Shown here in pieces: positions 1 to 64,000 of a stretch of DNA of 64,000 nt (position 1 is its first letter; every line of letters begins with the position of its first letter). The position numbers and the translations under genes were made by a program. Origin of the DNA: Amphiscolops sp. MND2022 (lineage: Eukaryota); NCBI GenBank assembly GCA_964187785.1, contig OZ076409.1:13828001-13892000 (forward strand). The letters run 5' to 3'. Below the pieces are notes generated by a model. That model did not search any database. It saw only the letters and a program-made list of their open reading frames with translations, and was not told where the DNA came from.

Positions 1-699
1 GAAAAGTTCAAGTTTGCTGACGTATTACTTACTTTTCTGTAAATGGTCAACGAAAATCGTCAACGAAATCAACTCCCAGGTGCCAAAGTGTCTGATTCAA
101 TAATTTTTCTGTAGTCTCGAAAAATTAGTTCTTTAAAAATGCATTTTCGGAAATACAATTTTGAGCGAATTAACATCTCATGCTTTATCTATGAGTGCTG
201 AGTCTAGTAGTCTTTTCCGTAATGCCTTATGACCAAAATTGATACCTAAGACAGGACAATAAAAAAGCCTTTAGTTTTTGAAAGATTGGTCGAAAAATCA
301 TAACATGAGAGATTCTTAATGTAGAAATTAAGCTATCGTCATAGATCCCAAGTGATTCCAAAGTTTTTTTCTGAAAAATTGAAAGATTTCAATTTTATTA
401 TCCCGACCGTTTTCGCCGCTTTTGACATAGACAGTACGGCATTATGAAAAATATCTTCTTTCTTTGCTCTATTAAAACTTCGTTTTAGTTGCGAACTTAT
501 ATGTTAACTACCAGTTGAATTGTGTTAGTCTCCACATACTGAAAAACGTCTTTTTGTGGATGATATAATAATACAAGAAACGTTTGAGTTTATCATTTGT
601 AGAATCATTCGAGAGTTTTCATAAATTCGCAGAATAGTTAGGCGCTCCAAAGAGTGTGTCCAACATTCGTCATCATACAACTGTTGTGTCTATGATAGT

Positions 700-1081
700 T
701 GTTACGACTATTTACCGGGGTAATTTTACGAGTAGTCGCAGTGGTTTTATTTTTGATCGGTGTTGAAGTTGCATTTTCTGGAATGTTTTCGGATTCAGAA
801 TCTGTTTCCTCAGCGGCAGTTATGATGGTTTGCTTTTTAACAGTAGGAGCTATTGGTTTTAGCATCTCCTTTTGGTTTTCAGCTAAGATTTTAGTAAGAT
901 CAGACATGATCTCTTTTCTCAACGATGATTTGATTTCCTCTAGATTTTCAGTGAGTACTCTAGGAGATTTACTCGTTCCAGCTACTGGATTTGAATTTTG
1001 GCTAGCTTCAGGCAATGGAGTCTCAATTTCAGTAGAAACTAATTCTTCAACAGCTTTTCTCTTCTGGCTTCTAGTAGTCAT
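700..1081 (-). CDS. gag: Gag N-terminus encoded within the LTR (3' LTR copy; runs on into the flank to 638)
   Basis: ORF MTTRSQKRKAVEELV...TPVNSRN is open from ATG 1081 to the LTR end. The same frame in the 5' LTR (from 14527) leads toward the gag body. Confidence 0.65.
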
Positions 1082-2040
1082 TTTTGAGAGAGAGAAAGAG
1101 AGAGGTTATTCTTTGGAAAACTCGAATTCTTCAAAGAAAATATGGTTTTGAAACGAAGTATTAGCGTAGCAGGTTAAAAACAGATTAACAGATCTTACAT
1201 CTTCTCAGGTATATATACTTTCATAGCATCATTTGTTCCTCACCTAAAAATTCCTAGGAATCCTTAAAATCGGTTTTGTTCATCAAAATTGCTTAATCAT
1301 CCTTATTATTTCAACCCTTTGATTAATTGTTCACGATTTAAAATTCCTAGTCACGGCTCTCTTACGGAGTGCTTGTTGAAATCATTTTTGTTCATTACCA
1401 TTGTTTCCGGTTTGATCGCGGAAAAGGCGGCAAAATGGAAGCCTAGTTGAATTTTCATCGCGAAAAGCACGCCGGCGTGATCAATGATTCATTCTGAGAC
1501 TAGTAAAAATCACCTTGTTCACGGTAAAAGAATGACAAGCAAAATTGACTACGGAAATATCTCGGAGTGATTTTAGGTAAATGTGCTGTAAATATTTTGA
1601 AGGGAACAAATGATGCTGGAAAAAACGGTTAATACTGATCAAGAGCTGAGATGGCAAACAATATAGCACAGAATCATTTTAAGTTTCTGAACTAATTTTA
1701 CATGTATTGGAACAAAATGGTTTGATTAATACAGAACAATGGCTCATTTAGCCCAAGGAACATAACATATCAAACGTACAAAACATCTTTTTCAACATGA
1801 AGGAAAGCACCTTTCTTTCAATGATTTCCTTTGTTTTAACCTGTAGTACGATCGATTTTATTAGGTGTTAGACGGGAACAATTCGGGAGGGTATTATTTT
1901 AGTGTTATACTCTTTTAACATTCCTTTTTCGGTTTCGTATAGCATAAGGAATATTTTGATATGTTAGAACAATTTTGATCTTGTAGCGTTTCTTTTTAGT
2001 CGTTCTGTATGTATTAACATTAGGCATAATTTTGTCATTT

Positions 2041-2205
2041 TACAATTTGCTCCGTAAGCGCTCCGTACGTATTAAGATTAGGTATAGCTTCTTCGCATTA
2101 CAATTTGCTCCGTAAGCGCTCCGTACGTATTAAGATTAGGTATAGCTTCTTCGCATTACAATTTGCTCCGTAAGCGCTCCGTACGTATTAAGATTAGGTA
2201 TAGCT
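2041..2205. repeat. 58-bp tandem repeat (~2.8 copies) in LTR U3; second copy at 15489-15653
   Basis: Unit TACAATTTGCTCCGTAAGCGCTCCGTACGTATTAAGATTAGGTATAGCTTCTTCGCAT starts at 2041, 2099 and 2157. Confidence 0.95.
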
Positions 2206-2800
2206 GAGCGGCGTATGCTTGCGGAGGCAGAGCGGACAGCATTAACAAATTCACTCTTATTCTCTCGCACAATTGGCGTTGCTATGGTAACTAGGGATGG
2301 TGGAAGACGACGCTATTGGTCCGTAAAAATAGAAACATCTTACTCTTCAATCAAGCTGAATGACGCCGTCATTACGTTGTAAATATTCTCTTAAGTTGCT
2401 TAACTGCATACTTAAGTGGATATTCACAACTATTCAATCATTGGAAAACAATTCCGCTATTCTCTTTGTATGTTCTTTCATTTTAGATTGTATGAATTCC
2501 GTTGGGACCTCGGAATTGAATTTCATTTTGGTGTTTTCATTTCAGTGTGGAAAAGAAAAAAGGTCCCAAAGTTAAGAATGTTTTTAATTTGTTGTTTAGA
2601 TATGTATGGAATTTTCAGCTGACGAAACCGGAAGTAACGGAACGGTTACGCATGAAAACTTTATACCGGAAGTTTCGTTCTGTCTAAAATCACTTTCGGA
2701 TATTTTGCTTATCGCTTTCGTTAGACAAAAATCCTTTTGTTCTGATTATTAGCTCGTACTACAGTTAAACAAAGGTAAGTGAACAGTTAGGGTTTTTTAC

Positions 2801-3451
2801 CTAGTTTTGCGGGGTATTGCCATGTCCTCTGCCTTTTGCGAACTTCGGTATTCCTCCGCAACAGGAAAAATCCCGACCGGGAGCGGGTCGTGACAGGGCG
2901 CCTCTATAACTTGTTGACCACGGCCTGGGGCACTGTGGGATCTCTCTGGCAATTAGTACGGGCTGCTTTCGTGCTCTTTTGATTCTCGCACAGGTAAATG
3001 AATTCACTCTACCGGCGGTGCAGTAGTAGTCTTCTGTCAAAGACAGACCGTGAGTCTCTTCTATTTCTTTGATGGAAGGCTCGTCTAGATCATTTAACTT
3101 CTCAGTCTTTGACGGGGGAGCGTATTCCTTTTCGTTTGTGATGTCGGCGAGTATAGGGGCACGGGTCAGTTCGGGCATCTCTCGAGATGAGTCCGGTTCT
3201 TCGTAGTAGTCTTCCGAATTTTCTTTCTGGTGAGACTCGACGATGAAAGTTTCTTCCGCATCTGACTGGAAAGTCGATACTGATTCTTGGGTAGAATTAA
3301 GGTCCGCCTCGCTTCCTCGCCATACTTCTACAGAGGAATCACTCAAATTGAGTCTCCCCACCATGTTTAAGGGTAGGGTTTTGATTGGTGTACTATATCT
3401 GTGATTTTCTTCATCCGAAGAGATGTCAATGACAAGGGCATAGTTGTCCAT
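2801..3451 (-). CDS. Accessory ORF of the retrotransposon, 216-aa acidic, probably disordered protein of unknown function; stop lies inside the 3' LTR
   Basis: Uninterrupted ATG-initiated ORF preceded by AAAAA, rich in S/E/D, N-terminal VIDISSDEE motif. Confidence 0.65.
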   Translation of the reverse strand: MDNYALVIDISSDEENHRYSTPIKTLPLNMVGRLNLSDSSVEVWRGSEADLNSTQESVSTFQSDAEETFIVESHQKENSEDYYEEPDSSREMPELTRAPILADITNEKEYAPPSKTEKLNDLDEPSIKEIEETHGLSLTEDYYCTAGRVNSFTCARIKRARKQPVLIAREIPQCPRPWSTSYRGALSRPAPGRDFSCCGGIPKFAKGRGHGNTPQN

Positions 3452-3942
3452 TTTTCTTTCAGCGATTTTTGTCTAAGTCTTGAAGAATTAATTCTGGGTA
3501 GACTTTTCTTTACGTTTATTGTACGGCAAATGAAGAGGTCAATTTTTCTTTATTCATGTTTTTCCTGTATTCCCATTGGTTGATATTTTCATCTTATTTC
3601 AGTTTGTTTTATCTTCGGAAAGCGTTTCACTTCCATCTGCGCTGTGATTGGCTGAACCGAATAACTGAAGTTTCTAATTTTGAACTTCGCCATGACGTCA
3701 TCAATTTCTTTCCGGAGGGATATCGTTTGTGTGACGTCATGGCATGCAAAATATTTCCTCTTTCGTAGTATTTTTGCTTGATTTGACCAATTTGTAATTC
3801 GTTAAACTTCCGTTAACGTTTTCCTTAAGCTTAGACGTTTCTGAAAAATTCAGATTGCTTTTTTTCCTTTTGACTGTATCTTCCTAATTGTTCTTTTCTT
3901 GTTTTAGATCGTTTTGAAGATTTCTTCCGCTGCTTGCCCGCG
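3452..3942. promoter_or_regulatory. Candidate bidirectional internal promoter
   Basis: Spacer between divergent ATGs (3451 minus, 3943 plus). Perfect TGACGTCA at 3693-3700 and 3732-3739; ATTGG/CCAAT near 3576, 3647 and 3788. Confidence 0.55.
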
Positions 3943-6900
3943 ATGGAGAATGAAGGTAATCCCCCCATGTGCCTTCTGTTGGTTTCCTTAGTGGGAATGA
4001 AACAACATTTAATTACACCGATGACGATGTGCAATCGGAGACAGAATTTGTTCGTGCTAGGGCAGGTTGGTAAAATCTTTCTGACTTCCATGGGTAATTG
4101 GACTATCTTGTTTTTGGTGATCAGCCTTTTTGTAGTCTTACCCGTAACTCTGACGCGTCAAACCAGATCTTGATTTTCAGTACCTCAACCTGTCTCAACT
4201 TCAGCCGCTAATACTTGTGTCACTTCCGCGGCAGTAGTTGTTTCCAGTTCTTCCGTGTTGCCTCCGGTTTCAACCGTTCTGACTGTTCGTGCTTCTGTCA
4301 ATGATATGCTGACTGCCGCGCTTAGTGCGTCTGAATCTGGGCCTTCATCCGGGCTTTTCCTTTCGTGTTCCGCCGAAGATCCAGCGAGTGCCGGCGTTGA
4401 TCCTGATGAGAGGCAACCCCACGTCCCCGATCCTGTTCCTTCCCCTCCTGATGTTTCGGATAGTGAGTCTCAAGGAGGTGAGACTGATGCCCCCCTCATC
4501 CAGATTGCGAAGAAGGGTTTGTAATTTTGAATGACCAGACTAAGCTAGTTTGTGGTGTTATTTATAAATCTTGCTTGTTTTTTGTTGGCCAGGTGAACCG
4601 AGTGCTGCCCGTAGGACGTCGGTCAATTTTGCAACCCCGCCTAAACGTGCTAAAAGGATTGTTCCTCCGCCTCCACCGTTGACTCGTGCTCCTGGGTGGA
4701 TTAGTCAATGTTTTTCTTTGACGATAATCATTATCTTCTGTGTTTGATATTAGGGGGGTAATTGATGTTATTTTGTTCAGGTCAAGATGAGCCGGAGCCT
4801 CTGCTTCTCACTGGTGGTACTGCTCTCATTTCGCAGGATATAATGGAATTTGGGCGTCAGCTTGCAGGCTAGGTGGAGACTCGGCTTCAGACCGGTTGGT
4901 TCTTTCTTCTTTCTTTTTTTTTCTCTTGGTGGCAATACTTTGTTGCATATGGCGGTTTACTCAATGGTTGTTGGTGTATGTTCTAGGTCTTGACGATTTT
5001 GTTGAGAAGATGGCCTAAGGAGAAGGAATACAGCAGCCGCAATTACCTTCATCGACGGATGCTAAATCTCCATCCAGCGTTCCCCGATTTTATGTCGGGG
5101 CCTCGGAGTGGTAACGGCAAGTTTTTCTTCTGTCGCGTTTGTCGCCGAGATGTCGGTATGAAGGCTCACGGCTCCGGTGAATTTGCTCGTCACTTCCAGT
5201 CCGACAGTCACTGGTTCAAGGATGTGACTTATCGTGTACACATGAAGTTACCAGTGTTGAACAGGCTTATGGAGCCAATGGAGTTGTCTGCTAGTCAATT
5301 AGCGGAGTATCAATCGCGGCCTTTTGAAGATCTTAGTGAGGGATACCTGTTCCCTGAAGAGCTATTGCCGAAACACTCTCGGGTTGGTTCGAAAGTGCCT
5401 TTCATGACTTTGGTGGGCTGTCTGTGCGAGCTGTTACGTAGTGGAGGCGATTTCTTGTTGCTTCGTCGATTGTGGGGCCACTTTCTTGCGTCGTTGAGCG
5501 AGGAGCAGGGGCCGCAGTTTGCTTTAAATTGGAGTCGTTCCGAGACCGTGGTTAGTTTTTTATGTAGGGTTCTTTTTCTTTTCTAATTTTCTCTAACGTG
5601 TCCCCTCTTTCTTATTTGTAAGGTGTTTTCCTCAGAAATGCAAGTCCAGTGTTTTCAGAGGTAGTTTTGACTGTGCGTTTTTTTAGTCGTTTCTGTGCCG
5701 AGGTCTTGCTCCGCGGGTGTTGCGTTCTATGCTTAGCAGCATCATGAGTTTCCGGAGCTATGGCGTCCAATTTGAGAAGGAGTGTGGGGATGAGCGCTGC
5801 TACGTTGTGTATTGGGACGACAAGGATGTCAAGAAGATTTGTGTTGGCTGTGAAACTTTGGATCAGGCTGTACCCCTGCCGGAATTGTTGCCTTTGTCCA
5901 AAGTTGTTGGTAGTTTGAGCGCAAGCCAGTTGCCTATATCTATTCTCGGGGCTAGTCCGTCTTCGATCCGGGTGCTGGACGACAATCGCGCTGATGGACG
6001 TCGGTTTGTGGTGCATCAAACCTTTGATGAAGAGACGTTACTCCAGTGTGTGCTGCAGGCTGACAAAGATGTTTTCGGAATGGTCAGCATAGTAACTTTA
6101 GTGGAGTATTTAATTCATCGTCTCAAGAGTGCGTTGTACGAGGAGTGGACAGAGGATAAATTTGTTCTTCGTTAATGTGTACGTCAGGGCTCCGTGGACT
6201 TTGCTGATTACCGTCAATTTATATCCGACGTTATTGATCTGTGGCCAATAATACGACCTTTCGTTCGATGTACAGGCCATCCCGAAGCTAAGGAGAAAGC
6301 TGATACCGTTAGTTGTTTCTTCTTATTCGTCACGTGTGTCTTTCCTTCCCCTTCTCCCCCTCTTTTTTTGTCGCATTTCTATGCTTGTTGCTTTCCTCTG
6401 ATACAGTAGGTGTTTGTTTCTAGATGAAGGGGACAGACTGGCATATTATTGCGGACAATATGACGCCGTATCGTTTCGGTTTGTTGCGGCTAGTTCTCGA
6501 TACTTGTGAGTATATCATGCTGGATTGTTTTGTGTTGTGACTGTTCTCTTGTCTCCAACTGTTTGAGTACTGTTTTGTGTTTTTTTCTGTTGTTTCCAAG
6601 TGGTTTGCGTGATGGCTTTCTTGACTATTTCAATCTGTTTTAGTTCACGTCAATTGTGCCAAGTTGTTGCAGCGACGGAGCGACTACGGGTTCCACGGAT
6701 ATGGCGAACTGTGTGACCTCGTGTATTGTTTACTACTAAAGACGCGGCGCACTGAAAGGTTGCCTACTTTGAATGAGTGGGAGAAATTTATGGATGTAGA
6801 GAAGGTTGCTGAGTTCCCTCCGATCGCCATGGAGTCTTTTCTTGCTGGTTCTGATTATGGGCGTGAGTTACTGGCTGGAAAGACAAATGAGTTCTCTACG

Positions 6901-7857
6901 TTTCGCGTGCGATGTCGGGAGTTTCTTGGCCGACTGATTGTGGTGATTTTGGAGAGTCCCAGCGCATCATCCCGGGTGTCTCGCGGGTTATACAGTTTTT
7001 GTCCAGAGCTACTGTTAGAAGGTGACGGACAGTTAGTTTTCCGCCTATTTTCCGATCTTTGTCGGATCTTGGAGACTTGTGGGGCCCTATTGTCTGATGA
7101 ATCAAAAGCTGCAGTAAAGGAGTTCAGTAGTTACGTTGTGGAGAGGCGTTCTCATCACGAGGCATCTATGGGGGTGGCTAGTGAGATTCCTGACATCGTG
7201 AGTTGGCTGCTGCGCGATTTTGGTTTTCAAGCTCGTGTGCATGCTTGTCGAGTTTTGAAACTGTGTGTGTTGATTACGGGCAGGCCTCGTGAGAATTATC
7301 CTGTCGTAACTTTCGACGTAAGTGGGAGTAAATTATCTGTACAGAAGTTCCGCGAGTGTTTGCTCTTGGTACAGAGTTATGTGTTGAGCCCTGGGTATTC
7401 ACATAAATGCTTTTTTACTGATCCTACTATGGACGCTGTGGAAGAGGCAATCGCTGATGCTGGGGTGTTTTACGTGGCTCCGAACTTTGATCTGTGGACC
7501 GAATTTTGTAGTGGGATTGCCGAGGCGTTTGCGTCCCGATATCAGGGCCTATACGATGCCTTTTTACAGGGTCGCCGTCAGTCTTTCGAGTCTTGTTATT
7601 CTGATCTCAATAAGAGTAATCGTCTTGCCCGCGCATTGCAGGGTACGTCTGTGGCAGCAACGAGTGGTGGCAATGTTTCTGTGTCGGCAAAAGGGAAGGG
7701 CCCTAGTCAACGTGCTGGGTCTGCTGGGAAGTCAAGTTCTAGTAAAGAGGCTACTACGAGTTCCAGTCCCCAGAAGAAAAATAAGAAGAAGCCTAAGAAA
7801 GTAAAAGACAGCGCCGATGAGGATCCGGAAGTCTTTCATAAACTGAAGAAATTGTAG
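3943..7857 (+). pseudogene. Antisense 8-exon gene inside the LTR element: C2H2/BED-like zinc finger plus hAT-transposase-like body, ~1050 aa, with a few recent lesions
   Basis: Predicted exons 3943-4065, 4181-4516, 4593-4694, 4781-4894, 4987-5550, 5687-6307, 6424-6505, 6644-7857, joined in phase. Introns are 76-138 nt, T-rich, GT..AG (intron 3 donor reads GG). Lesions: frameshifts near 3961-3966 and 5014, stops at 4870 and 6173. Motif FFCRVCRRDV...GEFARHFQSDSH; Lys-rich C-terminal tail. Confidence 0.85.
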
Positions 7858-8038
7858 CACTCTGTGTTTGTGTGATTTATTCTGGTTATTGGCTTTTGCA
7901 GTTTTGTTGTTGATATATAGAGACTGCCTGAGAATCGTATTCTCTTTTTTATGTGTATTTTTGTAGTTTTAGTGTAATAAGGAGGAACCAAATTAACATA
8001 GCCATCTCGGTTCGGTTTGGGTCTCTGATCGTTTTTAT

Positions 8039-11000
8039 CTAATTTTGAGTTTGAGGATTCTCTTCCGTGATGATTGCGTCAAGTATCCTAAAGTTGGGGT
8101 GCGCGTTAGGTTTAGGATTAGGACGTAAGTTATATCTTCCTGTTTTTCTGGGATTGTATCCAAAAACTATAGGCGGCAGTGTAGGTGGTATTGGGGGGCT
8201 TTCTGTAGGCGGCGGGCTCATTGTGAAAGGGTTATCGCTGACGTCTAAGTTAAATGACGTATTATCTTCGGAGGATGTTTTATCTATCGTTGTACTCTCA
8301 TCTGCAGTTGTTATAACTGTTTCATGGTCCGTTGTATTTCCGTCTTCAGTTCGTATTTCCGTGATAGTAGCTTCTTCAGTGTTGTTTTCCGTTGGGGCTC
8401 CGAACAGAACTTCCCCGAATTCGGTTTCCCAAGCTTGCGCGTACCAATCATCATGGGTTGTTTTAACCTCAGGATCTGGAAGCTGATCTTCCACTTTGAC
8501 TGTTACGTCAGGTACTCGTTGATTGGGCGCGTATAGCCTTAGGCGAATTCTATGGAGGGTTTGCGTGTATCTTGTTCCCGTCCGTCTTACAACGTAATTG
8601 TTATTGGAAAGGACTTTGACCACTATGTATGGCCCTGTCCAAATGCAATCTTTGAAAGCGAATTTCATTGACTGGTTATCAGCCTTCGGATTCAGGTCGT
8701 AGCAATAGTCATTGATTTTCAATGGCGTTGCTGTCGCTTTTTTTATCGTAGTATCGTTTATACTTCAAATATGATTGCATGAGGTTGTCCTTGGCTGACT
8801 GGTGGATTTCGATGATTTGTTTTTGTAATTCATCCGTTAGGTCTTCGTTGGCGTCTTTCTTCCATTCTGGCTTGAGTCCCAGTTTGATGTCCAGAATGTT
8901 GTACGGGATGCGTCCGTGGAATACTGTTGTCGGTTCGCAGCCTAGGCTTTCGTTGTAGCTTGTGTTGTAGTTCATGAATGCAATTTGTACATATTTGTGC
9001 CACACTGAACGTCGTTCTCCCGTTGATATTTTTAAGGACGTTTTTAGTGATGCGTGCGTTCTCTCAAGTATTCCAATCGTTTGTGCATGTTTCGTTGTTG
9101 CGTGGCTAATTCGTATGTCAAGAGTTTGTGCTATCTGATTTACAACATCTGATCGGAATCGTGATCCTTTGTCAGTGAGGATTATTGTAGGCAGGTAACA
9201 ATGGCGTGTCATTACGTCGATTATGCATCGGCCTACTGTTCTGGCTGTCATATCTTGCGTAGGGTATGCGAATAGGTATCGAGAGAAAACATCCATCATT
9301 GTTATGATGTGCCTGTATCCGTTGGATGAAGACAGATTAGGCAGAATGTCGACTTCTAAGCAGTCCTCTGGGCCAAAGGTAAATTCTGTGTTGCTCAGTA
9401 TTTTTGGGCGTATTTGTCTTGTGTCGATCCGTTTGTTGGCTATGCAGTCAGGGCAGTTGGTTACCCAGGCTCTAATATTCCGTGCAAGTCCCGGGTAGTA
9501 GTATTTTGTTCGGCTTTCTTGGATCATTTTTGTTATTCCTGAATGTTTGTTGGTTTTTCCGTGCAGAGTTGATAGGAGTTCGGAGACTATGTGTTTTGGT
9601 ATGAGGATTTGATGATGCGTGATTGTGCCATTCTCTCCGTAGTATTTGCGCATGAGAACTCCATCTTTGACTATTATTCTCTCTTCGTGACGTAGCAAGT
9701 TTCTCCCTCTTGGTTCAGTTTTGAGGAGGTGTTTGTCATATTCTTCGTGGAGTAGACGTAGCTTTAGTGCTTTTAGGATTGGATCTGCATCATGTTCATT
9801 GCGTATTCGGGCGTTTTCTTTGATTGCTCCAAATGCGTAGACTGCGGTATTGAGCGGTATATGGACTACTTCTGTTATTTCAGTGGATAGGTTTTGTTGT
9901 TCTTTTTCGTCCACTGCTCGTTGTTTGCTGAGAGCTTTTCTCGCAAAAGTTTCTTGTTCTGATTCTTCTTCCTCGTCTGGTAGGAAAAAAGTTGTTCTTC
10001 GTCAGCAACATCTGTGGACTGTAGGTTGACTTCGATGGGTGCCGTTATAATGTCGTCTCGTAGCTTGAGCTGGACCCTTTCTTTGGGCGTTAGTTCCAGA
10101 CGAGAGAGAAAATCGACTGCTGTGTTTTGTGACCCGGCTACGTGCATAATGCGGAATTTGAATTGTAGAACGTAGTCACAAGCGTTCCAGAGCGCAGGTC
10201 GAGTTGTCTTTGTTTGGAAAAACCTTGTTACTGATATATTGTCCGTTAAGACTAGAGTTGGTAGTGTCGTTTCCCATAAGATGTGACTGTTTTCTAGGAA
10301 TGCATGGTAAATGACAAGGAACTCTTCGCAGTATATTGACATTTTCAGCTGTGACGGCGAGAATACGCGGGAGCCAAAAGCGACCGGAGCGAAAGTTTTC
10401 CGTTTGGAGAGTAGCTTTTTATCATCGTTTTCTTCTATCATTAGGGCATAGCCTGATGCCCGGAAGCTTGCGTCCGTCATTAGTACGTATCGTTTTCCCG
10501 CAACTGGTTGCCTGAGGGCTAGTCCACATGCTTCCGCTAGGCTTGCGTTGATGGCTTTGAAGTTGTCGACTAGTTCTTCTGATATGGTGATTTTGGCATC
10601 TGCTTTTAGGAGTTCATACATTCCGATCATCTTTTCAGACAGTCTCGGTATGTAGTTTCTGTAGTAATTGATAAATCCATTGTATTTCTGGACTTGTTTC
10701 TTTGATCGGGGAAATCTGATTTTTGACAAAAAATTGGTGATTTTGTGATCTTGCGGTGCTACTCCGTGGGGTGTGATGGTTCTTCCCAGGAATTCGATTT
10801 GGGTGACGCCAAAGTGGCATTTTTCAATTGGGAGTTTTAGTCCGGCTTTGCGGATGCATTTGAAGACTGCTCTGATGTTCTTGATGAGTTGTTCCGTTGT
10901 GTTGGCGGCAATCCCAATGTCGTCCACGTATTGGACACACTGGTCGGCTTTGATGACGGTGTCGAGGTATTCCCGCATGAAGCTCGAAAAGGCCGACAAG

Positions 11001-13252
11001 GCTCTACTAAGTCCTTGGGCTAGCCTGCGATAGGCAAACGTTCTACTAGCGAAGTTAAATGCAAGAAGTTCTACTGACCTTTGATCTGCCATTTGGAGGC
11101 AGTGATAGGCTTGTGAGCAGTCTAGTTTGCAGAACAGCTGTTTCCCTGCTAGGTGTTGTGCGGCGTCTGAGAGGGTGCTGATGGGGTGGTTGTTGTTTAT
11201 GTAGTCATCTGAGATGAGGGCATTGATCTTCCGTAAGTCCACTAGGAGCCTCAGTTTGCCGTTAGGTTTGCGTTGCGCGAAGATGGGGCTGGCATATTTC
11301 GAGAATGGGAGAGTTGTGATGATCCCATATTTGTGCATCAGTGCCAATTCTACTGTGAGGTCGTCCTTGAGGTTGATAGGTACGGGGAGACTTTGTGTAT
11401 ATACCGGTTTGTCGTTTTTGGGAGTTAGGCATACTTTGAACTGGTTGTTCATTCCGATATCCAGTCGGTGGCGTGCGAAGATGTCATTGAATTCGACTAG
11501 GGTGGACTCTAGGTTTTCACGGTCTTCCCCTGTTATTAGTGAATCCTTCCATTTGAATAGCTAAAGGAATTGTGTTCTGGATTTTTCATCTTGTTTGGGG
11601 TCCAGTTCTTCTAATCTTTGTAGCTCGCGTAGTTCTCGTAGAATGCGTTGTTGGATGGGCGTGTGTTCCGATTCATCTCCGGGATTTTCGGGAGTTGGGA
11701 ACCAGAACTTCTCTTCTGTTTGTTCTGCCGAATCAACTTGCATCAATGCATTAACATATGCAACATCATCGTCGTGTTCAGTGAGTAGATTGAGGGCTGC
11801 TATATCTACTGCTCGTATCAATTTCGTTTCTTCAGGTTTCAGTATTTGTATTTCTGCTAGTTTCGTATGTGGCGTTATTGTATAGGGGAAGTCCGTGGTG
11901 TTCGCTATTTTTATCGCGACTCGTTTGTCTCGGGTTGTTGTTATTGCTGGGGCTACTATGAGTTTTGCATTTTCATCGAACTGTGGTAAAGGTTGGACTG
12001 TCCCAGTTATTGGGTGGTCGTTACTTGTAGTGATGGAAGCCTGGATGATCCGCGTAGCTTGGGCTGGTATGGTGTGTTTTTCTTCCGTCTTGATAGTGAC
12101 GGGTTTGGAGTTGCACTTTTGTCTTTCGTCTTTTAGGGCTAGAGTGATTTGTATTTTAGGAAAGTCTATTGTTCCTTGTGCAGTATCTAGGATTGCGGAA
12201 TGTTTCCGGAGGAATGCCAGGCCAATGATTGGGTAAGATGTTTTGGTCATGATGATGAAAGTCTCTTCGAACGCGTAGTCACCGATTTTGAACTGCATTG
12301 TGTATGTCGCGCGGGCTTTTTCGAGTTCTGTGTTGGCATATTGTATCTTGAAAGGAGGTGGAGGTGCCTTCGCGATTATGGTTGCGTTGGCTTCAGTTTG
12401 TATCTTGTCTGCGTCTCTTTCACTGATGATGTTGATGTAGGCTCCTGAGTCGACTAATGCATCAATTCTAGTGTTTTCAAACTCGAGAGGAATAAAGAGC
12501 ATTCTTTTCTTCTTTTTGAGGGTAATTGCTGACATTAACGGAATGTAGTCGTCATCTTTATCATGTTGTATGAATTCTTTTATGATGTTGAGATCATATG
12601 GCAGTTGTTGTGGGCATTCCGTTATTTCGTCGTCTGCATGATTGTTGTCCTGAGTTGGCAATTCGGATGCTGTTGTTGGGGGTGATACTGTTTGATCGGC
12701 TACCCCACGTTGTTCTTTTGCTTGTTGTGTCCATATTGTCTTATCCTCGATGCATATGATATTCTCTGCATCTATTGGTGTGGGCGTAGTGGTGACGGGT
12801 ATTGGCGAGGACTGTGTTGTCTTTTTTAAGATTGGTGACGGTGGTGATGGTAAGGTTGTACTCTCGGTGCATTGGGCTTGAGGATTTGAAACTTGGATTT
12901 TGAAAGAGAGTTTGTTTGTGTCATAGATGGTTGGTTCGTCCCAGGGATCACATCTATAGTCTCTGTCATATATGTAAATGCGTTCGGTCATTGATTCTGG
13001 TAGAGGTTTTTTTAGTGTCGCGTAGTTATCGGGTGATTCTGTTATCCATTGGGGTAGTGGTGTTGAGTCCTCTGGATGTCGGGCATTATGTCTGAGTATC
13101 ATGCCTACGTTCCAACGACGTTGCCAGTCTTGGGTGGGTTCTTCATGGCATTCTGTGAGGAAGTCTTCTTCATACCTATTAGGGGGGTCTTCTATTGTGT
13201 AAGCCCTTGCGTCTACCGTTTCCCCGAAGCGGAGGCGCGGCGTCCTTAGTTT
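8039..13252 (-). pseudogene. pol: pol polyprotein (protease, RT, RNase H, integrase) with one stop and two frameshifts
   Basis: ALVDSGA protease; LRLLVDLRKIN, KLDCSQAY and YVDD in RT; TDAS in RNase H; H..H..CPDC and EVD/TDKG/LER in integrase; WTGPY C-terminal module. Lesions: TAG at 11561, frameshifts near 9985 and 8740. Confidence 0.95.
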
Positions 13253-13256
13253 TTTT
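13200..13256 (-). other. Putative -1 ribosomal frameshift site between gag and pol
   Basis: Minus strand reads A AAA AAC TAA followed by GC-rich CGCCGCGCCTCCGCTTCGGGGAAACGG. The -1 frame (KLRTPRLRFGETVDARAY...) is open into the 13102 ORF. Confidence 0.75.
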
Positions 13257-14527
13257 GCTAGATTTCAATAGAAGGGATTGGTTGTTTCGCTGATTTGGTT
13301 TGTGGGTATGGCGAACTCGTGTCGTTTCTTCCTAGGGTCATTCGCCGCGTTAGCTCCGTACCAGCAGTTCTCAGTTTTGTGGAGTTTTCCACAAGTGTCG
13401 CACTTTGGTTTGGGTGGTTCATTGGTATTGGGAATGCCGTTCTGTGCTTTAGTTTCGTAGTAGCGATCTTTTCGTAGTTTGCGGCATTGTGCTTTATAAT
13501 GTCCCTGTTTGCCGCAGTGGAAGCAGCTTCCTCGATGGGTGAGTTCCTTTTTTGGTTCCGGTGTGACGACGTCGACCGTATTGAGTGGTACTAGCGTGGT
13601 TTCGTCTGGGGTTCCTAGACCATTAAGGCGCATCTCTCGTTCGAGATGTAGGACAATGTCGTTATAAGGTTTGTCCTCGAGGTAGGCTCGGTTAAGAATC
13701 TTTTTGACGTGGTCCGGCATTTTGGCGTATATGGCCTTGTCTATGAATTTCTGTGCTTCTGAGCCGAATGCTTCTTTAGCCGTTTTTTGCAGGGTGTCCA
13801 AAAATTCATGTAACTTTTGCTTGGTTGGGTCAAAATGTAGCGAATCCCATTCGCATCTGGCTTTGGCCGAAGATTGAAAAGCTCCGAAGCGCCGTTTGAA
13901 CGCCGTAATAACCTCTTCTAAGTTATCTTTTTTGGCATCGTCTAAGTTGCAATATGCTTGTAGTGCATTGCCTCGTAGTAGAGTGGAAGTAGTTGATTTT
14001 TTGGATTTCTGTTAGGTGTGGGTACATTTTTATGTTGTTTTGAAATAAGTCCTCGAAAAATTCGAATTTTTCGGACTTACCATCAAACACAGGTAGAGAT
14101 GCGGTGAGGGCTTTCGGCATTGAAGGGGGTTGAGGTGGTGGATGGATTTCCGGCTGAGAGGCGAATAGTAGTCTTGATGTCGATGGTCGTTCGTTGGGTG
14201 GCAGGCTTTGTGGGCAGACTTTGTGGGAATGTTTTCGGATTCAGAATCTGTTTCCTCAGCGGCAGTTATGATGGTTTGCTTTTTAACAGTAGGAGCTATT
14301 GGTTTTAGCATCTCCTTTTGGTTTTCAGCTAAGATTTTAGTAAGATCAGACATGATCTCTTTTCTCAACGATGATTTGATTTCCTCTAGATTTTCAGTGA
14401 GTACTCTAGGAGATTTACTCGTTCCAGCTACTGGATTTGAATTTTGGCTAGCTTCAGGCAATGGAGTCTCAATTTCAGTAGAAACTAATTCTTCAACAGC
14501 TTTTCTCTTCTGGCTTCTAGTAGTCAA
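13246..14527 (-). pseudogene. gag: gag, disrupted by a deletion at 14226 and small frameshifts
   Basis: LPVFDGKSEKFEFFEDLF capsid-type start. Zinc knuckles CFHCGKQGHYKAQC and CDTCGKLHKTENC. The start codon is TTG here versus ATG in the 3' LTR. Confidence 0.9.
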
Positions 14528-16343
14528 TTTTGAGAGAAAGAAAGAGAGAGGTTATTCTTTGGAAAACTCGAATTCTTCAAAGAAAATATGGTTTTGAAAC
14601 GAAGTATTAGCGTAGCAGGTTAAAAACAGATTAACAGATCTTACATCTTCTCAGGTATATATACTTTCATAGCATCATTTGTTCCTCACTTAAAAATTCC
14701 TAGGAATCCTTAAAATCGGTTTTGTTCATCAAAATTGCTTAATCATCCTTATTATTTCAACCCTTTGATTAATTGTTCACGATTTAAAATTCCTAGTCAC
14801 GGCTCCCTTACGGAGTGCTTGTTGAAATCATTTTTGTTCATTTTACCATTGTTTCCGGTTTGATCGCGGAAAAGGCGGCAAAATGGAAGCCTAGTTGAAG
14901 TTTCATCGCGAAAAGCACGCCGGCGTGATCAATGATTCATTCTGAGACTAGTAAAAATCACCTTGTTCATGGTAAAAGAATGACAAGCAAAATTGACTTC
15001 GGAAATATCTCGGAGTGATTTTAGGTAAATGTGCTGTGAACATTTTGAAGGGAACAAATGATGCTGGAAAAAACGGTTAATACTGATCAAGAGCTGAGAT
15101 GGCAAACAATATAGCACAGAATCATTTTAAGTTTCTGAACTAATTTTACATGTATTGGAACAAAATGGTTTAATTAATACAGAACAATGGCTCATTTAGC
15201 CCAAGGAACATAACATATCAAATGTACAAAACATCTTTTTCAACATGAAGGAAAGCACCTTTCTTTCAATGATTTCCTTTGTTTTAACCTGTAGTACGAT
15301 CGATTTTATTAGGTGTTAGACGGGAACAATTCGGAAGGGTATTATTTTAGTGTTATACTCTTTGAACATTCCTTTTTCGGTTTCGTATAGCATAAGGAAT
15401 ATTTTGATATGTTAGAACAATTTTGATTTTGTAGCATTTCTTTTTTAGTCGTTCTGTATGTATTAACATTAGGCATAATTTGTCATTTTACAATTTGCTC
15501 CGTAAGCGCTCCGTACGTATTAAGATTAGGTATAGCTTCTTCGCATTACAATTTGCTCCGTAAGCGCTCCGTACGTATCAAGATTAGGTATAGCTTCTTC
15601 GAATTACAATTTGCTCTGTAAGCATTCCGTACGTATTAAGATTAGGTATAGCTGAGCGGCGTATGCTTGCGGAGACAGAGCGGACAGCATTAACAAATTC
15701 ACTCTTATTCTCTCGCACAATTGGCGTTGCTATGGTAACTAGGGATGGTGGAAGACGACGCTATTGGTCCGTAAAAATAGAAACATCTTACTCTTCAATC
15801 AAGCTGAGTGACGCCGTCATTACGTTGTAAATATTCTCTTAAGTTGCTTAACTGCATACTTAAGTGGATATTCACAACTATTCAATCATTGGAAAACAAT
15901 TCCGCCATTCTCTTTGTATGTTCTTTCATTTTAGATTGTATGAATTCCGTTGGGACCTCGGAATTGAATTTCATTTTGGTGTTTTCATTTTAGTGTGGAA
16001 AAGAAAAAAGGTCCCAAAGTTAAGAATGTTTTTAATTTGTTGTTTAGATATGTATGGATTTTTCAGCTGACGAAACCGGAAGTAACGGAACGGTTACGCA
16101 TGAAAACTTTATACCGGAAGTTTCGTTCTGTCTAAAATCACTTTCGGATATTTTGCTTATCGCTTTCGTTAGACTAAAATCCTTTTGTTCTGATTATTAG
16201 CTCGTACTACAGTTAAACAAAGGTAAGTGAACAGTTAGGGTTTTTTACCTAGTTTTGCGGGGTATTGCCATGTCCTCTGCCTTTTGCGAACTTCGGTATT
16301 CCTCCGCAACAGGAAAAATCCCGACCGGGAGCGGGTCGTGACA
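14226..16343 (-). repeat. 5' LTR, lacking its inner ~80 bp
   Basis: Identity to the 3' LTR stops at 14226 (equivalent to 780). The sequence equivalent to 700-779 and any PBS are absent. Confidence 0.92.
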
Positions 16344-16723
16344 ATAGTTCACTTAGATTTCGTTAGAGTATCGGGGACATAAACTTGAATCAAAGTAGAA
16401 ACTACATCAGCTAAAACGATACCTAGGAAATAACGATCGATGGAAAAAGTTCTGTTCAAAAACATCCTCTTTTTTCGATATTTGCAAACGAAATTATTTC
16501 ATGGAGTTTTAACAAGATAACTCATGATTTATTCAACTTAGTATGTTTCATCGTTTTCTTTGCATGACTTTTCGCATAAAAGAATAGCCATTCCGCTAGA
16601 AATACTCTTTCAATTATCATTAAAAATAATTATCTTTTCTTCGTACTTCTACGCATGTTTTATCATGTTATGGACCCAACCTTGTCTTCTCGGTTGAGTA
16701 ACAGCTCGAGGCTCTCAGAACTG

Positions 16724-17144
16724 TTTTTTAGTCGGCGAGTTTTCCCTTAAGGAAAAAAGCCCGACTATTACAGTGGGTAGTTTTTTCAGCTGACAATCTC
16801 ACTCTGAATGGTCCACTTTTCTTACAATTCTTACAATCTTACAATTTCTTACAATTCTTACATAGCTTACAAAGTAGTATTTTTATATTATCTCAACGGG
16901 GCCAAAGGGTACTCCCTTAGAGTATTTTTTGATTCCCCTTCAATTTTTTGATTTTTTCCGACAGAATGGATGTTGAAAAATCCCAAAGGATCCCCCTTTC
17001 AGTTTTTCCGGCATTGTGAGACTTTTTTCAAAATATTTTTTTCATAAAAGGGGCCTCAATTCACCAATACTTTGACATTTTGAAGTCCTTTGGTTATTTT
17101 TGAGCCTTAGATATGGCGCCGACTTGGGCCGGCCCCGGCTTGTT
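16724..17144 (+). mobile_element. Helentron/DINE-1-like (HINE) non-autonomous element
   Basis: 5' TTTTTAGTCGGCG with nearby partial inverted repeat CCGACTA; 3' subterminal GCGCCGACT followed by a short hairpin and TGTT. Confidence 0.6.
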
Positions 17145-18991
17145 TCATATTTGAAAAACATTTAATTTTTTGAACCTTATGGACGAGCTGATTTGGGCCG
17201 TTCCCGGCTTGTTTGAAATCCTTTGACAGGTAGTTCCTATATATAGCGCGCACAAAGTGTTTTTCTCGTTGATTTTACTGCTAAACGCAATACTATTTGT
17301 TCGACTGTGCTGTTTATTTCAGAAATAATTTCGAAGGGCCGGAGCGGCAAAGACATTGTCTTTTTATTTTCCGCCCATATTCCAAATGGGAAACGAAAAT
17401 ATTTAAATCAAAGGGTTTTTTCTACGAAATTTGCCAAGCACCAAATATATATTCAAATTAAAAGGTGTCACCCACAGAATCCAATTCACATAAATGTACC
17501 TTCGTGCAACATGTAAATGTAGAGATTTTTTGGACTCTTTTGGGTATGTCCCAAACGACCAAAATAACGACAATCCCAAAAAAGACAAATTCCCGATTTT
17601 CAACGATTTTATGCAATTTTGACAATTTTTTGATAGACTTCGTGGATTAGGATGGTGAAAACGTTCAAAAAGGAAAACATTGCTGTCCAGTAGTTTTTGT
17701 GAAAAGATAAGTGCTGTTTTTCAGAAAAATGCTTCGAAGTGACACTGAAAAGCACAAAAACTTCAAAATGTTTTAAATTACAAAAATTGGTATTCAATTT
17801 TTGTCAACTTTTCGATAGGCTACGTAGCTTAAGTTCATAGTGCATTGGCTGCTTTTGAGCCTCAATTTTGTGTTGTTATAGAACATTTTGGGGCGGACAG
17901 TGTCTCGCTTGTCAGTGGGCGTCTTATTGTTGATTTTTATGTCACACAATCTTGATTCAACATTTACCTGCGAAAATTTCTAATAAAAGTAATTGATTCT
18001 TTGAAGATGCTCTTCGGATATAATTATCATATGAAAAAGAGGTCTGTATTTATTTTGAAGTATCCGGAGAAGAAAGTCTTGTAAACATGAGTTTGAGAAT
18101 TTTCGGAGAAAAAAACTGAGGTCGTGCTAGAGAAAAGCTTTTTCTTCCATCAAACTACTAATGAATGAAATATCATCTGATCGCTAATTACTAATTTTAG
18201 TAGGGTTTGATATTCTTTATTTGATTATGATTTTCAATTTTATTCGAAAAATAACAGCCCTTGGATTCAGTGGTGTGACCTGAAAAAATCCAATAAAAAG
18301 CTGAAATTTTTCGTACTTTGTTACAAGATGCCTTGTGGAAAAATAGGAAACGTTCGTTTCAGGCTCCAAAATAAATAAGGAGCCAAAATCTACGAGACAA
18401 TTTCATTAGAGGTAAATAATAGTATTATATTTGGATGTATTCTAAGATTCTAGAAATCTGATACAAAAAGAAGATTGAGAGAGAAAGTTGAATTGACGCA
18501 AATGTCTAAAATTTAGTGTCTAGGACACTTATACTGTTCGCGTAGCTCAACTACAAAGTAACTGATTACCCCACAAGCCGATTATCTCCAGACGGTAATT
18601 AATTGGTATTACCGGTACCGGTCTCAAGGACGCTTTAAAGTTCATTACAGTTTATGTTCTTCAAAAAAATCTTCTCGATCGAGAAAGGCAGCCAAAAAAC
18701 TATTTCGACGACGAAGGAACAACGAGTTTCTGCAAATGAACCCGTCGCTCTTGCCATAACTCTATTCGGTAGAAAACATTTGGAAATTGGCCAGAGTCGA
18801 ACGTGTGATTTGTCTAGAGCTCTCTTACTTAAAGAGCTGAACCACCTTAACTTTCAAGACATATACTCACTTTTTTTCGTTCAATTCCAGAAGCACCAAA
18901 AACTCAAAATAACATTTTTTAAATACGGAATCATTGAACAGCAACTTCATTCATATATAGAACATTTGTCAAACATTAATGAAACCGTTGC

Positions 18992-19487
18992 TTTTTTAGT
19001 CGGCGCCTTTTCCCTTAAGGAAAAAAGCCCGACTATTACAGTGAGTAGTTTTTTTCAGTTGACAATCTCACTCTGAGAGGTCCACTTTTTACAATTTGTG
19101 CATTTGTTCAACTTCGACCAATTTTCTGAACCCGGAGAGCGTGGGTTCGATTCTCGTACTAAACCATAAATATTTTTATGCTTCCAAAAGTACAAGTGAG
19201 ACCAGAGGGTCCATCTTTGGGTTTTTTCGGCACTATGCATCTTTTTTTCAAAATTTTTCGAATTTTTTAAAAGGGTACCCACTTGCATTTTTTTGAAGTT
19301 TTAGGTTTGCAAAAAAAGTTTATTGAGCCTAAATAACCTCTTTTTGGGTTTTTCGGCATTGTGCGATTTTTTTAACCAAATACTTTTTTTGAAAAAAAAT
19401 AATTATTTCCAACTGGTTCCAGTAGTTGTTCCTTGAACATTTTTGAGCCTTAGATATGGCGCCGACTTGAGACGTTCCCGTCTTGTT
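18992..19487 (+). mobile_element. HINE-like element, same family
   Basis: TTTTTTAGTCGGCGCC ... GGCGCCGACTTGAGACGTTCCCGTCTTGTT (subterminal inverted repeat plus AGACG/CGTCT hairpin). Confidence 0.65.
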
Positions 19488-19659
19488 AGTTTGTTTATTA
19501 ACAACTACTTTAGTTTTATACACATATATATTGTCATTGCATGAAGTTAGAGTAAGTTAGAGCATAAGTTTGAGTATAGAGTAAACATTGATATCAAAAA
19601 CCTTTTCCCGAGTACCCTTCCTTAGTATTACTTCATGGCGCATTCAGCGTACTAAAAAA

Positions 19660-21660
19660 CTTTATTCAGAAAGCAAAGCCGTAGAAACATGGACGAAGAG
19701 ACTAGTAATGTAACGAAAGAAAAAACAGCTAATCACTCCCAAACAACACAATGACAAGATCGGTAGAACCGAGAACTTCAAAGAACTTGCCTATTCCGAT
19801 CTTAGAGAAGAATGATCACACCAGTAGGTACCGTTCATCAAAATTATCAAAGCGACCCGTGACATAGACCGACTTATCAAAGGTGACAATTTCCAATGAA
19901 ATACTATCGTAGTACAGAGACCTATTGGAAGAAAAAAGATGTATCCATTTGCACAGTTGGACAATCAGCGGTCGCGGAAATGACAAAGACTGTTAGAGAA
20001 AGAAAACGAACCCACCACCATTACACCGCCTACGTACTCTTTAGATTGCAATATATTCGATAACGGAATATACACCATAGCAGAGCAGACCTCTTCATTT
20101 TGAAGCGAGAACCAGGAAAATCAGCTGCAGAAACCTAGAAACGTATACTCGAAATCGAAAAAAAAGTGAATGTGAAGAAATGGCGCCGGAACTGTTCTCA
20201 TCAGGACAATGGAAAAATTGGACACTGTGCAAAACTATGCCGAACAAAACAAAGCACAGTTCGCAAAAAAACCTATTTATCAGAAGAGCTATAAGTGCTG
20301 AAGAAGTCGAGTGGTCCCCAAACAAAATACACTCAAAAACCAGAGCGATACAATCAGCAACACAATTATTCAAAGACGGACAAACACACTTCACCATACC
20401 GAAATTGGGTTTAGCCCGCCTATTAGATCTAAATTTTACAGCAGAACACCGGTCACACTAATACCTAAACACAAACTCAATGGAAATTCGTCAATACATC
20501 CTCTTCAAGAGGAATACAGAGACGTAAACAGCAACAAAACAAAAATAGAAAGCAAAATACCAGCAAACGGCGAAGCATTCGGAAAGAAAAGACCATGGAA
20601 CTAATACTCACAACGAAAAGCCAATCCACAGTTCGAACTTGACTGGATGAAGCACTTGAGGATTCAGTTAAATACAGAAAAAACTGACCTACCAATCCAA
20701 AAATGCCAATATCAGTTGGATACATTAGATCTGGAAACACAATTTGAAAAGTTTTACGCAAAAAAAATTTGAAAAAGGAAAGAAGTGGATATTCTACTAA
20801 AACTAGATGATGAACTAATACAACAAAAGAGCCGACCACTACCGATACCACGACAACCAGCAGTCAGTAAAGGAAAATAAACCTCAAAAGAAACGGTCAT
20901 TCAGATATCAAAAATTAGCCATCAAGGAACTGGAGTTGCTAGCTCTAGTTTGGTATTATGAACAGTTCCATCCAAATGTTTATAGTAAACCAAAAATTTT
21001 TTGACGCATCATCGGGTATTAGAACCACTATCAAAACGCAATCGTTCAAACAAAACATACAGCGCACGTTTATTTTGATGGTTAAGCCGATAGCGCTAGT
21101 AACAACTAACATAAACCACATCGCCGGAAAGCATTTACCACTCATGGAGTATCTAAATAGAAACTTGAACGCACCGGCTCAGAAAGATGAAGCAGAAGAA
21201 GAAAAGTAAGTGATTAACAGCATAGTACCGCACTGCATTTTTGTTTCGAAAGCAGGTTGCCTTAGCAACCATTTCAGCCAACCACCAGCCAGCAGCGCAA
21301 AAAATGCGCTGCAAAAACGAACTGAGATCGGTCACTGGACAACACGCGTGAACAAACCGCAGTTACAAGCCTTAAACGCACTGTGATTCGTATCGAATAA
21401 ATCAACATTCAGCAACTAGCTACAACTTACGAAAGCATTAAAACAATGGACGTCAAGACCATTGACAACTTCGAATGATTGGCAACCCCGCAAGAAACAT
21501 TCGTTTTGATAGATCGGTAGCGAAACAAAGTAAAGCCAAGAGTTTACTGATTTTCAAATGGTAGGTGGAAGATATACCACGAACCAAAATTCCTCCGGTG
21601 AAGAAGGAAAGACAATCGAGGATAGACTAAGTGAAATTATCAGCTGACTCGAAACACCGC
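19660..21660 (+). pseudogene. Highly decayed Gypsy gag-pol relic
   Basis: Fragmentary RNase H-region motifs (KELELLA near 20925; HIAGKHLPLMEYLNRN near 21120) among many stops. Boundaries approximate. Confidence 0.55.
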
Positions 21661-22482
21661 TGATTGGCCTCCTTCACAATATGCGATGTTGTGCTGAGAT
21701 ACTCAGTGTCATCAGAGTTTTCTTGACTAACTTCCATTGGCTCATCTGTCTCACGAATTGATTGGCCATTTTGTTAATTATCTAGAGAAGAAATGAATTG
21801 ACGCGGTTCAATTCCTGCATATATGTCCATCTTACCGCACTTTGAAAGACCTCCGGAAGCAAGTTAAAATGTTCAAGCTCAAAACGAGTTGTTCACGATG
21901 GAGGAAGTAGTTACGTTAGATGAAAGACCTGAACAAGCCTGATTTTAACAACTTAAAGAACCAACCGGAAGGTACTTGCATGACGTAAGGTCTGAATTTA
22001 TTCTCGTTAGCAAACAGTTGGCGATTGTTTGGGGTTTAAGAACGAATCCGATGATAGGTATTCCACACCTTTGCGAAGTGATGGTGACAGGTGCGGAGAG
22101 TTTGAGAGTTGATTGGCTCTTTCTGATACGAGAAGACTGCTGCTTGTTCCTCGGTAACCAATTGGAAGGATAAATATATGGACTAGTTGTGTTCAAGTGT
22201 TAGAGATGGAATCAAAATGACCTTGAGTCAATAGGACTGGATACTAACTAGTACATAATACACATAGCTAACACTTTACATAGTTATTATGACCACCAGT
22301 CAACTGAACCGCATCGCTCTACTTCCTTTAATTCACACAATATACGTGGACTTTTACTCTCATGATAATTTGGTTCAACCAGAGCCGGACCGCTTACTTA
22401 CTAATTACACTGTAATTATTATTTATTAACAATGGACGTCGTGGCTACATGCAAAGTATTAACACAGAAGACATTTATTAGC

Positions 22483-23025
22483 GGATGCAGGTCATTTCGC
22501 CTAATGCCATTTCGCCTAAAAATTTAGTTGAGTCATTTCGCCTAAAAAAATTAGGCGAAATGACCAAACGGGAATAACGTCTAAATAATCATGTTTCGAA
22601 AAAGGCTTTCTGAAAGCGAAAATATCAAAATGTGGGGCATATGCGGTGTATGCACACTCGCCCTCACCGTCGCAAAGACCAGCTCCCACTACGATCGCTT
22701 CGCGATCTCCGTTCCCGCTAGGTCTTTGCTCCCGTTCGACCTCGCTTAGCAAGATGGAACATAAGCGGCCCCAAGGGGCCGCGGGGCACTAGAAGGAATG
22801 GGACATATCCGAGGCACGTTTTCTATTTTATATCACTTTTTAGTTTTAGATCTTAAACGATTTATTTGTTTTCCAATTTCATGTGTTTTTCACGTTTCTG
22901 AAAAAAAATTAAGCGAAGTGACCAAAGTAAAAGACGTTTCGCCTAAAAAAATTTGGCGAAGTGACCAAACACGTTAGGCGAAATGACTTTAGGCGAAATG
23001 GCATTAGGCGAAATGACCATTTCCC
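22483..23025. mobile_element. MITE (MULE-like) with tandem subterminal inverted repeats
   Basis: GGTCATTTCGCCTAA arrays inverted at both ends. TSD TTATTAGC at 22475-22482 and 23026-23033 (9 bp if the adjacent G is included). Confidence 0.85.
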
Positions 23026-23055
23026 TTATTAGCGTATGTCGAAAGGAACTTTGCG

Positions 23056-26000
23056 TGTCACGGAACCTGCCAGTGAAGTCGTGGAAAAATTTTAATTCCT
23101 TATTTTTACATTTCATGGAACTACCTTTTCACTATTAGACTTACTATTTCAAGCAAGTCATCTCTACCAGCCTTTTCATGGTACTACATCCATCATGCAC
23201 TATGATTGGCTGTTAGCGTTGATGCTGTCGAACTGACAAAGAATTACCAACCATCACACTTATCACGTCAAGTGAAGCCTTTGAAGAATTAAGTAAAACA
23301 CTCTCAAGGGGCAATTAACAACCTCTGTTGATAAATTGATTGAAAATTATCCACGAGACCGAAAATGAATAAAACTTTAAGAAAGAAGAGCTGAAGAAAT
23401 GATTGGGGAGAAACCCCGCGCTAAAATTGGAATTTGACCTAAGGTCAGAAAGACCGCAGAAGTTTACTTATCCTACTATCATTCTGATAATCGGTCGCTT
23501 AACTTTCCCAAAAACAAAATTGCGACTAGGGTGTTTCTTCGACGATATACTTGTGAAATGACGTTGCAATTCGACTGCGAACTTTATCCAAGATCACTAG
23601 TGGATTTGAGTTACCAATCATCTGACGAAGACCTGGATGTTGATTCCATAACTTCAACCAAAGATGTACTGAATTCTGTCAGTGATGATGACGATGTTCA
23701 GGTTTTGGTCTGTTATCGCATTAGTCCTGAATTCCCCCCACAAATAACAGCATGGCGAGCTATGACCACGGAAATTTCAGAATGCCTCAACGATCTTAAC
23801 TTGCCGAACATCGAACTAGTTGAATCAGCAAGCACTTTTGCCGACCCGTCAAATTCACTAGTCGACTGGTTAATTGGTAATCCACCCCTTCACATTATAT
23901 TCAAGGTGAGACTTATGAGATGAGAATGGCCAAACAAAATGCATTTGAAGGGGAATGAAGGCTGGATCCTTCATTCTTGTACCCGAGGGAGTGTCGCAGA
24001 CTGCCGCTTGCGATGGCCTGCTGTATCAAGTCACCCCAGAAGATGACTCTAATATTACCGGACCGGGAGTCTTACCAATATAAATGAAAACTCAAAACTT
24101 TTGTAACATATTAGCGATTAGTGTTGTCTTATTAAACAAACATTTACTCATGTTGGTTTGGCGCTTAATTTAACTAGAAAGTGCAATTATTTCATCACTT
24201 TGACCTAAGGTCGGTTTGACCGCAGTCGTTTATTTATTTTTATTTCTACCTTCATATACTGATACGTAGTAAGCCTCGTGATTCACCTTTTGTCCATTGT
24301 GAACCAATTTGTGCCTACAATTATGCGATTGATTGCTTGTTGCAGATTAGAAATCAACTGAATTATGTAACAAACTGGTTAAGGTAAAGAAAACGCGTTC
24401 AACTAGTACAGCGTTGCAGTCAAGTTGACGCGTTGTCCAAATTACTTTTGACCAATCAAATTGCGCGAATAGTATTACGATGTAGTCAAGCGGACGTTAG
24501 GTCCAGCTAGCTAGTGAAAGCCAAATAATACTCTCAGATGCATGAAATGTTGATGTTTGCATGTCATCGTTTATATCAATTTGTTGTTGCTTCTATTTAT
24601 AATTTAGAGGACAAATGACGTCATGTTTTGGTTCACCTATTTCCTATTTGTAGCAAATATTATGTCATAGTTAGGATGTTGCTATTTTAATAATGACATC
24701 ATTTCTCTTTTTATCCTATGACACTCTAAATAATGGGTGTCAAGGTGGTAAATGTATTTATACGAAGGATTTGGTGTTCGGAGATTCATTCAATACTATT
24801 GCAACGACATACATACTTTACTGTGAATGTTTAACCTGTTGTTGAATTTACTGTTGAAACGCAAAATTCTCATTGAACTGCTTTCAACTAGAAAGCAGAA
24901 AACTAGAGAAAAGCGTTCAAGACAATCTGACGTGATGTCTGATATTGAAAATTTAGATGTGATGTCAGGTAATTATCAGGAGAGCGATTAAGTTAGAGAT
25001 GAAAATGTTAGTGACGCAGATTTTGACCTAGACTCAAGGAGACCGCAAAAGAAAACGTACTCAATTAGGGGAAACTTTAGGTCACCGCTAAATACCAATC
25101 TGAGTGAAAAGAGTGAAATTACAGCTGAGACTAGTAGAACAATAACTTCAGAGATCTCTTCACAAATGTCTAGAAAACTAGAAGAAATGAAATCAGATCT
25201 AAATTCACACATTTTAAACGTAATGGACTCAGCAATTGAAGAAAAGGTGATTTCCGAATCAGAAACGCACTGGGAAGTCAAAACTCAGCTGAAAATAGGA
25301 ATTTGAACCTTAGGTCAGATGGACCGCATCCAAGTACTTTTTGTCAAGCACGTCCGCGAAAATACCTTCGGTCAAATGGACCGCACCAGCAAATTGCTGG
25401 TAAAGCGCCCCAGGATGCCAAGAAGGACTTTCCTGGATTCGTAGCAATGAGTAGTAACCGAGGAAAACATCATAGAGAAAATTCAGTGGATTCTAGGCAA
25501 AGTGGTGATGAAGATGGTTATGACACCCGGACATGGAAGTCAGAAACCGGTCACAACAAAGTCGACCATTATTTCCCCGACTGGCAGTTTTAGTCACCGT
25601 CAAAGTCGCAAGAGGACTCATGCCAAGAGCACAAGCAATTCACCAAAGACATGAAAATCAACAGGCGCATTCAGATAACAGAAAAAAGACCGATAGAGGA
25701 AGGAGAAGTATCAAGCGTTACCGTCTGGACTGTCGGTGTTAGAAGTCCGGACCAATAACTGGGCAACTTTCGTCGGGTTCAGAATTGTGCTGTACATCAA
25801 AATGGGTCACGATTGAAAAGTACAAGCAATACAATCTAAAGACTGGGATTTTGAAAACACCGTCAAAGAGTTCGCTAAGTACGTACCCCGGTTCATGACG
25901 GCCACCACAAAAAATCCAGAACTGCTAGAAACTCTAATATGCCTAATAAGACAGCAGTACGACCGACATTATTCCAGAGAGTAACAGGCAGCATAAACGG

Positions 26001-26340
26001 AAACTGTACACACGATACGCACTTGTTTTTTACAAAGTGAAGATCTTAGTTCCAACAAATTTACGCACAACTATCATTACGTCTTTCCACAGAAACCATC
26101 CGGGCATCAACAAGTTGACTCTAGCAGCGAAACATTTCTGGCAGCAAATTCTCAGGAAGGATCTCAAACCTAACGTACCGCAATCGGAACAAACTAGTCT
26201 ACCACCATTAGGCGCACCGAACGAAAAAATTCTAATTAGGCGCACCGTCTAATTGGAATTCATTGGACCAATCACAGAATCGTCGATTTGTATTTTACTT
26301 TCCTTGGACCGATATAGTAAACAGTCAGCCATCAGTCTCA
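23056..26340 (+). mobile_element. Decayed Gypsy relic(s): acidic ORF, LTR-like region with gag-like N-terminus, integrase fragments
   Basis: TGTCACG start. Acidic ORF 23531-23923. MSDIENLDVM...KLEEMKSDLNSHIL segment ending ...TATGACA at 25525. PTNLRTTIITSFHRNHPGINK and EFIGPI integrase pieces. No TSD found. Confidence 0.5.
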
Positions 26341-28034
26341 CGCTAATTGCGAATGCCGCCACGATAGATCATATTGAAATCCAGAAGGGAATGGTAAATA
26401 TCAATTCGTGTAACAAGGACGCTGCTAAGAGAATTTCTAGGTACAAGGCGATTGTTCACCCTACTCTGAATATCTTCTGACGTATGTCATTCTGATTTGT
26501 CCCCAGAGGTTTGGTGGAAGACGACTTAAAAGTTAAATTCCAATTTATTTTTTGGTCCGATGGCTGAAAATTTGTGAGCTGGAGTACATCGTTGTGCTAC
26601 CAAGCTGGACATCTTACTCCCTGATTTGGAAGGGACGTTTTCGACAGTTGGATTTTACATATGGCAAGCTGAGGAGTGATTTCTGAGTAGAAAAAGCAGA
26701 GAAAGTTACTTTTTTTCAAACGATTCAATTTGTAATAGTAACATTATTGCCAAGTGAAGTAAAAATCCCCGATAGATACAGATAACTTGTTTCTACATTG
26801 ATTTTTTTCTCCAGACCACAGACCTCAAACTGAAGAATTTCTCAATTTTTCAACAGATTTCTCAAGGCCTTCTATTTTACTAGCAAGCGATCTGTTTTCC
26901 TTTCAAAGGGTACCACGTTCCGCTACCAGTTTTCACAGCTTTTGTCGTTACTGGACAACTCAGAAGGTTTGGTTTTACTGTTTTTTTTCCGGCGCCAAGA
27001 GACTTTTTCCGAAAAGTTTTTATTTATGCTAGCAAAAGGCCTAGCGTCGTCTCTTTGTTTTTTTGGTACTATCAGGATTTTCTGAGTTTTCCTTAAACAG
27101 CTGGATTGCCTTCCTTCAATTTTTAGCAGAAACAGCGTTTTGCAAACATAGAAGGCTTCGTTGATTTTTTGGTACTATTCGACTTATCGAAGACATTTTT
27201 CGAAAAAAAATCAAACCAAAAAATTTTAAAAACTTTTACCTTCTCAGTTTTTTGTTTTTCTGTTCTTTGTTTTTTTTGTTCTGTAAACTGATGAGAATTT
27301 TCTCAATATCTGTGGAAAAGATGTGCAGATTTTTAGGCTCTCAGTGGCTTTTTCCCGAAAAATTTTTGATGGCATTAAAGGGTACCTTTTGTTTTTAAAC
27401 TTAAAACTTGTTTTTGAACAAGTTCTCGGCTCCGGAAAAAAACGTTTTGCTCGCTTAAAGCTCCTCTTTGGCAATATGAAACTTTTTTCCGAAGAAAAAG
27501 TATTTTTTAAAAAATAGGGTTTTCTTATGTTTCCAGTTAAAAAAAACTTTTGCGCCTTATATGTATCCCTTCGGGTATTTTTTGGCTGCAGCCATGAATG
27601 AATGTGACATAACATTGACAATAGTGTCCCTTCGCATAGGTAAAAAGTATGCCCTTCTCCAGGCTGGGGTTTTCGGCACTATGAGATTTTGTTTTTAAAA
27701 AATTGACTTTTTTCATCATACACGTTTTCTGATGTTTCCATATCAGAAAAAGCGATTTTCGAGTCTCAAGCGTACCTGTTCGTGTATTTTTGACACTGTA
27801 TGATATTCAAAACGTTTCCATAGTTGGCCCCTGAATATTTCAAACACTTTGATTTTTTAACCTTCAGCGGGCGCCGACTTAGGCCGTTTGTTCTTTTTGT
27901 TAAATTACAACATTTGTTATTTTCCTAAATAACACACGTTTTCCAACTCTGGCATCAATGCGAACTTCACAGCAACAACAGCTTATATGAAAACTAGGTA
28001 AATGATCCGAAAGCTACAGAAAAGCTTCAAATAT

Positions 28035-28382
28035 GGTGTCCGGAAATTACGCCCAAACGGAAATTACGCCCAAACGGAAATTACGCCCAAACGTAAATTA
28101 CGCCCAAGGAAATTACGATAATGTAATCAGCTATGCTCACATACTTCTAGTGCCCTAAATGCAGAAGCGAAGCGACGTGCCATATGACCATGCCTCAATG
28201 TTGCTACTTGGCGAAGGGAGCGAAGCGACCGAGCCATGCAACAAACATGCTAACCTCTTTAAATAATAACCTGAAAATAAACGCTGCTATTCGCTTTGAA
28301 TAGCTTAATTTCCATGGGAGTAATTTCCGTTTGGGCGTAATTTCCTTGGGCTCAATTTCCTTGGAGGTAATTTCCTAGAACC
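28035..28382. mobile_element. MITE with GGAAATTACGCCCAAAC subterminal arrays
   Basis: GG...CC ends, inverted tandem arrays, TSD TCAAATAT at 28027-28034 and 28383-28390. Confidence 0.88.
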
Positions 28383-29942
28383 TCAAATATTGGCAACACT
28401 CGACAAAGATCAATTACACGACAGCCCTATCAAACCTACTAAGTTCTGTAATACGATTTTTACACTAGTTGCTATGACAAAAAAACTTCAATATGGAAAT
28501 CTCTGTCCTCAAAATGTTCTAAGTGCGATAATACAGTTTGAACTCTACAGCAAAGGAACGTGTGATTACGAGATTACGAGAGAATCTGTGTGTGTCTGAA
28601 AAAGAATCAGAGAGATTCTCAAACAGATTCGTGATTGACAATCGCGGTCATTAGTTTGAGCCCCCCCCCCCACATCCCGCCACATGGCTCCGTTTTGGTC
28701 TTATGCTGGTTGACTGATCATCCACTTTATTTGTAATTCAAACGCTCATTATGATTGAAGCTGCTTTAGCTGCTAATGTAAATATTCATATCATTTTTCA
28801 TTTTTCTCAATATCATTTTTCTCAGTTTTTTTATAGGTTTTAATGTACTTACTTCAATGTCACGCATGTTTTAAGACGGAGCATATTTAGTCATTTGGAA
28901 ATTTTTTGATTCGAAAAATCATGGATGTAATCATGAAAATGAAAATTGCAATTTTGAACCCCCCTTACCAAAACCGTAGTGGCATTATGATGCTTTTAGT
29001 GCTTTTAGGGGTCCTTTGCAGGGGCTTCTATGCTAATTCTTTTTGTTTAACTTAATTCATTGCCTGTTATTTATGCCCTCTGATAAAAGAAATTATTATT
29101 ATTATTAGTTACTTCAAGAAAACGAATTGCCTAGTCGATCTTGCCATTTTGCATTCGTATGAAATTCAGAAATAACCCGAAAAATTTGTCAACCTAAAGA
29201 TAAGTTGATGGAATCAATGAACCTGCTCATAGATTCTCTTTTTCAAGTTCTTGTGAAAAATACAGATCGTAAAAAAGTGGCACAGCACTTTATTTTTTTG
29301 TTATCCAGGGATAAAAAGCGTTTGAAACTTCATTTCGACATCAACCAAAAATACAAAAAATCCCATCATTGCATGACTGAAGGTAACAGCTCCCAAGCTC
29401 AGCCAATAAAACTTGGAAAATTTTTCCACTTCATTTTTGTTCTGAAACGTTGCATAAAAGGCGTCAAAAATGAATGTTTGAGTTGTTCTCAGTTCGCAAA
29501 TCCTCTAAAGTTGCCCTAAATGCTGTCTTTGTTCAATGAACCCATGTGAAAAATCCTAACTTGAATCCTAACTTTAAAAACTTTTTTGCTACCTTTTTGA
29601 TGTTTGTACTCAAAAATATGAGGCTCATATTTTTGAGTACAAACATCCAATGCCAATTAGTATTTTGGCAGATTTGTAAAAAAAACGCGACACAGATTAT
29701 GATTTTCCTCCCCCATTATATGTGGGCGGAAAATAATAATAAAACTGGATGGGATGAACCCTCACATGACCACCGAGGTACGCAGTAGGCACGTGCTTAA
29801 AGTGGATTGTTCAGTTTGATGCAATATTTAAATTCATTCGACACGTCGATGTAAAATAATAAAATTGGCCAAGAACCGTTTACGGAATTCTTGTACTAAA
29901 AATATGTTAACCTTGCTGCCTTTGTAATGCAGAAAATGTGAG

Positions 29943-30658
29943 TGTCATGCCGATGGGGGAATTTATATCCTCAACCCTCTGAGGCTGACACAATTAATCA
30001 GAACTTTTTTAGCGTTCAAACCTCACTAAATACAAGTTTTTTGATTGGAATTCGAGTTATTTCAAATCGGTTATTTTTAAATGCCTCACACACAAGAAAA
30101 CAGAAAAGCAAAGCTCGAAAATCTAGAGAAGCTGAGATGTTATCTGACTTAGAGAATATGGATATATTGCTTGGTAGCAACCTTTTTGAAAGAGAGGATA
30201 GTGAGTTTGGAAATTCGGCTAGAAGGCCTGAAAGTCCTAGTTACGATTCATTAGTAGACCACAATCAATACCAATTCTCACTCTAATTCTGGTAAGAATG
30301 AAATCAAGGGTTTGCCGGAAATGGCCTTAACTCAAAGGAAATTGATTCTAGTAGCTAGATAAAGAGACTGTCAGGAGAGCGTAATCAAGAATAACTGAAG
30401 AAATGAATGATCTGATGAAAAGCGTGAGCTTACAAATTCAACGGGCTTAAAGTGAAGCAATTAATGAACAAGTGTTGCCACAAATACACCTCTCGCTCAG
30501 GTCCGGTTCCGGAAAAATGCCCCAAAGGGATGGAACGTTCCTAGCGAGAGACCGGAATATAGATCCTAAGGAAATCTCTACCACAAAGTTAGAAGCAGTT
30601 CGAGAGATGGGTTCCCCGAAATCTGATTAGAGAAGAGGATGAGGAGGATCTCATTACA
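29943..30658 (+). mobile_element. LTR-like fragment carrying a gag-like N-terminal frame
   Basis: TGTCA...TTACA ends. TRKQKSKARKSREAEMLSDLENMDILLG resembles the 24880-25525 segment. No TSD. Confidence 0.4.
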
Positions 30659-30997
30659 ATACTGAAAAAGCAACTATGCGTTTCTAAGTTGGCGCCATTC
30701 TGGATCTCCCCTCTGCAAGCTATGGTACCATATTTACAGCCAAATTATCAAGCAATGGTGAACTTGAAGCTGTGGTTTCCAAGTGACTTGCTCAAGGTCC
30801 CAACGTCCTGACTGCTCGTCGTTGCTCTTTCTGGTTTTGCTTTTCTCCACCAAGTGCGTTATTTTTGGCATTGATCATACCACTAAGATAGGGATGAAGG
30901 ACTTGCTTAAGGCCCAACAACGGTGAGTTGAGAGAGATTCGAACCTGCTACCGCCCCAGCACAGGCCGATAACACTAACAACTACACCATGCACCCC
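30659..30997 (-). mobile_element. tRNA-derived SINE with CORE-like motif
   Basis: Minus-strand head has A box TGGTGTAGTTG and B box GGTTCGAATC. Body contains GGGACCTTGAGCAAGTCACTT (30781-30801). 3' boundary approximate. Confidence 0.6.
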
Positions 30998-32126
30998 TGG
31001 CAATGCAACTCATGGTGCCCATAAGCATTCAAAACTTTTTCCATAAACAATCACCAAGTTAATATTGTTTACAGCATTGAATGATGCTTTCATATTTTTT
31101 TTTGGTTTTTCAAAAAACGGCGTGTTTTCTTAATATCTGATTGAAAAAAAGCTCAGTGAAATTCTCAATTATTGATTTTGATTTTGTATCTAAATGATTA
31201 TTTGTGGGACAATGATTTCGTAATGACTTTGTAGTTAAGAATACATAATCAGTGCAAAAACCAGTTTGATCGATTTTTCAATTGGTCTTCAAATCTGGAC
31301 TGAATTTAAGCATGCTTTATTACAACAATTGGTGCGTCAGTAGGAATTTTCAGTCTTTTTTATACACGAATTAACCGTGACTGAATTTTTTTTGTTCACG
31401 ATGCGTTGAAGTAGCTTCGTTCGAAAAGGCCAAAACCAAGGATAGCATGGGACCACCACTTTGGCCTTTCAAAATCGATTCTTGTGGTGCTGTTGAAATT
31501 TAAAATCAAACTTTAATTATTAGTCGCAGAGCTAAGAAAACAATTTTGGTGAGAGCAAAATTAATTTTTTCAAGCTCCACTTCGATTGCTATATGTTCGA
31601 GGTTTCATTCTACAAGAGCAATTATCACAGTTGAAAGTTAAGCTATCTAGTGAACTTTCTGTCAAACAAAAAATGTGACGTATATTTTCGAAGTGGTTTG
31701 TAGCTGAAAGATTACCATCTTTTGTTCAAACCTCATTGGTAAGCTTGAAAGCTTAAATAATTAAGAGATATAAAATTTCATATTTTGGTTCTTAAATTTA
31801 TTTGGTTTTATGCACGGTTTGCCAATTATTGTACCGAAGATGAACGTTTAGCTAATGATAAATTCATCATTTTTTGCTCAAATTCTTTCTCAATAATTTG
31901 TTGAATTGCACAAATTTTTGCTTAGCCAAACATTCATTCAGAGTTTGCTTTTCTGCGATTTGCTAGTCAAAGCTATCAACATCAAAGACGTCTGGATTAG
32001 AAACTGGACCAAAAACCGGTTTTTTGGCTGCCTTCTTGACTTCTTGATTTTCACTCTTGTTCGTTCTACCACTCTTCTTCGTTCACGTGAACCTTTAGTA
32101 TGAAAAACTAACAAAAACGTAGAAAA

Positions 32127-33402
32127 ATGTCTGGCCTAACTGGAATCAATTTTGCCAGTGGTTCCAGCAGTAGTAGCAGCAGCAGAAATTCATCCTTAAT
32201 CAGACTTCCAGGACAGTCCCGCAAAGCCCACAAAGCCAACGAAAGTGCGCCCTGGAAACACAAACGAGCGAATTCTAGCCAAGACGAACTCGAATCAACA
32301 CTGGTCGCAAAGAGCAGAAATTCTCCAACCTTATCCGTTCATAAGGCAGTTCATACTTTTAGTGACTGGAGCTACGTCAGAAATAGCGACCCCGGATTGG
32401 TTGCCAAAACCACCCAATCAGAAAGCATCCCGAGTAGAACTAACAGTGACCACAGTTTCATGACCTCTCCCTCCCCTCAGTTGCACAGGGAATCTTACTC
32501 TTCAGGCTCGGACCGAAACTCCATCAAATCTCCCAGGTAATTTTCTTCGTATGTGGACGAACCTTCTTCGTTGATGTAATAAGTTGATTCATTGAATTTT
32601 AATTTTTTCGAGGTACCCGGACTCCAGATAGCTGTAGTAGAACTTTTCAAAAAATTTATTGCATGATGTCATGTTTCGTCAGGAAAATATTGTTCTAGCA
32701 AAATGGGCTGTTGAGATTGGAATTCATCCTCAAAATTGTTCTAAAATCTTCAGAAGGCATGCATTTGTTAGAATTAGAGTTTTGTTGATGGAAAAAAGAT
32801 TAAAGGGACCTTTCTGCTTTTTCTCCTGATACAACAAAAACATAAAAACATCCAATTAATTCCTTGAATTTCAGACAATCTCTCCAACTTTCAGCCAAGT
32901 GTAAACTATGTGGAAAATACTTGGTTCGAGGAACAAAAAAAAGTATTAATTGAGTTCAACATTTTATAAAATTTGAATGAAATCAGTACATTATTTCGCA
33001 GAAACCAAAAACCCTGTTTTTCTTGTTTTGTGTTTCAATAACTTAAGTTTCTCTTTTGGAAAACGAAGTGAAATGGTTGCCCGGTTTTGCAGATGCCGCA
33101 AATTGAAATCTCCCTTCAGTGGGGGTACCGTACTGCCGTCAAAACCTTGTCTGAAAAGAGCCCCACCCTCCACTCAGGACATAGCCCTACAATCCAGTCA
33201 CACCCAAAGTTCTTCCTCCCCTCACAGAACCGAAGCTACCCTAACCAAGAACTCCCTGCAATTCCAGAACTACCCGCAATCAGCCGCGTCTCAGAAGGCC
33301 GCCAGCAAATCAACCGGAAGGGCATCTGCTGTCTCTGTTTCCAGAAGTTTCAGCAGTCCCTCCCCCGAAAGCTCCAGTTCCGATTCCGGTTTCTTTAAAT
33401 AA
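32127..33402 (+). CDS. Possible spliced host gene, Ser-rich low-complexity protein (~240 aa)
   Basis: AAAAATG start. Exon 32127-32536 ends CAG|GTAATT (phase 2). Acceptor TTTTGCAG at 33092 continues in phase (RCRKLKSPF...DSGFFK*). Both exons are GC-richer than their surroundings. A 24-nt exon at 32875-32898 is possible. Confidence 0.45.
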
Positions 33403-34363
33403 AGTGCAAAGTTTCCAATCAAAATCAGGTCACGTGAAACGACGAGATGGGCCACAAACATGAGAGCCACTGGACGGACGAATTTTAGGACCCCCGTTTT
33501 TGGATCTCACTTCAAAAGTGAATCTGATTGGTCCGTTGGATTTTGTGGTCATCTGCGAATGTGCCAATAACTGCTGAAACTTGTCTAACAAATGTTTTAT
33601 TTTCGTACAAAAAAATTTATACTAAATTTTATTGTGATCAATTACAACCTTTTTCCATTTCAAATTTAAATCTTCGAAAACACATTTTTCTTTGAAGGTT
33701 CAGAGAAAACAGGAGCTAGAAAGTTCGAAAATTCGGTGAAAAGAAGTAAAAATTTATACGCACCACCATTAAAGTCAAGCACAATCATTACAAATATAGT
33801 TCGAGAAAAAACTGTCCTAATTTTTTGCATTTTGAATCTCAATGTGGACACAAACGATACCACGAGTACGTTTTTTTGAAAGATAATTCACCAAGTTGAT
33901 AGCTCTTTTTTTTCGGTGTCCGTAAAACATGATTTGATGGAGTTGTGCATCAATGAAATAATAACCTGTTTGCTAAACATCATAACATCCAAACACATGT
34001 CCCTGAAAACATTATATTCAAAATCAAACGTGTCGAAATATCCAATGTGTGAATATGACCCATGTCATTAACTTGAAACTTATACAATTTTTGATGCAAT
34101 CTTCATTCTCTTTATGAGTACTTTTGTGCATCAGAGAGTCGGCCTCCAAAATTGACACATCACCACGCTTCAGTTGAGTCACGTATTTAGGGTGCAGTCC
34201 TGCATTTAGGTAAAAATTTCAGCACGTATCTCAGATAAAGGTAGCACAAAATCAAACTCAGCCGCATTCAAGTTTTACAGATTTTGCTTTACTATAAGAA
34301 GGCAGAGCTCCTTCCAAAAAATTAGCCTATTTATCGATAGAGAAGTGTGGAAGAATTGAAAAG

Positions 34364-35062
34364 GGGAGGCGGAAATTTCGTCGTCAGAAATTTCGTCATC
34401 GGAAATTTCGTCGTAGGAAATTTCGTCGTATTAGCAAATCCAGAAATTTCGTCGTCAGAAATTTCGTCGTATTGATTAGAATAACAGCGTTCACCAAAAA
34501 ATATCATTTGAATTATTCAATTATTTAATTATTAAAATGAGATCTAAAGAACAAGTTTCATTTTGACACCAAAATTGAGTCAAAAAGTTAATTGCATTCA
34601 ATCAACTGAGCAATGGTATATTTTCAGTCCTACCGGTGTAACTACTTCTCGGGCTTTACAATACAATTTAAGTTTGTTCCAGGGGGAATTTTTGCTTTTC
34701 TTTTGTCAGAAAATTATTTAAAAAAACTTGGTAATTTTTGCTTCAAGTGCCGAAACAACTTCGTGTTCGGGGGATAAGAAACAACGTGTATCTGGGGGGA
34801 TAAGGTCCGAAACTGTTTCTCTCAAAACCAGAACTAAAAGTAGTCAATGATAGTAATAATTGTACAATTATCGATAATTATTAAGACTCAATAATAAAAC
34901 GATTCCTATTATATTAAAGAAAATGCGACGTTTTATAGAACGTGATCACCGGCGACGAAAATTCTGACGACGAAATTTCTGACGACGAAATTTCCGACGA
35001 CGAAATTTTTTGCGACGAAATTTCTGACGACGAAATTTCCGACGACGTAATTTCTGGTAATC
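34364..35062. mobile_element. MITE with 15-bp GAAATTTCGTCGTCA subterminal arrays
   Basis: Arrays inverted at the two ends. TSD TTGAAAAG at 34356-34363 and 35063-35070. Confidence 0.88.
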
Positions 35063-35617
35063 TTGAAAAGAGTCAAAAAAATGGTAGTTATATCAGTTTT
35101 CGAAATTTTTGTGCACGTTTCGAACGTCTTCGTTGCATAAACTTGTTCTGCCTGGTTTTATTCTCTTTTCCGCGGCCCCATCATCAAAACTTGAAATTAA
35201 AAAAAACAGTAAAGTATTCCAACTGGATTAGTTAAAAGTGAAACCGTTTTCCATAACGGGGCGTTAACTTCTATTAGAACAATATATTGTTTGAACAACA
35301 CTTGGACTGTGAATATGTTGAAATTTAACTGTTTTTTTGTGATTGATTTCCGAATCAGAAATGGGTGACTTCAGAAGGAGTAATATTGTGAACAAAGTTT
35401 GAATCTGGATCCTAACCTGTCATCTAAAAACTGAAGTTGATTTTGAAGGTTTCTGATTTGACTTCCAGTGTTTTGTGTCGATAAGTTCACTTTTTCTTAC
35501 ATAGGATATTTTGGTGGGGTGGTCTTTAACAGAAAAGAACCGTATGTTAGAGCTAACATAAGTTCAGGGGGTGGAGAATGCTTTGCTCAGTTACCCATTC
35601 CTTATTTCGATTCATTA

Positions 35618-36642
35618 GAGTGCACAGGCAAGCCTTATTTGCTCAAAGCGCAACATAGTGCTTTCAATATCTCGGATTCCACGACCATACCTATAACCGT
35701 GCAAAATTGGCAAATTACGTCATTTGTCCCGGATTCCACGGATTTAGTCGTGGATTCCAGTAACAAATGCTTAGCTGTACGAACTGTCGGCATGCAGCGG
35801 TGTCCCGGATTCCACAAAAACGTAAGTTTTGCAAAATGAACCAATCAGATTGCAGAAATCATAAATTTCCTTGATTCCACGACTTTATGCTTGACGCGAT
35901 ACGCGGCATCTCTTCTTTAATTAAATTCAAGTGGAAGACTGAACAAACATATAATTATGCACTACTTTTTGTATATTAATTCAAAATGATTCAGACAATC
36001 ACACCAATATCACACAAAATTTTTGTATTTTTCAGTTTAGTACCAGTTTTGAACAAACTGCCAAATCATCACAATCTGCCATTATTTGATGACATGCTTC
36101 ATTTTTGGTACCAGTCACGAGTATCTCTATTCGTACTTCTTGGATTTTTCGTGTCAATCAAAACAATTTCCTTTGATATAAGATTGATTTAATTCAAGTT
36201 CTTCTGCCTTTCTAATAATGATCATGCAAAATGAATATTATACTACACAAATATTCGTAATTTTCAGTTTAGTACCAGTTTTGAAAAAAACTGCCAGATC
36301 ATCACAATCTGCCATTATTTGATGACATGCTTCTTTTTTGGTACCAGTCACGAGTGTCTCTATTCGTACTTCTTGGATTTTTCGTGTCAATAAAAACAAT
36401 TTCCTTTGATATAAAAATGAATTAATTTAAAATGATTACTCAAAATCAGCGGACCAATCAGAGAGCAGCGGCAAAAGTGTCATTATAGCAGCATTATTGG
36501 CGTGGAATCCAGGACAAGCACTGTCGTGGAATCCAAGACACGCTGAACATCAAAGAGAAATTTTGTCCTGGATTCCACGACTTTTCTCAATTTTCGTGTC
36601 CCGGATTCCACGAAAAGCAGCAAAAAGCTTGCTTGTGCACTG
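35618..36642. mobile_element. Non-autonomous TA-flanked DNA transposon (Tc1/mariner-like ends)
   Basis: TA|GAGTGCACAGGCAAGC ... GCTTGCTTGTGCACTG|TA. Repeated GGATTCCAC motifs. Internal ~150-bp duplication (36029-36181 vs 36261-36414). Confidence 0.75.
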
Positions 36643-37189
36643 TAATGTTACCTATCGCTGTCATCTTAAAATCACACCAAGTCATTGTTGTGAGTTGTCT
36701 AGATTTCGAAATGGATAGCTCATGTTAAAATCTACAATGCACCTACTAAGTACAATTGATTCAAAGACACAAAACCTAATGTAAATAGTTTGTCAAAAAG
36801 TATATAAATAAAAATTCAATATTACAGTTTCAGCTGGTAAAGGTCCTTCAGTTCTATGACTATCGTAATCTGAAGAAAATAGGACGAAGTAATCACCACA
36901 TTCCATTCCATTTTCTGGGCATCCCTTCACTATTTGATTAACTCGGCTTTCTACCCGATTTTCTTGATTGAAGTCGATATCTACATGGTTCACTGTATTC
37001 CCCCATCACTTTCGCACTCAAATTTGGTCTTACGGGCCCGGTTTCGATGATTTCAGCCTTTCCATTACAAACGCATTATCATATTCCATCGAATGTATTT
37101 TTCATCAACACCGAGCAAGCAGTGTCGGTTTATTGATGTTAGTTTGTCGCTTTGAAAAAAATCGGCATAAGTAAAACTACTAGCATAAG

Positions 37190-37555
37190 GCCGAGTCCGG
37201 TCAGCGGAAATTAGTGCAAAAGGGTCCCCCTTTCATATTTTACTATTTTACCGTAGCCTACAAAACCGAACGAGACTAAAGGGTCCCCCCTTTCAATTTT
37301 TTTTCGGCATTGTGCGACTTTTTTTCAAAATTTTTTAATGTATCAAAAGAGTCCCCCTTTCGAGTTTTTTGATATTTTGCAACAGAATATATGTTGATAA
37401 AACCCAAAGGGTCCCCCCTTTTACATTTCTTGGCACTATGCGACATTTTCTGAAAGAATAAAAATTCAAAAAATTCAAGTTTTTTTTCAAAAAAAAGTCT
37501 TTTGCGCTTTTTGAGCCTTAGATATAGCGCCGACTTTAGACGTTCCCGTCTTGTT
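37190..37555 (+). mobile_element. HINE-like element, 3' part
   Basis: AAAGGGTCCCCC internal repeats. Ends GCGCCGACTTTAGACGTTCCCGTCTTGTT. Confidence 0.6.
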
Positions 37556-37854
37556 ATTCCCTTCGGCGACACATAATTGTGAATTTTTGACCTTTTCTCC
37601 TCTAAAAGACATAGGTGAAGCCATTCAGGAAGGAAGGATTTACTGCCCATGGTTAGGTTGGTGAATTCAGTTCTCCAATGACGAAATTCAAATGGGGTTA
37701 ATTTCAATTCCCTGCGTAATTTAAACTGCCTTATTTCAACGGTCTATTGACAATTCCGATGAAGCGTAGATTGTCTTCCAATTCGGAAATCACTTGGTTC
37801 ATTTTGCGTTTGTTTTCCACGTTCAATTGCTGCCGTGCTTGTGTGTATTCTCAG

Positions 37855-38335
37855 CAGGGATGCCAAAAATATATCTTACATGCAATAATCTTACAGTATT
37901 TCTATCCGATTATCTATTGCATGACACTATGAAATAAAGATTATTTATCTTTTGAGGAGAGCAATACAGATTACCTATTTTAACATTAAGATAATTTTAT
38001 ATATAATACATGTAAATAATGACGTGTCAACGTGAAAAATTATTTCGCACCAAACGCCCATGTGATAGTTCCGAATGAGAGAAACAGAACAACACCAATG
38101 CACTTGGAAGAATGCTGCTTTTTACTCCTGAATAAGGAACTATGGGACGTTCATACTGTGAATTGTATTGTTGGATCGAAATAAAATTTTGATCAGATTA
38201 TTTTTCGACTCTACAAAAGTATCTGAGATTATTATTTTTTGAATCAGAAAATAAGATTATCTATTTGATATGAAGATCAAGATAAGATAATTTATTGCAT
38301 GATTACGATATTCGATAATTATTTTGGCATCCCTG
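37855..38335. mobile_element. hAT-type MITE
   Basis: TIR CAGGGATGCCAAAA / TTTTGGCATCCCTG. 8-bp TSD ATTCTCAG at 37847-37854 and 38336-38343. Confidence 0.92.
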
Positions 38336-39637
38336 ATTCTCAGCGTACAGTATTGTGTCTCATTGATTGTGTATTTACAAAAGGCATTCTTTCCTTTCGA
38401 TATGAAATCGCTATCCGGGTTTGTTTCGTCCGTACTCCGAGATATTGAAACTTTGAAAACATTAGAACTTATTTCGTTTCGGAGGTTTGATATAATTTTA
38501 ATTTTCGCCTTTTACTGAATCTATCTACCGCTTTCAGTAATTAGCTCCCTTTATACGATTGACTTCTAATTTCACAGAAATGACGCATTGATTTATTTGT
38601 CTCGTTTCGGAAAGTGCTTTCAATTTGTGGTATCCAATTTTTGTTTTTTTTTGGTTTATCGAATTTTTATCAGGTGTCAAGCCAACCACAGTTTTTCACC
38701 TCCTTTTCGAAATATCGGATGATATTTGTCCACCAATTCAGCTTCGTTCATCATCTTGGTGGTGCATTACGGAATTATAGTGTGTCCAGCATCTTAGTTC
38801 GTAATGCATACAAACTTTAGCTTTGTTATTGGTAGAAATCAATCCCTATTTCATTGCTAGTTTATTGAACACTTGTCTGTATTGCTGTGATGTCGTCTCT
38901 GTAGAATGCATTTTTGATACAACTGCAAAGGTTGCTGTTTTTGTTATCATTCTTTTTCAAATTCATCATGAAGTCTAGTTCAACTTTCTTTATTACTTTT
39001 TCGATTGCCCCCTCTCTTTATGCCACAAGTCAGACGTTTTGCTCACTTTGCAAAATGTGCGCCTACTTCCCGTCCGTTTTGTAGTTCTTGGAATCAAAAT
39101 TGGGGAGATTGTCGGATCTGATGATTTGGTAATTGTTGTCGCATAGTGTTGAAGTCATTTAGAACGTTGGCCAGGATGATACTTGCAATGTTCTTGTATA
39201 TTTAACGTTACCAATTGGTATTGAACGCGCGGGTTTTTAACTAAGTTTGTGGTCAACCGAGATCTTGTGTTCAGGATGACATGGGAAACAACGGTGGAGC
39301 ACGGGGAACGGTTCTGTTCAATCAAACTACACAGCAATGACAAATAACCATGCAGCACATGGCATAAAGACGTAATCGGCTTTCATCACGTCGATCACCA
39401 TTCAACGCGGTTGTCCATTTCCAGTCAACTGTTCATTAACGCAGAAATCAAGTTAGCTTTCTGAAAAGAGCATGATGTGACAGCTCTAAGATTCGCTGAG
39501 ACTTTCCCGGCGAGTCTGGGCAGCCACATTTGGCAGGCAAACATTTGAACTGGTTTCCATATTTACTGTCAACTGCCTTGCTTTACATTTGATGTCTAAG
39601 AAACTTTACAGAATTATGTAATTTTAAACAATCCACG

Positions 39638-40157
39638 AACAGCCCAAGTTGGCGCCATATCTAAGGCTCAAAAATAGCAAAAAGACTTCAAAGTGTCAAA
39701 GTATTCTCTTCTAAAGCACCCCCACGAAATAAAAAGTGAAAAAAAATTTCGAAAGTTTTTTTGAAGTCTCCGATAGGTCGCATAGTGCCAAAAAATGTAA
39801 AAGGGGGACCCTTTGGGATTTTTTGAACGTCCATTCTGTTGCAAAATTTCAAAAAAATGAAGGAAAGACCCTTTGGAGACATTTAAAAAATTTGCGAAAA
39901 AAAGTCTCACAAACCCGAAATTACATGCCCAAATAAATGGTCAAGGGTGAGACTCGAACCCACGTCCTTCTGCTTGGCAGATATCAAAAACTATCCTAAT
40001 TAACCTCTATGCTAAGTGGCAGTAGAAGTTACAAGTGTCGCAGTTAGTGGACGCAGCTTATAAAGCTTATGAAATCTGTCACTTCGTTGGTCTTGAAAAA
40101 AAAGAAAAGTCACTACTATAGTCAGTGTGTTTCTACCAAAAAGCGCCGACTAAAAAA
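39638..40157 (-). mobile_element. HINE-like element, reverse orientation
   Basis: GGCGCCATATCTAAGGCTCAAAA at the left end, GCGCCGACTAAAAAA at the right end, GGGGGACCCTTT internal motif. Confidence 0.6.
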
Positions 40158-41523
40158 TGATATAAAAAATTCTCAGGTTCAAATTTTTCGTCTTGGTTGT
40201 GTTTCTCTGTAACGGCAAGCACTAAGCGTTTGGGACGAAACATTGGAGTGGAGGAACTGACACTATGGATGTGGTCCGGGACAAACCACCATAGCACCAG
40301 CTCACTTTGTCCTCCTGTGGGTAGCCGGTTCCGAGGAGGGGGAACCGTCTTAAAGGATGCTCTCCGGCCTGTTCCAGTCTGTAACTGCTACTAGTCACAT
40401 GTAATACGCTTTTTCCTCGTATCCACTGTGTAAATAGCCTTTAAAAACAATGCCAAGGATAAACAGTGTAAATTTCCAATTCCAGGGTGAAATTCCAGGG
40501 TGACATGTGAATAAGGTCTAAAATGGGTACTAAGATCTGAACTGCGAAAACTAGCGCATGGGCTAGCTAAAAACAGTAGAAACACATCCAAATAGGCACG
40601 AATATGGCCAACCACACAGCTACAAGCTGGGGCGCAGTGACTCCAAGCACCAAAATAGGATAATTAAGTGAAAAGACGCATTTTTCCGGTTCTTGCTACT
40701 TTGGGTAGCATAATGCTGAAAATCGGTAAAAACCGGAATTAGCACCTCAAAAAGAGTCTATTTATGAGTTTTCTGAGCGCATTGGCTTCTACACTCCGTG
40801 TTTCCGTTCGGTCGTCTCCGCGGGCGGCTTGCTTCGTCTTCTGAACTGATTTTTAACAGGTACTTTGGCCAAAGCATGCTCAATTTGCCACGTCAGATTT
40901 GAACGAATTTTTGGTCGATTTTACTGAAAACTTGTTGTACCACAGGCTTCCGTTACACTCTCTTGGTGATGCCGCTCCTTAGTTTGGCAGAATAGTTCTA
41001 TGAGGGTCATTTTGGTATGTGTACATTATTGAGTAGAAGTTGGCCTCAGAGGTGGCACGCGAGGAAACCATTATGTTCTAAAGTTTGACTAAGCCTCTGA
41101 ACGGTCCCTTAAAAAATGAAACGATAACCGGAATAAGTAAAACTACTTAGGACAATGTTGAACACTTATATGAGTATTTTGGAGTCTTCTATTGTTTTAT
41201 ACCTGCACAACCAGTAACCAATTTTCACTACTAATCCATATGCTTTTCGACTTCAAGGTGTTTGTCAAAACCTACTCTTGAAAGCAAGCAAGCATTTTGG
41301 AAGCAGAAAAATCGTACAAGATTTTGTCCTCCATTAGGATGTCTTTTCCGTAAGATAATGATTTACGTAATTCTTTACTCATGATTAGTTTTTCAGCTAA
41401 TTGACCGTATCATTCAGCGACAGGACATCTATCTAGAACTGGGCGAATAATCAAAGCGCCTAGAAAACATATGCCTTATATCAGCTAGAACAAGTTTTCC
41501 TCAAATCCATCTCAATGAAGTTC

Positions 41524-42627
41524 TTTTTTAGTCGGCGCGTTTTCTTTTTAAGGAAAAATGCCCGACTATAGCAGTGACTCTTTTTTAGTCGGCGCTTTTC
41601 CATTAAGGGAAAAATGCCCGACTAAAGCAGTGACCTTTTTTTTTCTTCAGACTACAATCCTCACACTGATCGGTCCACTTTTTACAATCCTGAGCAGAGC
41701 ACCTGAGGCCAAGTCCGCCCAAGACAAACTTTACTCCAAAGGGTCCCCCCTTTCATTTTTTACTTTTTCAGGGAAACATACAAAACCGGACGTGCCCAAA
41801 GGGTCCCCCTTTGGATTTTTTTCGGCACTGTGCGACTTTTTTTCGAAAATTTTTTAATGTCCCCAAAGGGTCCCGCCTTTCATTTTTTACTTTTTTAACG
41901 TAACCTACAAATCCGGACGTGCCTCAAGGGTCCCCCCTTTGGATTTTTTTCGGCACTGTGCGACTTTTTTTCGAAAATTTTTTAATGTCCCCAAAGGGTC
42001 CCCCCTTTGAATTTTTTGATATTTTGCAACGGAATGTTTGTTAATAAATCCAGAAGGGTCCCCCCTTTTACATTTTTCGGCACTATGCGACTTCTTTTGA
42101 AAGAAAATTTTTTTTTTCAAAAAATTCAATTTTTTTCCAAAAAAAGTGTTTTACGCTTTTTGAGCCTTAGATGTGGCGCCGACTTTAGACGTTCTCGTCT
42201 TGTTTTCTTCAGACTACAATCCTCACACTGATCGGTCCACTTTTTAGAAACAATCCTGAAACCACCTAAGGCCAAGGCAAACTTAGTCCAAAGGGTCCCT
42301 CCTTTCATTTTTTACTTTGTCAAGGAAACCTACAAAGCCGGACGTGCCTAAAGGGTCCCCACTTTGGATTTTTTTTCGGCATTATGCGACATTTTTTTCG
42401 AAATTTTTTTAATGTCGCCAAAGGGTCCCCCCTTCGAGTTTTTTGATATTTTGCAACAGAATATATGTTAATAAAGCCCAAAGGGTCCCCCTTTTACATT
42501 TTTCGGCACTATGCGACATTTTCTGAAAGAAAAAAAATTGAAAAATTTCAAGTCTTTTTTCTAAAAAAATGTTTTGCGCTTTTTGAGCCTTAGATATAGC
42601 GCCGACTTTAGACGTTCTCGTCTTGTT
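41524..42627 (+). mobile_element. Tandem/composite HINE-like array
   Basis: Two 5' ends (41524, 41581), two 3' hairpin ends (about 42204 and 42627), and repeated AAAGGGTCCCCC blocks. Confidence 0.7.
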
Positions 42628-44757
42628 ATGTGTCGAGAGAGATTTCAGCGTGTAAAAACACCCCTAGTGCTTTCCCCGGTGTCCTTTATTCTTGGAAAAC
42701 GATGTAGCTGTAATGAATTAAATTAGCCGTTATTCCAAGAAAATAGAACGTTTTAGATTTTTTTTTGGATCTGAAAAAGTACAAAAGAGGAGCCAATTGT
42801 TTTCTTTATATTTTTGCGTGTTTCGGTTATTCCTGAGATTACACCCAACTTCTTAGAGGCCTACGTAGGCAATTGAGTTCGAAACCAGTTCTTGAAAATA
42901 CTATATTAGCTGATCAGAATGAAACTGATTTTTTTGTTTCTTTTCAAACTCGTTCTTCTTTTCAGGAGTTTTGAGGTGTGTGTCCCTTCTTTTCCATTTT
43001 CTGTGCTAATTTTGGGCTCCTGCTAAACGGCAAGGACTCTCAAAAAATTTCTCTGTAATTGGCAGGTGGCCGTTAGACTTTTTGGTTCCAATTTTTTTTT
43101 CGTTCCAAACACCTGACTGGTTGGTGATACAAATCGAATTCTAGGTGAATGAAGCAACTGCATATGTGTTCAGCTTCATTTACTGTAGTGTTATTCGCAG
43201 AAAATTTCTGCTCACAAATGCTTATGCAAAGGTGTATGTCAATATCTATAATACAAAAAAGGTGCTAAAAATTAACCTTGAGATGCATTTTTACTGATTT
43301 AAAGCAGGGCGGTTTTCCATCATGAGATACGTACTTCATTTCATCATGATCAAGGTTACGAATATGTTTCAAACTTGTTTTTTTTTTCAAAAAAAGGACA
43401 ATCAAGGACGTTTTCTCATAACAGAGTTATTTGATTGTGTTTGTAATAAATGTCAAAATTCAATTGTTTGTCAAGTATAACAGATTTATGGTTTAGTCAC
43501 TGAAGAGACTCGAAGTTTTTCAGGGGCATGGTCGTAAAAAGAAATTGAGATTTTTGCTCGACTATCGAGCCAATCTTGCAGAGTCGCAAAATGAAGTTAC
43601 TTTCGTCCAGTGAACAGCAAATTGGCGTAAACAATAAAATTCGGTGCAATATATGCGAAAACAGAGCTTGTCGCGTCAGTTGAACAAAGAGTATAAATTC
43701 GGAGCTTCATATTCATCATTCAGAAGTGCCAAAATTAATCAACTGTCATTGAAAACGCACTTTTTGTGGTTTAAGCGTTTCAGCAACTCGATATTTGCGT
43801 GAGACTTTTCGAGCTTAAAACGACCCCTGAAGACTAACTTCAAACAGTTTATTGGACCATTAAACGTGTCATCATGCCTTTGGATAGTACGCAAGAACGA
43901 CTTCAAGCCATTTAGTGCCTCATTGTTTATATCGGATCAAGAGAGCCTACACAATTTCAAAAAATTGTCTGTGAATGGTCTTCCGAATTCAAAGTCTGTA
44001 AAGAACAGCTCACATCGGATCAGCATTTTTCATTGTCCACACTCTTAAAGACAAGCATGAAATGACCTTGATGCACAGAGAAGAAATTTCACACGTTTCT
44101 GTTGTTTTTTTTTCGCAGTGGGTGTAAAAATTAGTCAGTATTTTATCAAAATATTTTCGTCAATTCCATGCTCCAGTTGAGATAGAAATTAAAAATTGTT
44201 CAAAATTCTTATGTGCCTAAGAAGTTTCTTGAAAAGCTATAGCTTCACTTTATCCAGTAGGACGATTATTGGAACATCCTCACTGGAACCTATAGACTAT
44301 TTTATTTGTTCACATCATATTAGAGCGACTACACTAACAAAAATTGAGGTTTTACCCGCCGAAAACCTGCAAAAAGTCACAGGCTTTCTTTTCAATTTCC
44401 TTGATGTTGCTCTGAAATCCCGCCAAATCTTAAAGAACTTGGCCTGATCAAGAATTGGGACGCAGCACGAAAACTTTGAGCACGAAAACTTCACTAAACA
44501 GCTCCCAAAATCCTAATAAATTTGTCTTGCAACCTTTAAAAGCATATAAAACGTTTGTGTAATATCAGTTAGGGTACTAATTCATGATAATCATAAGTTT
44601 TAAAACTTGTGATCTTGGAAAGTTTTTCCACAGGAAAATTCACAAAATATTTATTTGATCTGGATGAATTTTCCGAGTACATTTCGGATGCATTTTTTAA
44701 ATACCATTTATGAGATTTACAGTCTGTATGAGGATATTATTGACGCCTTTTAACGGT

Positions 44758-46805
44758 AAACAAGACAGGAAAGTCTAAAGTCAGCGCTATATCTAAGGCT
44801 CAGAAATCACCAAGTTTTTCAAAAATGTCCAGGACGTTTTCATGGAAGTGTTGAAGCATCCGGAACGCTTCGGAAGTTCAGATGTAGCGTGCTGAGAACA
44901 AATTGTTTTTTGGCCATTTTTGGGCTAATTTTGGTTATGTTTATCATATCCGAGTCATACGATTTTAATGCCTTTGCGCACGCAGGGGCCCCTTTGGGTG
45001 TAGAATGACTGTGCAAAATTTTATGAAAATCGTTTGGACAGTTTTTGAGAAATTTGAAAATTTCAATGGAAGCTCGGGAGAAAAAGGAAAAAAACATAGG
45101 CGCAACTGCCATTGCGCGACGGCTTCGAAAATTAGATTCCAGCTCGTGTCCAGGGATCATATGATCTTTCATTGTATTATGTCAAAGAGCGTTGGCTAGG
45201 TACGAGACGATGTGATTTACAGTAATCTCTGCGGCAGTAGACGCTAGATAAAGCATTTAACATAAACCGAAACTTTGCAGCTTTGAACTGCAAGCCCAAA
45301 CATGAATAGGTGCTATTGACACGATTACCATTTGGAAGTAGGGAAAAAACAAATGTACAGTTGATCAAAAAAATTGAGAACCGAAAAGTTCTTCATCTTT
45401 CTCTCTTTATTTTCAAATCAAAATGTCGACACTTTTTTAATTTTCTGTTGAAATTTTACATTGTCAAAATGTAATCAATGGTAATAGATTTTTCGGATAA
45501 TTCGGACAGCTTCGAAGCAATGGTTTGTCGGAAATTGGCCCTAAGCATATACAAATAGGAATGTCAAAATGTGCGTCAATATTTTTTCGCAAAAACACAA
45601 ATTCCAATTTAACGCCTAGTAATAAAACCTTCAACCACTGAAATGAGTGGTCCTGATACGTCCGCTGACGCATATGTTTGGCCGGTTTGATGTGGTTTAT
45701 CAACCGAAAAGAAGCAAAATCGGCAAAAAATTTTGAATTTATCAAAAATTTCAGGTTTCCGAAGCTTAAAAAACCGCGCTGGCCTAAAAATTTCAAAAAA
45801 TCTCAGAAAATGGCCTAGGAGTAATGGGTTCTACGGAAGTGCTCCCAAGCACCCCCAATTGCATGGAGTACGTTAAAATACACTTTTTTTCGCAAAACAC
45901 GATTTTTTTGCAGAAAACATTTCCGATATATTTTCGCCATTTCCTCAACGACCAATGATCGTAGGATAACTAATGAACCTTTCATGATATTAGAGAAGAC
46001 ATCCTTTTGCTTCGGTCGGTACTAATTATGAGCCTGTTCGATGTCGTTTAAGTAGTGAAATTGAGCAAAATCTACAATAAAATTTGTTTTTCGCAAAAAA
46101 CCCAAAAATTTCCAATTTTTAATCGCCATTTTCTCAACGCCCACTAATTGTGAGATCATGAACTTTCACGACCTTAAAGAAGACATCATCTTGCGTCAGT
46201 TGGTACCTATTTTGAGACGGTTCGATATCGTTCAAGTGCTAAAATTACGCAAAACGGAAAAAATCCTAAATTTTTTCGCAAAAGTCCTGTTTTCGAAGCT
46301 AATAAAATCGCCGAGGCGGAAAATGTTCAGAACCTTCTTAGAAGGCCATTCAGTTGCGGTTCTGTTTTCAAAATTCTGAATTGTCTCGTAGAAATAGGCT
46401 GGGAGAAAAAAGCCGATACTTTTACTAAAGCAGAGGGATGTCACGTTCTGGCGAAAAAAACCGACGCAAACAATAAAGCATCTCGCTTCGCTCGTCGCCT
46501 TAAAAACGAAACGAATGGATAAGTGTTCGGAATTTTTTCCGACTCCTAAAAATTACTGGTGGATATAAATTGAGAAAACCTAATATCAGACAAAGATGAC
46601 GATTTTGAACAGTCTCACAATACCGAAAAATGTGGAAGGGACCTAAATGTGGAATCTATAGTCTTGTCCGGTTTTCTGTTTTACGTTAAACATGGAGTAA
46701 ATGAAAGGGGGACCCTTTATACTAACTTGCAATCGACGAAAAAGAAAGAAAAAAACTTGCCACTGAATTAGTCGCGCTCATTTTGCAATGAAATGCTCCG
46801 ACTAA
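44758..46805 (-). mobile_element. Old HINE-like copy split by ~1.7 kb of other repeat sequence
   Basis: Family 3' end at 44758-44806 and 5' end (CTCCGACTAA) near 46804. The insert ends CTCGCTTCGCTCGTCGCCTTAAAAA near 46505 and has a diverged ~185-bp internal duplication. Confidence 0.4.
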
Positions 46806-48851
46806 GAACAATGCTGAAAGCCTCTTGGATATTTTTGATGTTTCCAGTTAGAAAAGGGCCTAGTTTTCTTCCGCTAAATAGCCCAATTTTTCGCTGGTTG
46901 GAACTCAGTCTCATCGAGCGCTCCTTTAGCATTGGATGTTTAGACCCTCCGGCCACAACTACTGTCTTTGCTACTTTCTCATCTTCAGCCACTTTTCCTC
47001 CGACTGCCCCTTGTTCGACCATTTCCTGTCTGATTCTAACGTCAATTTTTAACAACAATACCGGTTTTCCACAGTTTGGTAGAATTGTTAATTTATTTTG
47101 CGACTTCCCAATTAGCTTGACTCTCCGTTTGGTGAACGTTCTTTGTAGTTTTGAGCCACTGGTTCTGTCAAGAATGAAAACTGTCGAAAACTTACAAAAT
47201 TGCATCAAACATTAAAATTTAAATGCTGTTCATGGGGGTTTGTTCTCTGGTGGGTTCCATGATCCGCTACCAATTTCGCTGAATTTTCTATGACCCTATC
47301 AGTAAATGTACAACTGAGGTATTCCGTACAGACACCTACATATACTTTTCCTTTCGGTGAACGTTTGAACGATCCTGCAAAATCTACCAATAATTCATAA
47401 TTTGAGTTTTCCGTAGCCGGCAGTTCTCCAAACTCTTTTCGTTTTTTTTTCAGCTTTTTTAAACATTTCAATTTCTTACCTGCTGTGCTGAATTCTGGGC
47501 AGTTAGTGGCCTTGTCAATAGGTTCTCGATGAATTCTGGGCCACCAGACGTGTTCTGCCTCTCTCAGCATGGCATCATCGCCAGCATGACGAAAGTGGAT
47601 AGTCGTAAGACTGTTATCCTTCATGATTTTTGAGAATACCAAAGGCTTATCGAAGTGATGTAAAATATTCCTGCCTAAGAGGAAAAAACAAGATTTTTTC
47701 CTCCATCGAGATGTAGTTTGGCTATTTGTGCCGAATCGTGATTTTGAACAATTTTGACCATTTTTGACAGATGTAGATCCTTCTCAAACTTCGCATATGT
47801 ATAATTACGGCTATTACGAGATTCGCTGCGTGATTCACTTCACGTGACCATTTTTCACGGATAAAAGATTCGGTTTTCATTGCGGCTCTTCACGCTGCTC
47901 ACGTTTTTGCCTCACTGCCGTTTTGTTGATTAAAGTAAGCACGCTCATACTAGCATCTGATTTTGTTTCGCTTTTATCACAATTGATTAATAAAACTCCA
48001 TTGCTATTACATTTACCAATTAATACCATTTACCAATTATTAATAGAAAACCAATCATTAAAATTTGTCAGATTTTTTGAATGAACCCCATATGGAGATG
48101 GGTGCCTCGATAAATAATGTACCGTTGTCAAAGTTTTCCCTGGTGTATTTGCCAATTCTGGAGCGAATTTATATGAATGCGTCAGGGCTCCTAACATAGA
48201 TCTCAGTTTTTTTCGAATTAGTTTCAACCTAAAGACAAGTCATTCAACTTGCATTATCGTAAATTTACACTTCTCTGCTTTTGGGAACAAATTCGTGCTG
48301 CATATAGCAGTCTGTTGTTGACTTGTTCCCTTGCTAGTTTAAAAATGTCAGCGACAGAACGCTTGTTTAAATTAACCTGAGAGGTTATTAGTTACCTGTT
48401 GAAATTCTGTCGGCATAATCGTCAGACCTTGAAAACATGTTACGAATCCATGAGTTCCCCTCAATCCTCCCTCTATCATTTGAGAACTACAATGTTTTGC
48501 TGTCGCAAAGTGTAAAGGACTTCAAAAGATGTATTCTACACCTCCCCTTCTTCACTTTTTCGCCTTTCGGTTACCATATCTATCATATTTCCTAACTTAT
48601 ATTTTTTGTAGTTGTTATGGTTGAAACCTTTACTTAAGGCTCTCGAATCCATCGCGATATATACTAAACTGTCTTTTTTCGGTCATGACGAGAAGCGGAA
48701 AAACGACATTGACTCTAATTTCGTCTACACTTTCGATTTTTTTGTCTTTTAACAACCTTTTGATATCCTCCTACATTTGGATAGAACTTCTTTTTCATTT
48801 TTTGTTGCGTTTATTTAGCATGGTCTCTCGTTCTTATGTCGATATTAAGGT

Positions 48852-49746
48852 TGTTGGCGCCAGTCAATTGCGAGATCAGAAACTCAAATTCGAACGTGAC
48901 TGATGAAACTTACAACTCAAAAGACTTAGAAAATTTATCAAGATTTTAGATGGAAAAATACAAGTCTAAGCAAAAATGACCCTATGTAATAAAACACCAC
49001 CCCCCCGTCCCGGTAAACCGCTCAATCAATCACCCTGAAACTTGGCACACATATAGTGGTGGTGCTTCCCTAACTTTTCACTCTTAACAAGCTACCCCGT
49101 ATCTCCCCTGGGTTCAGAGCTATTAACACCCAAAGAGACCTAGGTCGGACCCCATGAATTACCCAATTTTGATGTATCAATTATTATGTGATTCTCTCAT
49201 ATGACCTTGAAGGAAATTCATCTCTGTTGAAATTACTGATATTTACATTGTGTAAACATACTTTCTAACCCACCTGACCAACATGCCAAAACCACCTTAT
49301 AGTTTGTTTACTTAGCCAATAACTTCATTTTATGCTTTAAATGTCATTTATTTATACAACATATTTCAACTAATATTTGTTCTATATTTACTGTAGAATT
49401 GTAAACCACATGTATACCATTATGCGATAGAGATTTTAACGACTGAATAGCTGTAGTCAAGTTGGGTCTTAGGACCATTTCAATTCTCAATTCATTTCTT
49501 CACCTCTTTTCGACTTTTCGCCAAAGACTTAGGGCGACTAAGTTAGTTACTCTCAACTTGTGGAGAGTTGGACGTGTTAAGAGACAAGGAAGAAGTGCAA
49601 TTCGGGATCGTTGGATCCTACTAAGTCAAGATACAGTCCTTTTAATCTACGAAGCAAGCAGTGTTCGGTAACGATCCGCAGTGCCGAGCACCGAATTCAG
49701 GGCGGCGTAAAGTTTGGTCAATTGAAGGGATCAAGCAGCCGTTACA
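48852..49746 (+). repeat. BEL/Pao 5' LTR (895 bp)
   Basis: Differs from 53891-54786 by about 5 substitutions and 1 indel, counted by eye. Confidence 0.96.
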
Positions 49747-49764
49747 TTTGGTCCGCCGACCCAT

Positions 49765-52700
49765 TTGAGAGATGGTAAACATCCTTTGTGGAAATGCGAG
49801 AAGTTTCTGAAGATGACGTGTCAAGCGCGATACGAGAAAGTCAAAGAGCTGAAACTCTGCTTTTGTTGTTTGGCTGGGAAACACGTAGTGAAAGACTGCA
49901 CATACAAAGCATGTGGAGTCAAAGGTTGTAACAGGCGGCACCATCGACTGCTACACCGCGAGACAAATGAGCGGCAGAAAGGAAGCGGAACGGAAGACCC
50001 ACAACAGAAAGCGGAGGCGAACTCTGCATTTTGCTCATTAAAGAGCAGTGGAATTCTACCCATTATACCTGTCATCATCCAAATTGGGAAAAAGCAAGAA
50101 TCAACCTTGGCGTTGTGTGACTCTGGAGCAAGTCTATCGTTCATAGACAAGGAATTAGCTGACAAATTAAATGCTCACGGGGAAGAAGTTGATTTGAGTG
50201 TGGCTGGAATACATGGGACCAATGAAGTGAAATGTGAACGACTCACCGTGGGAATTCGTGGCAAGGCAAGGAGCGACACACACCACATGACGGTCTACAC
50301 GCACCCAAACATAGACGCCGGATCAAAGATCTACAACTATCGGGAGCTCAAGCATGCCTATCCTCATTTGTCGGTTTTAAGCGAAGAAACATTGAAACTC
50401 AAAGATGTAAAAATGATTTTGGGACAAAACTGCTATCCTATACACCGGCCTGAAGAATACAAAAGCGGTACAAATGGTGAGCCATGGGCAGTGAAAACGA
50501 AACTTGGATGGACCCTCTGTGGACCACTTCCACAACAGGAAGCTGTGCAGATGACGGCATCTTGCGTAACAGCTTCTGAAGACGATGCTCTGGCAGAACA
50601 GATAAAAACTTGGTGGGACATTGAATCCTATGCGTCTCGCTGCGATGTGTCTGGAAGGTCCAAGGAAGATGAGAAAGCCTTGCAGATGCTAGAACAAAAC
50701 ACAAAGTTTGACGGCGAAAGATACGAAGTCGGTCTTCTCTGGAAAAGAAATGACCCCTTCTTGCCGAACAATTACTCTTCTGCATTAAGCCAAATGAAAT
50801 CGTTGGAGTATAGACTTGAAAAGAAACCGGAGTTGAAGAAACTCTATCAAGAATCTATCAAAGTAGATGTTGAAAAGGGATTCGTTAGAGTTCTGAAGCA
50901 AGAAGAATTAGAAGTTACAAAATTGGAAAGACAGTGGTATGTTCCACATCACCCAGTAGAAAATCCAAACAAACCAGGAAAAGTGAGGCGAGTGTGCAAC
51001 GCTGCATCGAAATTCCGTGGAATTTCCTTGAACAATAACCTCTTAACAGGGCCGGACCTGCTGCAGAAACTGATTGGAATAATCTTCAGGTTTAGAGAAC
51101 AAAGGATCGCCATCACTGCTGACATTGAAGCGATGTTCCTACAAGTGAAAGTACCGCCGGAAGATTGTAAAGTGTTGAGATTTCTATGGAGAGACGATAC
51201 AAATGAACCCGTTAAGGTGTATGAGTATGGAAGACATATCTTCGGAGCCAAAAGTTCGCCAACTTGCGCCAATTATGCTCTGCAACAAGTTGCAAGAGAT
51301 AACGCACAGGAGTCCCCACAAATTACCAAACTGATAAGGCGAAACTTCTATATGGATGACTTTGTCAAGTCTGTTCCCAGCGCGGAGCAGGCCATTGAAA
51401 TCTACAACTTATTGAGAGCGATGTTGGCAAGGGGAGGCTTTCACTTAACAAAATGGATTACCAACTGCGAACAGACTATGATGTCTATTGACCAAGCAGA
51501 CAAATCACCGTCCTCTAGTAAAACATTTGAAGCTGAGCCAACTTCTCCATCCATCTTGGGACTGCAATGGAACGTTGACGCAGATAATCTGGAAGTCTGC
51601 AGAGGCATGCAGAAGGAGATACCGGTGAAGATAACGCAGAGAGCGGTGTTATCCCATGTTTCAGCTGTATTCGACCCTTTGGGAATAGTGTCTCCTTTCA
51701 CCATAAGAATGCGACTGCTACTGAAATCAATATGGAAGGAGAACGGACAGTCGTGGGATAAAGAACTGAATGAAGAAAACCTACATGAATTCAAGAAGTG
51801 GGCATCAGAGATGATACATGTGAACAAAATGGCCCTCAAAAGAACATACTTTGAGTCAGGTGTGAACAAAGTAGATCTACATATCTTCTCAGACGCTTCG
51901 TTGGAAGCAATGTGTATGGTTGCCTATTTGAGAAAGCAAGAAAATGGCGAAGTGGCCTTTGTGATTGGCAAATGTAGAGTAGCTCCAATACGAAACATGA
52001 CAGTGGCTAAGTTGGAGATGCAGGCAGCAGTTTTTGGAGTAAGACTGCGAGAGCTCATTTTGGAAGAACATGATATTGAAGTAGACCAAATTGTACATTG
52101 GACAGATTCAACGACGGCTCTACAATGGCTTCACGCAAGTAACAACAAACAACCGGTCTTTGTGGCAAACCGCGTTGCTGAAATTCTCGAAAATTCAACT
52201 ATCGATCAATGGCGGCATGTTGAAGGAAAACTGAATCCTGCTGACATTGGAACTCGAGGAATGACAGTGGAAGCCCTAAAGGAAAGTGAGTGGCTTACAG
52301 GGCCGGCGTGGCTCACCGAGACAGAAGACGCCTGGCCTAAGGCGCCTGAAAAGTTGCAATTTAGCATTCGAGAAGAGCTTGAACCAGTCATGGAAGCTGC
52401 CGTAATGGAACCAGCATTCGAATGGGAAAGATTTGGGTCTTTCAAGAAAATGATTCGAGTGCTGTCATACTGCCTTAGATGGAGGAAAAAGAAATCCGAA
52501 GGAATACTGACAGTTGAAGAACTCAATGCGGCAAGACTGGTAGTTTTGAAGCGTTGTCAGAAGGAAAGTTTTCATGATGCCTACGAGAAGATCTACAAAG
52601 GGCAGCCGTTGTCGGCTTCAGATCAATTGAATAAACTATCGCCGTTTCTGGACGAAAATGGGTTGCTACGACTACAAGGTCGACTGCAACATTCAAAGTC

Positions 52701-53942
52701 AAGTTTTGAAATCAAACACCCAATCTTGTTGTCAGGAAAGCATTATGTTGTCATCAAGTTGATTGAAGATGCACATCAAGCGAATTTTCATGAAGGCACA
52801 GAATACGTCAGAAGTGTTCTAAGACAAGAATACTGGCTTATTGGATTGCGGAACGCTCTGAGGAGCGTCAAAGCGAAATGTGTTAAATGTAGAAAGCAAC
52901 GAGCGGGAGTGTCTCAACCATTTATGGCTGATTTACCACGAGAAAGATTGCAGGAACGAGTGTTCCCCTTTACCAACACTGGAGTTGATTATTTTGGTCC
53001 CTTTGAAGTGAAGTTCATGCGTAAGACTATGAAGAGATGGTGCTGTCTCTTCACCTGTTTGACGACTAGAGCAGTACATATCGAAGTTGTTCCATCTTTG
53101 GAAGCAGAAACCTGCTTAACTGCTATCACACGGTTTATTGCCCGGAGAGGCAAACCTGCTACAATATTGAGCGATAATGGGACGAACTTCGTGGGTGCAG
53201 CCAAAGAAATGAGAGATTTATAAATGTATGGAATCAGTCAGACATTGAGAAGTCTTTAGCTCAAAAGGACATCAAGTGGAAATTCAACCCTCCTGGAGCC
53301 CCTCACTTCGGAGGAATCTGGGAACGGTTGGTCCGAAGTTTTAAAAAGGCGATGATAGCTGTATTGGATGGACGATCCTTGACAGACGACGTTCTCATAA
53401 CAACTATGTGCCTAGTAGAGCAGACGTTGAATGCTAGACCACTGACAAGTAGTAGTGATGACCCAGATGACTTGGAAGCTCTGACTCCTAATCACTTCCT
53501 GTTGGGACGAGCTAATTTAGCCACACCCTTCCTACCGGACGCTCAACGTTACACAGACTTGAGACGGGTATTCCGAGTGTCGCAAGCTTATTCAGATATG
53601 ATCTGGACCAGATGGACTAAAGAGTATCTGCCAGAATGGAACGTGCGTAATAAGTGGAACAACGATGATGTGAGACAACTGAAAGTGAATGATTTGGTTT
53701 GGGTCGTGGATGAAAACGTGAAACGGTCCAACTACAAGATGGCCAGAGTGTTGGAAGTACAAGAAGGAAGCGATGGCAGAGTCAGATCTGCGACTGTTGT
53801 GACAAAAGATGGCAAACTAAAAAAACCAGTAGTGAAACTGGCACCCATGTTCTACGAAAGTGTTTTTCGGGAGAAAAACAGGGCCGGCAATGTTGGCGCC
53901 AGTCAATTGCGAGATCAGAAACTCAAATTCGAACGTGACTGA
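49765..53942 (+). pseudogene. pol: BEL/Pao gag-pol: zinc knuckles, protease, RT, RNase H, integrase; 5'-truncated, with a frameshift near 53220
   Basis: CFCCLAGKHVVKDC and CGVKGCNRRHHRLLH knuckles; ALCDSGA; GPDLL, DIEAMF and YMDD; FSDAS, WTDS and NPAD; GVDYFGP, SDNGTNF and GGIWER; LTPNHFL. Confidence 0.96.
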
Positions 53943-54786
53943 TGAAACTTACAACTCAAAAGACTTAGAAAAATTATCAAGATTTTAGATGGAAAAATAC
54001 AAGTCCAAGCAAAAATGACCCTATGTAATAAAACACCACCCCCCCCGTCCCGGTAAACCGCTCACTCAATCACCCTGAAACTTGGCACACATATAGTGGT
54101 GGTGCTTCCCTAACTTTTCACTCTTAACAAGCTACCCCGTATCTCCCCTGGGTTCAGAGCTATTAACACCCAAAGAGACCTAGGTCGGACCCCATGAAAT
54201 ACCCAATTTTGATGTATCAATTATTATGTGATTCTCTCATATGACCTTGAAGGAAATTCATCTCTGTTGAAATTACTGATATTTACATTGTGTAAACATA
54301 CTTTCTAACCCACCTGACCAACATGCCAAAACCACCTTATAGTTTGTTTACTTAGCCAATAACTTCATTTTATGCTTTAAATGTCATTTATTTATACAAC
54401 ATATTTCAACTAATATTTGTTCTATATTTACTGTAGAATTGTAAACCACATGTATACCATTATGCGATAGAGATTTTAACGACTGAATAGCTGTAGTCAA
54501 GTTGGGTCTTAGGACCATTTCAATTCTCAATTCATTTCTTCACCTCTTTTCGACTTTTCGCCAAAGACTTAGGGCGACTAAGTTAGTTACTCTCAACTTG
54601 TGGAGAGTTGGACGTGTTAAGAGACAAGGAAGAAGTGCAATTCGGGATCATTGGATCCTACTAAGTCAAGATACAGTCCTTTTAATCTACGAAGCAAGCA
54701 GTGTTCGGTAACGATCCGCAGTGCCGAGCACCGAATTCAGGGCGGCGTAAAGTTTGGTCAATTGAAGGGATCAAGCAGCCGTTACA
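53891..54786 (+). repeat. BEL/Pao 3' LTR (896 bp)
   Basis: Direct repeat of 48852-49746. The polyprotein stop (53942) lies inside it. Confidence 0.96.
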
Positions 54787-55738
54787 AAGGTCTTTCTTAT
54801 ACCTTCTCCCTTCCTCAAAAAAACTGCGAGAATCCGTTGGAAATATTTTTTTGTTCCCAAGCCTAAGTTTAGAGCCCATTCAGCAGCACACTTCAGAATT
54901 GGTGATCGAATTCGGATGAATGTGGTTTTCTTGATAGACATGTATGTTTGTCCAGAATTTGATTTCGTCGTACTTCGAAGCACGTTCTGCACCTCTCCAA
55001 GTATTCTACTAACTCTATCACTGAAGTTTGATACCCGGGTTTTTGTCCATCGACATCTTCCTGCCTGTCTTGCCAATTGTCAAGTAAAATAGTCATCCTA
55101 CTTTTTAAGTAGCTGTTTGGACTGTCAAGTTTCCCGACACGGCTAGAAATTGTGGGTTTGTCCCGTTACTGTCCTCAAGTTCTCAGATGTTGACATTGAA
55201 AGTCGAGCCAACACTGCTATTTCAAGCAACTCGATTCAGTGATTCCACATAGTAAATGGCGGTTTTCTTGCATCCTGTGGAGGATACGCCAGTTTGTAGT
55301 CTTGCTCAAGGATGGTAAAAGAGATAGAAGTGGCAATACCATTTGAAGTGGCGTAACTGACTTCATGTATCTTTTTGTGAGTCTGACATTTTCTCACACT
55401 TTTGCCTTGGCAGGTATTTTGAGTAAAATACGAGTAAAATACGCTATATGATGTACTGTTGACTAATATGTTTCTAATTAAAACTCTGTCTATCACAATT
55501 ACTCAAGAAATCCCCAGGTTTTTTGTAGAACAAGGCGCTGTGCAATGAAGCCGCGACACTTTCCGATAAAATAAAATACTTCTCAAAAAATGCTCGGGAC
55601 TTACCTAGAAAATTCAGTGAATCAAAAAACGATTTCAGAGTTCAGATAAACTCAAGTCATAAGCAGTTTGAGCAGTAATATCAATCTCCTTGAACTACAG
55701 AAGAGCCGAAACTGAAATGACTCTTGCAAAGAAATTTT

Positions 55739-55996
55739 GGATCTCTTTCACTATATCCCCCCCCTACAGCAAAAAGGGGGGACATAGTGAAACGCTATTA
55801 AATGCATGTATTGGCTTTTGATAAAAAGAACCAATAAAAAGTGTCGTTAGTTGTGACGACATCAATTGATTCACAGAATAGCATGAGAGATTAGCCAATA
55901 GGAGATGGATATAAATGAGCCACAAACATTTATTTTCTCTAGGGGGGACATAGTGTAACGAGTGATATAGGGGGGGGGACATAGTGAAAGAGATCC
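55739..55996. mobile_element. MITE
   Basis: TIR GGATCTCTTTCACTAT(A/G)TCCCCCCCC. TSD GAAATTTT at 55731-55738 and 55997-56004. Confidence 0.92.
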
Positions 55997-56859
55997 GAAA
56001 TTTTTTGTATGACTTTTTGTAGCCAATGAAATTACAGAGACGCTGATTTTCCTCTAGATCCCTGCGTTCGCGATTGTCGCGTCATTGAATCCAGCTTCAA
56101 AACAAGAAAACTTGTCCTAATTTACAGGGTGCACATTACAGTTCATTTTAATAATTTACAACAATCACTTTGTTCAGCACTTGAGGTTCTCATAAGCTAG
56201 TGAAAAATTTTCATGTCAAATTTTGTTTTAATGTTTAAAGAGATGTAAATAAACGACAACCAATTTATAATGAATATAGAGTCCAATTTGATAAGTTCTC
56301 CAGAGAACAAATATTATTAAAATAGATCACTGTACAGTAGTGATATTTCTGAAAGCAACAAAAGGCAAATCTCAAAATCGAATATGTCTAACACAGCAGC
56401 GATTTTTGAAAAATGATAAAAGTGAAAGTTTCTTAAAATTTTATCTTGTTTACAAGTATTTTATTTGAAGGTTATGCGATGAAAATTGTAGAAGTTAGGA
56501 TAGGCCATTTTTAACCAAATTTAGGTCAAAATTAAGGTTTTTCTCACTTTTAGTCAACCTTTGCTTGAAATTTTAGAGAAATTTTATGTGCAATCGACTC
56601 CCCTGTTTTAACTGAAGCCCTTGATATGTTTTGATTTGAAAATCATCCTAAAATGGTAGAAAAAATACGCTGTAAAATTAGACTTTTCAAAAAACATGTA
56701 TTAAGATATGATTTTGAACTTTATTAACTTGAAACAAACTCATACTAATACAATTTAGAATATTTTCGAGAAAAAAATGTATTGTCAGATTCGAAATGTT
56801 TGGGAGAAGTTTTCTGTCTAAATTATTTTGAAATCAAAAAATTGTAAGTTGGACAAATA

Positions 56860-57908
56860 CCCGGGTCGACCCTCCATGGATATCTTAGTAAGATCTTGGC
56901 AAGATCTTGCCAAGATCTTGGAAAAATCTTAGCTAAGATCGTGACAAGATATTGCCAAGAATTGCAAGATGCCATGGTAAGATCTTATCAAGAGAGCCAT
57001 GTTTCCAAGAAAAATCTTACTAAGAAGCCCAATATGGCAAGAAAAATCTAACTAAGAAGCCGAATATCACAAGAAAAAAATTGTTACGAACTGCTCGATA
57101 TCGAGAAAAAGTAGAATCAGAAAACCATTCAATTAAGAGTTATGGAAAAATAATCTAGACATCACCCAAAACAAAATTACTGAATGATTTTTACAACCAT
57201 TTCGATATCGATATTGTTCTTTCAATTGCAAAACTGTCGCCAACAACGGCGTCAGAAAAGCCTTGAGCTGTATCATTACCCAAATTAGAGCAATGACCGC
57301 CGTTTCTAGCAGTAATAAGGCAGCTGAAACAGGCTCAAAGAAAGCTGGAAATATGATTATTACAAAAGTTTCAGGATTTTAAGGTCTTTCCTTTGTAACT
57401 TTTCGATAGTGGGTCTGGACGTTTTAGAGCATATTTCTCCGCCTCTGGAATCGACAGGAGTGATAAATTACAAGTTTTGGAAAGCTCTTGAAATGATCTT
57501 TCATTTGGTACATTCGCATTTCTCAGTCTTAAACAGGCGAGGACTTATTAGGATTCTCGTAAAAATTTCGGAAGCCAGAATACGTTATCGTAATTTTTCA
57601 CGCATTTTTGCATGCAAAATTTTTTCAGCCGGTTTAAGCATTTTGATTATGAAAACGAGTAGAAATAGTCGTTGTTGGGTGAAAAGAGCCATTAGATTGA
57701 GTCTCGGCTGCTTGTACCGAAGGTATAGTGTTTTTTTATAATCTTAAATTTTTGTCCATCGTGATAAGATACGATCTTGGAATAAGTATTATCTTAGTAA
57801 GATCTTAATAAGAATCTTGCTATGGGATCCATGGTTGCCAAGATGTAGTAAGAATTTGGCAAGATCTTGCCAAGACAGCCAAGATGCTAGTAAGAGGATC
57901 AACTCGGG
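56860..57908. mobile_element. Non-autonomous DNA transposon with CCC...GGG ends and AAGATCTT palindrome arrays
   Basis: TA|CCCGGGTCGACCCTC ... GAGGATCAACTCGGG|TA. TTGGCAAGATCTTGCCAAG repeats near both ends. Superfamily uncertain. Confidence 0.75.
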
Positions 57909-58374
57909 TATTCAAAAAACTAAAATTGATGTTTTGGAAATCGCTCTCGACTAATGAAATGAGCGCGTGAGACCTTGATCAGCCAATGATATTTGTTTAT
58001 TTGCTTTCTTTCCGCTTGCTATGTTGCTTCTTCTAGAATCATTACTGTATTACCGAAATGGATTTTGTGTAAATGGAAACAACCTCTTACTAAAATTTCA
58101 CGACCGAATGTCAAAATGAAATTTTAACATTTTGAGCTTTTGCATGATAAACTAAAACATTGTTAAAAATTAAAACGAACTATAAACTCTGTATTTCAAA
58201 ATTGGATGAGAACCTGAAGTATTCGTAAGATCTAGGAATGAAGTCAGAGTGAAAGATTAACGATTTCTATACGAAACGTCTTATATTTCATTCATCGAAT
58301 TAACAGTCTGATCAACACAGTTTGAACAAAAGTTTGAAAACAACGTGAAAAGTCAGAAGGTTCAGTTAGAAATA

Positions 58375-59871
58375 CAGTAGCGTTCTAAAATATTGCAACC
58401 TCTTGAACGCTTTTCTAGGCAAATATTATCAAACATCCCAGACTCTAGGGTAGCTAGAAAAGTAAATAAGATATCAATCGAAAGGTAATTTGACAAGATT
58501 TCTCACAAGTTTTTTTTCATTCTTTCAACCTAAGGTGCCACAAACCTGCAATAAAGGTAGAGCAAATATTTTTACTTTATCTAGGAAAAAAATCAGTTTA
58601 TCTAAGATTTCCAAAATATTGAGCATACATAAATCACCGTTTCACGTGTTATTCGGAGATTTCTGGAACGTGGAACGATTCAGCGCAAATTCAGCCCCGG
58701 AAGACCCGAAAATGTACCTAGTCTACCGAAAAAACCGTTGTTAGGAATTGTAAAAAAGCGTCTGGAATTGCCCAAACTTTACCAATTATCATCGCACCTT
58801 CCACTTGTCAGAAGAGTACCTAATGTCAGGGGTTGGCAATAAATAATTATTGGAAAAATAATTGTCAATAAATAAAAAAACATTATTTAATTCGAGATCG
58901 AAGAAACAAAAATAATTTGTTTTCACTGGTAAATAATTATTACAATAAACTGAAACGTATTGTTGTGGGATAATTGAATTGTTAATAGAATTTGAGTGGA
59001 CGCCGAGAGCTGTGATTTGCTAACCGAGCAGTATTCACAAATTATAGAAAGAAATCTCCAATCAACCTAGAGGCGCATATATTCCTCCAGTTCAATAAAG
59101 AACTTTGGAATGTCAAGACTGTAGCAGATTTGATTTGAGTTTTTTTTATTATTGATTTTATTTTAAATAATTTCAGTAATTTATTTTTTCCAAGCACAAT
59201 AAAAATTATTTATTGGTAGGCTTGTAATGTATTGCAATACAATATTACCAACCCATGCCTAATGTTGGTTTTCATCCCTTATTTTCGCCAAAATTCAAAG
59301 AAGTGTTAGCAAAAAGACTTATAATCTGGGAATGTGTCAGGTCGAATGGCGAAAGGTTGATTTTTCCCATCAAAAACAAAGTCAACGCTGATGTTTACAT
59401 TGACTGTTTGAAAAACAAGGTCTATCCTTTCTGAATCTCCATTACGTTTTTCGACAGGACAACGCACCGGCCCATACAGCTGAAATAACGATGTTTTTTT
59501 CAAGAGAATGCATTCACATTACTGGAAAACTGGCCCCCACAATCTTCAGATTTGAATATCATTGAAAGTTTGTAGCACATTTTGAAACAAAAATATTATT
59601 CGAAGGAATCCTGAAACGTTGGAACAACTTTGGATTTTCACTGAGGAAGAATTTTACCGAAAGCCAAACTTTTACATAAAAACACTTTACGCATCTATTC
59701 CGAGACGATACAAGGAATTTTGAAAAACAAAGGGACCCGAGGAAATATTACACTGTTAAAAACATTTTCCTGCTCAAACGCGTTTTTGTACATTGTATTT
59801 TTTGTGGCCTAATTCAATTTTGAAAATTCGTATTCGTTTTCAGAGAGGTGCAATATATTAGAACGCTACTG
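58375..59871 (+). mobile_element. Decayed Tc1-type transposon
   Basis: TA|CAGTAGCGTTCTAA.ATATTGCA TIRs|TA. Transposase remnants FRQDNAPAHT (~59447) and WPPQSSDLNIIE (~59531). Confidence 0.9.
58827..59257. mobile_element. hAT-type MITE nested in the Tc1
   Basis: CAGGGGTTGGCAATA ... TATTACCAACCCATG. TSD CCTAATGT at 58819-58826 and 59258-59265. Confidence 0.88.
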
Positions 59872-60012
59872 TAAGTTGAGTCAATGTTGAGTGTATGATG
59901 CAGGGTTACCGAAAATATCATTGGAATAATATTTCCTTCGAAAATAGGTTATTTTAATATTTTTCCCTAAAAATAAATAATTCAAAAGTATCGGCTTCAA
60001 AATTAAATTATC

Positions 60013-61711
60013 CTAATATTCGAAAACATTTATGAATTTTATCAACTTTGAAACAGTTTCTTCATTCCATAAATATTGATTATGGTACAGGAATTGGATA
60101 GCCTCCATATGCAATGGTGTTAGAGCGTGACGCAAATGATTCTGTGTAAGTCGGCTCCTACTCAATCTACTTTCACATACATTGGATGTCGGGGTTCCCA
60201 CTTCAAAGTCACCGCTGGTTCGCACATGTTTTGTCGCTTTAACAGATTTTCAGCATATTCATCTGATTTATTCAGTGTTGTTTCAGTGGGTACATCATGT
60301 GAAAACTTAGAAACGTAGAAACTTAGAAACTTAGAAACTTAGAAACTTAGGCCATTTCAGTGTCATTCAATTCTCCTCCAGTCATTGCTTCAGTTAATGC
60401 GCTCTCAAAGTTTGGCGATTTAACAATTTCAATTTTGTCAGCGAGGTACTTTGAACGAGCTGGGAAATCGCGAATAACGGCGTCGAAAAAAATACGGACG
60501 TGGCTAATATCGATTTTCTCTGATTGTAATTTCAATGTTATAGACTGAAATTTTTTCATGTCTCTCAGAATTGTTTCTGCCATCAAGTCGTCTGTTGTGT
60601 TAGGTAACAAGCTAGCTAGTTCAACACTAGAAGAACTTATCATTGGGCGAATTTCGAGATGTCGTTTCAGCATTTCGAAAGCTGATGACCAACGTGAGAC
60701 GTTCCTAGTCACCGGGGATTAGTTTGCAGGCATCCGAAGTATTGCACGCTGTTTCAATGTTTGCAATTTCTTCATTAGCTCATTGACTTTTGCAAGAAGA
60801 TTTTCTGGCGGCAATAGATATAATTTATGGCCAAAATGAAACGATGGCTTGCACTTCTTCTGTCAAAAGCGGAGAAAACGCAAGCATGCGGACAGTGCTT
60901 CTTTTTGACAAGGAAGATGGAAATACGGTACTCTTGACTACGTGTTACGTGTGGTCCCAAGCGATTTCTCCTTACTAAGTGTGGTCCCTATTTTATAAGT
61001 GTGGTCCCTGCATAGTTTGTCGGAATTTTATTATTACGTCGTCAGCTATGTTCACATACCCCTAGTGCCCTAAATGCAGGAGCGAAGCGACGTGCCATAT
61101 GGCCATGCCTCAATGTTGCTACTTGGCGAAGGGAGCGAAGCGACCGAGCCATACAACAAATATTCTAACCTCTTCTAGGGACCACATTTAGTCAGGAGTT
61201 TTCAGGCCGGCTGCATAAGTTTTGTAGGGACCCACTTAGTCAGGAGTACCGGAAATACGGCGTTAAAGAGACGTAATGGGTTGATGTTTGGTCAGACCAT
61301 CCGTCAAAAATAATTCCAATTTGGTTGAAAAGTTCCTCTTTGATCTTCTCTTCAACAGCAATAACCAATTTATCAATATATTTAACAACAGTATCCGAGT
61401 CAATTGGAGATAAATTGGTGTTCTTCCTTGTCATAACACGTTCGACAAAACAAATGGGAAGATGATCTAATACAATCTTTGTCCATCCACTCGAAGATTT
61501 CATATGCTTCCATTGAAACCTTTGGCATAATCAGAATATATTTTTCTTTGGATTCAACTTCTTGTTTCCATTTGGGGTGATCAGTAATCACATAACTAAT
61601 CAGATTTGTGAACCCATTGTTCTTTTTACGTTCTCGCTCGCTTTGACAAATGTACTTGTCACCCTCGACATGCTTGAAATACAATTTAACACCTTTTTGA
61701 TTCATAGACAA
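60013..61711 (-). pseudogene. hAT transposase pseudogene
   Basis: BED-like N-terminus (YICQ...GFTNLISY..DH), IFDGWSD, RMLAFSPL, NVSRWSSAFEML, PTSNVCES and the C-terminal dimerisation-type motif. Many frameshifts and a MITE insertion. Confidence 0.88.
60927..61250. mobile_element. MITE inserted in the hAT transposase
   Basis: GGTACTC(T/C)TGACTA TIRs, GTGTGGTCCC subterminal repeats, TSD GGAAATAC at 60919-60926 and 61251-61258. Confidence 0.88.
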
Positions 61712-61966
61712 AATTGCTCAATCTGGTTTTAATGTGTATTCAATTAAACAAGGCGTTCAAAACAAGCTAAGTGATGGTAAAGTACACGTAATTGTGCGGA
61801 AACAATGCTGCTTGTAATTGGTTGTTAACTTACGGGGAATTCCCAAACAGCCGAAATTCCGAACAGCAGAAAATGAAAAATTGGTCTCAAACAGCAGAAT
61901 ATTTCTTTGTTGCAATCTGATTGCTTGAAATTTTTTATCGAATTGAATTCACTAAGCTGAAAACGC

Positions 61967-62225
61967 TGTTCACATACCCCTAGTGCCCTAAATGCAGGAG
62001 CGAAGCCAAGCGGAGCGACGTGCCATATGGCCATGCCTCAATGTTGCTACTTGGCGAAGGGAGCGAAGCGACCGAGCCATACAACAAACATGCCAACCTC
62101 TTCAAATAATAACCTGAAAAAAATCGCTGCTATTCTCTTTGAATAGCCTAATTTCCTTGGGCGTAATTTCCGTTTGGGCGTAATTTCCTTGGGCGTAATG
62201 TCTTTGGGCGTAATGTCCTAGAACC
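61967..62225. mobile_element. Right half of the 28035-28382 MITE family
   Basis: Matches 28134-28382, including TTGGGCGTAATTTCC arrays and the CCTAGAACC end. Confidence 0.75.
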
Positions 62226-62786
62226 GTATCATCGGCTAACGGAGAGCTATGACTTAACCTGAATGCTATGTTAGTCTGTTCAAACAATCATTCAAGAAAA
62301 CAAAAATGTTACGGACCAAGTTGGCGGAGGGAGCGAAGCGACCGAGCCACCCTAGTTGAGACTGCAGGAACTTTTTACATGCTGCAGGCCTGCATGCAGG
62401 GTAATTGTTTATAAAACCTAGAAAATTCAGGGTAATTCAGGTGGTAAATCTTGTAGAATTACACTGCATTTTTCACTACTGCAATTAAATTTGAAAATAG
62501 ATACAACATCATCACCGACACGACCTTATTGTATTTACAATTTGCTTTCTCAACTACTCATCTGATGTGATCACCGCGTCTCAAATAGGACGCTAAACAT
62601 GACGGTATATTGCAGTTTATTAGGTGACTGAAGTAATTTTGCATTAAAATGGCTGTTAAACTGAGAGCAATTTATTTGCTTTTAAAATTAGAACTGCTTC
62701 TTAATGAAACCTGCAAAACTTCAAGGCGTAAAATTGCCGCCAAAACTTTGATGAATCTTTCAAGCAGCTTGATAAAAGTCGAATAC

Positions 62787-63094
62787 GGTGAATTCCCAAA
62801 TAACATAAGAGCAAATAATATAAAAACAAAATTAGTTTCAAATAACATAAAAATGAAATGAGTTTCAAATACCATAAAAATGAAATGAGTTTCACTAACA
62901 TAAAATTGTTTACGAGAAAGTTTTACTGGTCAAAATCATTCACAATTCAAAAGATTCGCTGGAAAAAGTATGAAAATTACAAATAAAATTTTTTGAGTTC
63001 GATTGTTTAACCGTGTACTCGGTTTAATTTTTATGTTATTTGAAACTAATTTTGTTTTTATGTTATTTGCTCTTATGTTATTTGGTACGTAGTC
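62787..63094. mobile_element. MULE-like MITE
   Basis: ~60-bp inverted repeat CCAAATAACATAAGAGCAAATAA... at both ends. 9-bp TSD GTCGAATAC at 62778-62786 and 63095-63103. Confidence 0.85.
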
Positions 63095-63591
63095 GTCGAA
63101 TACAACAGGTAAATATTTTCTCATTAAAGTTTCCGTAAGAGTTTTAGAAAATCATAATAAAAGTTGCTGGCAACATTAAAATACATGCAAAAAAAAAATT
63201 AAGTTCAAACATATTGGCTGTAACAGCACTAAAAACTAGTAGTTTGAATTCGGCTGTATGGGACCAAAATTTCATTTTCTGCTCTATGAATAGGCACCTA
63301 ACTTACTGTACAAGTCACACAGCGGGAGCGCGTGAACACAATGTGCGAAAAGACCTGAACTAAAATTAACAATTTGTGTAAACAATTTGTGTAAACAATT
63401 CGCCAGACATTTGCTCTAAGTTTTATTGGTAAAATTATTTGACTCTTAAAATAAATTATTTGTATTTTATCATAGAAAAAGTAAGTTATTTGTATTTTTC
63501 CGCGTTCCAGTAAAATATTTTGATGATATTTATTGGAATTATTTAAGCGGAATTTTTTTCGGTAACCCTGGTATGTTGTGTATTAAGTTCG

Positions 63592-63801
63592 TCAATCATT
63601 GGCTGCCGCGCCTTTATCCTTCTCGCCTTTCTTCCTACGCGGCTTGGTGGTCGATGACGTAACGGCCCCAGTGCCTGCATTGCCCCCCGACCCGTCTGCA
63701 TTGTCTTGCTGCTCGGAACTCTCGGCCGCCTTGCGCCTACTTTTGTTCACGCTTTTCTTGATATTAGTCATCAGTTTGTGCAGCACGTCTTGGCTGAAAT
63801 T
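63592..63801 (-). CDS. Terminal coding exon of an unidentified host gene (upstream exons outside the window or not recognised)
   Basis: GC-rich 70-codon frame NFSQDVLHKLMTNIKKSVNKSRRK...GAAAND*, preceded by acceptor TTTTTTTCTAG. Confidence 0.65.
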   Translation of the reverse strand, partial: NFSQDVLHKLMTNIKKSVNKSRRKAAESSEQQDNADGSGGNAGTGAVTSSTTKPRRKKGEKDKGAAAND

Positions 63802-64000
63802 CTAGAAAAAAATCAGGGTTAAAAATGAGAAACTAAATGTCTGAGGTTTCTTTTGATGTATCGTGAAGGTTGGAGATTTCTAGATCTTCAAAACAAAGAA
63901 ACGAACGCTTTGAGCTGGAAATCAGGGTAATCGTCAGGCAATTAGGTGATTAATTGATCCCTCAGTTGTTCTAATTACTTGCAAAAATTTTCAGGGTTGT

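Follow-up and report, generated by a model that had tools for sequence, protein, structure and literature searches.

Accessory genes lying between pol and the 3′ LTR in antisense orientation have been described for plant Ty3/Gypsy elements of the Tat/Retand group, examples in the available text of two reports being gene23 of maize Grande and the antisense ORFs of rice RIRE2, Silene Retand and Phaseolus PvRetro13 (PMC7264820, PMC11963269). The gene described here, found in the genome of Amphiscolops sp. MND2022, has the same position, after pol and before the 3′ LTR, and the same antisense orientation, and it too is found in the majority of copies and in related families. Going by the available text, it also resembles the plant genes in the long stretch that separates pol from the 3′ LTR and in a suspected nuclear or DNA-binding role. 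However, the plant proteins are much smaller, whereas the protein here is predicted to have about 1,060 residues and its gene has seven conserved introns; the word "intron" has no occurrence in the available text of PMC7264820 and PMC11963269. Retand-type proteins possess a Transposase_28 or PMD domain while the protein here is without any Pfam family, and the host here is an animal instead of a plant. In maize Grande, the antisense gene reportedly has its own promoter.

Outside plants, Boty-like Ty3/Gypsy elements in Botrytis cinerea and Sclerotinia have the additional antisense gene brtn (citations in PMC8365987 and PMC7264820). As presented in the available text of these sources, brtn is likewise an antisense accessory gene of a Ty3/Gypsy element, but it belongs to another lineage and host kingdom and no similarity to the protein here was detected. 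The gene is said to have been described by Zhao et al. 2011 (Virology 417:248). Antisense genes are also present in deltaretroviruses, namely HBZ of HTLV-1 and APH-2 of HTLV-2 (available text of PMC11963269). Like the gene here, these are protein-coding, lie near the 3′ end of a retroelement on the strand that faces gag-pol, and have a nuclear regulatory role, which for the protein here is a guess. However, HBZ is small and transcribed from the 3′ LTR, whereas here a separate internal promoter is proposed and seven introns are present, and there is no sequence relation. HBZ also has a spliced form. In REM1 of Chlamydomonas reinhardtii, an integrase remnant is given as "truncated and in reverse frame" in the available text of PMC2774666. 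This too is a Ty3/Gypsy element with a reverse-oriented coding part near its 3′ end; however, what is reversed there is a GPY/F module derived from integrase, together with a chromodomain, whereas here the integrase is complete and in sense orientation and the reversed gene is unrelated. REM1 is reportedly described in Perez-Alegre et al. 2005.

The antisense gene is a large animal counterpart of these plant and fungal antisense accessory genes. Since Ty3/Gypsy elements of plants and fungi were already known to have antisense accessory genes at that position, the novelty of the layout is weakened; what is new is the large size and the animal host. In the literature searched, such genes were described only for plants and one fungus.

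The carrier element and the layout of its antisense gene

The window, meaning the whole stretch of 64,000 nt that was analysed (GCA_964187785.1, OZ076409.1:13,828,001-13,892,000, forward strand), contains a 15.6-kb Ty3/Gypsy element on its minus strand (780-16343). A BEL/Pao element is also present in the same 64-kb window. Blastn of both ends of the Ty3/Gypsy element placed the 3′ LTR at 780-2895 and the 5′ LTR at 14226-16343 (both minus strand), these being 98.58% identical over 2,119 positions, in agreement with the divergence of ~1-1.5% in an earlier note on this DNA. The LTR termini are TG..CC and the 3′ LTR has a ~58-bp tandem repeat around 2001-2205. In the window copy, the gag-pol region (8039-14011, minus strand; ORF list and Pfam) is split over five or more ORFs, with the pol stop at 8039-8041 (-). 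Its Pfam domains on the minus strand are gag/zf-CCHC, aspartic protease, RVT_1, RT_RNaseH, Integrase_H2C2, rve and Integrase_p58_C, so that gag, protease, RT, RNase H and integrase follow one another on a single strand. No target-site duplication was seen, the element flanks ...ACTAT and AGAAA... being different, and the TGG start of a tRNA-type primer binding site is absent right after the 5′ LTR. Both absences fit decay or exchange between copies and leave the family assignment by pol unaffected.

On the plus strand, an eight-exon gene (3943-7857) lies between the integrase end and the 3′ LTR, antisense to gag-pol; its exons were already placed between pol and the 3′ LTR in the earlier note, a position borne out by the ORF list and the LTR alignment. 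Exon 1 (3943-4065) has an ATG that is kept in 24/28 aligned copies, and in the window copy it has a window-specific 1-nt deletion after 3965. It is followed by intron 1 (4066-4180, GTTGGT..CAG); of the 26 aligned copies covering this intron, five have an altered GTTGGT donor or an altered AG acceptor. Exon 2 (4181-4516), which lies in the open frame 4174-4521, probably encodes a disordered Ser/Pro/acidic part of the protein and is followed by intron 2 (4517-4592), the donor of which is GTTTGT in the window and GTTAGT in many copies. Exon 3 (4593-4703) extends 9 nt beyond the end given previously. At 4695, the donor position first proposed for intron 3, most copies have GG or GA, and the true donor is found 9 nt downstream, a shift that is in frame; intron 3 is consequently corrected to 4704-4780, with the conserved G-T-[CT]-A-G-T beginning at 4704 in the alignment. 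Siblings have GTCAGT as this donor and distant sub-families have GTTAGT; in the window it is GTCAAT, which differs from that of the siblings at +5. For introns 1, 2, 4, 5, 6 and 7 the original coordinates stand, all with GT..AG ends.

Exon 4 (4781-4894) is 114 nt in 23/28 aligned copies, and intron 4 (4895-4986, GTTGGT..TAG) has a conserved donor and acceptor with a length of 76 to 137 nt. Exon 5 (4987-5550) is 584 nt in siblings and has a 20-nt deletion after 5010 in the window copy. It is followed by the phase 0 intron 5 (5551-5686), which has GT[TGA]AGT..TAG in all sub-families examined (GTTAGT donor in the window), and by exon 6 (5687-6307, 621 nt), with a premature stop at 6173-6175 in the window copy. 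Intron 6 (6308-6423), also of phase 0, has the donor GTTAGT and precedes exon 7 (6424-6505), which is 82 nt here and in 26/28 aligned copies. Intron 7 (6506-6643, phase 1) has conserved GTGAGT..TTTTAG ends, and exon 8 (6644-7857; alignment A1) is contained in the 410-codon ORF 6625-7857 and ends in its stop. Typical exon lengths in siblings are 124, 336, 111, 114, 584, 621, 82 and 1,214 nt, with a sum of 3,186 nt.

A shared donor GTT(A/G)GT had been noticed in several of the introns. This is true of introns 1 and 4 (GTTGGT) and 5 and 6 (GTTAGT) but not of introns 2 (GTTTGT) and 7 (GTGAGT), and the motif was rejected as a hallmark of the gene, distant sub-families having GTGAGT or GTAAGT at introns 5-7. 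The T at donor +3 may simply reflect the T-rich bias of the plus strand.

The window copy of the gene is dead. Its exons had been thought to join into a single open frame with about five lesions; three frame-breaking lesions (the deletions in exons 1 and 5 and the stop in exon 6) and one donor change (intron 3) were counted instead. The frame as previously joined has six internal stops, because the two deletions shift exons 2-4 out of frame, in addition to the stop at 6173-6175.

Next to the antisense gene is a sense accessory ORF, ORF3 (2804-3472, minus strand, 223 codons; ORF list and translation), which reaches from the internal region of the element into its 3′ LTR. Its product is acidic with a VIDISSDEE stretch and has no Pfam family. 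A search of the own genome with ORF3 gave 2,971 first-look candidates, of which 150 were scored, and at least 150 matches, most of them stop-free; 152 matches were reported, and identity was 51-100% among the 150 listed. Between the divergent ORF3 and antisense gene there is a ~470-bp gap (3473-3942) which looks like a putative internal promoter, possibly acting two ways. Within the gap are TGACGTCA (3693 and 3732), ATTGG (positions 3575 and 3647) and, at 3787, CCAAT, all conserved in aligned copies. There are just three occurrences of TGACGTCA in the 64-kb window, and it is found upstream of the gene in 6/6 loci of distant sub-families. At the other end of the gene, the plus strand has no canonical AATAAA or ATTAAA past the stop within 7801-8800. 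The idea that poly(A) signals are avoided where the sense RNA covers the gene was also considered and was rejected as not significant (0 AATAAA versus 2.2 expected, 57/500 simulations being as low).

A far-reaching and unlikely reading would make this 3′ end a small regulatory cassette, in which a single internal CRE/CCAAT promoter drives outward transcription both of ORF3, acidic and with a SUMO-interaction-like motif, and of the seven-intron antisense gene, the motif names being those that we assume for TGACGTCA and the CCAAT-type motifs of the gap. The 1,060-residue protein would here come from a gene resembling zinc-finger DNA transposases, of the ZBED5/FAM200/GTF2IRD2 type, and the modules (pol, antisense gene, ORF3 with LTR) would be shuffled between sub-families by recombination. 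If this were true, a protein of DNA-transposon origin would have been domesticated by the retrotransposon to further its own spread.

Conservation of the antisense gene among copies and sub-families

Judged from its sequence in many copies, the set of plus-strand exons at 3943-7857 is very probably a true accessory gene of an animal Ty3/Gypsy lineage. That it is heritable and antisense to gag-pol, as the earlier note had it, is supported by position, conserved exon structure, dN/dS and the indels of introns compared with exons. A search of the own genome with exon 6 gave 5,453 first-look candidates, of which 150 were scored, all at E < 1e-59, and the thousands of first-look candidates in the genome include groups of identical, apparently young copies. 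From several thousand such candidates, 34 loci were compared (L001-L036 minus two truncated).

The siblings keep the region: in 26/26 loci with sequence downstream of the gene, it directly abuts the end of integrase and lies on the opposite strand. One of 28 aligned copies has the intact spliced frame that was sought among siblings, fully open over 1,057 codons, and the remaining aligned copies have 1-66 stops in the spliced frame. The AT and GC skew is unbroken across pol and the antisense gene, which argues for long residence of the gene in the element.

Transduction of genes by LTR elements is documented (available text of PMC7264820 and PMC11963269). A host gene or gene fragment caught in reverse by an ancestral element could have been carried along as passive cargo, its introns kept and the element gaining no benefit, and a seven-intron gene is most likely cellular in origin; we nevertheless regard this history as quite unlikely. 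For such cargo drift would be expected, and the N-terminal exons are indeed fast-evolving, with dN/dS of 0.28-0.57 in exons 1-4 between sub-families. In exons 5-8, however, in-frame dN/dS between sub-families was 0.04-0.13 (0.04-0.07 in exon 5 where computable) versus 1.16-1.75 in the +1 and +2 frames over the same columns, with the proviso that pairwise values between decayed copies mix selection in the active lineage with neutral decay and that dS is saturated in several pairs. These in-frame values, well below the dN/dS of 1 against which purifying selection was to be judged, are also lower than those of the C-terminus of the integrase used as a control (0.19-0.60). Nor does passive carriage agree with the retention of splice sites, exon sizes and intron positions in sub-families down to ~55-65% protein identity. 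Exon 6 is exactly 621 nt and exon 7 82 nt in 6/6 loci of distant sub-families, and in five of these six the spliced exons 5-8 are open and end in the conserved C-terminal motif. The GT..AG ends are kept across sub-families, with the acceptor of intron 2 and the placement of intron 4 being uncertain in the most distant ones. A long annotated stand-alone homologue was likewise not seen among the best 150 of the 792 matches to an exon 8 profile, all of which are ≤443 residues.

The introns evolve faster than the exons, as had been anticipated, with ~10 times more indels per kb and, except in intron 1, higher substitution. When 16 siblings were compared with the window copy, the 759 nt of introns had 114 indel events versus 45 for the 3,033 nt of exons 2-8, 16 of the 45 being the 20-nt deletion of the window itself, counted once per sibling. 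Substitution rates were 0.022-0.075 in exons 2-8 and 0.056-0.114 in introns 2-7, with 0.032 in exon 1 and 0.014 in intron 1. Two database homologues, P0018 and P0029, have exon 7 fused to exon 8 with intron 7 absent, collinear with the predicted junction, and intron 7 is the only intron for which intronless relatives were found. In database ORFs that read into intron 6, conservation stops exactly at the donor, between ...ADT and VS....

The encoded protein

The protein predicted from the spliced frame has an N-terminus that is disordered, acidic and rich in Ser and Pro, then a zinc finger resembling the C2H2 or BED type, a conserved central part, a helical C-terminal part and a Lys-rich, NLS-like tail. 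The finger is a conserved zinc-finger-like motif C-x2-C...H-x5-H in exon 5 (alignment A3), with a mean column identity of 77% and invariant Cys and His residues. Exon 8 encodes an all-helical region and a Ser/Lys-rich tail with the conserved end DP.V.H.L.K, followed by the stop. Its profile found 792 representatives in public data at E <= 0.001, and a search with exon 6 found 51 further related ORFs there. A word-based search for longer proteins gave nothing usable, and no relative turned up in the metagenome contigs scanned. AlphaFold2 models were of low confidence for exon 8 (18 sequences, pLDDT 47.9) and exon 6 (30 sequences, pLDDT 53.0), and the protein-language-model look-up (Atlas) for exon 8 returned unrelated helical-repeat families, the best at 0.86. 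The protein is, as a best guess from these features, a candidate nuclear nucleic-acid- or chromatin-binding regulator.

The zinc finger also bears on whether the gene could be, or could have begun as, a mobile element in its own right that inserted into the Gypsy element, for example a DNA transposon with the encoded protein as its transposase of the hAT/ZBED5-FAM200-GTF2IRD2 kind, which we consider very unlikely. The Atlas look-up for exon 5 returned GTF2IRD2/FAM200B-like clusters (zf-C2H2_12, zf-BED, FAM200-ZBED5_RNase-like) at 0.89-0.91, but these rows share only 140-154 of 256 features, fewer than the 170 typical of true family members. The spacing of the exon 5 motif presumably resembles that of BED fingers; the zf-BED and zf-C2H2_12 profiles gave no match for seven exon 5 sequences at E <= 10. 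A three-stranded sheet opens the exon 6 model, in the manner of RNase H-like folds, although at low confidence, and Foldseek with this model gave no match at E <= 0.001. A likeness of the same model to the Hermes transposase (Foldseek rank 25th, E 1.0) was dismissed as no evidence.

Pfam gave no family for any exon or for the 55 family members scanned (A2 30, A1 18, A3 7), and neither Transposase_28 (PF04195) nor the plant mobile domain was found in the exons or these aligned members. DUF4371 and hAT families had no match among family members of exons 6 and 8; DUF4371 had 0 genome matches at 1e-10, as it did in the control genomes. PF18658 matches one place in the genome only, and the thousands of gene copies do not match it. 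Sequence profiles of the PDB gave no usable match to exons 5, 6 and 8, the only one being VMA22 at E 0.36. A nested transposon is further opposed by the identical position and orientation of the gene in every copy examined and by the lack of terminal inverted repeats, which the earlier note had also reported: no inverted repeat of >=14 nt is present within 2896-8100. Finally, the window copy taken alone is broken and without database annotation, yet a chance pattern or artefact of T-rich antisense sequence with no gene has next to no probability and is already refuted by the sibling with its open spliced frame, the frame-specific dN/dS and the open distant loci, as well as being at odds with the hundreds of related public ORFs found with exon 8 and the 51 more with exon 6.

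Intron retention and significance of the gene

For the accessory gene favoured here, transcription would start at the internal promoter in the ~470-bp gap by ORF3, and the plus-strand transcript would then be spliced at the seven predicted junctions. In the genomic RNA of an element, antisense introns are reverse complements that the spliceosome does not recognise, a logic also used by retrotransposition indicator cassettes. The seven introns would persist through each round of retrotransposition, as they face backwards in the genomic RNA and this RNA cannot splice reverse-complement introns. A gene of a transposon is selected by way of the spread of its element and, given the strong purifying selection, the protein would therefore help the element to multiply or persist.

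To our knowledge, little is understood about the accessory genes that LTR retrotransposons carry, and no function is known for antisense ones; a lineage in which such a gene is unusually large, strongly conserved and abundant is useful for their study. The gene is also a natural experiment, in which backward orientation alone keeps seven introns through countless cycles of reverse transcription. It encodes an unannotated protein family, pieces of which gene finders are likely to report as "hypothetical proteins". For transposable element annotation, spliced genes within retrotransposons are to be expected, and for gene annotation a share of the multi-exon "host genes" should be expected to be cargo of transposons.

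Carrier element and copies of the antisense gene

The antisense gene is carried by an LTR retrotransposon of 15,564 bp on the minus strand (window 780-16343). Its LTRs (780-2895 and 14226-16343, minus strand) align over 2,119 positions at 98.58% identity and show 26 mismatches and 3 gaps, which agrees with the divergence of ~1-1.5% given in the earlier note. Both contain a tandem repeat of ~58 bp (2001-2205 and 15450-15653), which shows up as offset self-matches when the LTRs are compared. The order of Pfam domains on the minus strand is that of Ty3/Gypsy elements, namely Retrotrans_gag and zf-CCHC, aspartic protease, RVT_1, RT_RNaseH, Integrase_H2C2, rve and Integrase_p58_C, and the gag-pol of this copy is broken into at least five ORFs. 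Neither a target-site duplication nor a TGG-type primer binding site was found at 780-16343. The pol stop is located at 8039-8041 (minus strand), and the antisense gene (3943-7857, plus strand) sits between it and the 3′ LTR. The window also has a BEL/Pao element at 49726-53942 (plus strand) with Pao peptidase and DUF5641 domains; its pol, an open frame of 1,165 codons, encodes RVT_1, Peptidase_A17 and integrase, a DUF5641 ORF comes next, and the element looks young. BEL/Pao elements are not known outside animals, and the host is accordingly taken to be an animal.

A search of the organism's own genome (1.07 Gb) with 4987-7857 gave 44 matches, from which 30 loci (L001-L030) were taken; 28 were aligned, the truncated loci L024 and L026 being excluded. 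Together with six further loci sampled from the distant sub-families, 36 loci were examined among several thousand first-look candidates. The gene was proposed in the earlier note to be a heritable accessory gene of the element, and this is supported by all 26 loci that reach downstream, in which integrase lies directly past the stop of the antisense gene on the opposite strand. A protein search with exon 6 yielded 5,453 first-look candidates; the 150 that were scored all had E < 1e-59 with identities of 54-100%, and most were stop-free. Groups with the same score are present among these and point to young copies. For instance, 13 places share one identical score, 57% identity and an open frame of 257 codons, and comparable groups occur in other sub-families, a pattern as expected from very recent bursts of elements with the antisense gene.

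Exon-intron structure and selection

As had been described, the plus strand does hold the ORF fragments of 3943-7857 in the interval from pol to the 3′ LTR, but in the window copy they do not join in phase, the 3,156 joined nucleotides containing six internal stops. In comparison with 16 close siblings, this copy alone lacks 1 nt after 3965 in exon 1 and 20 nt after 5010 in exon 5, because of which exons 2-4 are off the frame originally proposed; it also has a stop codon at 6173-6175. The usual lengths of exons 1-8 in the siblings are 124, 336, 111, 114, 584, 621, 82, and 1,214 nt. Six of the seven introns stand as first placed. The donor of intron 3, however, is not at 4695, where most copies have GA, but nine bases downstream at 4704, a shift in frame; it reads GTCAGT in the siblings, GTTAGT in the distant sub-families and GTCAAT in the window. 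The donor GTT(A/G)GT is indeed frequent in the window's sub-family (GTTGGT, GTTAGT), which may be due to the T-rich bias of the strand, but introns 5-7 of the distant sub-families use GTGAGT or GTAAGT, and this donor is thus not a hallmark of the gene. Directly upstream of the ATG, the pyrimidine-rich ...TTCTTGTTTTAG (3896-3908) resembles a splice acceptor, and there may be an additional intron in the 5′ untranslated region.

The GT and AG of the introns are retained among copies with 66-77% DNA identity, with the intron 2 acceptor and the position of intron 4 being ambiguous in the most distant sub-families. Between the 16 siblings and the window, 114 indel events were counted in 759 nt of introns and 45 in 3,033 nt of exons 2-8, 16 of these 45 being the window's own 20-nt deletion, scored once per sibling. 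Substitution differences amount to 0.056-0.114 for introns 2-7 and 0.022-0.075 for exons 2-8. The faster evolution of introns anticipated in the earlier note is therefore seen in indels and in the substitutions of introns 2-7, but not in intron 1 (0.014).

Nei-Gojobori dN/dS was calculated between an intact-length sibling, used as codon reference, and six distant copies. Values were below 1, as had been predicted, being 0.04-0.13 for exons 5, 6 and 7-8 where dS was unsaturated (it was saturated in several comparisons) and 0.28-0.57 for exons 1-4. The identical columns read in frames +1/+2 as a control gave 1.16-1.75, and the integrase C-terminus, as positive control, gave 0.19-0.60. An intact spliced ORF was found in one of the 28 aligned copies, whose frame of 1,057 codons begins with the conserved ATG and is entirely open as far as the conserved stop; the remainder have 1 to 66 stops each. 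In the six distant loci, exons 6 and 7 are always 621 and 82 nt, and introns 5, 6, and 7 are always in phases 0, 0, and 1, respectively. Exons 5-8, when spliced, are open in five of these loci and terminate in a conserved DP.V.H.L.K motif, while the sixth has a stop within exon 7.

Homologs were also identified among public proteins of ORF type, with 41 matches similar to exon 8. Two of these, P0018 (a cluster of 95 sequences) and P0029, have exon 7 joined to exon 8 without an intron and are collinear with the window's predicted intron 7 junction, at which ...LVLDTF meets HVNCAK.... In exon 6 homologs that run into intron 6, conservation ends exactly after ...ADT, being followed by VS (the GT donor) and then by unrelated hydrophobic residues. 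Position, splice sites, indels, selection, open frames, distant sub-families and public homologs combined make it very unlikely that the antisense gene is a chance pattern or a passive pseudogene.

The predicted protein

The predicted product has ~1,060 residues. Exons 1-4 form an acidic, Ser/Pro-rich and fast-evolving N-terminal quarter. Exon 5 is highly conserved and possesses a C-x2-C-x16-H-x5-H motif, in which the cysteines and the final histidine do not vary among seven sequences; exon 6 is conserved and exon 8 helical. The tail is rich in Ser and Lys and includes the stretch KKNKKKPKK, which resembles a nuclear localisation signal. Pfam gave no match with any exon or with 55 aligned family members, nor did PDB sequence profiles. 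An exon 8 profile matched 792 proteins (E ≤ 0.001) among 1.84 billion representatives; the best 150 of these are all unnamed, do not exceed 443 residues and look like ORF calls from single exons. AlphaFold2 yielded poor models (pLDDT 47.9 and 53.0), and Foldseek found no match at E ≤ 0.001. A language-model look-up with exon 5 returned GTF2IRD2 and FAM200B-like clusters at 0.89-0.91, with 140-154 of 256 features in common, which is below the level typical of true members. These clusters, whose proteins derive from hAT transposases and combine zf-C2H2_12/zf-BED with an RNase-like core, are the sole lead as to family. PF18658 matches one place in the genome, and thus the thousands of antisense gene copies do not match it.

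ORF3, upstream signals and residence in the element

Divergent from the antisense gene, in a head-to-head arrangement, is ORF3 (2804-3472, minus strand), a strongly acidic frame of 223 codons that is in the sense of gag-pol and reaches into the 3′ LTR through the polypurine-tract region. The frame begins with MDNYALVIDISSDEE, which we take to be a SUMO-interaction-like stretch, and belongs to no Pfam family. Its own-genome search gave 2,971 first-look candidates, 150 of which were scored; among the 150 listed of 152 matches, identity is 51-100% and most are stop-free. Window 2804-8764 was compared with loci L002, L003, L025, L029, and L031. Siblings with a 97%-identical antisense gene have an ORF3 just 57-58% identical to that of the window, and ORF3 reaches 92% identity in one locus whose antisense gene matches at just ~57-65%. 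In L025 and L029, the integrase C-terminus is near that of the window (dS 0.21-0.35) and dS of the antisense gene is saturated. The element is in this respect a mosaic, which suggests frequent exchange of modules between sub-families.

The gap of 470 bp between the antisense ATG and ORF3 has several motifs, namely two TGACGTCA palindromes (3693 and 3732), ATTGG (3575 and 3647) and CCAAT (3787), presumably CRE/ATF-like and NF-Y-like sites. The 64-kb window has just three occurrences of TGACGTCA. That at 3732 is retained, like the GATTGGCT box at 3647, in most aligned copies, distant ones included, and TGACGTCA is found at a comparable upstream distance in all six further loci. These motifs suggest a putative internal promoter. 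No AATAAA or ATTAAA is present downstream of the antisense stop within 7801-8800.

Additional ORFs in antisense, placed from pol to the 3′ LTR, have been described in plant Ty3/Gypsy elements, examples being Grande gene23, RIRE2, Retand (TRP28 domain), and PvRetro13, and in the fungal element Boty with gene brtn (PMC7264820, PMC11963269, PMC4408406, PMC8365987). The word "intron" is absent from PMC7264820 and PMC11963269, and no animal case or intron-bearing antisense gene in LTR elements was found in the limited full-text literature searched. The Amphiscolops gene shares the place and orientation of the plant and fungal ORFs but differs from them in its host kingdom, in its unrelated and much larger protein and in its seven conserved introns.

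The genomic RNA of the element would be a minus-strand transcript, in which these introns would be present as their reverse complements (CT...AC). Such introns are not recognised by the spliceosome, which is the basis of intron-interrupted retrotransposition reporters, and they would therefore be copied into each new insertion. The plus strand has an AT skew of about -0.2 to -0.35 and a GC skew of +0.1 to +0.2, both continuous across pol and the antisense gene, which has therefore acquired the strand composition of the element. This shared composition argues for the gene having been long resident in the element.
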